From Fistulifera solaris (Eukaryota), in contig AP026179.1 of NCBI GenBank assembly GCA_030295235.1, forward strand, positions 62,001 to 126,000: a DNA stretch of 64,000 nt. Direction: 5' to 3'. The position numbers and the translations under genes are program-made. Every line of letters starts with the position of its first letter. Position 1 is the first letter of the stretch. This document shows positions 1-64,000 of the stretch, one piece after another. The notes under the pieces were generated by a model that saw only the letters and a program-made list of their open reading frames with translations, was not told where the DNA came from and searched no databases.

Positions 1-546
1 AGGGTTAGTGTCGAACACGTATTTTCTTCTTGGCAAGATACAAAATTTCTGACTTGCTGCTGTACACTGCGAAAGGGTCTAAGTTGTGTCAGGCGAAAGG
101 CTGGAGTTCCGAACTATGGAAGATTCGCAGAGCCGAATCTTGAGTCGACCATGACGTGTGACGTGGTCTTCCCAAGAAGATGACAACTTTATGGAGGAGA
201 CCCATCGACTGATGCCAAATGCCAAATGCCAACCAAAGGAAATACTCCGCATCTTTTAAGCCCTTCCCAGCCATCCGTCCGTTCATTGTACTACGTATGA
301 ATTTGAAACAAATGCTACACATTTCGTCATCCACGGCCACGGCAAACGGCAATCGATAATGTGTGACCGGACATGCCTAGGCAGTACGAAGTACAAGGGT
401 ACGAAGGCGATCGGCCAACTAGCACGAACGAACCAAGAAAGGATTTGAACTCCTCGCCCTCGCCCAAGAAAATGAAATCCAATTGAGGTCACAAAATCGA
501 TTCCTGCGCCAAACTAACACGCAAACTAGCAAAATAAGAAGCAAAC

Positions 547-1005
547 ATGACTTTCAACTCCAAAATCTTGTTCCTCGTTGGCTTGGCTATCTTGGCCATG
601 TCTCAGGCCCGTATCGAAAGTGACTTTGAACGTTCGGCCGTGTCTCGTTTGATTGATAGTTGTGAATTCATTCGTCCTATCATCGGTGACGGGGATGACG
701 ACAGCGAAGATGATAAGAATATCGAGGCAGACGATGGCGACGATGAAGACGATCAAGATGATGGAGATGACAAAGGTGACGACAATGGAGACGGTAATGG
801 TGATGACAATGGAGACGATAATGGTGATGACAACGGAGACGATAATGGTGATGACAATGGAGACGATAACGGTGACGACAATGGCGATGATACCGGTGAC
901 GACAATGGCGAGGATACCGGTGACGACATTGGCGACGATAACGGTGATGACAATGGCGACGATAATGGTGACGACAATGGAGATGATACAGGCGATGATA
1001 ATTAA
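547..1005 (+). CDS. Secreted Asp/Gly/Asn-rich (GDDN)n repeat protein, paralogue A
   Basis: 152-aa ORF. Signal peptide MTFNSKILFLVGLAILAMSQA, then RIESDFERSAVSRLIDSCEFIRP shared with the 1885 gene, then about 17 GDD(N/T/I) tetrapeptides. Confidence 0.85.
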   Translation: MTFNSKILFLVGLAILAMSQARIESDFERSAVSRLIDSCEFIRPIIGDGDDDSEDDKNIEADDGDDEDDQDDGDDKGDDNGDGNGDDNGDDNGDDNGDDNGDDNGDDNGDDNGDDTGDDNGEDTGDDIGDDNGDDNGDDNGDDNGDDTGDDN

Positions 1006-1884
1006 AACAACCGTTTCGCAATGTGAGATAATCTATAGAAGTAGAGTCTAGTTGACAATCCTAAATTGTTCGCATTTTCAACTTGATTTTTCGCTCGAAT
1101 TTTTCAGCGAATCAAAGAAACGATCTTCGCAAAACCTCGTATGAAATGGAACAAGGTTGCATTTTCATCTCTCGAGATCCCTCTCTAGCTATGGAGTCTC
1201 ACAAAAATAATAATGTACGTCGCTCTCGAGAAATCGGTCAGAACGTCAGACGTCGCACATCAGTACTGAGTACAGAGCAGTTTTACTGGTTAAACAAAAA
1301 CTCTTTTTCCTATCATGATGGTAATCCAGTAACTTTGTTGCCCGACAGACATCAAGACATGAAACAAAGACGTTTCCTACGTCCACAGTCGATAGTAAAT
1401 TAAGGATGGCAATTATTTATTACGGAGTATTTGCTTTAGATTAATGATGAATGAAAATCGTTTTATTCTCATAATATAGAAACAATTAAGCCTCTACTCA
1501 AAAAACTCAGTCAGTCCTTTTCCATTTTACATTGGCTTCCTTTCGCTTCATTGAGAATCGCTGGGATCGCTATTGGGTCCAGCCAGTTTACACCGGTATA
1601 AAAAATCAAAAGTTCAATTTGTTTTCTTATTTCCGAAACTTAAATGTCCTACGTCTATACTGTAGGCCCTTAGCGAAAGGAAAAGGCCAATCGATAATCG
1701 ATATCTTTCGACAGCTTCTCGATTTTTAAATAGAAACGAGTGACGCAAGAAATTGGAGCTTTGGAGCGACAAAGATTTCCTTGTCGGTGAGGTTCAGATC
1801 AAGGATAACGCCGCACGTTGTCACAAATTATTGCTTGCTGCAGGACGCTCACATTGTTCACGTCAAACCCAGACAAGTTTGATC

Positions 1885-2112
1885 ATGACTAGTTACTCGA
1901 AGCTTTCCATTCTAATCAGCTTTTTCATCCTTGCTCTGTCGCAAGCTCGTATTGAGGGGGACACTCAGCGTCCCTTGTCCCGCTGGATTCAAAACTGCGA
2001 GTTCATTCGACCGGTGTTTAGTGGTGGGGACGACAGCCAAGATGATAATGGAGACTACAGCGAAGACGACAGTGAAGATGACCGCGCCAACACCACCGGT
2101 GTTACGAACTAA
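1885..2112 (+). CDS. Small secreted acidic protein, paralogue B
   Basis: ATG at 1885. MTSYSKLSILISFFILALSQARIEGDTQRPLSRWIQNCEFIRP aligns with the 547 gene; short Asp/Ser/Glu tail. Confidence 0.75.
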   Translation: MTSYSKLSILISFFILALSQARIEGDTQRPLSRWIQNCEFIRPVFSGGDDSQDDNGDYSEDDSEDDRANTTGVTN

Positions 2113-3801
2113 GCGTCGGTGCCTGTTTTAGGTCAACTAAGGAAATGAAATTGCCAGCAGTTGAGGCTTGGAAGGCTTAAGGTTTGATTGATTCGAGCGA
2201 AACCAGGGATAAATCGTAGTATTTAAGCTCTATAACACAGGCAACGCGTTTTCTCAGCCAAATTAGGCTTCGTTGCTTCAACTAGAGTCTTTCATATTCA
2301 AAGTGATGTGGTTTTGGCTCAAATATCTTCACTCGAACCTGTGATTGTGCTAGCCAAATACCACAATCATTGGGGTAAGACAAGCTTTGATGGAACCTCA
2401 CCTGCGAAATTTTTCATCCTTTTGATAACATTTTTTTGACGTATAATCGCCAAATAACGGTGCCGAGTTGAATGGGTCCCTCTCAAAAGAAAAAAAGAAG
2501 TGTCGGTACCTTCCTTGCATTGGTTTCAAACTCAGTTGCGAAAGGTAGTATCATTGAAAGCTGAGTCACACGTTAAGAGAAGGGGAGTCTACTGTCTTCT
2601 CCATTGACCGAGAGTCAATGGGCGCTCCCAATGATTACAAAAAAATAGAATCGACAATCAAGCGCATCGAGAACCAGGAGGTGGACGACGGAGACGGTAA
2701 CGATTCAGCAGGAAACTTTCGAATGCAATTTGCTTCCGAGAATTTCTGCTAAAACGCTATTTGTCAACGGTAAAGTCTGTTTAAACATAAAGTCTGGTAA
2801 TTTGTTTCACCTTTTCGAGCTGTAACCTTCACTTTCGAATCATCAACACTCATTTGCTAATTGCCATTATTACGCTCAAAACTGCGGCAAAACGACGCCC
2901 GACGCCCGACCGACGCGATCAAGTATATACCGTAAGCCTAAAATCACCTTAGCCTGGCAGCTTTATTGTTTACAAGTACTTGTAAATGAAGCTAGACGCA
3001 AGAGTTATACGTATACGTGACTATAGTGCTCTACCTAAAAATGAGATAACAGATGCTTTCTAAGGTTGGCTGCATTTCAACAACTTTATTACGATGCAGA
3101 GTTCGTTATGTGTACAGCACATTGCAACAGAACGGTTCTGTTGAAGAAAGTAGGTTTTGATTAATCGAGTTTCTCTAGAGTTGACAACATGCGATCAGCC
3201 ACGTGTAACGTAACAAAGTGTGATGCATTTTCATCGAGAGCGACATCAAGTAACCAACGGAAGCAACTCTCTAGTCGGTCGGTGACAACCGTCATAAATG
3301 CACATGATGTTTTGGTTTCCATGGAAAGCACAAGCCTTCGAGGATCGTCCCCGATTCTTGAGTAGCGCGTTGTTTGAAGTACTTGTTTGATTATAGTAGA
3401 TTTCAATCGACCGTATGGAGCAGCTCACCGTATACGACTGACTGTCATGTAGTTAGGGATATCAGTACCGGTGCGCGAGAAACGAACTCCCGCTTTCTTA
3501 TGCATCTAAAATCCCTTTCCACATCGACGAAATAGGAGCTATGATTCCTCTTCCCGCCATGTCGTTCGTGCATTACTTCATACGTGAGTGTTCTCAAACT
3601 CAAATTGATAAATAAGCATTTGAATCTTTGATTCGAGCAACTCGGACTTGCCACAAGATATTTTGAAACCTCCAAATGTGACTCGATCGGTATGTCGTGT
3701 CAGATCCAACCACAAAAGGAAGAGCTTGTTTGCAAGAGTTGCTCATAAATTCTTTGTTCGCAAAAAGCAAATCAGACGCACACTAAGTATCCTTGACAAT
3801 C

Positions 3802-4668
3802 ATGACGGCCTTTCCCAAGCTTTCCATCTGTCTCGTTAGCATGGCTTTCCTCGCCACCGCCCAGGCTCGCCTGCAGGGTGAATTCGAGCATCCTTTTTCG
3901 CGTTGGGCGCTTCTTAAACTTCGCATCGGTAGTGATGAAAACAAGTTGCTTGATGTGAACATTGGGGGCGACGACAAGCTTCTAGACATCCAGGTCGGCG
4001 ATGATGAAGATACGATTCTTGAGGTTGGCGTTGGTGGCGACCATGAACTCGTCAATGCCGAGATCGGTGACGACGAAGACAAACTCTTGGATGTTGAAGT
4101 CGGCGGCGACCATGAACTCGTCAATGCCGAGGTCGGTGACGACGAAGACAAACTCTTGGATGTTGAAGTCGGCGGCGACCATGAACTCGTCAATGCCGAG
4201 GTCGGTGACGACGAAGACAAACTCTTGGATGTTGAAGTCGGCGGCGACCATGAACTCATCAATGCCGAGGTCGGTGACGACGAAGACAAACTCTTGGATG
4301 TTGAAGTCGGCGGCGACCATGAACTCATCAATGCCGAGGTCGGTGACGACGAAGACAAACTCTTGGATGTTGAAGTCGGCGGCGACCATGAACTCGTCAA
4401 TGCCGAGGTCGGTGACGACGAAGACAAACTCTTGGATGTTGAAGTCGGCGGCGACCATGAACTCGTCAATGCCGAGGTCGGTGACGACGAAGACAAACTC
4501 TTGGACGTTGAAGTCGGCGGCGACCATGAACTCGTCAATGCCGAGGTCGGTGACGACGAAGACAAACTCTTGGATGTTGAAGTCGGCGGCGACCATGAGC
4601 TCGTCAATGCTGAGGTAGGCGATGACGAAGACAAAATCTTGGATGTTGAAGTCGGCGGCGAACATTGA
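3802..4668 (+). CDS. Secreted acidic 23-aa tandem-repeat protein, paralogue C
   Basis: ATG at 3802. Signal peptide ending AQA, then RLQGEFEHPFSRW, then about 9 copies of GDDEDKLLDVEVGGDHELVNAEV. The true stop may be 4727 (see findings). Confidence 0.85.
   Translation: MTAFPKLSICLVSMAFLATAQARLQGEFEHPFSRWALLKLRIGSDENKLLDVNIGGDDKLLDIQVGDDEDTILEVGVGGDHELVNAEIGDDEDKLLDVEVGGDHELVNAEVGDDEDKLLDVEVGGDHELVNAEVGDDEDKLLDVEVGGDHELINAEVGDDEDKLLDVEVGGDHELINAEVGDDEDKLLDVEVGGDHELVNAEVGDDEDKLLDVEVGGDHELVNAEVGDDEDKLLDVEVGGDHELVNAEVGDDEDKLLDVEVGGDHELVNAEVGDDEDKILDVEVGGEH
4033..4660 (+). repeat. 69-bp near-perfect coding tandem repeat, about 9 copies
   Basis: Unit gacgaagacaaactcttggatgttgaagtcggcggcgaccatgaactcgtcaatgccgaggtcggtgac repeated head to tail. 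Confidence 0.95.
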
Positions 4669-5271
4669 AGCAACAGGGGAAGCTGCTCGACATGCTTCGT
4701 AGGTTGTTGCTTAGATTAAATAAATAGGACCATTCTTTCGTAGAGCATCTGTATTTTCTCATTCTTTTGAACTCATGCCAGTCTCTCTTGCAAGACTTCG
4801 GTTGATTGTCGTTGTTAGATGCACTTTGTCTCAAGATATCTTGAGGGAGCGAGCGGCTTGTTATCGTACAATTATCGTTCACACAGCGCTGATTTTCTCC
4901 ATCCTTCGCGGCCAGCTTCGATAAATCAGAATGAACGTTTTCTCTCTCTTGTTGTTGCAATCGAGGTTCAAGCAATAGTACAAAGTTGCGATCCTACGAA
5001 CCAGAAATGATGTCAAGAGATGGAGTCCTCAGGTATACCCTATGAGGATTCAATTTGAATGAACATGTTTATTTTATTACGGAGTACTCCTTATTTTTCG
5101 TCAAAGGCGAAAGTAGTGCGGCGAAGACGGTAAATGTACAGACGAATGAGGTAACTCCGGGTTTTCTTTGCTTAGCAACGAAAAACAAAAAATTGTCGCC
5201 GCTTTCCTTCCTTCATATTCTTTCTTACTTCCTTCATACTTCTTTCCTTCTTTCCTTCTCTCTCTGTTATC

Positions 5272-6413
5272 ATGCTCTATTATTACTCTTCTTCTCTGTG
5301 GTTTACCGCCATGATACCGTTGGCGGTCTTGTATTCGGTGACGTGCAACGGACTGTGGCGACCGCCGACGAAAATGCCGCTGACGACTTCTATACCAGCC
5401 AAAGGCCTCGCCATTGTCACGGGCGCCAATACGGGGATTGGATTCGAAGCGGCACGCGCGTTGGCTAGGGAATATCAAGTCATTTTGGCTTGTCGTTCTT
5501 TGGAAAAAGGACAAGCGGCCGTCCAAGCGATTGTCCACGAATTTCCACAAGCCCGTGTCCGTGCGATGCCACTCGATTTGACAAAACGGGAATCCATTCG
5601 TTCCTTTGCACAATCATTCAATCAAGACTCTATTGCCATTTTGATCAACAATGCGGGACGCAATACGGATCCTCCATCGGAACACAACAATATACTCTTT
5701 CAAACCAATTTTGTTGGTCATTTTGATTTGACACAACAATTGATGCCGGCCTTTCAAGCGAATGCTCGGTTGGTACAAGTCTCTTCCGTCATGCATCATT
5801 TTGCACCTTACGAAGAACAGTGGACCGATCCGCAGTTTTGGAAACAAGTGGCGGGAGCGTCCCCGATGAGGGATCGTTATTCCTTATCCAAACTCGCGGC
5901 CATTCTCTTTTCCGTCCAACTGAATCGACTGTATGGACACCACTTGCGATCGATTGCGTTGAATCCGGGGGCCGTGTAAGTACATAGACTGTGTGTGTCA
6001 ATATACACTTGATTCGTCGTCTGAACACACGTTCTCTTTCTCTCTCTTCCAGCAATTCGGAGATTTGGAGAGACTTTCCTATATGGATTCGGAAACTCTT
6101 TGCTTATATCTATTTAACGCCCCGACAAGCGGCCCAGACGTTGGTGGCCGCGGCTGTGGGGGAATTTACGCAACAGGACAAGTTGTATCTGCAACCCTAT
6201 CAACAACCATGGTCGGGTGTTCCGTTTCCGGCTTGGGAAATGTTGGGACCCTTTGTGGGACATGTGGTGACTCCGCCACGGTTGCGGCACGATTATCGCG
6301 AGGCGGCAGAGGCCTTGTGGACGGCCATGGAGGAACTGTTGCGTGGAGAAGAACAAAAGGAAGTGGTTGAAGATGATTCTTCTTCCTCGATAGATGCAGG
6401 TAGTGAGTTATAA
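5272..6413 (+). CDS. Short-chain dehydrogenase/reductase (retinol dehydrogenase/WWOX-like), 2 exons
   Basis: TGANTGIG, LACRS, INNAG and YSLSK motifs. Intron 5976-6052 (GTAAG...AG) joins NPGAV to NSEIWR. Confidence 0.9.
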
Positions 6414-6942
6414 TGTGAATGGGGTAGCAAAAATAGCCGAACTATTCATTTTCTACTCCAATACGAGGTTTCAGCGCACCGGTACCCACTGCGCGTCGGC
6501 GAGCTCTTCTCCGAACGATGCTTTCGGATTTATCAGAAACGTCGGTACTCTAGAGAGTTTGACATTTCCAAAAATGGTACTCGGGTAGAACACTATAGTC
6601 GATAAGCGCAAACCCGCATCGCTGTTTGTTTATGGTAGAAACAAGATTACTTAGGAAGCGAGCGCCGGTCGATCTCGCTTACTGATTTCACTCCAATAAC
6701 TTCGGACCCTTTTTCCTCTTTTTTTGCTTTATGTGTTGCAACGTTGCAACGTTGTTGCTGCAATTGTTCATGTATTCTAAATAGGTCTGAGCGAACGTTC
6801 GAGTCTTCAGAACAATCATAAAAGCCGCAAAAAAGATAGAAAGAACTAAGGAATGCCATTATCATACGGTTGAATAGAACAACAACACCACAAGAGCAAT
6901 CATCATCACATTCGAAACGACTGATAAAAGGAAGGATCGATC

Positions 6943-8130
6943 ATGGGAAATTCAACGTCGGCTACGTGTACACACCCATTCGGAAATGTTCGAAAGAAAC
7001 AAACAGATCGCGGTGGTTCCCAGGACCTCAATATTCAATGTGCTGTCTCCGAAATGAAAGGCTATCGACTGACCATGGAAGATACTCACATTCACGCCGT
7101 AGGGCACATCCCGGTCCGTGGAGCAAGCATACTCACCGATCATTCCTTATTTGGAGTCTTTGATGGTCACGGAGGGGATTTTACGTCCCAATTTTTGGCG
7201 GCTAATTTTATGGGTATCTTTTCACGGCAAGAAGAATTGATGGAATATCTGGATTTACCGGAAACCGGTGACAAGAGTCGGGGCGATGTCAATGGTCTGG
7301 AATTGTTACAAGCCGCTTTAACAAACACATTTTTTGAATTGGATGAGCAATTACGACCTTTGCAAGAAGAACGCACGGAAGGATTGCGGAATGGCACACT
7401 CCAAGTGTCCGTTTTGAATCATGATGATTTCTCGTCTCCAACGAAACACAATAAGGAAGAAAAATCCGGATCCACCGCCGTGATTGTACTCGTGACGCCC
7501 TCTCACATTCTGTGTGCCAATACGGGCGATTCGCGAGCCATACTGCGCCGGAGTGGCCAAACACTCCCACTCAGCATGGATCACAAACCATCGGAACTTC
7601 CCGAACGACTGAGGATTCACGAATGGAGTGGCTTTGTGAAAGGCAAACGCGTCAATGGGGATTTGTCGGTGAGTCGAGCCTTTGGGGATTTTGTCTACAA
7701 GGACAATGGGGATCCGTTAGGTCAATACACGAGTCGACGACTTGCGTCGCAACAAAAAGTCATAGTGACGCCAGATTTCATGGTGTATCCACGCAACGAC
7801 GCCCAAGATGAATTCATTTTACTAGCATGCGACGGGGTATGGGATGTGGTGAGCAATCAGCAATTATCGGAGTTTGTATGTAGGATGATAGCGGACGGTG
7901 AAGTTGATTTGGGGAATATTTGTGAAGAGTGCCTCGACACGTGTTTGGATCGTCAAAGTCGGGACAACATGACGATAATGTTGGTCAGTTTACCGGGAAT
8001 TCCAATGGACCATAGCTCCTCTGCTGCGCTGAACAATGCAATATGGGGGACAAGAACAGCACGTCAGGCGAGGCATATGTTTGCCACCCCTTGCACGTCA
8101 CGGAGTCTATCTCAATCCGTGGAAGTGTAA
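6943..8130 (+). CDS. Protein phosphatase 2C (PPM family)
   Basis: MED, GVFDGHGG, GSTA, ANTGDSRA, DHKP, SRAFGD, LACDGVWD and DNMT motifs. MGNSTS is a possible N-myristoylation site. Confidence 0.95.
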   Translation: MGNSTSATCTHPFGNVRKKQTDRGGSQDLNIQCAVSEMKGYRLTMEDTHIHAVGHIPVRGASILTDHSLFGVFDGHGGDFTSQFLAANFMGIFSRQEELMEYLDLPETGDKSRGDVNGLELLQAALTNTFFELDEQLRPLQEERTEGLRNGTLQVSVLNHDDFSSPTKHNKEEKSGSTAVIVLVTPSHILCANTGDSRAILRRSGQTLPLSMDHKPSELPERLRIHEWSGFVKGKRVNGDLSVSRAFGDFVYKDNGDPLGQYTSRRLASQQKVIVTPDFMVYPRNDAQDEFILLACDGVWDVVSNQQLSEFVCRMIADGEVDLGNICEECLDTCLDRQSRDNMTIMLVSLPGIPMDHSSSAALNNAIWGTRTARQARHMFATPCTSRSLSQSVEV

Positions 8131-9029
8131 ACTAGTTACTTTTATTATTTGGAGACACTACTAGGTTGTTACGTTCCGAAAACGACAATTTCGAGGTCAG
8201 AGACAGTCGACGACAAGTTCAGATGATTTGACAGCGTCGCCACGTTCATCTCGTCCTCAAGGAGGGGGAGACAGAACTGCCGTTTCTCGCGCCGAATGTA
8301 AACCTCTAGTTTCTTTATTTTCAACCAAACTAAACAGGGGTACGATGATTATTGGTTTGGAAGGAGTGTCATTTATACAATCAGACCGTAGCTCCGTTTT
8401 AAAACGAAACATTTTATCGGATGAACCTTAGTTTGAGTGACACGAACGCGCGACTGCTCCTCTACACGACTGACTTCCATGGACTCACACGACTTGCGCC
8501 GGAAAAGTCCTCACGTGGCATCGAAAAATTTGTTACAGTGCCGAAAGCCTATAGTACAACTATTTGAATCGGAGTCGATTTCTTTGTTTAAGCAAAGAAA
8601 CGCCAGTCATGTCCGTTGACTATTCAACCGCAATAAAAATTGGCCGGCGCGTTTCTATGTATAGTACATCCCCAGCTCTTTTGTCGTTTGACTGTCGATA
8701 CGATAGTTGCAGGAGCCAGAAGAATCACCGGCACAGTACTAGTACGAAAGCAGGATACGAAAGAAGCGCAATCCTCCGCCGCGATCGAGCACCTCGATCG
8801 ACCGCAACAAAATACAATCGAACGCTATTCATTCGGTGGATTGGTTGTTCTCTCTCTCTTGGATGAAGGCAATCTAAGGATCGCAAGTTACTTCCTCTTT
8901 CGTTAAATAATCGAGTGACGAAGACACAGCAGCCTCAGAAAGCCGAGGCAATAAGAAAAGGTCACCGAAAGACGACAATATATTATTTGATTTTCTTTTT
9001 ATTTTGCTTGACCCTATTTTTGAAGAAGC

Positions 9030-12000
9030 ATGAGAAAAGCGGTCGCCCAAGTCGCTTCCAAAGCACGGGGAAATAATACTGCTAACAACAAGCGGAATCG
9101 AGATGATACTGCTTCTTCGAGATCCATTTCACCTTCCAAGAGAGCGATTTCACCTCCGAAACGAGGCAAGGAAGTATCATCAACGGTCAAATCACATACG
9201 CAGATGACTCCCGATGAAGCCGCTCTTGCCGCGAAAAACTATCGTTTGGCGAAAGAATTGGTAAGAATGAGAGAGAGAGAGAGAGAGAGCGACAGAAAGC
9301 GCCATTTCTATTTGCCGAGCTTCTATTTTTCAAAAAAGTACTGACGATGATTTTTCTGTCTGCTTTTCTTGTTGCAGAGTGAATTGCGAGTACGTCATCG
9401 AGAAGAAAGTAAAACCGTGACCAAATTGACGATGGAGAATGTACGTAAATGTTATTTGACAATCCTAATACGTTCGCACTCTCGTTTTTTTTCACTCATA
9501 TCCTACGTGTTTGGCAGATGACGTTGGCCTCCAAATGTCGGGAAGTTATGCAACAAGCCGCCCTCTATAAGCAACAATTGGATCAACAAAAAGCAACTAT
9601 GGCCAATTGGCAGCGTCAGAATTCGGAGATTAAAGTAGAGTCGTCTCCGGTATTGGTGTCGTCGGATGATTTTGAAGAACGCGACTTTTCGACCGAGTCG
9701 GAAATAACACCGACTCCTTTGCTCGTCAGTCCATCGAAAGCAAAAGTCCATTGCGAGAATCGCCTCTCTCGCATCGGTTCTTTCCGCCATCCACTTCCCC
9801 GAAAGAACAGCGAAAAACAGCCTACAATGAAGAATTTCCCGGTGACATTATTACGCCCAAAGTAACCTCACGTCGTTCGAATTTTCACAAAATGGGTCGT
9901 TTCGAGGAACTCGAATGTGAAGATGATATCGAGTTGTGGGAGGCACCAAAGGATGATTCCAGACACCGTGATGCGCCGGGGTTGGAAAAGAAGGAACAAA
10001 GTCAACGCGATATGAGTAGTTTGGACGCGTTTGAGGCATCCTTCCAGACGGATTTTGCACGTAGCTTTTCATCCAGTGACAATGTCCCTCCGAGCCATGA
10101 AATTTATGATCCGTTTTCGAATAGTCCAGTGAAAATCAATCTTAGTGCCGCGACACCGATCATCGAAAAGCCCTACGAAGCCGAACCGCGTTCGCCTTCA
10201 CGGGGTGCCTTTGCCAGTGATCCACCCGGGGTTGATAAAACATCCACGCGCCCGAATGGTCCCTTGTCTAACGAGTCGAAAAGCAAAGTGATTCCGCCTC
10301 CTCCTCCGCCTCGCGCCAAGACGGGTGGAAAGAACCATAAATCATCGGGTAGTTCCGTGTCGTCCACCCGGTCGACGCCGTCCGAACTCCAGTCCGTTGC
10401 TGCAGAAACTGCATCCAGGATAGCCAATACCTCATCCAAGCAAAGCCAGTCAACTACGGTACCAAGAGTTGCAAAATCCATGCTGTTGGAACAATCTGTC
10501 GCTTCACCCCAATCGGTTTCTCAATCAAGTACAGCAGATAGTGTTTCCAAGAGCAAAGTCCCGGCTACTTCTCCAAAGCATAGTCAACCAGCTACGGTAC
10601 CCGAAGTGACGAAGTCAGGGCTATTTGAACAGGCCGTCGCATTGCTCGAGTCGGGCGGTGTAGCACCTCCGGCAGGAATGGCCTCCAACGACAAAGCACC
10701 AGTTGTATCACCAAAGCAGAGTCAAGCAGCGCCGTTACCTAAAGTGACGAAGCCAGCAGAACAGGCAGCTCCAGCAGATAGTGTATCCAATATCAAGGTT
10801 TCTGTAAAATCACCAAAACAGAATGAATCAGCTTCGGTATCAAAAGTGGCGAACCCAGTGCTATCAGAGCATCCTGCTGCATCTCGTGAGTCGGGCGGTT
10901 TGGTATCTCCGGTAAACAACGTTTCAAAGAAGAAAGTGGGCTCGGCATCAAAATCCATTTCACCAGTTCTGTCGGAAGAACCCAGGAATATTGCAAATAA
11001 AATATCATTGGCAGAGCAAGTTCTGACGGTACAGTCAAAAGCGGCTTTGCTCTTGTCGACTCCTGAATTGCCAAAAATGGATGACTCGTCAAAAGGTAAT
11101 TCGACAAATAGTGAATCGACTCCCAAGTCACCGAAAAGTTATGACAAAGCTGAAAAGGGAAAAGGGAAGTCTGTTTCGCCGCGAGAATCCCCGAAAAGGG
11201 ACAAGCCTACTGTGCCGGCGCAACGACCAACAAATTCGACTCCTGGATCAATAAAAGACGACGAGAGGGCTACTGTGGGACAGACGAAAATCGTTTCTTC
11301 TACAGAGAAGCCAATGGAGTCGTCGATTGTCAACAAAGAGTCAGTAAGAAACACTTTATCGAAGTCGCCCACATCTGATAACCAAGCCGAGGTGAAAACA
11401 AAGGAGGTGAATTCACCCCTTCATGTGCCGGCTATCGCATTACCAGACGTAGACATTACATCGGGTATTGGGTTGATTTCATCTGAGTCGCAAGTTAATT
11501 CAAAAGAAAAGCATGGTGCATCGGGAGCTAGTTCGACAGATGCATTACAGGCCGATATGATGTCATCGTCTAAAGACTCTGAAAGTAATTTGAAGCATGC
11601 TCAATATCAAGGAAATACAGAATTGGCGGAATCAGCGCAGTTCTTGTTGCAACCTGTGAAGTCCTTGGTGACCGAGGCCGCATCATCGACTCCACTTTTG
11701 AAAGATGTTACGCTTGCCGAATCTCCAACCGCGATGACGAATCATAGAGCGACTAATGCCCTGGCACCTAAAACAGTGGTCTTAGACCAAGCAACTGTAT
11801 CGACTTCAACGACTGAAAAGCCGTCTTCTTTCGACAACTCCCAGCGTGAAACATCATCGGTTTCTTCTATGGCTGGATCGTATGTGAGCCCTAGCCCGTC
11901 GGGGCAACGCACTGCAAGAGTGACTCCATCTCCAGTGCTTACTTCGTTCGCGAAACACATCCAACAAACGGAATTACATCGCAAGGAGTTTGAGACTTCC

Positions 12001-12899
12001 AGTCCGACTGCCGTTTTGACTACGGTTAATAGCCAAACAGCAGCAGCCCATTCTCCCATAAAATGGCCACTTAGCTCTGTGTCTGCGGTTTCCTCGTCAA
12101 AAGCAAAAATGCTTATTCAGCAGATCTTTTCTCCACTGAAACATCGACCTTAATAAAGAACGGTGTAACAAGTAAACCTCTATCTTCTCCATGGGCGAAA
12201 ACTCGATCCGATGTTGCAGAAGAACCCGGACAACGATCTTTTAAGAGTAATGGCGGCGCGTCAATATTCCCAAAAACATCACCCTCGCTACAAGCACCAA
12301 AAGTGATCGAAGAACCTCCTTTAAATGAAAATGGTAGTTCATCTAGTATCCGAAGCCAAGGTTCGAGTTTCCAAAACTCATCGTCTCCGTTTCGAAACAG
12401 CTTTGGTGAGACACGACCTACGTGGGCAAAAAACTCAGCTAATGAGGACGAGACTGAACCATCGGATGCCAACTTAAGTCCTTCTGCCGTGCGGAGATCT
12501 TGGCAAAACAGTGTAATTGCTTCTCGTTCTCGCTTCGAATCTAGCAGTACTGCTTCCTCTAAACCAGTGGAAAGTCGCCCTTGGCAGACCGAATCTTCCA
12601 AATTATCGTTGCCACAGCAAGATCGATTGCAAGGTGACACATTGAAAGCACCTACGCTGTCCAGCATTCACAGAAATAGTTACATCGGCAATAATAGCCC
12701 GGTGCAGAGTTTCAAGCCAACCATGAAGATCAAAGAGCTGGCAGCGGCATTTGAATCTCGCTCGCCGGAAAAGTCGTATGTTACTTCCTGTGATGCATCA
12801 ACACCATCGGACGAAGAGTGTGGAGAGATACCTATGGTTTCGCCTCCACGGGTAGAGGAAGTCAGGAAATCATTGAATAGACAATTTGGACATATATAA
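9030..12899 (+). CDS. Large Ser/Pro-rich disordered protein with an N-terminal coiled coil
   Basis: Introns 9261-9377 and 9441-9517 give AKNYRLAKELSELRVRHREESKTVTKLTMENMTLASKCRE. It continues through ORFs 9751-12153 and 12303-12899 via apparent frameshifts near 9750 and 12130. Confidence 0.65.
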
Positions 12900-13032
12900 A
12901 CGTTGGAGAATGAGGGGGTGGGTTTTGATAGGATACAAATGTTAATTGTAAATTTATAATTGTGGGGCAACTATGAACTATTTTTTTGAGAAATGTTTTC
13001 ATTTGTTTACTTAGAGACCTTTTCTTGAATAA

Positions 13033-15169
13033 TTAAGAAAGCCAAGCGAGAAGCACCAATAGGCTTAGCGCTGACCCCAGTTTCGACAGCATGTTGGACC
13101 CCGAGGATTCTGTTCCTAATCCGCCATCACCACCGTATTGCGTCAAATCGTATCGCGTGCTGCTTCCTTCCCAGTTGGCCGTATCCGCCATGGCAGCCTT
13201 TAACTCGGTGGGTTCGGCCAGTGTAGGTCCTGCATAACGCCAATTGGGGAATCCTGTCACAGCCACACCCTCCAGCGATTCCGGCAGGGCACTCCCTTCA
13301 ATACCACAATCTTCTCCGCAATCGGACCTCCAGCCACCTTCACTCCAAGTCATGCCGACAATGAAGTTGGGTGTGTTGGTATCGTCTAAACAATAAACAA
13401 ACAAGTTATCTCCGTCCGGATTCAAAGCAAACGATTTGCTATTGTTCATGAGCGGCCATTCTTCATCTTTGTTGCCACCAAAGTACCCAAATAGCTGATT
13501 CACAGCTAGTCCTTCCGAAGGAATAGTGAACTGTTGCGGTATAGAGAGATTGGAACAGCGACAAAGAATTTTAGCATCCGTGACAGTGTAACATGGTTAT
13601 GGACACACTATTTCATCTCTACCAAATACGTACCGTTCGCGTTCCTTCAACATCGACTAAATGTGTTCCGTTCCACGCATTATCCGTCAAATAAAGCGTC
13701 CCGACACTGGCCGGAATGGTTGCTACGGTGAAGAATGCAATTTCATCCGGTTCGACCGCATTCCAAGCCCAAACTTGCAAATCTCCCTTTTGTACGCGAG
13801 CACACTCGGCCGTCCCTTGTGCGGGTGGTGCCACTTCACCACCGGTAAAGTCTTCCAGGACCACAGGAGCTGATGTCGGACCGTCCTGCACACCCTCCAC
13901 ACGGAATGTCATGGCCCCATTGGCCAATTGCGTAATGTTACGGATCCGAATATTGGTCGGACCTTGAAAATAAGTATCGGTATTGGGATGATCCGGTCCT
14001 GGACCCAATTCCATCCCGGGTAGAAACAAATCTCCCGCATCACCATCATTCTCTCCCTTTTCCAAATGGAATTGTCCATCCGCTTGAATGAGACGGAATT
14101 TGTAATGTGTGTTGGGCCATTGTTCCGTTCCCGGATACGACCACGTCCCGAACCGGTCTTGTACGTTTTCATCCCAGTGATAAATGAGTAAGCCACCAAT
14201 TCCACCGGGCAATTCAGCATCGGATCCGATGGGTTGACGATTTTCAATAACCAAGGATTCTCCTTCTGGAAAATGCGTCTTAATGATATAATAGTCGGGA
14301 AACAAGATGGAAGGACGGATCGTATACACACCATCAACGGTAATTTCTAAAAATTCCGGAATCCATCCGGCTCGATCTTTGGAAAAGGGACTCAACGAAC
14401 TGGGTTTGGCTAAGTCTTGGGCAAATCCACCCGTCGTGGCCATTAAATCCCACGCCCCCAATCCACCAACACCTCCACCCAGCACCGTACTATCGTAGGT
14501 ATCCATCGGAATGGGTCCGGTGGGTGGTCCGAGTCCGGTGGGGGGATCATCCGGATGGCCTACTAAGGTATGGACCCATTCGTGAACAATTACACCCATA
14601 TGCGCAAATTGATCAAAATTACACGTCCGGACGTACGGTGTCGCAATCACGTAACCACCCAATTCGACAAATGTCTTTGCATCGATCCAAGCGCCATCGG
14701 ACGCCGGTCCTCCTTGACTAATAAAACGATTCAACACATTGTTGGCTTGACAATCAACTCCAGAATTGCCATCGACGGCGGAAAATCCCGAATGAATGAC
14801 AATGGTATTGTCCATATAACCATCATGATCTTGATCATAATCCATAACATTAAAGGTGGGATCGTTGGTACTAAGATCATTCAAAATGGGGACAAAGAAA
14901 GCGGCCGCTTCTTTGGCACCCATTTTTCCCCGAAACACCACCAGCATAATATGCTTCCGTATTGTCGGTGACTTTCCAATCTTGGACGGTACAAGTAATA
15001 TTGTATTGTTGATACGATTGTTCTTGAAAATAGGCTCGAATGTTGGTATTGCACAAATCGTTATAATATTGTGCATTTGGCAAATTACGTCCATCGACAT
15101 GATCACTAAATTGGACCAACAACCACAATATATTGAAGTCACCTTTGCTGGGTGACAATTGACGTCGTA

Positions 15170-15228
<59 letters not shown>

Positions 15229-15323
15229 ATCGTCGTTGTCGTCGTTGTCGTCGGGTGGGCACTGCTGGACGTCAAGAGCATCATCCCAAAAAGTAGTAAT
15301 GTTATTGCGGTAGCGAATTTCAT
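13033..15323 (-). CDS. Secreted, probably GPI-anchored M6-family (immune inhibitor A-like) metalloprotease
   Basis: Signal peptide, LLVQFSD, DQDHDGYMD, IHSG, HEWVH, GAWDLM, ENRQ and GLLIYHWD motifs. Frameshift near 14925, intron 13531-13633, hydrophobic C-terminal tail. Confidence 0.85.
15170..15227. repeat. (ATG/CAT)n microsatellite encoding poly-Ser in the M6 protease pro-region
   Basis: About 19 trinucleotide units. Confidence 0.95.
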
Positions 15324-16181
15324 GATTCTCTCTCTCTCTCTCTCTTTCTCTGTCTCTCTCTCTTTCTCTTTTGGTCAGAAGGAAAAGCAACCTTGGAAAG
15401 CAAACTTGGAAAGAGAGAGAGAGAGAGAAAGAGAGAAAGAAAGAGAGAGAGCCGATGACCCTGTCTTGATTGAATGGCGCGACGAAAGAAGAGGGGGTCA
15501 TTTATTACGTAGTATTATTTATTCTTCCTTCTTGTGATTTGTGAGATCCGTATTCTCTACTGTACTACTTTGTAGAGAGAGAGGTCATTCATTGGAAGCG
15601 GTCATTCTGTGTTCTCTGGCATATCTCAACCCGAAGTATTTTGAAGTATGTAGTATGATGTGTTTTGTACCTACGACGTAGTAGTCATTGTTCTCCACGT
15701 ACGTACGTACGCCAACAGTTAAAACTACATACGATCGACTGGATGGATTGTTCGGGATTGACGTCCATCGTTCCGATTTATTTGACCGGACCGTTCTTTT
15801 GTCGCACAAGTATCCGTTGGAGTACCACGGCAGCGTTGAAGTTGCTTGGGAGCACGAGCTGCTCGTGTGCTGGCGCGTGCTGAGATGACAGCGAGGAAGA
15901 AAAAAAAACAAAAAAAGTCCATCCACATCCGATGCCAGACGTTGCTGTTGTTTGTTGTTTGCAACAACCGTTGAAGATTCACTCCTTCATTGATTCATTC
16001 ATCTCGAGTTAATTTCACTGATTCATTCGTTCATTCATTCATCTCAAGTGAAGATCAACGCGATCACACGTCGTTGATTTGATTTATACTCCAGAGTGTT
16101 CATCTTACACAACAATCGTAGAGGGAGCCTCCATTGTACTCTTTGGGTGATACACAGTAGAGATTTCACGGCTTATTAACA

Positions 16182-17247
16182 ATGGAACCTTCCAACACCA
16201 ACAACAACAACAACAACAATAACAACAATCAGTATCAACATCATTATTCAGATGTCGATTTCTCTCCAGAAGACATTCAAGCTTTACTGGCAGGCGTCGC
16301 ACCTGATCATATCCTTTATTACGATCATCATTCTTCCGAAACCATCCTGAATCATCATCAACATCATCATCATCATTCTAGCAGTAGCCCTGGTTTGACG
16401 GCTACCGCTAGCAGTAACAATATCAGTCACGCTTCTCTTCATCGCTCCGAGGAAGACGATCCCGACAACAACGATAACAACAACAACAACAACCACAACA
16501 ACAACGATCAAGACAACAACAACAACAAACGCAGCAAACACAATCATCAACAACAACCACAAGAAACACCCGCCGATCGCATTGAACGGAAACGTCGTCT
16601 CGAAAAACAACGTCGTTCAAGTCAATTCACAATTTCAAAAATTGCAGTCGTGTCTGAAACAATTGGAACAAGACAATTGTGAACCATTGCATGGTTTACC
16701 GGCTTATAGTCCGGCAAATCGTGTCGAATTGTTGGGACGCACGGTGGCAGTATTAGAAGCTTATCATCAGGCACATCAACAATTATACCAAACCGTACAA
16801 CATTTGCAACAGGAATTAGAACGAACACAAAAAGCGGGAGAAGAAACGGCCGCCAAATTGAAAGAACAATTGTCGGCACCACAAGCCATGGGCAATAATA
16901 AAGTCATGATGATGGTACCCATGATTATTGGTGGTGGTGGTGGCAACAATACCAATAATAACAACGAAATGACGCCGTATATGCCCAACATGATGATGGA
17001 TTTGAATAATAACAGTCATAATAATAATCCTTGGATGTTTCCACCACCACAAGCCATGATGATGCCGTCTCCGTTCCTAATGGCACCGGTGCAAGGAGGA
17101 GGACAGCTACAGCAAGCAACAACAACAGCAACAACAACGGCGACGGGAAAGACAGAACGATCAAATAATGACAGTAGTCCTTCGCCGTCTTCGGCGACGA
17201 CAAACAGTAATGAAATGGGAGGAGGCAATTTGGCGCATTGTGCGTAA
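16182..17247 (+). CDS. bHLH transcription factor
   Basis: ERKRRLEKQRR basic region joined, across a frameshift near 16617, to QVNSQFQKL...NRVELLGRTVAVL and a coiled coil. Asn/His/Met-rich flanks. Confidence 0.8.
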
Positions 17248-17370
17248 AAGAAGTTCTAAACATAGTAATAAATAATGACACGGCATGATGTTTGTTTGCG
17301 TGATCGTTCCAACCATGATAGTAGAATAGTATCAAAAGGTAGAAAGCAATAGTGTACAAATCGCCGGTCA

Positions 17371-18444
<1,074 letters not shown>

Positions 18445-18897
18445 ATTATTCTTTGATGTTGGTTGATTTTTTAGTTGTATAGGGAGATGACGCGGAGATG
18501 AATATGGTTTTGCTGAGGGGATGGGTGTTTCGAAAAGAAAGAGATGCATCGGAGAAAAAGATGAAAAAACTCATCACTCATCACCTTCTTCTCATCCTGA
18601 AAAAGTGAGATATCATAATAACACGTTCCTCGTTCGGATCGAAGAAAGGAGCGTTATGTGGCTTTTGTTTAGTACACTCGCGTATCGGCTTTACCCTTGG
18701 GCGAGTCAAATGCAATATATCGAAAACAACCTACGGTCGTTGAAAATACTGTCGAATACCGCACCGTCACGTCACTCTTATCCTGAACCTTTGTGTGTAT
18801 CTCAAGATCGTCGCCCCTCCAACAAAGAAGGGCCGCCTTTCACCGTAGCATCTTTTTCGTTGTGAAAACAAACAATATTATAATATCACTCTTTACA

Positions 18898-19660
18898 ATG
18901 TTATCATCTTCCTCCTTCTCTTCTTCTTCTTCGCAGCAATACACTAAAACAAGAAAACGGCCGCCACCATCCGTGGGGTTTCAGCAACAACAAACGTTGC
19001 ACGGTCGAATCGCCCTCCTCTTAGCGTGTTTGGGAATCTACATGTTCGTTGTGCCTCTCGTCACGCATTATTCTTTCTTCTCGGGTGCCGCCCCTGAACT
19101 GCAAAGGATAAGTGTTTCGAATTACAGTCATCGACAATCAATTGATGTTCTTCTATTGTCATTATACAATATCGGAGACATTCGAATTGTTCTTCGTCCA
19201 GAATGGTCTTCCGCGTCGGTTGATTACGTCTTGCGTCTCGTAGGACAGTGTCAACGCTGTCAATTGTATCGTGCCGAAAAGCCCGGAATCTTACAAGGCA
19301 TCCTGGCGGCACCCGACATTCCCCCCTGCGGAAGTCAAAGGAACCTGCCCGGCAGGTGCGGAAACGGTCCCCAATGAATGTCCACCCTGGGATGCGGCTT
19401 GTGGATGTCATGGACCCGTCATGCAACGGGGCTATGTGGCGTGGGCGGCGGGAAAGACGGGACCGGATTTCTTTATCGATGTTTATCCGAAACCGGCCGT
19501 TTGGTGGGGTACCCAGCATACCGTGTGGGGTGAAATTACCGATGTGGCGAGTTTGCAGTTGATCGATGAATACATCTTTTCGTTACCCACACACAAGCAA
19601 GAGGGATTGACCATGCTGGACGAACCGATTCATTTTGATATGCTATTGGAGCATGTGTAA
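18898..19660 (+). CDS. Membrane-anchored cyclophilin-like protein
   Basis: N-terminal TM helix, then GDIRIVLRP, RAE..ILQG, RGYVAWA, GPDFFI and HTVWGEI. Frameshift in the C-run near 19325. Confidence 0.7.
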
Positions 19661-21837
19661 TATTCATTCATATTGTTTTTCGTAGGTGATGGAAGATGAT
19701 GCTATCTTGGAACAGAAAAGGCAAAAAAGCAGAAATGGACCCGTTATAACGTAGATGTACAAAAGATGCAATAGCCATAAAATCAGCATTAGTCTACATA
19801 ACTCCTTGGACTGAGTGATTGATTAACTCCTCTTTCGTTGAAGGAAAATAGCGATCGTGACCAAAACAAGGATGGGAATCCTGATATTCTTATCGCAGTG
19901 CCAAAAATAGATACGGAGTACTCTGTTACTTTTACTCCGTAGGATTAAAGCTCTCACTCGCAAACGGAAGAAAGAGAAGTCAGACCTCAAGTTAAACGTT
20001 AAACATGGCAAAATCGGCTCTCACCCAAATAATGAGGTCAATGTATGTGATACGTGTGCGGGAAGACGATCCACCTTGCTTTGTCATGGTGTTTCGTGGG
20101 AGACTGAAAATTGAGTTTACTTTCTTCCAATCAACTTCATCTTGCTGTGTTCAACCGTTCAACCTCAAACGTTTGTCAATTAGGTTGTTAATTTGTGCGT
20201 GTTGAATGGCGTAATCTGTAGGCACAAATACTCCGAAGCAAGGCCATTGTTTGTCGGTGTCTCTGTGTTAATTGTTAACTGGCGTTATCACGACTTGAAG
20301 TCATTTCATAATAATTGCATAGTCATCACGAGTACGATTCATACCTTACTAGTTGCTACCTGGTAGTTGGTAGTCAATCTAAAATCTAAATCTGGCGAAT
20401 CGTTCATTGCTTTGCTTCTGCAACCTGCTTATGCTCACACAAAGAGTACTATTTTTATTACGCCCCATAGCTATCCTTCTTTGGCCCTTGAAGCGTGTCG
20501 CTTTGTCCCTTCACGTCGTGCAGAGATGCAAGACGCGAAATCGATCATCTCTTGAATTTTAAGTCTCAAGGTTTTGTCTCTAGTTCCGTGTTCTTTACTG
20601 GTAGTGCAAATCAGCACAAAATAGCAAGTGAGAAGAAAAACCTTGCGACCCTGGTGGCAACGTGCAGGGAAACGTCGCTCGAAGTCGCTAGAGTTGCTAG
20701 GCTTTGAAAAGTTGCATGTTGCACGGCTCTTTTCTAGGTAGAATAATTTTCAATGGTGTCCCATCGACGACATTTCCGTGTTACGCATCCATGTGTGGAA
20801 CACTTTTCACGGAGATCCAAAATCCAAAGAGAGGATATAGGAGACTGGCAAGAAAAGACACAAAGCCTAATCCAGTTTCAAGTTTCAAACACACTCTCTC
20901 TCGGTTAAGATATTAGATACGCACTGCAGGCTCATAGCTTTTAGTTTTGTATTAACTGGTACCAGTACTTAGCAGAGCAGTCATTTTCCACTACATTGGG
21001 TCTTTGGTCGTGGTTGCAAGTCGTACGTCTCCAGTCTCCGTCTCCGCCGATCTAATAAATACGAACCGCAATAAAGACAAATCCCATCCTCTTTCTTGTC
21101 CATTGGCACTTGGCATCACTTCGTTGTGAGCGGCGATGTCACTGACGCCGTTTCACTTAGAGGAGGAGAAAAATAACGAACACTTACTTCCCGATAGTAC
21201 AGAATTAGAATTCGACTTGTTCTTCATACGGAAAGAGTGCAATCGTTTTTCCTTAGTTGACAAACAAAAATGCTACAAATTAAAGCAAGTTGGTGCGCCG
21301 AAAAATAGACCAGATAGTACTGAAATTAGTGGCGAATCCAATCGCGTCAGTGTCCGTGTTATTCTTCCAATGGAAGTTCAAAAATTGCACAGCGGAACGG
21401 TATAGCCCCCTCGCTTTAAATGCGAACAGCCATAGAATGCTCTTTCAAGCGGAAGGTTTTATTCGTATACGAATCAAAAGTAGAAACGTTTCATATTCAA
21501 GTCCGTTCGGAAGAGCGGAACACCGACCTTCAAAAGTACTGTAGCCCTTGTTAATTCTGCCAAAAAGTATTGGCTGTGGAAGCTTGTTGAAGATTGAAGG
21601 GGGGGTTGTTCTTCCGAAATTTTGGGAAGTAAAAACCATCGATGTCCACTCCCCCCAAAAAGCCTACCGCTCAACGCAACACTCAACACATAGTCACACC
21701 CGTTCACACGCAACAACTCGCAACGCGCTGTTCAAATGTCATAAATACGCCAGTTGCGCAAAACACAAGGGACTTTTACGTTATATCTTTTACTTTATCT
21801 TTTGCAAAGCAGATCATTGAAACTAAATAAAGACTAC

Positions 21838-22938
21838 ATGATGATCCGCAACATTCTTAACGATGTTAAACACGAACACCGCGCGGGTGATCGCGACGGA
21901 GACTCGCACAGCAGCGTAAGCGGGGAACGCAACCCCAACATGAAGAAGAAGCGCATTACTGCTGACAGCTTTGCCTCTATTCTTTCTGAAGTTATAGAAA
22001 CACCCGGTTACGACGACGCTATCTACTGGAGTGAAGACGGTAAAAGTTTTCGCGTCATTCCCAAGACATTCACCGAAAAGGTTCTGGATCGGCACATGAA
22101 AGGAACTAAGTTCTCCAGTTTCTTTCGTCGCTTGATTCGATGGGGATTTGAACGTGTGGTACTTGATGAATTTCCGATGAACGCGTTTGTCTTTCGACAC
22201 GAAATGTTTCAGCGTGGTCAAGCCTCACTTCTCCGTACGCTTTCTCCGTACCACGTCTCGCGTGGCAAACGCAGCAACGCAGCTCAGCAATCGGGTGGAA
22301 AGGCCAAGATGGCAACCATTAAGAACAGTGAGACGACTACTCGTGACACCAAAGCTTCCGATAAAGTCAGTGCAGTATCGGACGAATCGTCTCGTGAAAG
22401 CATGGTGAATCAGGTCTTGTTCCGTGCGCAAGGGTTGTTAACTTCGTCCTCTTTGGCAATACCCCCGCAATTACCATGCGCGGATACTGTAGCCACGTTG
22501 GAATTGCTTCGTCGACAACAGCAACAGCAACAGCATCAGCAAGATCTTCTTTTGTTGTCGCAATTGACGAACAATCTCCATAGCAGTGCTGGTATCGGAC
22601 TCGAACGAAACATTTCAACGTCACTCCTTCCTTCCTCTTCCTCTTTGTTGACTGGCTCTCGATTCGCCCAACGGAATACCGCTATCGATTCGCTTGCCTG
22701 CGAAATGCAACTTCGGGATTTGTTGTGCTCGAGGGCCCGTTTGTCACAAGAACCTTCACTGTCGTTCGCCCACGGCCACAACCTCCCCGAAAGCCTCGCC
22801 CCCGGGGAAGCCGAACGTCTCACCTTGCTTTCCATGTTGTTACAACAATCCCCAGAACGCGCCTTGGAATCATCATCACCGGAACCTTACGATAAATTGT
22901 TTCGCTGGATGAATTTGATGAATCGGTTGCAAGAATGA
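21838..22938 (+). CDS. HSF-type DNA-binding transcription factor
   Basis: IYWSEDGKSF, KFSSFFRRLIRWGFERV and FRHEMFQRG motifs; Gln/Ser/Leu-rich tail. Confidence 0.92.
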   Translation: MMIRNILNDVKHEHRAGDRDGDSHSSVSGERNPNMKKKRITADSFASILSEVIETPGYDDAIYWSEDGKSFRVIPKTFTEKVLDRHMKGTKFSSFFRRLIRWGFERVVLDEFPMNAFVFRHEMFQRGQASLLRTLSPYHVSRGKRSNAAQQSGGKAKMATIKNSETTTRDTKASDKVSAVSDESSRESMVNQVLFRAQGLLTSSSLAIPPQLPCADTVATLELLRRQQQQQQHQQDLLLLSQLTNNLHSSAGIGLERNISTSLLPSSSSLLTGSRFAQRNTAIDSLACEMQLRDLLCSRARLSQEPSLSFAHGHNLPESLAPGEAERLTLLSMLLQQSPERALESSSPEPYDKLFRWMNLMNRLQE

Positions 22939-23320
22939 CCGAACGAAGTGACTTTTGTTTATATTAATTTTGAAAAAATTCCATCCAAACGAATATCTTG
23001 TTATTATTTAGAGTCTTGAAGCAAAAAGTCTATATCTCTACATAAATGCATGTCCTGCGCTGATGAATTCCGTTGAATTAAGATCATCCTCCTTGTCGTA
23101 CGAATATCGTAATTATTGCACTCTACCGGTACAAGTTCCTGGTCTGTGTGGTAACCTTAGACAGCCATCCACGACGTACCGGTACAGAACACGTATCATT
23201 GACCACAAAACCGAACATGAGAAGAATAATTGAGAATTGAGATGGATCCTATAGTTTTTCTATAATAATAATAATCATCTAAAACGAAACGATTGTTATT
23301 AATTGCTCTTATCTTTCAGT

Positions 23321-24807
23321 ATGTCTACGAATCATCATGAACATAAACATCATTTGAAAATAGATGACGAATGGAAGATTGTGCGTGCAATTGTGGGGAA
23401 TTTCGTCCATTGCACAAGGCATCCTTTGCGGTTGACGAGAGCCCTACCAGTATTATCCACAACGACCGAGAAGACGTTGTCTTTCTAGCGCCCTTTCTTC
23501 CGTTGCACCTCAATCATATACTCGCGGTCTGCGAGGAAGGTAAAATTCGATATTTCGGTCCTTTTACACCATTCGCATGGCTAAAGACCGTCGAAATTGT
23601 GACATTACCACCTTATGCCTTTTGTTGCCCAGGGTTTATTGATTTGCATCATCATGCCCCGCAATATGCGTACGCCGGAACGGCAACCGATCGACTACTC
23701 ACGGGACCCGGGGGATGGTTGGAAGAATACGCCTTTCCGGCAGAACGATCGTTGCGAGACAATCCTGAACAGACCCGACATTTGTTTCAAAAGGTCGTAC
23801 AAGCGACCTTGCAACGGGGCACGACCTCGGTGGTGTATTTTGGGACTTTGGATGTCGTGCCCTGTCAGCAATTGGTCGATGCTGTGTTACAATATGGACA
23901 ACGGGCGTGGGTGGGCAAAGTGTGTATGGATCGGAATGCTCCGGCCGATTATTGTCAACCCACGCAACAGAATTTAACAGAAACGCAGCAACTTGTGCAA
24001 TACATCTATGAAACAGCAGGGAAGCGAAGTACGAGTCCGCGACTACCGCTGGTATTTCCCCTCATCACACCACGCTTTATACCCACCTGTACACCGGAAC
24101 TATTGTCGGCACTGGGGGATTATGCTCGCAGCGAAGATTTGCACATTACGACCCATATTTCCGAATCGATCGATGAAGTGCAATGGAGTCAAGCCTTGGA
24201 AGGTGGAGCGGAGGATGCCACGATTCTACATCAGCACGGATTGTTGACACGCCAAAGTATTCTAGCGCACGGTGTGTGGCTGTCGGATACGGCCGCACAA
24301 CTCTTGCGCGAAACCCAAAGTGCGATAGCCCATTGTCCTTTGTCCAATTTCTTCTTTGCCAATCAATCATTGCCGTGTCGGAAACTCTTGGAGCAGGGAA
24401 ATCTCGTGGGTTTGGGTACCGATATTGCTGGTGGATACAATCCAAGTATGCTGAGTGCTTGTCGCTGTGCGGTGATTGCTTCCCGCACATTGGACCATCA
24501 GCGGCAATCACTCACCAATCAACACGAGCAAAGCAGCAGCGCATCATCAACTTTATTGGATTATCGTCATGCGTTCTATATGGCCACACTTGGTGGAGCT
24601 TACGCTTTGAATATGCAGAATCATTTGGGAAATTTTGAAATTGGCAAGGACTTCGATGCGGTAGTCCTTACGGTACAATCCAACATTTTTGTGTGCCCAC
24701 GTCGAGATACGATGGCCGACATCTTTCAAAAGTTGTGCAATTTAGCCGATGATCGCAACGTTTCGCATGTTTTCGTGGCAGGGAAACAAGTGATTGGGTC
24801 GTCTTGA
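23321..24807 (+). CDS. Guanine deaminase (amidohydrolase)
   Basis: GNFVHC, PGFIDLHHHAPQY, ITPRF, THISE, HCPLSN, LGTDIAGG, ATLGGA, GKDFDA and DDRN motifs. N-terminal frameshift near 23415. Confidence 0.92.
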
Positions 24808-24883
24808 AATGGTGGACTATCTTAGAATAAAAATGTTGGAATAAAAATGTTTTAACTGAATAAATAGTACGGAGTAATAAAAA

Positions 24884-26095
24884 TTACATTTTCGGAACAA
24901 ACATCAAACGACCATTTTGTTCGGTCACGCCCACGGAACGAGCTCCCGTCGCCCAATACTCTTTGCCACTGCCCGCCAACGATTTGCGATCCGAGATGGA
25001 ATGCTCCATCTGTTCCCGAATATACGTCGGTACGTGCTCGCAGGCTTGACTGGTATGGACGGACGCCATATTTTGCGCCATTTGGTAGATACAACTCAAT
25101 TTGGACGGATAGTACATGGCCCCACGAGCCCGACGTTTGATGGGAATGTGTTTGCAATGGCGGCAACGGATCCCGACTTGTCCCGGTTCAATTTTCTTGT
25201 TCCGACCTTGAATGGTTTGTTCAACATCCATGGGACTGGCGGCAAAGAATTCAATTTGCTGTCGTACTAAACATTGATACGCCGATAAGGTGGCTTCGTC
25301 ACACGGCAAGTAGAGGGGTATTCCAGACAAGCGCGGATCATCGGATGATGGTGCGTGGTGAGACGGTAAAATCGTTTCGGGTTTCATGTAAGAGGTCGAA
25401 ACGCCCGTGTTGTACATGCAAGGATCACTGGGATAATACGGTGGATAATAATTGTATTCGGGTGGCGGAGGGTAGGAATAGTTGTAATAGGCAGCAGGAG
25501 GAATCGGCGGCGAGTGATGGTGATGATAGGCGACATTCTCTGGATAGGAATAGTGCTGTTGAACCGGTGCAACGTACGGTTGTTCTCGGTACGGCGTATA
25601 ATCAACATAGGGTGGTTGTCGGCTGGTATATTGGTGATGATGATGATAATGCGTATGATGAGACTGCGGATAGACGGCAGCGTAGTCTGGACTGTTTTGA
25701 TCGGGATAACTGTACATATCTGGTGGACTTCTCGTATTGAATGATTGCAATGGCGGTTGTTGTTGTTGTTGTTGTTGTTGCGTGAGAGTGGCGTGTCGAT
25801 GGGAGTCTCGCGACGAGGAGGAATAGGCAACGGAAGGATCCAAGTTTGGTGGCGCAGGACCTTGAGCAACGGAAAGAGTGGGCTCGGCAGGAACCGGTGT
25901 AGAAACTTGCGAAGAGAACCATTCGTAGGATTTGCTAGATTCCAAACTTGATTTACTCAAAATAACTGTATCATCGCGAGGACTTTCTTCGGCTGGAGAT
26001 TGGCTATCGTGACAGGATACTACCGGGGATCGCTTCTTTGCTCCTAGTTCTTCCTTTTCTCGCTCTTCTCGATCGCGTTTCCTGGTTGATGACAT
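24884..26095 (-). CDS. Diatom-type GQVGIRC-domain protein (putative Zn/nucleic-acid binding)
   Basis: LSAYQCLVRQQIEFF...GQVGIRCRHC...YYPSKL...H...C...YW after a Pro/Tyr/His/Gln-rich disordered N-terminus. Confidence 0.8.
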   Translation of the reverse strand: MSSTRKRDREEREKEELGAKKRSPVVSCHDSQSPAEESPRDDTVILSKSSLESSKSYEWFSSQVSTPVPAEPTLSVAQGPAPPNLDPSVAYSSSSRDSHRHATLTQQQQQQQQPPLQSFNTRSPPDMYSYPDQNSPDYAAVYPQSHHTHYHHHHQYTSRQPPYVDYTPYREQPYVAPVQQHYSYPENVAYHHHHSPPIPPAAYYNYSYPPPPEYNYYPPYYPSDPCMYNTGVSTSYMKPETILPSHHAPSSDDPRLSGIPLYLPCDEATLSAYQCLVRQQIEFFAASPMDVEQTIQGRNKKIEPGQVGIRCRHCKHIPIKRRARGAMYYPSKLSCIYQMAQNMASVHTSQACEHVPTYIREQMEHSISDRKSLAGSGKEYWATGARSVGVTEQNGRLMFVPKM

Positions 26096-27089
26096 GTTTC
26101 TGCGTTGATGGAGGAATGGCAACAAGAGCATTATGGTGTTTCGAGTCGTCTCAATCGACTTGTTCGGTGCAGTGAAGGATGTCCGTTTGATATTCTACTT
26201 CTTCTTTTCTTTTTCTTTTTTTTGAAAGCAGTCCAGGATGGTAGGGGCAACCTTCCAATGCAGCTGTCAGCTAAACGAATTCAAATCGCCAATGAATAAT
26301 TAGACGTATTGACTATACCAGTACAACAGAAATAATGAACGAAATCGAATCAATAAATAACAAGTAATAATGAACATAGGTTGCTACTCGCATCGTTCGG
26401 AGTGGCGTATGTTTTCTGCAAAATCGAAAAGATGGGGACGCACAGCGCACACTGGATCGATGTTGATGCGTCTTCCATTTATGTACTTCACGACTCAGTC
26501 TCCAAGCGCGCCGGCTTCAACGTTAAATGCTGTTATCACACGAATGAACAGTCCTAGATTGCACATTCGTCCATAAAGTAAGGCGCAATGGAACCATCGC
26601 CGTATCCGTGTCCGACGGATCATCCCTTCCACGTGCCAAACTGTTGAGGGTCGGTGTCCTTTTGCTTCTTCACCGTTATTCAAAAGTCCCAAGTACTGGT
26701 ACCGGTACTTTAGGCCGGGCAATGCCGAGTGGTGTCGTTACTCGTTACTCCGCACACACTTCGACACTCGACACTCGACACTGGGTCATTGGCACTTTCT
26801 TTGGAAAGAAAAAGAATTCCAGTCGTGTCTACCGGTACCATTAACCATTAACCAGTATAAAGCTGCGCTGTATTCCTCATTCATGATTCATATCAATCAC
26901 GACTCTGCCTGCCTGTCCGTCGACAACGGAGTGCCGACCACGCAATCTTGTTTCGATAAAATAAATAAGTAGTGACTTTTTCCCCATTCCTCTCAATCAA
27001 TCCTTCCTTTCACTTTATTGGACGACGATATTTACTACATACCAAGTCCTTCTGATATTTTTCATTACTCGATCACTCGTCTACCAAAT

Positions 27090-27161
27090 ATGAACACTAC
27101 CGAAGAATCATCATTCCGTCCGAAACGCATCATTCGACGGCGAAGACGCACCGATAATAGC

Positions 27162-27199
<38 letters not shown>

Positions 27200-28346
27200 A
27201 GATCCGCTTCTCTTGCACAAAGTTCTCCAGGAATCCCATCTACCCGCCGCATATTCGTTTGAAATCCCCAAAACCGTGCAACGCATTCAAGAATTGTCGG
27301 CGCAACAAGTGGCGTTACAAATGCCCGAAGGACTCTTGTTGTATGCGACCGTCCTCGCGGATGTGCTCTTGCGATTGGCGCCCTGTTTACAACAAGTTTC
27401 GATTTTGGGAGATGTTACATACGGAGCTTGTTGTGTCGATGATTTGGGGGCCCATGCATTGGGTGCGGATCTTTTGGTGCATTATGGACATTCGTGTTTG
27501 GTGCCGTTGCAGCATACGGTGATTCCGTGTCTTTATGTCTTTGTCGAAATTCAAATTGATACGGAACATCTCGTGGCGTGTTTAAATGCTACCTTGGGTG
27601 ACCTACACAAAAATAATATCGATTTGTACTTGTTAGGAACTGTACAATTTCGACATGCTCTCGTGACGGCACAACAAATGTTGATGGAACAGGGATATAC
27701 GAACGTCTCTATTCCACAAGCGAAACCACTTTCACCTGGTGAAGTACTGGGCTGCACCAGTCCGCAGTTATCTTCAGAAAAGCCCATTGTTTGTTTTGTC
27801 GCCGACGGTCGTTTTCATTTAGAGGCAACACTGATCTCGAATCCTCATTGTCAAGCGTATCGGTACGATCCGTATTCCAAAGTATTGACGGAAGAATCGT
27901 ATCAACATGACGAAATGAAGTGTATGCGCAAAGTTGCCATTGAAAAAGCGGCGTCCGCTCACGTTTTTGGCATTCTAATGGGGACTTTGGGTCGTCAAGG
28001 CAATCCTGCGATTGTGCAGAATTTGCAACAAAAGTTGCGAGCGCATGGTAAGAAATCGTTCCTCATGCTCATTTCGGAAATTACGCCGGCCAAATTACGA
28101 CTATTGCCGAATGTGGATGCGTGGGTGCAAGTGGCGTGTCCTCGCTTGTCTGTGGATTGGGGCCATTTGCTTTCGGACAAACCCGTTTTGAATCCGTATG
28201 AATTGAACGTTTGTTTGGAAGAAGCGCCGTGGCGAGACGTGTATCCCATGGACTTTTATGCCAATCAAGGTGGAACATGGACCAATTATCACGAACAAAA
28301 TAAGGCTCGACAATATGATTGCTCATCGAAAAAGTGCACTTGTTAA
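27090..28346 (+). CDS. DPH1: Diphthamide biosynthesis protein 1
   Basis: YSFEIPKT, ALQMPEGL, GDVTYGACCVDD, HYGHSCL, LSPGEVLGCTSP, GTLGRQG and ACPRLSVDWG motifs. Confidence 0.95.
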
Positions 28347-29516
28347 ACATGTAAGTGGTCTTGACTAATGAAGTTCTTGCGTAAAACTCATTTGGAGTGA
28401 AATTTTTTCATTCATGGTTCATTCCTTCCAAATTTGCGCGACAGTACGCCATTGACCGTTCACTTTCTCTTGTACGAACATTGTACCACCGTATGAGAAC
28501 ATTCAAGTGTCATTACATTCACCTAATCTCACCAACTGCAGTTTCCGGAAAGTACAGATTCTCCGTTTTGACAGGTGTTAAAGCATCATTCGATTGCTAT
28601 GGTGCTCAATAGGTTCATCAAGCGACTGATGCACAGCACTTCTATTTTTGGCTCTTGTCGAAAAATTGCTTTTGCTTGCAGAGTCGTACCTCACTCACGT
28701 AAAGCTTCGCGAGAAACCGTCCATCACCGCTTCGCCTCTCATGTGCGCTATATCTTTCACCCGCCAATCATGCTTGGATTGTTTCCGCTGAACAAGTCAT
28801 TTTGAGAGTAGTTCATTTTATTTGGAAACACGCGGCAAGAAAGATTTTTGCCAAAGAGGGAAGCTTTGCAATTGCAATTGTGGGAGTCGGCTTTGACTGC
28901 TGTGAGCAGAAGTATATTGGGTCGCGAAAACCGTATTATTACTAGAACACGCCAGTCACATAATGCGTCCCGAATGACGGCTTGCCAAGTGCCTTTCACG
29001 CGAAAGCACGTAACACAGTTTTGTATCAATTGGGTTTGACAAGCGTGGTGAGCATTGACAGCACTGCAGCTTTTCAAGCCAAAATTGAACTTATTCCGGC
29101 GAGCTTTTGCCGCCAGGCGTGGACGAGTTGTCATTTCCGATCTGTGCTTGGTCGGAGTTGGTGAAAATGGACATTTTCGATCTTTGTATCCGTGGAGCGA
29201 TGAAGTTATTGACTTATCGGAATCCAATCGCCACTCAGCCATGAGGAAACGTGTCACGCCGTCGGTGGTAAAATCCCTGGGAGAAGAGCATCAGTAATGT
29301 GTCCTTGCTTTTAAAACAATCACGGTTTTCCTGTTGCATTTTCTGTTTGTGGGTAACAGTGTTTAGATCTTTGCTGAACCAAGCGGATCAAAGATGCCGT
29401 CTCGGCGGCGCGCATCATTGGACGACCTTCTAGCTGATTTCATTGTAAAGTGTATAAGAATTCGTTTTCACTGACGCTATTTAAGCTTTTTATGTACTTC
29501 GGCATCTTCACGTTTT

Positions 29517-31780
29517 CTACAACATAAAAGCCCATGCCGTCGCTCCGGTCAAGCCCATTGTCAACAATCCTCTGAAAGTGAAAGTGGAGGAACTTGTAGG
29601 AACTGTAACTGGACTCTCCACCGGGGCCACGATGGGCATATCGGCTGGCACTTCGACGGGCAAACTAGCTGGGACTTGCGTAGGACTTTCCACAGCAACT
29701 GGAGTTTCGCCGTCGATGGGAGTTTCAGCCGGGGCAGGAGCTCCAGCTGGGGCTTCTACGGGAGACTCGACATCACTGGGAGCACCAGCGATGAAGGACT
29801 GGGTTGAGTACGTTTCGAGAGGCGGATCTTCCAACACTTCCATCTTGGTGGCATATTCAATAAATACTTGGGAATATTCGAGGAACTGGTCTGTCACCAA
29901 ATCCTCCGATATTTCGCCGAATGCCAAGTAGTTGTCTTGTCCGGAAGCGATGAAGGAATTTGTGACTACCGTGTATGTGGCTTCTGGATCTATGGGTTCC
30001 CATGTATCGGAAGCTAGCTTGATGTTGACTTCTAAATTCGACACGAAATTGGGAAAGCCTTGCGTAACATCAACGTCAAAGCGAATCCCTGCAGCATAAG
30101 GGTACGCGCCTGTCGAGATACCGCTCAGTGCACTTGCATTGATGGCTTGATTGAGAACAAGCTCAATTTCGGCGCCCGTCACTTCCAAAGTTACCATGGT
30201 GTTGGCAAAGGGCAACATATTCACCGCATCCACTACTTTAAAGTCGCCAGGGAAAATATCAGTGCGACACCCTCCCGCATTTTGAATAGCAATGTCGGCC
30301 GATGGAACTTGATCCAAAAATGCTTGCGCCACCAAGTTACACGCACCGCCACCTTGCGCAATGGTATCTTCCGCGGTACAAATCTGCGATCGACCATCAC
30401 CGGGGACACGCTCGTAGCAAATACCTGGTTCAGGTACCGTGGCCAGTGTAACATTTCCAAATGCGTCCACTCCGGCCAAATACACTTCCAGAGCAGCTGC
30501 TGTTTCGGGATGAGGATCTACGGCTACGAAAACATTCAAACTCTGGAGATACGCTGTCAGGGAGCTCGTCGAGTCAGAATCAAGAACTGGATTGTAAGTT
30601 GCCGCGTCGAAAGGGAATCGAGGACTTCCCGTACACGATGTCACAACACCGGCATCGTCAAACTCAACGGAAAGAACACCAAGTCCGTGTCCGTATTCCC
30701 ACGCTTGCACAATACACACTTGTCCATTGTCAGTCTCACGCACTTGAGCTGTTGGATAGGGTCCATCCACATCACCCAGCAGTGCCACTTCGGTCGGGTC
30801 CGCCAAAAGACTGTGACTGTGTCCACCCACAATGATATCGACACCATCGATAGTAGCCAAGTCAAAGTCATCCGTCGAAAGACCGTCGGTGTAGCCAATA
30901 TGAGTCAACAAAATAATCTTGTTGATACCCATGCTGGTCAATTCAGCAACGGCTTCTTCGGCAGCCGTTCGTTCCTCCGTCACAACCGTCCCTTCATCCG
31001 GACTGGATGAAGTCATAGTAATGCTCGTTGTAATGGAAATGATTCCAACCTGCTCTTCACCAACTTGATAAATCGTGTAGGGCGCGACGAGACCTTGGAG
31101 TGGTGAATTTGGACCTGGCTGAAGATTGGCAGATAGGACAGGTGTAGGCATTTCGCAAGTCGTATTATCAATGTTTTGCAACTGTCAGGTAGGTAAAAAA
31201 AGAGAACAAGTGCCGAACAAAAAAAAAAAAAAACAGCGTAAGAGAATCAAAAGGGAGTATTTCGAAGAGAGTGAAATCCTCGTGATTCATTCATGTATTA
31301 TTATCATATAGGCAAGCCACACGACAAAAAACTTACATATCCAATAAAGGTAGCCAGCGAAGCATCTCCGTCATCAAATTCATGATTTCCCAGTGTCAAA
31401 GCATCAAAGCAAACATAATTCATCATTTCGGCATCCGCCTTTCCCTTGTATAATGAATAAAACAACGTTCCGGTGATAGCATCTCCCGCGTGCAATTTAA
31501 CTAACCCATCTGCCGTAGAAGCATTCTGCACTTGCTGAATATACGATACCAGACGAGGGAAACCTCCGTACGTCACGACAACACCACCACTTTCGGCTTC
31601 GGCCGGAAGCACCACACCTTCGGGTAATGCAGTAGCATCGATTTCAAACGTTTCTTCCGCCAAATGTGAATGATGATCATTCACGTGCAAGATATCCAAA
31701 GTGAATTGTGCACGAGTCGTCGTCATCATCGGCGGCCTGGCGCAGCCCACGAGTGCTAGAACAGCTACTGAACGGAACAT
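29517..31780 (-). CDS. Secreted, GPI-type 5'-nucleotidase (NadN/UshA-like), 2 exons
   Basis: LHVNDHHSHL, HAGDAITGT, LGNHEFD, VGGHSH and QNAGGCR motifs. Intron 31182-31336. Pro/Ala/Glu stalk and hydrophobic C-terminal tail. Confidence 0.92.
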
Positions 31781-31954
31781 TATTCGTATTGGTTGTTGTT
31801 GTTCAATCCGTTGCCGACTTTAATTATATAATTTCAATGAAGATCTCTCACGGAAGATGTTGTCGTTCGAGAAAAAAAAGTGAAATCAAAACGATACACC
31901 AATCGATTGGATTTTTTCCTTCATTTTTTGGGGGGTTTTTCGGAATGCGTTCGG

Positions 31955-32063
31955 AAGATTCATCACACGTGCTGATGAACGACGATTCACATGGAATTGA
32001 CTGTACCTTGTACTTTGTATTATTTATCAGGATAAGCTAAAAGTAAAATGAACCGAAGATTCA
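31955..32063 (-). promoter_or_regulatory. Two candidate PSR (Myb-like phosphate starvation regulator) sites, TGAATCTT
   Basis: AAGATTCA at 31955-31962 and 32056-32063, upstream of the 5'-nucleotidase. Both match the YGAATCTH motif reported for Phaeodactylum PSR. Confidence 0.5.
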
Positions 32064-32302
32064 TTCGTCTCGCTAGATTCCTCTTCCTTCATTATTATTT
32101 TTCGTTCATTCGTTTTACTTTGTATCGTATAAAATCGAGTCGCGATCGTGATTGAAAAAGCGACTGGATGTTTTTTATGGATCTACAAGTAGATACAGAC
32201 CGAATAATCCTATACAACCTGTCAAGTGATTGATACGGTAGCGCTCAAATACCATATTTTAAAATGATAATAGCTAACTTCATTGACTATAACACCTTTG
32301 TT

Positions 32303-34544
32303 CTATGCTACGGTTCTCTTCAAGGAGCTCAACGAGGCACGAACGGCCTCTGAAAAGCCCGATGGACGGAAGTCACCCCTGACGTCCAACAATGTATCGT
32401 CTGCTCGCAAGTCCCTATCAATGGACGCGCCGATTTTGCTGATCACTTCTCGATCATTTGTCATACTTTCATTTGAACTTAACGATGCAGTGTCATCGGA
32501 GTCCGTCAGTCGGTCACTGACCATTGTTGTTGTTTCATCCTGATAATGATTTGGTGTACCGTACTTGAACGGGTCACTCAAAGGCCCACCACCCAGAAGC
32601 TTTCGTAGCATATTTCCTCGTTTCCCTTTCCCCAATTCCTTGTGGAACCATGCAATGCGTTCGTCCAGCTTATTGTGTCCGAGTTGCTTTCGATTTTGGG
32701 CTTCTTCGATAGTGATGGCAGAAGCATCTATGAAACGATCTGTAGCAGCTTCCCAAGACAATTGTTTTTCCCATTCCGGTGTCAACGCCAAAGGTTCATT
32801 GTTTTGTGCCCAATGTAAATTTGCAACAAATTCAAATTCATTGCGGTATCCCAAACAGTTCGGAAAATTCAAAAAGAAATTGTTGGAGGGATGAATCGGG
32901 ATAATAACAAACTTGCCCATGGCCAGTGCTTCGGCGGTAGTTGTACACAAAACCTCCGAAACGGATGGGTTCACAAATGTTTTGTATCGTTTCAATGTCA
33001 GGTGATCGACTCGACCGGGAAATCGACACGGTATGGGCTCGCGTACTTTTTGCGTCATGTTTTCTTGAGACAACAAAATGTTTTCTCGGAACACTGATAG
33101 TAAAGTAGACGCTTTACTCGCGCTTGAAGTTTTGGAAGTGGAGATACTAGAGTCACTTGCCGCCCCGCTTTTACAAGATGCAGTTTCGGTGTTGTCGGCA
33201 CCACATGTTGCGTTATGTTGGATGATGTCGACTGTTTTCCCTATAATGCTACCATTGATATTGTTGTTGTTAGTCTGTCGATGCTCTTTTCGGTTTCTAG
33301 AGCCAGTTTGAAATGCTTTCTGAATCATCTGTTGTTCAGGTCCTTTGCCATAAATATCAATGGGGAAATATTCTCCGGTCAATGCTTTGTGATAGTCTTC
33401 CAACCTGAGTAAGAGATCTAAACCTTTGGCCCACATCATTTTTCCGATAAAGTAAGGCGTCGGTTCATCCTTGTCCGAAGGGCACTCGTTGGCTCGTCTT
33501 CTTCCTTCTGTCAAAAACTCAGATCGTACCCCATGTACATTGCACACAACCTCTTTTTCTGGGGCGTAGTCATGCAAGGCTGCGGACAGTTTAATGACCT
33601 TGTGACAGTAGGCGCGAACCATGGCCGATGACAACAATGAAATAGCCGGGCCCGCCCATAAACCTGATACTCCGCCATTGGTTGTTATGTACTCTTTATA
33701 ATCTGCACAATTTCGAACGAGAAAGCGGGTTTTACGTAAGAAGCAAAATGTGACAATAATACACGGGGAAGCACATGGCGTCAAAGACACTTACTTGTGT
33801 GCAACACACCAATCACAAACTTGTATTTCTGCGTCCATCCATCACCAGGAGCACGGAACCAGTTGATGTGTTCCGGTTCTTCCAGAATACAAACATCCAT
33901 ACTCAATCCCGCCCCTGAATTGTTTGCAACAAATCTCCCATGGCGAAGATACTCCCCAATCCACTGTGATAACGAGCCTCGTAAAACAGGATCCGCAAAC
34001 CGGATGCCGCATCGGGCATGCTGGCTTCGTGGCGAAGCCAGTCGCGAATAAAAGTCTCCTGCTGTTGTGGTGAAAGAAAGATTCGACCCAAGGTTTCTTT
34101 CTGATCTTCGGGTCGATCCAACCACGGAATGACCAATGTCACCCATTGCTGATCCTGACGACTGATTTTCTGGGTACGGCGATGCAAATATGCCGCTCGT
34201 AACAAGGGATTGACAGCAGTTCCAGTAAACCAAGGTAAGGCCGCTGTCGTAACAATATGAAAGTGACGATTGGGGAGATTCAAATCGGATTCGGATGTGA
34301 TGGCCTTGCGATTTGTTTCATTTGAGACGACGTTAATCTCTGCATCGACTTCCATGCTACTCCGAGCCGCTTTCTTTTCTTGTTGCAACCACAACTCGGA
34401 CATGGAAGCGACCAGGCTGGAAAATTGGGGAAGCTGGTCTTCCAAGGTGGTGGATGAGTTTTCCGAAGCCGTGAGTGCGGAAGCCTCGTCGCTTCGGCTC
34501 GATGCACCAGCTAGACTGGGCACGCTGATGATATCGTCACTCAT
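32303..34544 (-). CDS. Digalactosyldiacylglycerol synthase, copy 1 (no signal peptide)
   Basis: IVTTAALPWFTGTAVNPLLRAAYL, LEEPEH, HTNYKEY, CHKVIKLS, NVHGVR and CTTTAEALAMGK motifs. Intron 33703-33794; frameshift near 33910. Confidence 0.92.
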
Positions 34545-34686
34545 GGTTTAATCTCAATCTCACACAGAGGAGTGAGGTCTAGTGCGATAGGAGTCTTTTT
34601 ATTCTTGTTCTTTTGATTTCGTCAAATTCGAAAATGCTCACAAAAAGATTCCAACGGCCGTTGGGAGGAGAAAATCGAAATGCCGA

Positions 34687-34700
34687 TGATGACGTCATCA
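34687..34700. promoter_or_regulatory. Perfect CRE/bZIP palindrome TGATGACGTCATCA
   Basis: 14-bp palindrome about 145 bp upstream of the DGD copy 1 start. Confidence 0.35.
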
Positions 34701-34873
34701 GACGTAAAACAACTCATGAATGGAATGAATCAGTCACGAAATGAACCAAATATTGGAATTAGCCACAATCAAGGCCACAATCAGAAGAGAAAACATCAAT
34801 ATAGTACTAGGAAAGCCAGCTTGTTAATGCGTCTAAATAATGATTTATAATACAAACCTACGGCTTACAGGAT

Positions 34874-37774
34874 TTAGTAACATGCGGAGCAGCAGGGGCA
34901 ATCGATTTCGTTGCAATCAGCTTCTAGCTTTATGCCCCGGATACACCAACTGTCAAATATAGAGCCGGTTAGGTCATTTGAATAAAATCGAAAGTGCAGC
35001 AATTGCATATTTTCCATCCTCGCGGGAAGCGGCCCAGTCAAAATGTTTTCCTCAAGATTCAAGACTAGAAGACTCTTCAGTTTTCCGAGCCCTGCTGGTA
35101 TACGACCGGAAAAATCATTCCGATCCAACTGAAGTATTTGCAGTTGTCGCAACAATCCAATCTCATCAGGAATGGGCCCATTCATGTTGTTTTGTCCAGC
35201 GTTCAGTGTCATTAAACTATCAGAGAGAATGTACAGCTCAGGGAATAGGTTCCCCTGTAGCCCAGCCTCACGAAGCTCAAGGCCAGTCACCTGGCCACCC
35301 GAATTGCATGTTACGCCATTCCAACTGCATTCTTCCTTGTTTCCCAGCCAGGAACCAACGCCGGCACTGTAAGCCAATCCGGCCAACGCAAATTGCTGGG
35401 AAATCCTCCACGAAGGTAGGTCGGAACTGCTGCGAGAGACCCAATCAAAAGCTCTACCTGCTGCAGTATTCATGTCGTCTAAATTGACCGTCGAGCTGGT
35501 GAGAGCGTCCATGATCGCGCCCCGGACATCATCTGCCATTGGGGTAGGTTCCAGCGTAGTTGCGGCGACGGTAGGAGAAGCTGTGGGTGGCAGAGTGGCG
35601 CGGGTCGGTGCCAGAGTGTCTACCAGTGGAGCCGAAGGTTCCAATGTCGCTGTAAAAGTGGGTCCGGGGGTTGCAGCCGAGGGGCGCTCGGTCGGTGGCA
35701 CCACTGGTGCGGCGACCGGTGGAGCGGGCACGGGTGCGTTCGTGGGAATGCTTTCCTCACACAAACCACACGTAACGGGACACCATAGATATCCTTCATT
35801 GTCGGGTAAGCACATACGATCTCGTTGAGCCGGATTATTTTGCAAATAGACACAGTCTTGGCCACCGATTTCCGTGCTAATGATGAACTTTTTGTAAGGA
35901 TGATCGACGCAGTCTTCTTTCGACCAATTGAGCTGTTTCGTAGGAGATGTTGTGGGGAAGGACGTCGGGGCGACTGTGGTACTGTTTTCGTTGGAATTCA
36001 CAGCACTCGATTGTGGAGTTGATTTTCCAGCCTGCTGTGCTAAGAAGCTTCCAACTGCGACGCCCACGGAAGCAACCAAAACAAAGCACAAGAGCGCCAC
36101 TAGAATATTTATCCGTCGCGGCGTCAAAAAGGGTTTGGGTGACGGCGAGGGAGGAGGAGATGAAGTCGAGTCTTTTGTCGGAGCTTGACTAAGAGGTCCG
36201 ACATGTGGAATAATGATTTTGGTAGGGTATGGGAAAAAGTTGTCTGGCTTCGTGCTTTTCACCTCATCATTCATCTCACCTCCATCCAAAAACTCATCAA
36301 AATCATCTATGTCACTCCCGACAACATTGTCATAATTTTCAGGCGTAGTGCTCTTTGGCTCGGTCAAATGAGATGTGTCGAGCTGTTCACGAATATTGCT
36401 GTACGAATTGGCAAAAATACTGTTGTTGTTGTTGCTTCGTTCCGCGTTAGATACCGCGTCCATCTCGTTGCTGGATTGCATCCGCTCAAACTCGATCACA
36501 ACTTGCGCTTCTTCGTCTTGAAGGCCCCTACGAAACGCTTCGCTGTCGTCATCCTCACCGGAATCGTGTGAAACAAGATGACGAGTATTTGCGACCCCTG
36601 CTGGGAAGACGTCCGAATAATTGTCGTCCATTTCCGAGTACTCCAGCTGCTCATCTTGCTCATAGTCGGCGAGGTATTCTTCCGGCGGGTCTTGTCGCTG
36701 GTCAGTGACACACTCTTCGAGTGAGTACTGGTAGTGCTCTACTGAAGACTCGTTCGGCTCATCTTGTTGCTCTTCTTCTCCATACTCCTGTGGCTGCTCT
36801 TCTTGGTGCATCTCGTTTTCCAAGTACTCTTGTGGTTGTTCGTCGTGCTGCAAATGTGCATCGCCGTAAGCTTGCGTTTGCTCAAATTGTTGCAACGGCT
36901 CTTCTCGATACTGTTCCGGCTGCTCTTCTTGTTGCAGCTCCTCTCCCAGATACTCGTGTGGCTGCTCGTTGTCTTGCAGCTGCGCGCCTAGATACTGTTC
37001 CGGCTGCTCTTCTTGCTGCAACTCCGCATCCAAATACTCTTGTGGATGTTCGTTGTCTTGTGGCTGTTCTTCTTGCTGCAAATCCTCTTCCAAGTACTCT
37101 GGCGGCTGCTGCTGTTCGGTGGAGTGCTCTTCCGCCGGATCGTGTTGCGCCGGCTGCTCTTCGTACACTGGAACCTCGTTCTCTTCCAGCTGCTGTAATT
37201 GCTCCTCGACATGAGCGTACTGCGCCTCTTCTCCTTTCTGCTCTTCCTCATCCGCGTATTCTTTGTTCTCGGTCTGTAAATGAGCTGTTTCTTGCTCGTA
37301 TAATTCCGTTTGTTGCAGCTCGTCATCATACAGCTCGCGTGGCTGCTCTTTCTGCAATACACCGACCTCATACTCATCGCTGGGTTGCTCTTCTTGAGTA
37401 TCCATGCTTTCGGCTGTCTCTAGCTCATCATCGTCCGCAGGGATGACGAGAATCGAGGGCTCTTCCCGTAGAAGAGGAGCCACCGTATGGGACATCAAAA
37501 CGTCATCGTCACTCATTGGCTCGACGCCACTCGACTCCTCTGTATCATTCTCACTTTCATCATTCGTATCTTGGATGGCCAAGACATCTACGGCTATCGA
37601 TGATTCGTGTAAAATTGCGTTGGATCGAAAAGACGTTTCGTAGTCATCTTCCGAAATTTGCGACACCACGAGGGGATAATCCGGAACGAGCCCCGCTTCC
37701 GTCAAAATACCCGAAACCATCGGCGGCTCATCCTTGTCTAGCTGTTGCTGCGGATGCTGCTCTTGTAAATCCAT
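34874..37774 (-). CDS. Type II membrane receptor-like protein: acidic cytosolic domain, TM, ShKT-like domain, Pro/Thr stalk, LRR
   Basis: TM ILVALLCFVLVASVGVAVGSFL. CVDHP...C...C...WCPVTCGLC domain. ECSWNGVTC LRR cap and LxxLxLxxNxLxGxIP repeats. Confidence 0.9.
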   Translation of the reverse strand: MDLQEQHPQQQLDKDEPPMVSGILTEAGLVPDYPLVVSQISEDDYETSFRSNAILHESSIAVDVLAIQDTNDESENDTEESSGVEPMSDDDVLMSHTVAPLLREEPSILVIPADDDELETAESMDTQEEQPSDEYEVGVLQKEQPRELYDDELQQTELYEQETAHLQTENKEYADEEEQKGEEAQYAHVEEQLQQLEENEVPVYEEQPAQHDPAEEHSTEQQQPPEYLEEDLQQEEQPQDNEHPQEYLDAELQQEEQPEQYLGAQLQDNEQPHEYLGEELQQEEQPEQYREEPLQQFEQTQAYGDAHLQHDEQPQEYLENEMHQEEQPQEYGEEEQQDEPNESSVEHYQYSLEECVTDQRQDPPEEYLADYEQDEQLEYSEMDDNYSDVFPAGVANTRHLVSHDSGEDDDSEAFRRGLQDEEAQVVIEFERMQSSNEMDAVSNAERSNNNNSIFANSYSNIREQLDTSHLTEPKSTTPENYDNVVGSDIDDFDEFLDGGEMNDEVKSTKPDNFFPYPTKIIIPHVGPLSQAPTKDSTSSPPPSPSPKPFLTPRRINILVALLCFVLVASVGVAVGSFLAQQAGKSTPQSSAVNSNENSTTVAPTSFPTTSPTKQLNWSKEDCVDHPYKKFIISTEIGGQDCVYLQNNPAQRDRMCLPDNEGYLWCPVTCGLCEESIPTNAPVPAPPVAAPVVPPTERPSAATPGPTFTATLEPSAPLVDTLAPTRATLPPTASPTVAATTLEPTPMADDVRGAIMDALTSSTVNLDDMNTAAGRAFDWVSRSSSDLPSWRISQQFALAGLAYSAGVGSWLGNKEECSWNGVTCNSGGQVTGLELREAGLQGNLFPELYILSDSLMTLNAGQNNMNGPIPDEIGLLRQLQILQLDRNDFSGRIPAGLGKLKSLLVLNLEENILTGPLPARMENMQLLHFRFYSNDLTGSIFDSWCIRGIKLEADCNEIDCPCCSACY

Positions 37775-38695
37775 GTTTATATACAACAACCAATTATGAC
37801 GTTTCGAATCGCAAAACTCGCACCGTCCGGAAAGAAGGCCGTTCTTTGGCAGGTGCGTGTGGTGGGTCCGACGAGTGGTTGGCGTTTCAATGTGAAAGGC
37901 GAGTCGTATAAACCCAACAAATTTGCCTTGATTAACAATCGAGCGGATCTCCCCCATTTTTCTCTGAACGATACAAGAAAGTAGGGATGAGTAGTTAGAG
38001 TAGCGCGCACTGCACGAAAGAAGTCGATAGAGAATAGTAGGGGAGAAACTCTAAGTACAAGTGCAGAGGCGGTTATCCGGTTTTCAATTCTCGTTACTTA
38101 GAGGGCAATCGCCATTCAACTCCGTTTTTCGGCGTTCGCGGCTTTTCTCACAATAATCATCGTCTGTCAGGTGCGCCACCTCAATTCGCACTTGGTTTGG
38201 ACGGGCAACCAAACGCTATTGCGCAACACACGCTTATCATTCATTGGACATCCAACGCAATACAATTTACTAGGATGAAATTATTTTTGTCCCTAAATAC
38301 AACGTTCTATTTTTGTCGGGAAAACTTCCTAGAAGCACCTCGTCGAAGTAATTCAACGAGTATGATCGCGTCGTCTTTTCCACTTATCCGACGGCATCAA
38401 CTACTAGAGAAGGATGTTGTTTTTACGATTGAAGGTTTTTGAAATACTCGGATTTAGTTTTAAATGCTTGTGCTTCATAAAGTTCAACGGAGTACTATGA
38501 ACGCACTCCACTTCAGCTAATCCAACTCACGAAGCGTGACTGAAATTCAAACGTGGATATGGTTCGGTTATCGGAAAAAATAAAACGAAAGAATTAAACT
38601 TGTACGGTTTATCCCTTCACTTGACTATTGAGATTGCTCATACGGTTTATCCCTTCGCTTGACTATTGAAATTGTGCTACCGGATTCTCTTTCGT

Positions 38696-39855
38696 CTAAT
38701 CACACGGTAGAATTTCACAAATGTTGAAAGGGCAAGTACGACAAAAGAAGGATGAAGAGGTTGGGGCCGAAGTCGATACGATCGTCACTTCGGCTGTTGG
38801 AGGCATCGTTGATGCAAACGTCGGATGTGTGGTTGGTGGAGACGTCAGCTCGGCAGTCGGTTCCAGCGTTGGTTCTGCCGTTGGCGCTGGAGTCGGTTCT
38901 TCGGTTTCTTCGACTTCTTCTGAGGTCGGCAATAAGGTGGGAGAGATGGTAGGAACAAGGGTGGAGCGCGATTCTGTATCCACGGATGGCGTGATAGATA
39001 CAGCGATCGCGGGAGCGCTCGAGGGACGGATGGGGGTCGGAGAAATCGTCGGAGCAAAATTTTTGAGACACAGGCCACACGTGACAGGACACCAGCGGTG
39101 ACCTTCTTCTACCGACAGACACATTCGAGCTCGTTGATCCAAATTGCTTCGCAAGAACATGCAGCCCTGTTCACCGTATTGGTCATTGATTTTGAATTTT
39201 TTGTACGGATGATCGACACAATCTCCGTCTCTCCAATTGAAGGAGCCAGTTGGAGGTGCAGTCGGAGACTTTCCCGGAGCGCCTGTATTGAGCTGCTCCG
39301 TATCTGGAATTGATGGATCGATATCAATATCTGTATCCGCATCGGCATCAACTTGAATTTGAGACGGTGATTCATTCCTTTTTGCACCAAGAAGCTGCCC
39401 AACGCCACCGCTATCGAACCCACAAAGATAGTACACAGAACAACCATGATAATTTTCAGTCGTCGTGGCGTCAGAATCGGATCCTTATTCAAATCCTTCA
39501 TGTCTGCATCACTGGAGAAGAGGGTATTTGGGCGAAACGTAGACGCATCATCATGATTTCCATCACTTTCTTCGTCATCGACACCATACACTTCGTCGTA
39601 CGTTTCGGGCGTGCTAGTAGTCTTATCTTTCACTTCATCAGCGGAAATAGTCTCGTCTGCTACGGAGATGGCATCGTTTTGCGTGTTGAGCGGCAACACC
39701 CCAAACTCTCTCATCACACGCCCCTGTTCGGCCTGTACGGCCCTTCGAAAGGCTTCATCATCGTCTTCGGGCTCTAACGTGTTGTGAACCACGGAAGAGT
39801 CTCCTGACTCGGTGTAAATGCCCGAGAGGACAGATTCATCGTCGTGAGGATACAT
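38696..39855 (-). CDS. Type II membrane ShKT-like/mucin-stalk protein, paralogue 2
   Basis: ORFs 39109-39855 and 38696-39436 join by restoring one A near 39380. Ends FFCRTCPFNICEILPCD. Confidence 0.8.
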
Positions 39856-40498
39856 CTTTTACGATTTGTTGCAAGAAAAAGAATATCCTCGGAAGGATGA
39901 GCCGATCTTATCTCATTACACCGCGTACTACGTTTTGTGAAAAGGGATTGCAGGTGAACTTCGAATTTTGCACAAAGCAATTGGACGAATTCGTGGCAGG
40001 TCACGCCTCTCGCTATGCAAAATCCCTGAACGGGTTACTTGTTTCCGTTGCGCTCTGCCATTTAGTACTAAGTGATATCGAACAATTCCAGCACGCATGA
40101 AAAGAGCACGCGACAATAAGTAGATGTATGACTCCAAGATGTGCTAAAAGAATGATAGAGGGAAAGAAACTGGAAACAGCCCGCCATCATCCATCATTTC
40201 ATTCATTCCGTTCTCCGTTCACTCCGCCTATTTTGGGTGCGCGCACAGCTACGAGACCCGAGTTAGTCGTCGAGGGTTCACGAGGAGTCATTAATGGGTT
40301 GTGTTTGCGACCTGTCTTTTCTTTCTGAAGTAATTTTTTCTGACTAAAATAAGAACTAGTGTAAATTATATTATTTAATTTATGTGACCGCAATGAAACA
40401 GCCCTTTGTATTAAGTTCTAATCTTCCGCACGTAAACAGTTCATAATATTGTCTGAGATGCTGTTGCTCAATATAGTTGTGCTTCATTTTGTTCCTTC

Positions 40499-41823
40499 TT
40501 AGCAGGGAATCAATTCACAAATCAACAGTGGACACGTTCGGCAAAGAAAGGATGCTGGACGCGATGGCGCCGGTGTCGGTTCGGGTGTGAACACCAGCTC
40601 GGTTGGTTGCGGTGTCACCACCACAAACGAAATCGTTGGATAGGGCGTAGGATCTTCCGTACGTGGTGGTCGCGTGGGATCAGGAATTTGTACGGGCGGT
40701 GGTGTTGGTTCTGGCGTCGGTTCGGGAGTGTCCTCGGCCGTCGGCTCGGGCGTGCGTCGCTGTACGGGGCTCCGTGTGGGTCGTGGCGTCGGTTTCGGTG
40801 TCGGCTTTCGTGTCGGTTTCGGGGTCGATCGAGGCACCGGTGGCTTTGTTGGAGCAGTAACAGGAGCAGGGGTTGGATTACGTGTCGGTGTGAGTGTGGG
40901 GCGAGGTGTGCTTGGAATTGCTTCCGCAGTAGTTGCTGCCATCGAAGGAGCCAGCGAGGGCAGCCACACAGGCACCGAAGATGGACGCACCGAAGGCTCT
41001 AGCGACGACTCCTCGTCAATAGGACACAAACCACAAGTCGCTGGGCACCATCGATATCCGGCATTCTCGGGCAAACACAAGCGCTCACGGTGTACGGGAT
41101 GATTTTGCAAAAGAAACAATTTTGTTCCCTGAAGCGGTCGTTGATTTGAAATTGTTGTGAAGGATGATCCTGACAATTTTCGGGTGTCCACTGGTACGAC
41201 TCTGTAGGCGAAGGTGTCGGAGAAAGGGTGGCAAAAGCGTCAAGATCCTGGACATTGTTGGGCACAAGAGATGAGTCATCATCTCGCTGTTGTGCCAAAA
41301 AGCTTCCCATCGCCACGGAGATGGAAGCCACCACAATCGTACACAGAAGTGCTACGACTATTTTCAGTCTTCGTGGTGTAAGAATAGGATCGGTCGGCGC
41401 ATGTTGTTTCGAAGGAGAAGCAGGAAAGAGTGTGTTGGGTGGAAGAATCGTGGACCCTTCATCGTCGATGACAAAACTGCTCTCATCGTAAGTTTCCGGC
41501 GTGCGATTCTTTTGTATTTGAATCGATTCGTGTACACTTGGTTGTTGTGGTAGCATGTAGGATTCGTTATCATAAATCGTACTAACGTCGGCGAAACTTT
41601 CATCGGCTAAAGAAATAGCATCTTGATGATGCGGAGGCGTGACACCGAATTCGCGCTGGACACGAATCTGCTCTGCTTCTAAGGCACGACGAAACTCTTC
41701 ATCATCGTCATCGACAGCAGCAGCAGCAGGAGGAGGAGGAGGATAATCACCTGATTCCGTATAAATGCCCGATAAAATCGATACGTCATCGAGTTCTTGA
41801 TAACGACGTAACGTTGTATCCAT
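40499..41823 (-). CDS. Type II membrane ShKT-like/mucin-stalk protein, paralogue 3
   Basis: ORFs 40999-41823 and 40499-41191 join by restoring one T near 41110. Ends FLCRTCPLLICELIPC. Confidence 0.8.
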
Positions 41824-42279
41824 GATTGTAAGAATATAGCCAAACAGACCCGCGAAAGAATCAAGATGTCTTTCTTGAAATAGGCAATGAATAAAGCTTC
41901 TCTTGGTTTGAAGAACAGTGAATAGTACTCCCTGTTACAAGTATGAGGAGGAAGATGCAGAATGATGAATTCGTGTGGACGACGAAAAGGGGAGGTTTTC
42001 GAATCCGGGGACCTGGGACTGCGAGATGCGTGGTGGCTTCCGGATCATGAGGTTCCGGATGAGATTTGGGGAACCCTCCGATCCGTTGACGATATATGTA
42101 AATAGAGTATTGAATATCTATGTACAATAAGACAAAACAAGATAAACCACAACGTTTTGGTTACTTAAAGGAAGAACGGAGGGTCAGCTCGAATTTTCGT
42201 CCAATGAGCTATGTAGCTGAAAGAGTACGCCCTCATTTTTTCGAACCCCCGATGACATCATCATCAAGGCTCAACTTCA

Positions 42280-43722
42280 TCAAGGCATTATTATTGTTTG
42301 TGCCGATTTCTTGGCCAAGGAACAAATTCCACACGTCTTTGGACAACTCTTGGCAGCAAACTCGCCCTTACATGCGGTAGCCTGGTAAGATTGATTGTTC
42401 GCCAACCAGGCACACGTCTCATAGCCAATCTCGTAATTGATGAAAATAGCGGCACCCGGATCGTCTTGACATACAGCATTGCAACGACCACACACACGAG
42501 GGCAATGTTTGTAACCATCCTTTCCGGCTGCACACAATTCCTGTTGCAATGCGGCTTTCATCGATAACCATTTGCAACTTTGGTAGCCATAAGCGTCGTT
42601 TATGAAAAAGAAGGCCGATTTGTCGTCGACACAATACGCCCGTAAAGGGCTCACATCACCACCACAGACTCCACACGACAAGGCACATTCGTCAGCAATT
42701 CCGAATTCTTCATCAAAACACAGAAAATCATGTAAATACGGAAAATTGAGCAGAATGTCACAATCACCCGTGTCTTGACACTCCGTGGGCGGTTGTGTTG
42801 GAACTCGATGATACGGTATCGGTGCAATCAAAACGGGTTGAAAGTCTGTCGGAGCACGCGTGCGAGGCCGGGTGATCGTGGGTAAATCCACCGGAATGGG
42901 CTCGAGCCCCACCGAAGGAGCACGTGTCGTCGTAGGATTCATAGTAGGAGATTGCGTTTCTTCCGGGATTCTTCGCATGGTAGGTGATGCTGTCGAGAGA
43001 ATGGGCGCAGATGTTGTGGCGAGTGGTGATGCAGAGGGAGCTTGAGTGCGAACGGGGACCGGAGCGGGGATTGAAACGGGAATAGCAGTAGGTGTGGTAG
43101 GTCCATCTGGTAGACCAATAGATATAGGCATAAGAGGAGCGGTTGGAGCTCGAGTAGTCGTAGGATTCATGGTAGGAGATTTTGTTTCTTCTGGGAGATT
43201 TCTTGCCGTTGGTGATACTGTAGAGAGGATGGGTGATGATGTTGGAGAAATAGTAGGCACGGACTCGATTCTCGTAGGCGGTCTTGTGGAACCCACGGGC
43301 GATGAAACGGGAGAAGGGGAAATAGGAGAAGGTAAGCTGCTGGGAATCATCGTGGCGCTGGAAGGCGCGGACGAGACGTCGATTTCCGACGGTGGCCCAA
43401 TATTACTACCACGAGGTGGATCGCTTCTGCCTTCAATTGTTAAATAACTGGCAAGAGCAATCACCGATGCCAGAACGACTATCAAAGCCAGTCCTATGAC
43501 AAGTATACGGAATGCTCGATGATGTCTCCCTCGGTTTGGGCGGTGGTGCATTCTATGCGTTTGTTGTTGTTTGGAGGGAGGCGGTGGAGGCAACGAGCCA
43601 TGCCCTCCACTGGTAAAACTGTCTCGTAGTTGTTGCCGTAATACTTCCACTTCGGAAGCTTCGACTGGATTATCATCATTTGGCTCAAATGAGTTGTCGT
43701 CTAACATTCTTTCTTCGGACAT
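42280..43722 (-). CDS. Type II membrane protein with a Pro/Thr stalk and three ShKT-like domains
   Basis: TM ILVIGLALIVVLASVIALASYL, duplicated stalk, and three six-Cys modules ending CALSCGVC, CPRVCGRC and CPKTCGIC. Confidence 0.85.
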   Translation of the reverse strand: MSEERMLDDNSFEPNDDNPVEASEVEVLRQQLRDSFTSGGHGSLPPPPPSKQQQTHRMHHRPNRGRHHRAFRILVIGLALIVVLASVIALASYLTIEGRSDPPRGSNIGPPSEIDVSSAPSSATMIPSSLPSPISPSPVSSPVGSTRPPTRIESVPTISPTSSPILSTVSPTARNLPEETKSPTMNPTTTRAPTAPLMPISIGLPDGPTTPTAIPVSIPAPVPVRTQAPSASPLATTSAPILSTASPTMRRIPEETQSPTMNPTTTRAPSVGLEPIPVDLPTITRPRTRAPTDFQPVLIAPIPYHRVPTQPPTECQDTGDCDILLNFPYLHDFLCFDEEFGIADECALSCGVCGGDVSPLRAYCVDDKSAFFFINDAYGYQSCKWLSMKAALQQELCAAGKDGYKHCPRVCGRCNAVCQDDPGAAIFINYEIGYETCAWLANNQSYQATACKGEFAAKSCPKTCGICSLAKKSAQTIIMP

Positions 43723-44353
43723 GATCGCTACTAGATCTTCCCCCAACTTATTCAATCGCGTTGAGTCGTAATCAAGCGTTCTGTTTCGCGATTTGAGACG
43801 GCCCTTGCAGCTGAAGTAGTTCTCGCAAAAAAGCTTTCTGGAGAATAGGTGACGTGGGGCTCAAGTCTTCATGAATGCTAGCTCCGCATAATGTTTTGAC
43901 GCTTGTCAAGAGCGATTGGGTGATGTCGAAAGAAACTTTCGCTTCTGTTGGACGTTACTTTGCCAGTAACAAGGTCTCCCTCTCATGGATGATCAAAATA
44001 TCATATATGGTTTAAATAGAGAGTAAATGATTCCCGCTATGCGGAGTTGATTCTTTATTACGTAAGCGCAATGTTTCAAAGCTTGGTTTTCTTATAGAGG
44101 CTTTGCTGTTGTTACATTTCTCCATCCAATGGGCACGTTTCGGTTTTGGCGCGAAGGGGTGAAGCACGAGTATCCGTCACAGTTCAACGTAAAACTCTTC
44201 GACACAGGGGCAGTAAATAGTAGAGACAATCGAGTCGTGTGTCGTGCGTCGCGCTTCGCTCGCCACATCTGTCCGTACGGTACTCGTCCTCCACCGCGCC
44301 ATTTTGGTCACAAAAATCGCGCTTTCTCTTTGTTTCTTTCTTCTTTTTTTTTT

Positions 44354-45885
44354 TTAACACGGGAGCAATTCGCAGATATTCAATATACATACACGACAGA
44401 GAAACGGAGGAGGTTCTTCGCCACCACCATCATCATTATCGTCGTCGTCGTCGTCGTCGTCGCCATCATCAACTGGTGGAGGGGTAGCTTCCGTGGGAGA
44501 TGGGACGGGAGCGCTGGTCGCCACTGGTACGGGAACTGGTGGTGGGTTTACTACGGGAACAGGAGCTGCAACAGGTCTTGGCGTTGGTGGAGGCACCGGA
44601 CGTGGGGTAGGATCCGCTACCGGCTTTTCGACGACAGGCCGCCGCGTAGGGTCGGGAACTGGTCTCGGCGTTGGTCGAGGGACGGGCGCAACTGGTCTCG
44701 GTGTCGGTGCAGGCACGGGTCTTTCCACAACAGGGCGTCGGGTAGGGTCGGTAGCTGGCCTTGGCCTTGGCGTTGGCGGAGTGACGGGCGCAACGGGTTG
44801 TTGCGTTGGATTTGGCACGGGCCTCTCGACAACGGGGCGTCGGGTAGGGTCGGCGACCGGTCTTTCCATCACTGGTCGTCTCGTTGGATCAGCAACAGGT
44901 ATTTCCGCAACGGGTCGTCGAGTTGGGTCTGCGACAGGGCGTCGAGTGGGATCCGCCACCGGTCGTTCAAGGACAGGTTGTCGGGTTGGCAAAGCAGCAG
45001 GTGTCTCTTCAAGACGTTCCGAAGGAGCTGTGGATGGAACATCAGAAGGAGAATCCGATGAAGAAGTGACTTCCTCACACACACCGCAAGTCGCAGGGCA
45101 CCACCGGTAACCATCGTTCTCGGGCAAGCACATGCGATCACGATGAGTCAAATTGCTTTGTAAAAGATGCAGTTTTGTTCACCAACTTCCTCATTGATAT
45201 TGAAGATTTTATAGGGATGATCTGTGCAGTTACCATCCGTCCATTCAATCGATTTTGTCGGTGAAGCCGTTGGAGGAGATGTGATAATGGTGCCGAGATC
45301 GGGAAATTCTGCACCAGATTGCGATGGCATCTCATCCTCTTGCGCCAGAAAGCTTCCCACGGCAACAGCGACGGCAGTCACCAAAATGATAGACAAAATC
45401 AAAATTACAATACCCAGTCGTCCCGGAGTCAGCCTTTCTCGGTAAGTTCCTGCCGGTGCTTTCGCGTCTTCTTCTTCTTCAGGAGAACCGAAGAGGGCGT
45501 TTGGCCGGAAACTATTCGACTCGTCGTCATTCTCACCGTATACGTTCTCGTAAGTTTCGGGTGTGCTGCTGGTCTTATGATTGGAGGCAGATTTGTCGAG
45601 CTGCTGCTGGATGCCATTGTAAGATTCGGCAAAGATACTATCACCACCCAAGCTTTCATCCGCAATCGAAATAACATCATCTTGCTTCAACTCGATATTT
45701 GCCGGTACAATAATACCAAATTCTCTCATAACTCTCGCTCGTTCCGCTTGAAGCTCTCGACGGAACTCTTCTTCGTCCTCGTCGACGCCCTGGAACACGG
45801 CAGGGGTGGTATCATTCTGCAGATTGTTGCCGGAGTCCGTGTAAACAGCGGATATGAGTGAATCTTCATCCTTCTTACGCTCCAT
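44354..45885 (-). CDS. Type II membrane ShKT-like/mucin-stalk protein, paralogue 5
   Basis: ORFs 45148-45894 and 44354-45151 join by restoring one T near 45163. PVADPTRRP repeats; ends FLCRVCILNICELLPC. Confidence 0.8.
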
Positions 45886-46883
45886 ATTTACCAAAACAAC
45901 ATTAATAACAATAATGAAATCAGTTTTTGTTACACCTCCCTTTTTTCAGCAAGGGCTGAGACTAAGAATTCTTTTGTTGGAAGAGAACAGTTCAATGGCT
46001 TGATTTTCGCTAAGATAGAAAGAACATCGCTGTTCGCCTTGTTTGTGGGTCTCATGGCGTAATAAAGCGCGACAAAAATGAGGAGAGAAGTCCGCCCTCC
46101 CTACTCTCACATCGTATTTCCAGTGATACAGTGGGCAAAAGGTGCTTCCAACGGAAACTAAAACAAGTCATGTTCCAACAGTTAAAACCTAACTAAACAA
46201 CCAACGGAGAAATGCAATTATTGGACTATTAGATAGGGGCAATGGTCTAATCCTAATCCTACTGGTACATAGCTCAATGCTTCTATTTATTGGTCACCTC
46301 TGTCCTATGTGACACGTGACAATTCTCTCTTTATGCCTCAGTTCTCCAGTTTCATGTAGCTGAAAGTGTTGCCAAAGAACGTTCACGAGATTTCATACAG
46401 TCAGTTGAGATTGGGCTCGACAGAACTGATACTACGTAATTCGCAATTCCGATTTATGTTGCACACTACCAGGTATTGTGTGCCATACTTTGTAGACATT
46501 CGCCTTTTGCTTATTGGGGTCTTCGTCCGGTACTCAGAACTAGAATGAACGTTGATCCACTCTTATGAATTCAATATCTATACGACATACGACTCCTAAA
46601 ATTAGGTATCCTGAACATCCTGATTCAGGTACCGGCCAAACGAGGAACGGAAAAGAATTTTTCTTTGCGCTGCTTCGCTGCTGTTGCAGTTTGTTCCAAA
46701 AGAGCTGTCAAGAACTCTTTCTCAGGTTCCGGTTGAGCAAATGCCAGAGCATCTTTCCCAACTTTTCCGGCGGAGTATTAAAACAATTCCTTCATTTGAA
46801 TCTTTTGACTATCTACTGGGCTGTTCCTTTGAATCAGCAACTCGAAACTGACAGCAGCATTGCTCTGAAAACGTGTAACCACA

Positions 46884-49235
46884 ATGGAGCAAAGATGGCG
46901 AAACGCGCGTTCTATAGCCATTTTATTTTGTTTCTGGTTAATGGTTGCTTCAAATGATGCCAGTTTGGGTAAACGAATAGCGCATTTGGTTCCTTCGCGA
47001 GGAGGTGCGTTATCGAATACAACAGAGCAGCAGGATGAAACAGAATCAATGTGTCAAGAGGAAAACATCATGTTTCCGTTAACAAATCATAGCCATAGAA
47101 AGTCACTGGATGTAACGACGAGCGATACAACAAACTTAAAACAATCTACTGAAGATGAAAGCAACGAAATGGTTTGTACGGATAGTCCGCTCACGAGCGC
47201 GCGGACCCTGGAACGAAAAAGGTTACAATTTTTTGATCGCATGGCATGGGTTTCCGAGATGTGGATGAGAAAAGAACACGATGCATCCCTGCATTCTTCC
47301 AATACAAATGTCACTGCGATTACACCGGAATCCGATCTGCGTTTACCGGACCGTCATTTCCATATCGTTACCACCGCCGCATTGCCTTGGTTTACCGGTA
47401 CGGCTGTCAACCCGACTTTGCGAGCCGCCTATCTACATCGAAAGGCGCAAGAAATCAACAATAGTACAGATCAGTGGGTCACTTTGGTTGTACCATGGCT
47501 CGAATTACCGCAAGACCAGAAGCAGTTGTATGGTGAAATATTTTCTACGCAGCAGGAACAAGAAGAGTTTATTCGTTCTTGGCTCAGTGACAAAGCAGGC
47601 ATGCCGGATGTAGCTGATCCAGAGACAGGTTTACGGATTCTATTCTATCCAGCTCGTTATCACAGTGGCTTATGCTCTATTTTTGCGATGGGGGACCTAC
47701 TTCACATGATTGAAGAGAAAGGTGGCCCTATGGATGTTTGCATTCTGGAAGAACCCGAACATGTTAACTGGTTTCGTGCTCCAGGAGACGGATGGACGAT
47801 GAAATACAAGTTCGTCGTCGGAATAGTTCATACCAGTAAGTCTTGGTAGCCATTCGACCCGATACATGTTTCATGGGAATATTTCTCACCACCGTTTCTG
47901 ACTATATTGTCACGTCGAGCAGATTATAAAGAATACGCGAGCTCTCATTATTCAGGGCTGTGGACAGCTCCTGCGATATCGATGGTTTCGTCGGCTATGA
48001 TCCGGGCATACTGTCATAAAGTTATCAAATTGTCACCCGTGCTACAGAGTTATGCCCCAGAGAAAGAAGTTGTTTCAAATGTCCACGGCGTCCGATCAGA
48101 ATTTATCGATGAAGGTCTCCGACGAGCATCCACGTACCATCCAAGAGAAACTGAGAGTAGTTACTCGCCCACACAGAAAACAGATGCATACTTTGTGGGA
48201 AAGCTTCTTTGGGCCAAGGGTTTGGACATCATGCTAGACCTGCAGGATTATTACAAACAGCGCACAGGGAAATATTTTTCTATCGATATTTATGGCAGTG
48301 GCCCCGAACAGGAAGCGATACGTCGCGCTTTTCATGGTCGCCCACGTCGAGCCGAGGAAGGAGAATCCAATAGCTCTAATGCCAGTCGTAAGCGCCCAAG
48401 GAGTATTCTACAAACTACTTTGGCACTTTTCGGCGGTAATAGTCCGAGTCAGATGAAGGAAGATGAGACGAAGGCTGGGGCAGATACGACGCCGACATCT
48501 CTATTCCCTATGGAAATCGACTTTTCATCTTTTGAAACTTTTAGCGAAAAAGCGAAAGAGCACTTTGCGAAGCTGAGGCAAGAGTTACCTCAAACATTTG
48601 CAGAACTGCGAAGACAGGCTGTACCAGCTGAATTTCGAGGTCGAGTTGATCATGCTGAATTGAAAGATTACAAAGTTTTTGTAAATCCTTCCGTCTCCGA
48701 GGTTCTTTGCACTACCACTGCTGAAGCTCTGGCCATGGGAAAATTTGTCATCATTCCAGTTCATCCATCCAATCAGTTCTTTTTGAAATTTCCAAATTGC
48801 TTGGCATACCGAGACAAGTTTGAATTTGTGGCCAATCTACGATGGGCTCTCAATCACGAGCCAGAACCCCTCACACCTGAGTTGGCACAGCAATTTACAT
48901 GGGAAGCCGCGACCGAGCGTTTTATGGATGCTGCTGCTATTACCGAAGGCGAAGCTCGCGAGCGAGAGCGATCGGGACGGTCGAAAATGGACGAGCGCAT
49001 TGCATGGTTCCACAATGAACTGGGTAAAGGTGCAACAGGAGATATGCTACGCAAGATTTGTGGAGCGGGCCCCGTCAGTCATCAAGCTAAATACTTGCAG
49101 AAGCAATTGATGGAAGGGGAGAGTGACGAGGGAGAAGAAGATGAAGATGATGGGTTGAGTGCAAAGTTCCGCCGATCATCTTTCGCCGAGGCGCTTCGAG
49201 CCACTGTGGGAGACTTGTCTTTGTTTATGCAATGA
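46884..49235 (+). CDS. Digalactosyldiacylglycerol synthase, copy 2 (with signal peptide)
   Basis: Same DGD motifs as copy 1. Intron 47836-47922 sits at the identical HT-N/YKEY position. N-terminal hydrophobic SIAILFCFWLMVAS followed by RGG. Confidence 0.93.
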
Positions 49236-49434
49236 AAGGATTGCTGGATTCATGTATCAGTATGTTTTAACAATCTATGTTGCTATCGCTACGAATTAGA
49301 AAACAACCGGCATATTACGCTAAAGCGATACTAATCACTATCTAAATTTCAATGTCCGAATATGGCGCTCGCTTGGCACACTGGGTCAATGCAAAGAAAC
49401 ATAAATTCGTGATCATTGTTAGTGTCATACTTTT

Positions 49435-50372
49435 CTATCGGCGTCGTCTTCGTCGCATCGATTCCGGCCGAATCAGCATCGAGTCGATCAGCCAGCACGA
49501 ATCATCTTCTTTGCCGGTTGTTGACAAAATAAAGTTGACCGAGACAGTATCCAGAGGACCGGGACCCGTTTTCAAACGCGCCGTGAAGAAAGCTTTCTTC
49601 CCATCGAAACTGTAATCCCCCCTTGTCAATGGAAACACCTTGGTGCTGAAAGAGAACTTTGTATTCGGTTTCTTTCAAGAATTCGGCATACTCGGCCGGT
49701 GTCAATCCTTCTTCATTTTTGATTTGTGATCCCGATGAACTATATCCGAAAAGGATCTCGACACCTTTGTTCGTAGTCGGATTGTCATTGTTGAGCAGCG
49801 ATTCGAGGACTTGCAGCACAACTTCACCGGCCGTTAATTCCGAGTCGGGGACCGTGAGAGGTGGCTGATAGACTTTGGGAGCCTCCTCTTCCTCCTCCTC
49901 CTCCCTCGTCGTCATCATCATCATCTTCTCGAGCTCCCTTGACAAAATCCACAAATCCACCGGCGGTATCAAGTACGCGTTCTTTGACTTCTGAGTACAA
50001 CTGATCATTTGTCAAACTGACATTCCCCGCCAATCGATCTCCAACGTCTCCTGTATCATAACCGAGAAATGCATTAATCGCTCCTTGCGGAATGTTGGGT
50101 TCGGGTTCATCATCCTCTTCTTCTTCATCGTCATCATCCTCGTCCTCCTCATCTTCCAAGAGATCGTTCGCATTCAAATCAATGCCTTTTTGTTGGGCCA
50201 AACGGAAAAACTCGGCGGCCAAATTGGCTCCATCTCCTTGATCCGGACTGTCTTCATTACTGCTGTAAGCGTTCAATCTTTGACATGTTGTTTTGTGTAT
50301 AGTCATTAACGACGTAAAGGCGACGGATATCGTGAGAATAAGCAGGAAACAAATCAATCGAAGTGATGTCAT
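49435..50372 (-). CDS. Probable plastid-targeted conserved hypothetical protein
   Basis: Signal peptide with SVA-FTS cleavage (ASAFAP-like). EVVLQVLESLLNNDNP...GVEILFGYSS...WLIDSM domain. Two frameshifts near 49905 and 49620. Confidence 0.65.
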
Positions 50373-50653
50373 CTTGGATGATTCGGGGCGCAAAGCGAAT
50401 GGTGTGTTATTTGTCTGGAGTGTGCTCTTTCACTTATTGAGATTTGTGAAGATAACTTGCAGCGACATATATAAGTTGCTGAAGTTCTTTTATTACAAAT
50501 GGCAAATACCAGTTCTTGTTCTCCAGTAGGATGATGAATTGTAACGCTTCTTGCTGGTCACTTGTCAGTGGCCAAAAACGAGACGCCATCATCGCGAGAC
50601 CCCTTTGCAGTTCGCGATCTTTTCACGACCTTTTCTTTGCGTCAGCGAAAAGT

Positions 50654-50867
50654 AGTGAAGATGAATGGGCAATCTCGTTCAAGTATACGTGACTGACTGA
50701 TACACGAGTTAGTAGAAAAGTGCGACGTCATCGGAATGACTTGTTGCGATGCAACACCAATCGTAGATAATCTTTAATGTGTTAGGATTGACTTTGTTAT
50801 TCGAAGTTGTATCGTTGTTTGCGGATATTGTTGTGATATTCGCTTGAGAATCTCGTTTATTATCGCT
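50654..50867 (+). repeat. 5' LTR (AGTGA...TCGCT)
   Basis: Identical to 57234-57447 by direct comparison. Confidence 0.97.
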
Positions 50868-50880
50868 GGTTATGAGCCCA
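50868..50880 (+). other. Primer-binding site GGTTATGAGCCCA (tRNA-iMet half-molecule type)
   Basis: Directly after the 5' LTR. Resembles the Drosophila copia PBS GGTTATGGGCCCA, which pairs with the initiator-tRNA anticodon arm. Confidence 0.8.
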
Positions 50881-51067
50881 GATTCACGGCGCGATTGCTG
50901 GATCTGTTTTGATAGACGAGATATTGAATGCCAACACGGCGAACAAGAAGTGCTGACCCACCACGAGCTCGGCAACAAGAGGAAATACCTGCTTTGAGAG
51001 AAGAAGTGGGTGAAGAGGAAAAGGAAGAAGTCTTTGAAGAGCGAATTGTCGCTCTTTTGAAGACGTA

Positions 51068-51385
51068 AACGAATCGAACGAATTGGAACCTGAACAGTTG
51101 GAACTGTTGACCAAACCGACTGGAACTGACAACATGGCCGATCAGTTTGATTATTTGAGCAATCATTTGGATGGAGAAGCGCCTCCGGCGACAGTTCTAA
51201 GCGTCGCTGAGCAGTTAGAAGGGAATAACGAATTGAACGAATTGGAACCTGAACAGTTGGAACTGTTGACCGAACCGACTGGAACTGACAACATGGCCGA
51301 TCAGTTTGATTATTTGAGCAATCATTTGGATGGAGAAGCGCCTCCGGCGACAGTTCTAAGCGTCGCTGAGCAGTTAGAAGGGAAT
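51068..51385 (+). repeat. 159-bp tandem duplication spanning the probable gag start
   Basis: Two near-identical copies (51068-51226 and 51227-51385), each containing MADQFDYLSNHLDG. Confidence 0.9.
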
Positions 51386-52723
51386 ATTCCGTTCCCAAAG
51401 AAAGACAGAAAGGACTTGAGTACTAAGGAGTACAATTATCTTCAGCGAGCATGCCACGGAAGGGATTGAACCGCAGTTTGATTCCATGGATACTGTGAAT
51501 TTGAAGGTTGCAGCCTCGGGCGGAGACATTGGCGAAGTGGTATCGTGTGGATCTTCGTATCGGGACATTGCGGCGAGAAAATGCGGATGTACGACATGTT
51601 GGATGTTTTTGACATTCCGACCGGTTTCGTGCACCATCCTGGATATGGAATTGAGGTCCCGGCGCCAGATGCAAAGCTTGTTTCGCTTCTTTCAGCGTTA
51701 TTCGGGAAGTGAGCATGGAGAATATTAAAAAGCATTCGGTGTTTTTGGCGAGTGTTCCTCGACAGAAATACAAAAGGGAAAATTTGGCTTGGTCTGGAGA
51801 ATTGATTCTCAACAGTTGTTCTGAAGAGCTTCGTACGAGGATCGAAACTCAGGCGCAGGGGCTTCCGGAGATTCATCGGACTGGCCCGGTGTACTTTAAA
51901 ATGATGATGGAATTCGTTGTTGTGCGTGATTCGGCGACGCTCCGTGGATTGATTGATCAGTTTGAGAGCTTAAGTGTGACCGACTTTCCTGGTGAAAATG
52001 TTCGCAGTTACTGCACGGTTGCACATGGTGTGTTCAATATGCTTTCGAATGTGGATACGTTTACAGGAAATGCGACTGTGCCTGACTTTGTGAATATTAT
52101 CGAACGTTCACTAGTCAAAAGTTCGACGGAAGAATTCAACCGCAAGCTTACTACTTTCAGAGCTGTGGCAGGAGATAGTTGCACGGTGGAAGATATTACT
52201 ACAAAGGCCAACAATCTATATTCTGGGTTGATTGGTGCTAGTTTGTGGGCAGTGGCGATGGAAAGGAAGAGACCGGATTCTTTACTGGAAATTGCTACAA
52301 CTGTGGGAAGGAAGGCCACATGGCCAAGGACTGCAAAGCGCCAAAGAAAGAGAATAATAATGAGCGCGATGGTCGTGGAGAAGGCCGTGGAGGTCGTGGT
52401 CGAGGAAGAGGCGGTCGAGGGAGGTCGTGGAGGCCGAGGTGGCGGCAAGCAGAACGATAAGTCCGGCAACCAAGGCGATAAAGACCCTTACCGCACTCCC
52501 CCCAAAGAAAGGAGAACCTCATAAGAAGGTTATTGATGGGAAAACGGTCTATTGGTGTGGTCGATGCAACAGATGGAACGATCATGACACCGACACGCAT
52601 CGTGCTATGGTGGCTAATTTTGGATCGGACGATTCTGCAAAGTTGGATGGCAAGAAGAATTCGAACTCCGACGGGAAGCATCAAGATAAAGAAGGTGGTC
52701 AAGGAAATTCACCGGCAAGTTGA
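51293..52723 (+). CDS. Copia gag (frameshifted in this assembly)
   Basis: TGPVYFKMM and DFPGENV motifs, zinc knuckle CYNCGKEGHMAKDC, RGG-rich stretch, and YWCGRCNRWNDHDTDTH. Confidence 0.85.
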
Positions 52724-53159
52724 CGCCCGCTCGTTTTTAATGGGCCGCTTCACCGGTTTTCTGGACCGATGGAGCGGATGGCCCAAACTTTCCAGAATTG
52801 AAAAGATGAGTGCGGGTGCAATCATTAATTCACTTGCATTCTTTTTTTGGATTGTTTCCTTTGGAGTGATTATCTGTTGTGCTTTCAATGAAGTTACGGA
52901 AGTGCACAGTTTGTTTGTGATTGGGGAATTTTATGGAAGAATTTATTTTGTGGCGCAAGGAGTGTACGCGCTGACAGATTTTCTGCCAATTTGGTTTGCG
53001 CCACAAGGACCAAGGCGTTCGAACCGAGTTAAAGTTGGAAAGAAGAAGAGACGAAAGCGAGGTGTCTGGTTTGGCAGGAGGAAGCGTCGGTGTGCAAGAA
53101 GCTTCATGAAACGGTCCGCAATTAGACGTTTGCTGAAAGCCGGATGAAGCGTATGCCGA

Positions 53160-56100
53160 TTGGTTGAGAGGCTGGGCCGATCGACCGCCTCAACGGCCAG
53201 AGCCATTTTACAAGACCTTTGCAAGACAGTCATTTGCACATGTGTTTACTGCGTCGTGTGCACAGAACCCACATTTTCATTGGGAAGTTTATCGAGCTAC
53301 ATTGCTACGCTTTATCCATTGCTGGATACTGGTCAAGGTCATCCAGTTGATGGTTGTTTTCATTTACAAAGTGTTTACTTCGGCAATGTGTCAGAGACGC
53401 CAATCGTTTTTGATACTGGAGCATCCACCGGAGTGACGCCACATCGAGAAGACTTTGAAGAGTTTCATAACTCCGACGGAAATTTAACAGGCATTGCACA
53501 GAAGGCTCAAGTGAAAGGATGGGGCTTTGTTAGGTGGCAAATTCGTGATGACAATGGACAAGTTCAAGAGATCCGTCATCGAGCGCTGTATGTTCCTTCG
53601 GGCGCAGGTAATGCGATTGTTCAGCCCTCAAGTTCATTTCCAGGTTGAAGCCAGAGGGGGCAATGGATCATTCATGGTCAATGAACATGGATGTGTTTTC
53701 CGGTTTCCATTTCACGAAGTCCAAGCTTACGTTTTACGCTACCAAAGATCGTCTTCCTATTGCACGTCCAACAACGTGTGATGCTTCGATGGTCGATCAA
53801 GCATTTGCTGTGGCTCCTAGCTCTATTCAAGTTACTTTGGAAGAGAATTTGAACCTGACGCCCAGCGTGAATTGAAGTTGATTCATGATTGTTTGGGGCA
53901 TTTTAACTTTCAGTGGATTCAGCGACTCACACGAGTTCGAGAGGGGGATAAGGCATCGGTACCAATTATTCCTACGCTGATATGAAAAGACGTCCTCGTG
54001 CGAGCCGCCGATTTGTGCTGCATGTCAATACGGAAAAGCGAAAAGACGTGCAATTGAGACCGAAAAGCAGTCAAAAATTCCGAGTCGAGACGGCGTGTTG
54101 AAGGCCGGCATCCTACAGCCAGGCCAAGTCGTTTCATCTGATCAGTTTACTTCAACTGAACGTGGTCGACGATTGGAGACTCGTGGAAAAGAGCAAGAGA
54201 ATGAGAAGTATGGCTATGGAACTATATTCGTTGATACAGCAACGAGTTACATGTTTGTGCCGAAATCAGATTACAACGACGGCTGCAGAGACGCTCAGAG
54301 CGAAGCATGCATTTGAGCAGGAAGTGAGATCGTATGGTGTTGAGATTCAGGGATACCGTACGGATCAAGGAGTTTACAAGTCGCGAGAATTCATGAAAGA
54401 TTTAGAGCTGAAAGGGCAGAGTGTCAAGTTTTCTGGCGTTGGAGCTCATCATCAAAATGGTATTGCAGAGAAGGCAATACGAACGATTACCGAGAGTGCA
54501 AGAACAATGCTATTACATGCAATGATTCACTGGCCAGCTGAGACAAGTATTGATTTGTGGCCATTTGCAGTGGACTATGCAGTCTATCTTTGGAATCGAC
54601 TTCCGAAAAAGGACACTGGTTTGGCACCCATTGAGTTATTTTCAGGAGTTACAATGAACATGGATGTTTTGCAGAAAATGAGAGTCTTTGGATGTCCGTG
54701 TTACGTTTTGGATGCAAAAGTTCAGGACGGAAAGAAGTTACCTCGTTGGCAACCCGAAAAGCCGAAGAGGACAGTTTTTGGGTATGTCGGCGCGCCACGC
54801 GAGTACGATTGGTTTGATAAGGAACTTGCGGACTGGTGCAGTATCATCACAATTTCATGTGGTGTATGATGAAAGGTTTACGACAATTCCGTTGGTACAG
54901 AATCCAAATGCCGACGAGCCTGAGCCTAAAAATTGGGAAGAGTTGTTGACATTTAGCAGAGACAAAGTGGATCTGGATGATGAACCGCCTCTGTTGCACG
55001 AAGATTGGCTTACCGATCAAGAAAAGTTGAAGAGAGAAGAGTTTCTTAAGCGACGAGCACAGAGTCGGAGTCTGGTCCCGCCTGTGAGAAAGGTACAAGC
55101 TGTGGAGAATGATTTGAATGAAGTGGAAGTAGACGTACCGTTATTGTTTCCAGAGGGAGATGATGACATAGTGGATGAAGATGAGGAACCCCAACCACCA
55201 AGGAGAAGTGGAAGAAATCGTCATTGGAATCGAAAGTTTTACGGTCCCGATTATGCGAATAAGCCGGTGAAAGGAGATCGTTACTATGGTCCCGAAGACG
55301 AAGATGATGCAAACTTTGTCAAATCTGAGTTTGGTTTGAGCGAAGAAGAGAGACTGTTGAATGAGATTGAAGCTGAATTTGGAGTCCTGTCTTCGAATGA
55401 TGCATTCTTGTCGACATTGGATTTTGATGAGGAACCGTTGGCTGTTGGAAATTATTGGGCATATGTTTCGATGATGCAAACACAGCGACGATGACAACTT
55501 GATTGAGGACTTGCATCCGTTTGCTTTTGCTGCGAAGGCGAACAATGAGGATACACCGAACTATTATCAAGCAATGAATGGTCCGGATGCAATTTGTTAT
55601 GAGAAAGCAATGGACAAAGAGTATTATTCGTTGAAAGCATTAGATCCGTGGGATGAAGTACCGAGGTCGGAAGCGATAGAAAAGGCGAATATATTGCCGA
55701 GTACCTGGGCATTCAAATGCAAAAGATATCCCGATGGAACGGTGAAGAAGTACAAAGCGCTGGTGTATTCGAGGAGACCGACAGATTGAAGGAGTTGATT
55801 TCTTTGAAACGTATGCACCGGTAGTTTCGTGGAGTACAGTGCGTCTGTTGTTGATTATGTCGATAGTTTTGGGATTGGCGACACGACAGGTTGATTATAC
55901 GTTAGCCTTTGTTCAAGCCGATCTTGACGAAGAGGTTTATTGTGAGATGCCAAAGCGTTACGATAGACCAGGGTATATTTTCAAGTTGAAGAAGAGTGTT
56001 TATGGATTACGCCAAAGCCCACTGAATTTCTTTAAGACATTGAAGAAAGGATTGGAAGACAGAGGATTTCGTCAGTCGGAAGAATGAGCCGTGCTTGTTT

Positions 56101-57139
56101 CTTTCTGATAAGGTTGTGTGCTTGACCTATGTGGACGATTGTTTGTTCTTTGCACGCGATGTGTCCGATATTGATGAGGTTATTTATGATCTTTGTCACA
56201 ATGAGAAATATCAGAGATTTCAGCTTAAGGTCGAAGATGAGAGCGTCGCTGGATTTCTTGGTATATTGATTGAACGAAAAGAAGACGGAACTCTGGAGTT
56301 GTTGCAAACTGGGCTTATTGATCGAATTGTTGCGACGATGGGATTGCAGGATAGTAGAGAAAATCAAATTCCCGCGAGCCCGACTACACTTGGAAAGGAT
56401 GAGAATGGTGAAGATTGCGTCGAAGCTTGGTCATATGCGAGTGTTGTTGGAATGATGATGTATTTAGCGTCAAATTCAAGACCCGACATTGCATTTGCTG
56501 TTCATCAATGCGCGCGATTCACTCATTGTCCGAAACGAGTACACGAAAGCGTTGAAGACAATCGGTCGATATTTAAAGGCTACGAGAACGAGAGGAATGA
56601 TTATACGTCCAACGAATGATCTGAAATTGGATTTGTTTGTGGATGCTGATTTTGCTGGATTGTGGAATTCGGAAGATGCAAATGATCCGGTATGTGTTAA
56701 GAGTCGAACGGGATATGTCATCACACTCGGTGACGTTCCTGTGTTGTGGGGTTCAAAGTTACAGACGGAAATTTCGCTTTCTACTACGGAAGCAGAGTTT
56801 ATTGCAGCATCGGTTGCAATGAGACAGCTATTGCCTATCAGAGAGGTGATGGAAGAGCTTACTATTCATTTCGGGATTGACAGAGATTCTGCTTCTACAG
56901 TTTCTACCGTATGGGAGGACAACAATGGAGCATTGATTATGATGAACAATGAGTATCCAAAGATGACACCAAGAACGAAGCATATAGCTTGCAAGTACTG
57001 GTGGTTTATTGAGCATTCACGTGAAGGAGAGATTGAGGCAAAGCGCATTGATACGAAACTTCAAAAGGCTGATATTTTCACTAAAGGGTTATCAAAGGTG
57101 GAATTTCAAGCGAAACGAAAGATGTTGATGGGTTGGTGA
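53160..57139 (+). CDS. Copia pol: protease, integrase, reverse transcriptase, RNase H (frameshifted in this assembly)
   Basis: PR: IVFDTGAS. IN: HDCLGH...CAAC, SSDQF, RTDQG, QNGIAE. RT: YGLRQSP, YVDD. RH: DADFAG, STTEAE, ADIFTK. Confidence 0.95.
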
Positions 57140-57233
57140 TTCGATCCTATGACATATCAAGAGAGAGATTACATGTTTAGAGAACTTAGGATTTTAGGAA
57201 TTTGTGAGAGAATGAACTTCGATTGAGAGGGAG

Positions 57234-57447
57234 AGTGAAGATGAATGGGCAATCTCGTTCAAGTATACGTGACTGACTGATACACGAGTTAGTAGAAAAG
57301 TGCGACGTCATCGGAATGACTTGTTGCGATGCAACACCAATCGTAGATAATCTTTAATGTGTTAGGATTGACTTTGTTATTCGAAGTTGTATCGTTGTTT
57401 GCGGATATTGTTGTGATATTCGCTTGAGAATCTCGTTTATTATCGCT
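57234..57447 (+). repeat. 3' LTR
   Basis: Preceded by polypurine tract GAGAGGGAG and followed by TSD AAAGT. Confidence 0.97.
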
Positions 57448-57773
57448 AAAGTGTAACAAAACATCAGCCTCGTTATCGTAGCGGGTTTTAATTTTGCTCT
57501 GGGCATGACGCAGAACACAGGAATGGGACAACAGAACAGCATCGAAATCACCCCGTGACTTACACGTGACGTCGCGATACGGAAAGAATGAAAGGGGAAA
57601 AGCGCGATGCAATTAAAAAAACAAAAGAAACCTTTCACAACAGAAGACTTTCTTTGTATCCATAGCAGCAAACTTACATTACAATCGCATTTCGTGAATA
57701 TAATTAGTAATATATCTGCTAAAAAACGGAGCAACACGAAGCAAGAATCCGCACGCTTTTTTTACGACAAGAA

Positions 57774-60600
57774 ATGAGTGCGTCAGACGATGAGACTCCG
57801 CAAAATTTGACGAGCCATGGATCCAGCAAGGCGCAAACAAACCAAAGTCGACCACAACAAGCTCCTCTCGTTACTTTGAAAAGAGACAATCCAGAAAGTA
57901 CTGCCTCTGTCGCTCAAGATACGTTGTCGCGTACCTTTGCTGTCGAAGAGAATGGAATGACTCCTCTCAATGAAGATCCGGCACATCGCAACAATCAGCA
58001 AGAAGAAAAAGAATCGCCATCTGGAACGACCCGACGTGTGCGTCGACGTGTGGAAGACAATGCCTCACAGCAACTTGTCGAAGCCGATCGTCCTACGAAT
58101 AGCATCAGTAATGGAATCCCCAACGTCAATGCATCCATAGTGCCCCATCATCATCAGCCTTTGGCAGAAAATGAAACCAGCACCGGCACTGCAACCGTTC
58201 CCATACTGGATTCATCTGCTACTAGCCAAGTTGCGGAAGTTCGACCGAGAGAGGAGAACGATAACAATTATTCTCCGAAAATCGCCGAGCGAGTTGTCAA
58301 TGCCGCTCAGAGTACGAACAGCAACACTAATGGGGTCCTTAATGTCCATGCTCAAATCCCGAATTATACTGGCAATGCCGAAGCTCCCACGGCGCGTACT
58401 TCTGTTCATCGCCGCATTGTGAGGGTCCGTAGAGCTGGTCAAGAAGAGATGAACATTGGCGACTATCCCCCAGAAATTGTGGAGCAAGTGGACCGGGCTC
58501 GTCGTCAGTTCGGATTGCCGCCCAATGCACCCTTTCAAGTCAATCGCATCGGAAATGTTTATCAAGATGTATTGAGGGCCGGGGATGGTACTATGCTGCG
58601 TGGGAATTGGCCTGGGCCAGCGGGTGGAAGCGGTCGAGGGAATCGCATCGTCGTGCCCATTCCTATCAACGAGACATTGTCGCGCCGCGAACAAGTGATT
58701 CGCGATGTTCCTTTAGATAACACTCGTCAGCAACACATGATTCCGGCACATGCCAGTTTACGACTAGTTCCGGGAGAAAATGGTCAGCTGCTTCTCCGTA
58801 TTGCGAATGGGAGCACCTCGGCAGTCAACTTTTTCAAAACTCCTTCAACAATCCGCGAATGGTAGCAATCCGCGCCCACCGCAATGGACCGGAAGGACGG
58901 GTGGCGATTCATTTGGAGACAGAAGAGGTGATGCGACAAAGAAATCAAGTTCCGCCCTTGGAGCCGGTAATCCTCCCGGATAGCCAACAAACCATTTCCA
59001 GTAGTGATACTTCACAGGCTAATCCAGATACAGAGAGATTCACTTGCGGTATCTGCTACGAATACATGGAAATGCCCTCGTCTTGCGGACAGTGTTCTGG
59101 TCGATTCTGCAAAGAGTGTTTGATTAAAGTAAAGCAGTCGCAGCGAGGTCTCTGTCCGATCTGTCGAAAGCCTATAGGAGATATACAAGAAGACACCGAG
59201 CTGGCGAAGGTGATGGACGAAGCCTGCAGCGTTCCCTGCCGGTTTGAAGGCTGTAATGCTTCTCTGTCGCTTCGTCAAGTGAAACAACATGAACATTCAG
59301 AGTGTCAAATGGTAAGAGTGTTTTGCCGCTACAAAGAGTATGGGTGTCCATGGAAAGGCCGTCGATGTGATTTGGCGGACCACGAAGAACGAGATTGTAC
59401 TTTGGCGAAAGTTTCGGGGTTGGTCGATCAGGTTCGAACCATGGCTGCCGAGAGGGAGTCTATCGCACGGGAAATGGCAATGCGGATGTCATCATTGGGT
59501 CTTGCAGTAAACCATGAACGTGAAATGACACGTCGACAAACAGCACGATCAACTTCCAATCCAATTGATATCTTATCGTTCGTCATACAAGTAACATGTT
59601 GCAGCCCTTCCTTGATGCAAATAAGAGAAACATGGGCAAACTTGTACGCAACTACGAATGCTCGTGCTGCAGTCTTCAATTGGATCACGCTAGCACCAAC
59701 ATTTTTGCTGGTAGGGCGAGTGATATGGAGGGAGTATTCAAGATTTGTTTTCGTGTTGCGGCATCCACAATTCAGTTTTGATTCAATTGACGAAGAAACA
59801 GCAGGAGTCTTCATTGACTCTGCACTTGGTGTAGCGGCGCTCACCCTAGTCACGCTCCTTATGGGGTTTTCGCTTCTTTTTGACAACAAATCTCACGAAG
59901 GCTGGGATTTTTTCGCTTTCCCTTTGCGTCAGGGCCAATCCCGGTCATGCTATACGCAATCACTATCAGTTCCTTCTTGATATACAGTCTCATTTTTACA
60001 CTGATGGACGGTGTCTTTTTAACAGGTTATTTGGCTCTCGTTCTCTTCACTGCCACTGCTGTACTGCCGATTTCTATTGCTTCGCTATCTTGTAAATTAT
60101 CGCGAGCAGCTTCAACGCCTCTTGGCTTTTCGACTGGAAGGGTTGCGCGCCCTCTCCTTTTTGGGCTCCGTTACGCATTTGTTGTGCACATGACAGATGC
60201 AGTATCTTGCTTTGACGCCCTCTGTTTGCTCCACCTCTTAGATGGCCAATTCAATCTTTTGACCCAGAGCCTTGGTCACAAAGAACTTTTCTTTGACTGG
60301 CCACCCCTTTTGGATGTATTCTTTGTCTCGATAGCACTTGGTAGAGGGGTACGGGAATTTCTTTTGGACGAGAACGACATGAAAGCAACCGCCAACTGGG
60401 GAGCCGCTGTTGTCTTGATTCTTTTGGTGAATATGATTGTTTCTCGTCTCGCAACCATCTTTCAGTGGGTCGGCGTTTACCACTATCAAGTCATTGAGGC
60501 GTCTCCTTCGGATAGCATTGCTGGTCGGAAAGCCAATGCCGTTGGTTTGGGTCTACTATCCTTGACTGTTTGCAGCTATATGATTCTTGCTACCATCTGA
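57774..60600 (+). CDS. RING plus TRAF-type zinc-finger protein with a multi-pass TM C-terminus (putative E3 ligase)
   Basis: CGIC...CGQC...CKEC...CPICR RING; CRFEGC...H...C and CRYKEYGCPW...H...C fingers. Three ORFs joined by frameshifts near 58832 and 59935. Confidence 0.75.
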
Positions 60601-61456
60601 AGCCCGCGTAGCTTTAGATTACTAGTATCTTTTTACTTGAAGGGAGTCTTAGAGCATCTTCCCAGTTGTAGCAACACGCCCATTTGCGAACTAGAGAGAT
60701 ATGTTGATTTAGATTCTAGTTTATATGCCAAGTTGGTTCGAGGTTCCAATGATTTCAGTGAAACCCGATCCTTATTTCCAAACCAAACTTTTCATGACTG
60801 GCGTTGGTTTTTATTCTCACATTATATTTATTGTTATTTATTATCGCATTTTTGTTTTAAAGAGACGATGTTACAAGTACTACTAATTGTGTTTCCTACT
60901 AGTCTCATTTCAACTCCCACATTATTATGGTACTTTAAAGGACTCCCACCATTTGTGTTTTGATTTATTATTGAATCTTCGAGTGATTGTTATTGCGAGA
61001 GGAGGACTCCCACCTGGTCGGACTTTTGATTCGATTTTGCAGGAAAATGCGAGCAATACCCACTTGTGATCACAGTACCTGGTACCAGGTACTAGAGTAG
61101 TGAAGCAGCTTCCCATGAATGGAAATGTGACCACCTATTCGTAGATTCAATGAACACGACAAGTCGCAGGACTCTTATGGGACGCCATCGTATTCGACGT
61201 GGTTACTACGGGGTACTTGTAGAGCATCATCTAAAAAGTCTCCCGCAGTGTGGGATTGACTTTCTTTCCAGCTTTGCGTTGCTTTCTACGAAGAGATGGT
61301 ACAAATAGATTGAAGTCTAAATGAATAAAATGAAGGACCATTGGGTTTACAATCGAAGCCACCTTTCAGTTAAGTTGACTTTTTGTGCTCACAATTTGCC
61401 CTTTCGGTCCACTTTTCGATCTAGCAACTTCTTTTCGTTCGACGTTATCTTCGATC

Positions 61457-62420
61457 ATGCAACTCTCTGCCGCTTTGATGTCTCTCCTCGGTTACAGTGG
61501 AGAACCCACCACCACGCCCATTGCGATCGGTCTCCAGTGCGGAAACGTTAACATGAACAACGTCAGTTATCATGCCAAACAGGTCATGGCCCAAGCCTTG
61601 GGTGGATTCCTACAAGACTTCTTACACCTTGCACGACAACAACGATTCGTTCCTCGCTGGTGTTCACTTTGATCAGTCCCATGCCACCAAGGAGTCTCTC
61701 AAGTGGAATGGAACTTGGAACTATGGTTGCCGCTTGTGCCCCAATGACGATGATTCCACCATGTCGGCCCCCTTTGCTGCGTTCGTTGCGGACCTCGGTT
61801 GCACGGCTTGTGCTCCGACATCAATGGTAGGTGTGAGTGCTTGGGAAGCCACCTTGACCAGCGTTCTTCGTGCTACGAATCATGTCGAGTTGAAGAAAGC
61901 CAACGCTTGTCAGATTTCTTTGCACGATCGTCTCGAGGAAGAAGAAACCGTGGAGCATGTTGAGATTGGCGTCAAGTGCGACAACGCCGACTTTGCTAGT
62001 CTCGGAGCCAAAGCTTCCGGCTTTTCTTCTCGCGCATTGGAAGACTCGTACAACAAGGTCCATGAAATTCTCAAGGGCGGTGACAGCTTCCTTGCTGGTG
62101 TCCATTTCGATGGTGCCCATTCACCGAAAAAAGCCGCTCTCAAGTGGAACGGAACGTGGAACTATGGATGCCGCTTGTGCCCCAACGATGATGACACGCT
62201 CGGAGATGCTTCGGCTGTTGGTGGATACGTGGGAGAGCTTGGCTGTGCCCTCTGTGTTCCCGACAATGGTAACTTGCGCGGGGACGAGACTGTCGTGCGT
62301 GCTTGGGAAGCCGAGTACACCGCGGCCTTGCTCGAGAGTCCGTACGCGGAGTTCGACAACGTCAAGAACTGCAAAATTGACATTGTCGCCAAGTATTCGG
62401 ATGCGGCCGCAAAGGCTTAA
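61457..62420 (+). CDS. Two-repeat Cys-containing hypothetical protein (WNYGCRLCPNDDD)
   Basis: ATG at 61457, frameshift near 61600. Two repeats of about 150 aa, each with DSFLAGVHFD...LKWNGTWNYGCRLCPNDDD...AWEA. Confidence 0.8.
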
Positions 62421-62666
62421 GTAGATGATGGAAAACGCGTCTTTTCAGAGAGATAGAGAATTAACACGAAAAACCCACGTGCTAACTGAAAAGAATACAT
62501 AAGAACTTATGATGGTTTAATATTTTTGGTAGCGAGCCTTGGCTGCTTTGCATAGCGCGACAGCTGTGATTCGTACAGCCTCATTAGAGTGAATTGATAC
62601 AAGATTGATGAGGGGCAGCTGCCATAGCTCAGCTTGAGTTCAAAATAAGGTGAGCAAACGACAAGC

Positions 62667-64000
62667 TTAGATTGTAACTTCGGCTTCTTCAACGATTTCT
62701 GCTAATTCCATCCATCGAAGCTCCTTCTCGTCCAACTCAGCTTGTATCTTGTTAAGTTTTTCCGTCATGTCAGCTAATACGGACCATCCTTGATCCGCGC
62801 TATTGTCGATTTCAGCTTGCTGCTTTTCTATTTGGGAACGTAGCTTATCCATAGACTTCTCCAAGTTGTCCATTTCCTTCTTAGATTGTCGAATTGCGTT
62901 TCGTTGTTCGTTTCGTTTCACCTTGTCCTCCTTATAGTTTGACTTACGCTCGTCACTAACACGAGTCGGCGTCTCGTTTTCCATGTCAAGCAACGTTGTT
63001 GCATATTCCGACAGTTTACCCTCGAAATCAATCACTTCTCCGTCACCCTGGAAGACGAACAGATGATCCGTAACTTTGTCGGCGAACAAGCGATCGTGGC
63101 TGACAACGACAAGAACACCTTTGTATTCTTCTTGCAAGTAAGTTTCCATGGCCTGTAAGGTATCCAGGTCACAGTCGACGCTGGGCTCATCGAGTACCAG
63201 AAAGTTGGGCCGTTGACTAAGAACAGATAAAAGCTGTAGCCGACGTTTTTCACCTCCACTTAAAACCGATAATCGATCGGACCACCTGTTCCTCGGAAAT
63301 TCAAATTTTCGCAATAAGCGCCGAGCTTCGTCTGTGGACACACTCTCTGATTTATCCGCCATTTGCACTCGTTCCACCACAAACTCTAGTACCGTTTGTT
63401 CTGGATCATCGATGGTCAAACCCAGCTGATCATACACACCCATAACGATCGTTTCGCCTACATCTACAAATCCCGAGTCTGGCTTTTGTTGACCGGTCAT
63501 AATCCTTACAAATGTCTAGAATGAAAAAGGGTCAGAGTGACGCACATATCGTGCAATAAGTCGTAGCACTGATAAAGACTCACAGTTTTTCCAACTCCGT
63601 TACTTCCCGCAAGGCATATTCTATCACCAGGCAGAAAATCATAGCTGAAATTCTTCAATACAACTTTTCTTGAAAAAGCCAAGCTGACATCTTTCATCGA
63701 CAAAATCTCTGTTCCCAAGCGACGAACACTTCCTTCTAAAAGCAAGTTTGCATCCCCTGATGAACAAAAACACAGCAACTTTAGTTTTACAAGTCAGAAA
63801 AATTTTGTAAGAACTGTGTGTCTGCAAGGACTTACGAGGCCTTGGCTTGGTACTTTTCTCAAGCTTGTAGAATGCATCAATCCGAGTCTTCGATTTAGTC
63901 TGTCTCGCCTGCGGTTGCCGTCGCATCCAATCAAGCTCTACTCGATATTTTGCTTTAGCGCTTTGTATGGCAGCGTCATCTCTTGCCAATCTTTCTTCTT
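62667..64000 (-). CDS. ABC-F family ATPase (Uup-like), 3' part
   Basis: ELDWMRRQPQAR linker, GSNGVGKT, LSGGEKRR, LDEP, VSHDR and a C-terminal coiled coil. Introns 63757-63835 and 63516-63583; runs off the window. Confidence 0.93.

What the first reader, a model, noticed from the sequence alone, without database searches (positions are those of the whole stretch)
34874..45885. Tandem array of five type II membrane receptor-like genes with a conserved cytosolic module and variable ectodomains
Seen: five co-oriented genes, each with an acidic N-terminus and one TM helix, followed by ShKT-like six-Cys domain(s) and a Pro/Thr stalk. Four share ordered N-terminal motifs: S(G/A)(I/V)(Y/L)T(E/D)(S/A)G, (E/A)FRRxxQ/ExExxxVxxEF, D(A/V)(I/V)SxA(D/E), TPE(T/N)Y(D/E) and LTP(R/G)R just before the TM. 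The same four share the ectodomain WxxxxCxDHP...F.I...Q.C..L..N...R.R.CL...GxxWCPxTCGxC. The distal tips differ: an LRR domain, a 4-Cys peptide, or three ShKT domains. Inference: a diversifying cell-surface sensor or adhesin family with a shared kinase-less cytosolic signalling or trafficking tail (Tyr motifs, TP phosphosites). I do not recognise this as a described family.
Basis: partly seen in the sequence, partly recalled or inferred. Interest (0 to 1): 0.8.

Follow-up and report, generated by a model that had tools for sequence, protein, structure and literature searches.

The report
Kinase-less diatom surface protein array
Five neighbouring diatom genes encode membrane-anchored surface proteins with no enzyme part; four carry a short inner segment that is also kept in related proteins of other diatoms, which points to a shared, still unknown partner inside the cell, but the genes are conserved rather than rapidly diversifying.

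Summary
The array is real. Five intronless minus-strand genes (g1-g5) lie at the stated coordinates in a Fistulifera solaris genome. The frame breaks in g2, g3 and g5 are homopolymer assembly errors: short-read contigs carry the missing base. All five are single-pass proteins, most likely N-terminus inside. The six-Cys ectodomain models confidently (pLDDT 91) and matches only ShK-fold structures, weakly. g1 shares its architecture (tail, TM, ShKT-like domain, Pro/Thr stalk, LRR) with a Phaeodactylum tricornutum protein and unnamed environmental proteins. g2, g3 and g5 are local duplicates with a 4-Cys tip in place of the LRR; g4 is a distant, tail-less relative. 'Diversifying' is not supported: dN/dS between the two subgenome copies is 0.06-0.20, and the tips are unchanged in 52 of 52 codons. 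Best reading: kinase-less cell-surface recognition or adhesion proteins that dock a common cytosolic partner through the helix. Ligand, partner and location are untested. I found no description of this family in the papers searched.

The parts
34874..37774 (-). g1: 966-aa single-pass protein with the full (probably ancestral) architecture: cytosolic tail, TM, ShKT-like domain, Pro/Thr stalk, LRR head
   Evidence: open frame; exact match in protein collection; 29% identity over 488 columns to P. tricornutum P0178, E 6e-45
37694..37717 (-). g1 cytosolic motif 1 (aa 20-27)
   Evidence: seen in translation; kept in P0016 and P0017
36620..37594 (-). g1-specific Glu/Gln-rich low-complexity insert (aa 61-385) with 42-nt repeats
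   Evidence: E 0.24, Q 0.16; tandem repeats at 36887-37132; dN/dS 0.15
36488..36544 (-). g1 cytosolic motif 2 (helix, aa 411-429)
   Evidence: profile score 53.8; alignment A2
36041..36112 (-). g1 transmembrane helix (aa 555-578)
   Evidence: hydropathy 2.84, 3 K/R before and 1 after
35759..35911 (-). g1 six-Cys ShKT-like domain with inserted beta-hairpin (aa 622-672)
   Evidence: AF2 pLDDT 91; only ShK-fold chains at Z>=2
34877..35530 (-). g1 LRR head with N- and C-terminal Cys caps (aa 749-966), of a type common in this genome
   Evidence: Pfam LRR_1 above cut-off, LRR_14 E 1.3e-5; 132 matches at E<=1e-5 among 150 scored candidates
38696..39855 (-). g2 (FisN_26Lh106, 386 aa): motif 1 39802-39825, motif 2 39703-39759, TM 39385-39459, ShKT-like 39068-39220, stalk, 4-Cys tip 38702-38743; assembly indel in the run at 39379-39383
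40499..41823 (-). g3 (FisN_26Lh105, 441 aa): motif 2 41647-41703, TM 41296-41367, ShKT-like 41024-41175, stalk, 4-Cys tip 40502-40543; assembly indel in the run at 41109-41112
42280..43722 (-). g4 (480 aa): short tail without the motifs, TM 43441-43509, long stalk, three Cys domains (42664-42780 short type; 42481-42633 and 42322-42471 long type)
   Evidence: the other-subgenome copy is labelled 'ShKT domain-containing protein' by UniRef
44354..45885 (-). g5 (about 510 aa): motif 2 45718-45774, TM 45346-45417, ShKT-like 45077-45228, Pro/Arg/Val-rich repeat stalk, acidic tract, 4-Cys tip 44357-44398; assembly indel in the run at 45162-45165
   Evidence: intact relative P0022, 514 aa
26976..28346 (+). 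diphthamide-synthesis gene, a synteny marker: its homologue lies tail-to-tail with family member P0077 in locus L039
   Evidence: Pfam PF01866 E 3e-104; 62% identity in L039

Best explanation
A small tandem expansion of a kinase-less, type II single-pass cell-surface protein family of pennate diatoms. SHOWN (computationally): one TM helix with conserved small residues; a disulfide-type ShK-fold domain next to the membrane; a Pro/Thr-rich stalk; an LRR head in g1 or a 15-residue 4-Cys tip in g2, g3 and g5; a disordered acidic tail with two motifs conserved in distant relatives; purifying selection throughout. g1 is the counterpart of a gene found in P. tricornutum and in unnamed environmental diatom-like contigs; g2, g3 and g5 arose from the same lineage by local duplication. 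INFERRED: the proteins sit in the plasma membrane with the N-terminus inside; the glycosylated stalk lifts the LRR or tip into the extracellular matrix, where it binds a surface, matrix or partner-cell ligand; the TM small-residue face lets the proteins pair with each other or with a co-receptor; the conserved helix (motif 2) together with the acidic Ser/Thr motif 1 folds on binding and recruits one common cytosolic partner (kinase, adaptor or cytoskeletal linker). The LRR-less copies would feed other inputs into, or compete for, that same partner.
For: Topology: more K/R before than after the TM in 7 of 8 core proteins, 0-1 Cys before versus 10-14 after, no N-terminal hydrophobic signal stretch. 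Fold: pLDDT 91, pTM 0.74; 4 of 48,161 chains reach Z>=2 and all 4 are ShK-fold (6dri Z 3.1, rmsd 2.4, 38 aligned; 2mcr 2.9; 2k72 2.6; 2lg4 2.0); the top Foldseek row is also ShK-like (2md0, E 3.7). Motif 2 is the only ordered cytosolic element in the g2-type model (helix 29-50, pLDDT 73-77). A matrix built from core proteins only finds it at the shuffle floor (p 0.003) in 10 of 17 wider proteins (9 of 16 clusters) and motif 1 at p<=0.023 in 9 of 17, while 0 of 5 generic diatom TM-LRR controls have motif 2 (p 0.055-0.64). In alignment A3 (16 rows) the helix keeps Phe 14, Val/Leu 16 at +4, Glu 14 at +7, Lys/Arg 14 at +10 and Tyr/Phe 15 at +15, and TM small residues are 16, 16, 15 and 15 of 16. 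Tree: g1, g2, g3, g5 and four unnamed relatives form one clade, UFBoot 99. Synteny with a diphthamide gene in L039; single gene at the locus in L037. Purifying selection. Three RNA-like runs cover g1, g2 and partly g3. Kinase-less TM-LRR proteins are proposed receptors or adhesion molecules in pennate diatoms (PMC6261938; 10.1101/2024.04.15.589526).
Against: No localisation, ligand or partner data exist. Topology rests on hydropathy, charge and Cys distribution, not on a dedicated predictor; N-glycosylation sequons occur on both sides and do not help. The ShK-fold Z-scores are below the tool's trust level, and Pfam ShK stays under its cut-off. The helix is not significantly amphipathic in any of 16 rows (p 0.13-0.86). 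The wider proteins were retrieved with a profile that contained the motifs, so their motif frequency is biased upward; 7 of 17 lack motif 2, and one control scored p 0.04 for motif 1. The runs are only guessed to be RNA, come from one study, and g5 is almost uncovered in X2-X4. Deep tree nodes are unresolved, and g1 nests among the tip-bearing proteins (84), so the order of LRR loss is not shown.
Confidence: 0.55

Rival explanations
1. Wall or matrix integrity sensors that work like yeast Wsc/Mid sensors: a Cys-rich domain and a stiff glycosylated stalk anchored in the wall or matrix act as a spring, and strain is passed to a GTPase regulator bound to the tail.
For: Same parts list as recalled for Wsc1 (Cys-rich domain, Ser/Thr/Pro stalk, one TM, enzyme-free tail); stalk P+T 0.37-0.47; strong purifying selection fits a housekeeping role.
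Against: Wsc/Mid sensors are type I with a distal Cys-rich head (recalled); here the Cys domain is next to the membrane in g1, g2, g3 and g5 and the fold is ShK-like; no Pfam WSC match.
Confidence: 0.15
2. Transmembrane links of the gliding or adhesion machinery: the tail helix docks on a myosin or actin adaptor under the raphe and the ectodomain grips secreted adhesive strands.
For: The gliding model requires transmembrane components between adhesive strands and actin-myosin (figure legend, PMC11962607). The only named members are from two pennate genera. Long acidic tails plus mucin-like stalks suit such a link (inference).
Against: No named member from other motile genera turned up among the 30 sequences looked up; no similarity of the tail to any solved structure; no localisation data.
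Confidence: 0.1
3. Endomembrane residents (Golgi, endosome or silica deposition vesicle): luminal ShKT-like domain and stalk organise glycans or matrix proteins, and the tail motifs are sorting signals.
For: Type II topology is typical of Golgi proteins (recalled); a Tyr-x-x-hydrophobic pattern follows motif 4 in g1, g2 and g5; the same Cys domain also decorates a subtilisin-like protease and sulfatase-type proteins.
Against: The Tyr pattern is missing in g3 and outside the close family; tails of 130-550 aa are far longer than sorting tails; an LRR head on a long stalk is more typical of surface proteins.
Confidence: 0.13
4. Membrane-tethered ion-channel modulators: the ShK-fold domain binds a potassium or other channel in the same membrane, as described for the ShK-like domain of MMP23.
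For: Fold matches include the MMP23 domain (2k72, Z 2.6) and nematode ShK-like peptides; the domain sits close to the membrane; g4 domain 2 has a Lys six residues before the fourth Cys.
Against: That Lys (channel-blocking dyad position, recalled) is absent in g1, g2, g3 and g5; a beta-hairpin is inserted; the domain is widespread on enzymes and repeat proteins; a shared fold shows no function.
Confidence: 0.05
5. A fast-diversifying recognition array.
For: Three kinds of tip; stalks differ freely between paralogues; some LRR receptor-like genes are under positive selection in Pseudo-nitzschia (PMC5485032).
Against: Every pooled region has dN/dS at or below 0.20 with upper bounds at or below 0.24; tips are identical in 52 of 52 codons at dS 0.41; gene number and order are the same in both subgenomes.
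Confidence: 0.05

Closest known systems
Pennate-diatom kinase-less TM-LRR proteins MRM2 and MRP2 (PMC6261938; 10.1101/2024.04.15.589526)
   Same: One TM, plant-specific-type LRR outside, N-terminal intracellular part without a kinase (g1 only).
   Different: The MRM2 intracellular part is about 50 aa; g1 has 554 aa with conserved motifs. No ShKT-like domain is mentioned for MRM2 in the passages read. g2-g5 have no LRR. No mating-type data here.
P. tricornutum XP_002180675.1 / UniRef100_B7G0G8 (P0178), uncharacterised, labelled as an LRR N-terminal plant-type domain protein
   Same: Whole g1 architecture including motifs 1 and 2, TM signature, one ShKT-like domain, stalk and LRR.
   Different: No Glu/Gln insert; motifs 3-5 not recognisable; no tip-bearing paralogue was found for it; its function is not described in the papers searched.
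ShKT / ShK-like domain (Pfam PF01549; PDB 6dri, 2mcr, 2k72, 2lg4, 2md0)
   Same: Six Cys with the terminal C-x3-C-x2-C pattern and the same helical core.
   Different: About 51 residues with an inserted beta-hairpin instead of about 36-40; below the Pfam cut-off; dyad Lys absent in g1, g2, g3 and g5.
Plant LRR receptor-like proteins (LRR-RLPs)
   Same: Kinase-less LRR surface proteins with small-residue motifs in the TM, thought to work through partners (analogy drawn; TM motif role recalled).
   Different: RLPs are type I with a short C-terminal tail (recalled); these are type II with long N-terminal tails, a mucin-like stalk and an ShK-fold domain.
MMP23 (recalled: type II membrane protease with an ShK-like domain)
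   Same: Type II anchor plus ShK-fold domain.
   Different: No protease or any catalytic domain in g1-g5.

Membership tests
ShKT / ShK-like domain | Six cysteines ending in C-x3-C-x2-C | tested here: met
   spacing 18-13-9-3-2 (g4 also 5-13-10-3-2 and 18-13-8-3-2)
ShKT / ShK-like domain | ShK fold | tested here: inconclusive
   All 4 chains with Z>=2 are ShK-fold, but best Z is 3.1 (rmsd 2.4, 38 aligned) and Foldseek E is 3.7; consistent yet below the tools' trust levels
ShKT / ShK-like domain | Pfam PF01549 gathering score (20.9 bits) | tested here: not met
   g4 15.3 bits; P0107 20.6 bits; no hit for g1, g2, g3, g5
ShK-type channel blockers | Lys-aromatic dyad before the fourth Cys (position recalled) | tested here: not met
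   No Lys between Cys3 and Cys4 in g1, g2, g3, g5; a Lys at that place only in g4 domain 2, not directly followed by an aromatic
ShK-type channel blockers | Channel binding or block | not testable with these tools
   needs electrophysiology
Diatom kinase-less TM-LRR receptor-like proteins (broad class) | One TM, extracellular plant-specific-type LRR, no kinase | tested here: met
   g1 only: LRR_1 above cut-off, one TM, no kinase family; repeat pattern as read by eye. g2-g5 have no LRR
MRM2 family | Short (about 50 aa) intracellular N-terminus | tested here: not met
   554 aa in g1, 132-156 aa in g2, g3, g5, 71 aa in g4
MRM2 family | Falls in the MRM2 LRR clade or matches its HMM | not tested
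MRM2 family | Mating-type-biased expression | not testable with these tools
   no suitable runs
LRR receptor-like kinases | Cytosolic kinase domain | tested here: not met
   no kinase family in Pfam scans of the genes or 18 relatives; tail modelled as disordered apart from one helix
Type II single-pass membrane proteins | No signal peptide, one internal TM, positive charge on the N-terminal side, Cys-rich C-terminal side | tested here: met
   (hydropathy, charge and Cys counts; no dedicated predictor available)
Wsc/Mid wall sensors | WSC domain and type I topology (recalled) | tested here: not met
   no WSC match; type II features

The most novel reading that the evidence does not exclude
Motif 2 plus motif 1 form a docking module, conserved across pennate diatoms, for the missing intracellular partner of kinase-less surface proteins, and in the boldest reading for the myosin or actin adaptor of the gliding machinery. 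Fistulifera then reuses one cytosolic output with three interchangeable extracellular tips, one of them a new 15-residue 4-Cys binding knob.
Probability: 0.15. Interest if true: 0.85.

Novelty: new variant of a known kind. Interest (0 to 1): 0.47.

Why it matters
Diatom TM-LRR proteins are proposed receptors and adhesion molecules, yet they lack kinases or any known signalling part, so how they act inside the cell is open. This family offers a short conserved cytosolic handle and a counterpart in P. tricornutum, a species with established transgenic tools (own knowledge), so a pull-down with wild-type versus mutant helix could name the partner directly. It also defines a hairpin-extended ShK-fold domain that is common in diatom-like proteins and missed by Pfam. 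The interest is tempered because tandem LRR-type expansions are ordinary in benthic diatoms and no function is shown.

Tried and rejected
Pseudogene or programmed-frameshift reading of g2, g3, g5: rejected; the base is present in short-read contigs, all 7 listed one-base insertions sit in 4-5-base runs including 4 intergenic ones, and the second subgenome copy is broken at partly different places. Positive selection: rejected. Amphipathic character of motif 2: not significant in 16 of 16 rows. Self-association of motif 2: complex prediction gave no verdict (score 0.03, alignment not used), not counted either way. Pfam gave nothing above cut-off for the tails, tips or Cys domains. PDB sequence searches: no match at E<=10 for the tip or for motifs 1-2, and only a chance Mss4 match for g4. 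ESM Atlas: the Cys domain's best cluster is unnamed and mostly Bacillariophyta (0.91), an ShK cluster only at 0.75; no usable hit for the motif region. First metagenome scan: 0 of 437 stretches confirmed; second: 7 of 418, of which L042 and L043 are generic TM-LRR genes. Word-index searches with A2 and A3 were crowded by Pro/Thr and LRR proteins, and lengths 666-797 aa were not covered by the two core-family searches. Other copies of the tail or tip elsewhere in the genome: none among 11 and 4 scored candidates, and the tip search missed g5 itself, so it is insensitive. No listed run is on record as RNA; lack of cover over g5 and g4 in X2-X4 is not evidence of silence. Earlier-findings look-ups by sequence (2) and by words (1) returned nothing. 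Two of 26 rows of alignment A4 were out-of-frame references and aligned as near-empty rows. FFAT, beta-TrCP-type and YxxPhi readings of the motifs (recalled consensus, by eye) do not hold across the wider family.

Full report
OBSERVATION. The five genes lie on the minus strand between 34874 and 45885, without introns in their reading frames: g1 34874-37774 (966 aa), g2 38696-39855, g3 40499-41823, g4 42280-43722 (480 aa) and g5 44354-45885. Protein look-ups name the organism as the diatom Fistulifera solaris: g2 is FisN_26Lh106 (P0009) and g3 is FisN_26Lh105 (P0008). In 6 of 6 pairs among these four, 0 of 300 shuffles reach the alignment score of the tails (z 9.9-32.7) or Cys domains (z 34.6-43.7). 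g4 matches through its Cys domains (z 17.5-20.2) but hardly through its tail (z 1.7-3.0).

FRAME BREAKS. g2, g3 and g5 each change frame once, in a run of 4-5 identical bases. Contigs of four public runs laid on 33500-47500 insert one base at 39378 (X1, X2, X3), 41108 (X1, X2) and 45161 (X1). Four more such insertions lie between genes, and all 7 listed sit in homopolymer runs (3 further indel rows were not shown). These are long-read assembly errors. X1 covers all 30 bins evenly, like DNA. X2-X4 cover 20-25 bins, with long pieces over g1 and g2, over g3 mainly in X2 and X3, and little between genes, like RNA, but the tool only guesses RNA, all four runs are one study, and depth cannot rank genes. 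Transcription of g1-g3 is therefore likely, not shown.

SECOND COPY AND SELECTION. Contig C42 holds the same five genes in the same order at about 83% nucleotide identity, with an 18-kb insertion between g1 and g2. That fits the two subgenomes of this species (allodiploidy recalled; gene names carry L and H). Nei-Gojobori estimates between the copies give dN/dS 0.09 (95% 0.06-0.13) for 644 tail codons, 0.07 for TM, 0.06 (0.04-0.10) for 384 Cys-domain codons, 0.20 (0.15-0.24) for 911 stalk codons and 0.07 for the g1 LRR. There is no amino-acid change in 52 tip codons at dS 0.41. Eleven neighbouring coding segments pool to 0.16. The array is conserved; the diversifying reading is not supported at this depth.

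TOPOLOGY. In 8 core proteins, Lys+Arg within 12 residues is higher before than after the TM in 7; Cys number is 0-1 before and 10-14 after; the first 30 residues hold no signal-like stretch (best 11-mer 0.35-0.95, g1 1.5). Sequons are uninformative. This favours N-in, C-out; no dedicated predictor was available. TM small residues are kept in 16, 16, 15 and 15 of 16 rows of alignment A3, a helix-packing face by inference; a generic control protein shows a similar Gly-rich TM, so this is not unique to the family.

ECTODOMAIN. Pfam sees only the g1 LRR and a sub-threshold ShK match in g4. With a 26-row alignment (2 rows were out-of-frame and nearly empty), the g1 domain models at pLDDT 91 as a beta-hairpin plus three short helices. 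Of 48,161 chains, 4 reach Z>=2 and all are ShK-fold (6dri 3.1, 2mcr 2.9, 2k72 2.6, 2lg4 2.0); Foldseek ranks another ShK-like peptide first at E 3.7. The scores are low, as expected for such small targets, so the fold is probable rather than proven. The domain is a mobile module: 74 of 165 stored proteins are listed, nearly all for one or more copies at 15 bits or above, and it also sits on a subtilisin-like protease elsewhere in this genome. The channel-blocking Lys (position recalled) is missing in g1, g2, g3 and g5. The LRR head is of a type with 132 matches in this genome. The 4-Cys tip was seen only in the close family and has no PDB sequence match.

RELATIVES. The close family comprises both subgenome sets, a second near-identical set from JGI/NCBI records, and four unnamed proteins P0002, P0003, P0004 and P0007. 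A profile search of 1.84 billion representatives gave 683 hits at E<=0.001, of which 150 were listed; 6 match along the whole profile. From these I took the 14 further proteins with an internal TM and a Cys domain, 2 weaker ones, and the named member of one cluster, P. tricornutum XP_002180675.1 (P0178): 17 in all. P0178 aligns with g1 from TM to C-terminus at 29% identity (E 6e-45). Matrices built from core proteins only find motif 2 at the shuffle floor in 10 of 17 (9 of 16 clusters) and motif 1 at p<=0.023 in 9 of 17. Five generic diatom TM-LRR proteins lack motif 2 (p 0.055-0.64); one scores p 0.04 for motif 1. The retrieval profile contained the motifs, so these rates are biased upward, but the column pattern is clear: Phe, then Val/Leu at +4, Glu at +7, Lys/Arg at +10, Ile/Val at +11 and Tyr/Phe at +15. 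AlphaFold makes it the only ordered tail element, though it is not significantly amphipathic. P0077 and P0151 appear to carry the motif pair twice. Motifs 3-5 align only in the close family. A 111-column tree of 33 proteins groups g1, g2, g3, g5 and the four unnamed proteins at UFBoot 99, leaves g4 outside, and resolves little else; the g1 motif-2 block fell under the score threshold and was left out. In locus L039, P0077 lies tail-to-tail with a diphthamide-synthesis gene, as g1 does at 6.5 kb in this window; in L037 the family gene stands alone. So g1 probably marks the ancestral locus and g2, g3 and g5 are local additions. Of 30 sequences looked up, organism names came only from Fistulifera and Phaeodactylum, so the taxonomic range is open.

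MECHANISM. Shown: anatomy, probable fold, conservation and constraint. Inferred: plasma-membrane location, glycosylated stalk, ligand binding by LRR or tip, TM pairing, and a fold-on-binding docking role for motifs 1 and 2 that ties all four proteins to one cytosolic partner. I put this at 0.55. Rivals are a wall-integrity sensor (0.15), an endomembrane scaffold (0.13), a gliding link (0.10), a tethered channel modulator (0.05) and a diversifying recognition array (0.05).

WHAT IS KNOWN. Kinase-less TM-LRR proteins MRP2 and MRM2 are proposed pheromone receptors or adhesion molecules (PMC6261938, passages). MRM2 has an intracellular part of about 50 aa with no known signalling function (10.1101/2024.04.15.589526, passages and section 20); LRR genes are expressed in sequence during mating (10.64898/2026.03.25.714157, passages). 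Tandem LRR expansions are common in Seminavis (PMC7335047, passages), some LRR genes are positively selected in Pseudo-nitzschia (PMC5485032, passages), and secreted LRR proteins abound in Nitzschia putrida (PMC9054022, passages). The gliding model invokes transmembrane components (PMC11962607, passages). None of these passages mentions an ShK-type domain ('ShK' occurred 0 times in the 5 texts searched for it). Ten library searches (listings only unless named above) found no description of this family; the accession search and 'diatom + ShK domain' returned 0 papers. The 2015 survey of P. tricornutum LRR proteins by Schulze et al. was seen only as a citation and may list B7G0G8; bioRxiv supplements and most subscription papers could not be seen.

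VERDICT. A real, well-conserved array. g1 belongs to the broad class of diatom kinase-less TM-LRR proteins but not, on tail length, to MRM2. The ShKT-like domain, the conserved tail motifs and the LRR-less 4-Cys variants make it a new variant of a known kind. Interest 0.47.

Noticed in passing
window 32303-34547 (-) and 46869-49235 (+): Two paralogous family-1 glycosyltransferase genes (DGDG-synthase-like by recall; Pfam Glycos_transf_1) flank the array in inverted orientation, 66-72% identical to each other's C42 copies; dN/dS differs (0.27 versus 0.04-0.14).
   Followed up: partly
G000:C42:163350-181430 (L010-L012): An 18-kb insertion between g1 and g2 in the other subgenome holds a very large gene in many pieces, with RTX calcium-binding nonapeptide repeats (PF00353); it is absent from the window.
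   Followed up: partly
window 28533-32304: A 5'-nucleotidase gene with a C-terminal hydrophobic tail (29517-31819, -; PF02872) is present here but has no counterpart at the syntenic place on C42.
   Followed up: partly
window 50622-57453: A retrotransposon-like element in broken frames (retroviral SH3-like domain; integrase- and RNase H-like pieces by eye), absent from the C42 copy.
   Followed up: partly
P0178 aa 271-278 and equivalents in P0077, P0080, P0091, P0151, P0025, P0130; g1 about aa 517-526: A third short motif (two Pro followed by a hydrophobic strand) precedes the TM in the wider family. It resembles the recalled calcineurin docking consensus; it is weak in g1 and altered in g2, g3, g5. 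Whether this diatom has calcineurin was not checked.
   Followed up: no
P0130, P0090, P0071: A sister group with TM, two Cys domains and usually an LRR lacks motif 2 and instead repeats a short acidic His-Thr motif resembling motif 1.
   Followed up: partly
G000:C32:669540-670346 and C33:681750-681899 (L030-L032): A subtilisin-like protease carries two copies of the same ShKT-like domain.
   Followed up: partly
window 3787-4668 (+): A protein with a signal-like N-terminus and about a dozen near-identical acidic 19-aa repeats; only a sub-threshold DUF5507 match.
   Followed up: no
window 61557-62420 (+): A protein made of two copies of a Cys/Trp-containing domain, 96% identical between subgenomes, with no Pfam match.
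   Followed up: no
window 13619-15271 (-): A metalloprotease-like frame with a His-Glu-x-x-His zinc motif (by eye) and no Pfam match at E<=0.01.
   Followed up: no
P0017: The JGI label 'topoisomerase-4 subunit A' on this g1 orthologue is a misannotation; the protein has the g1 architecture throughout.
   Followed up: yes
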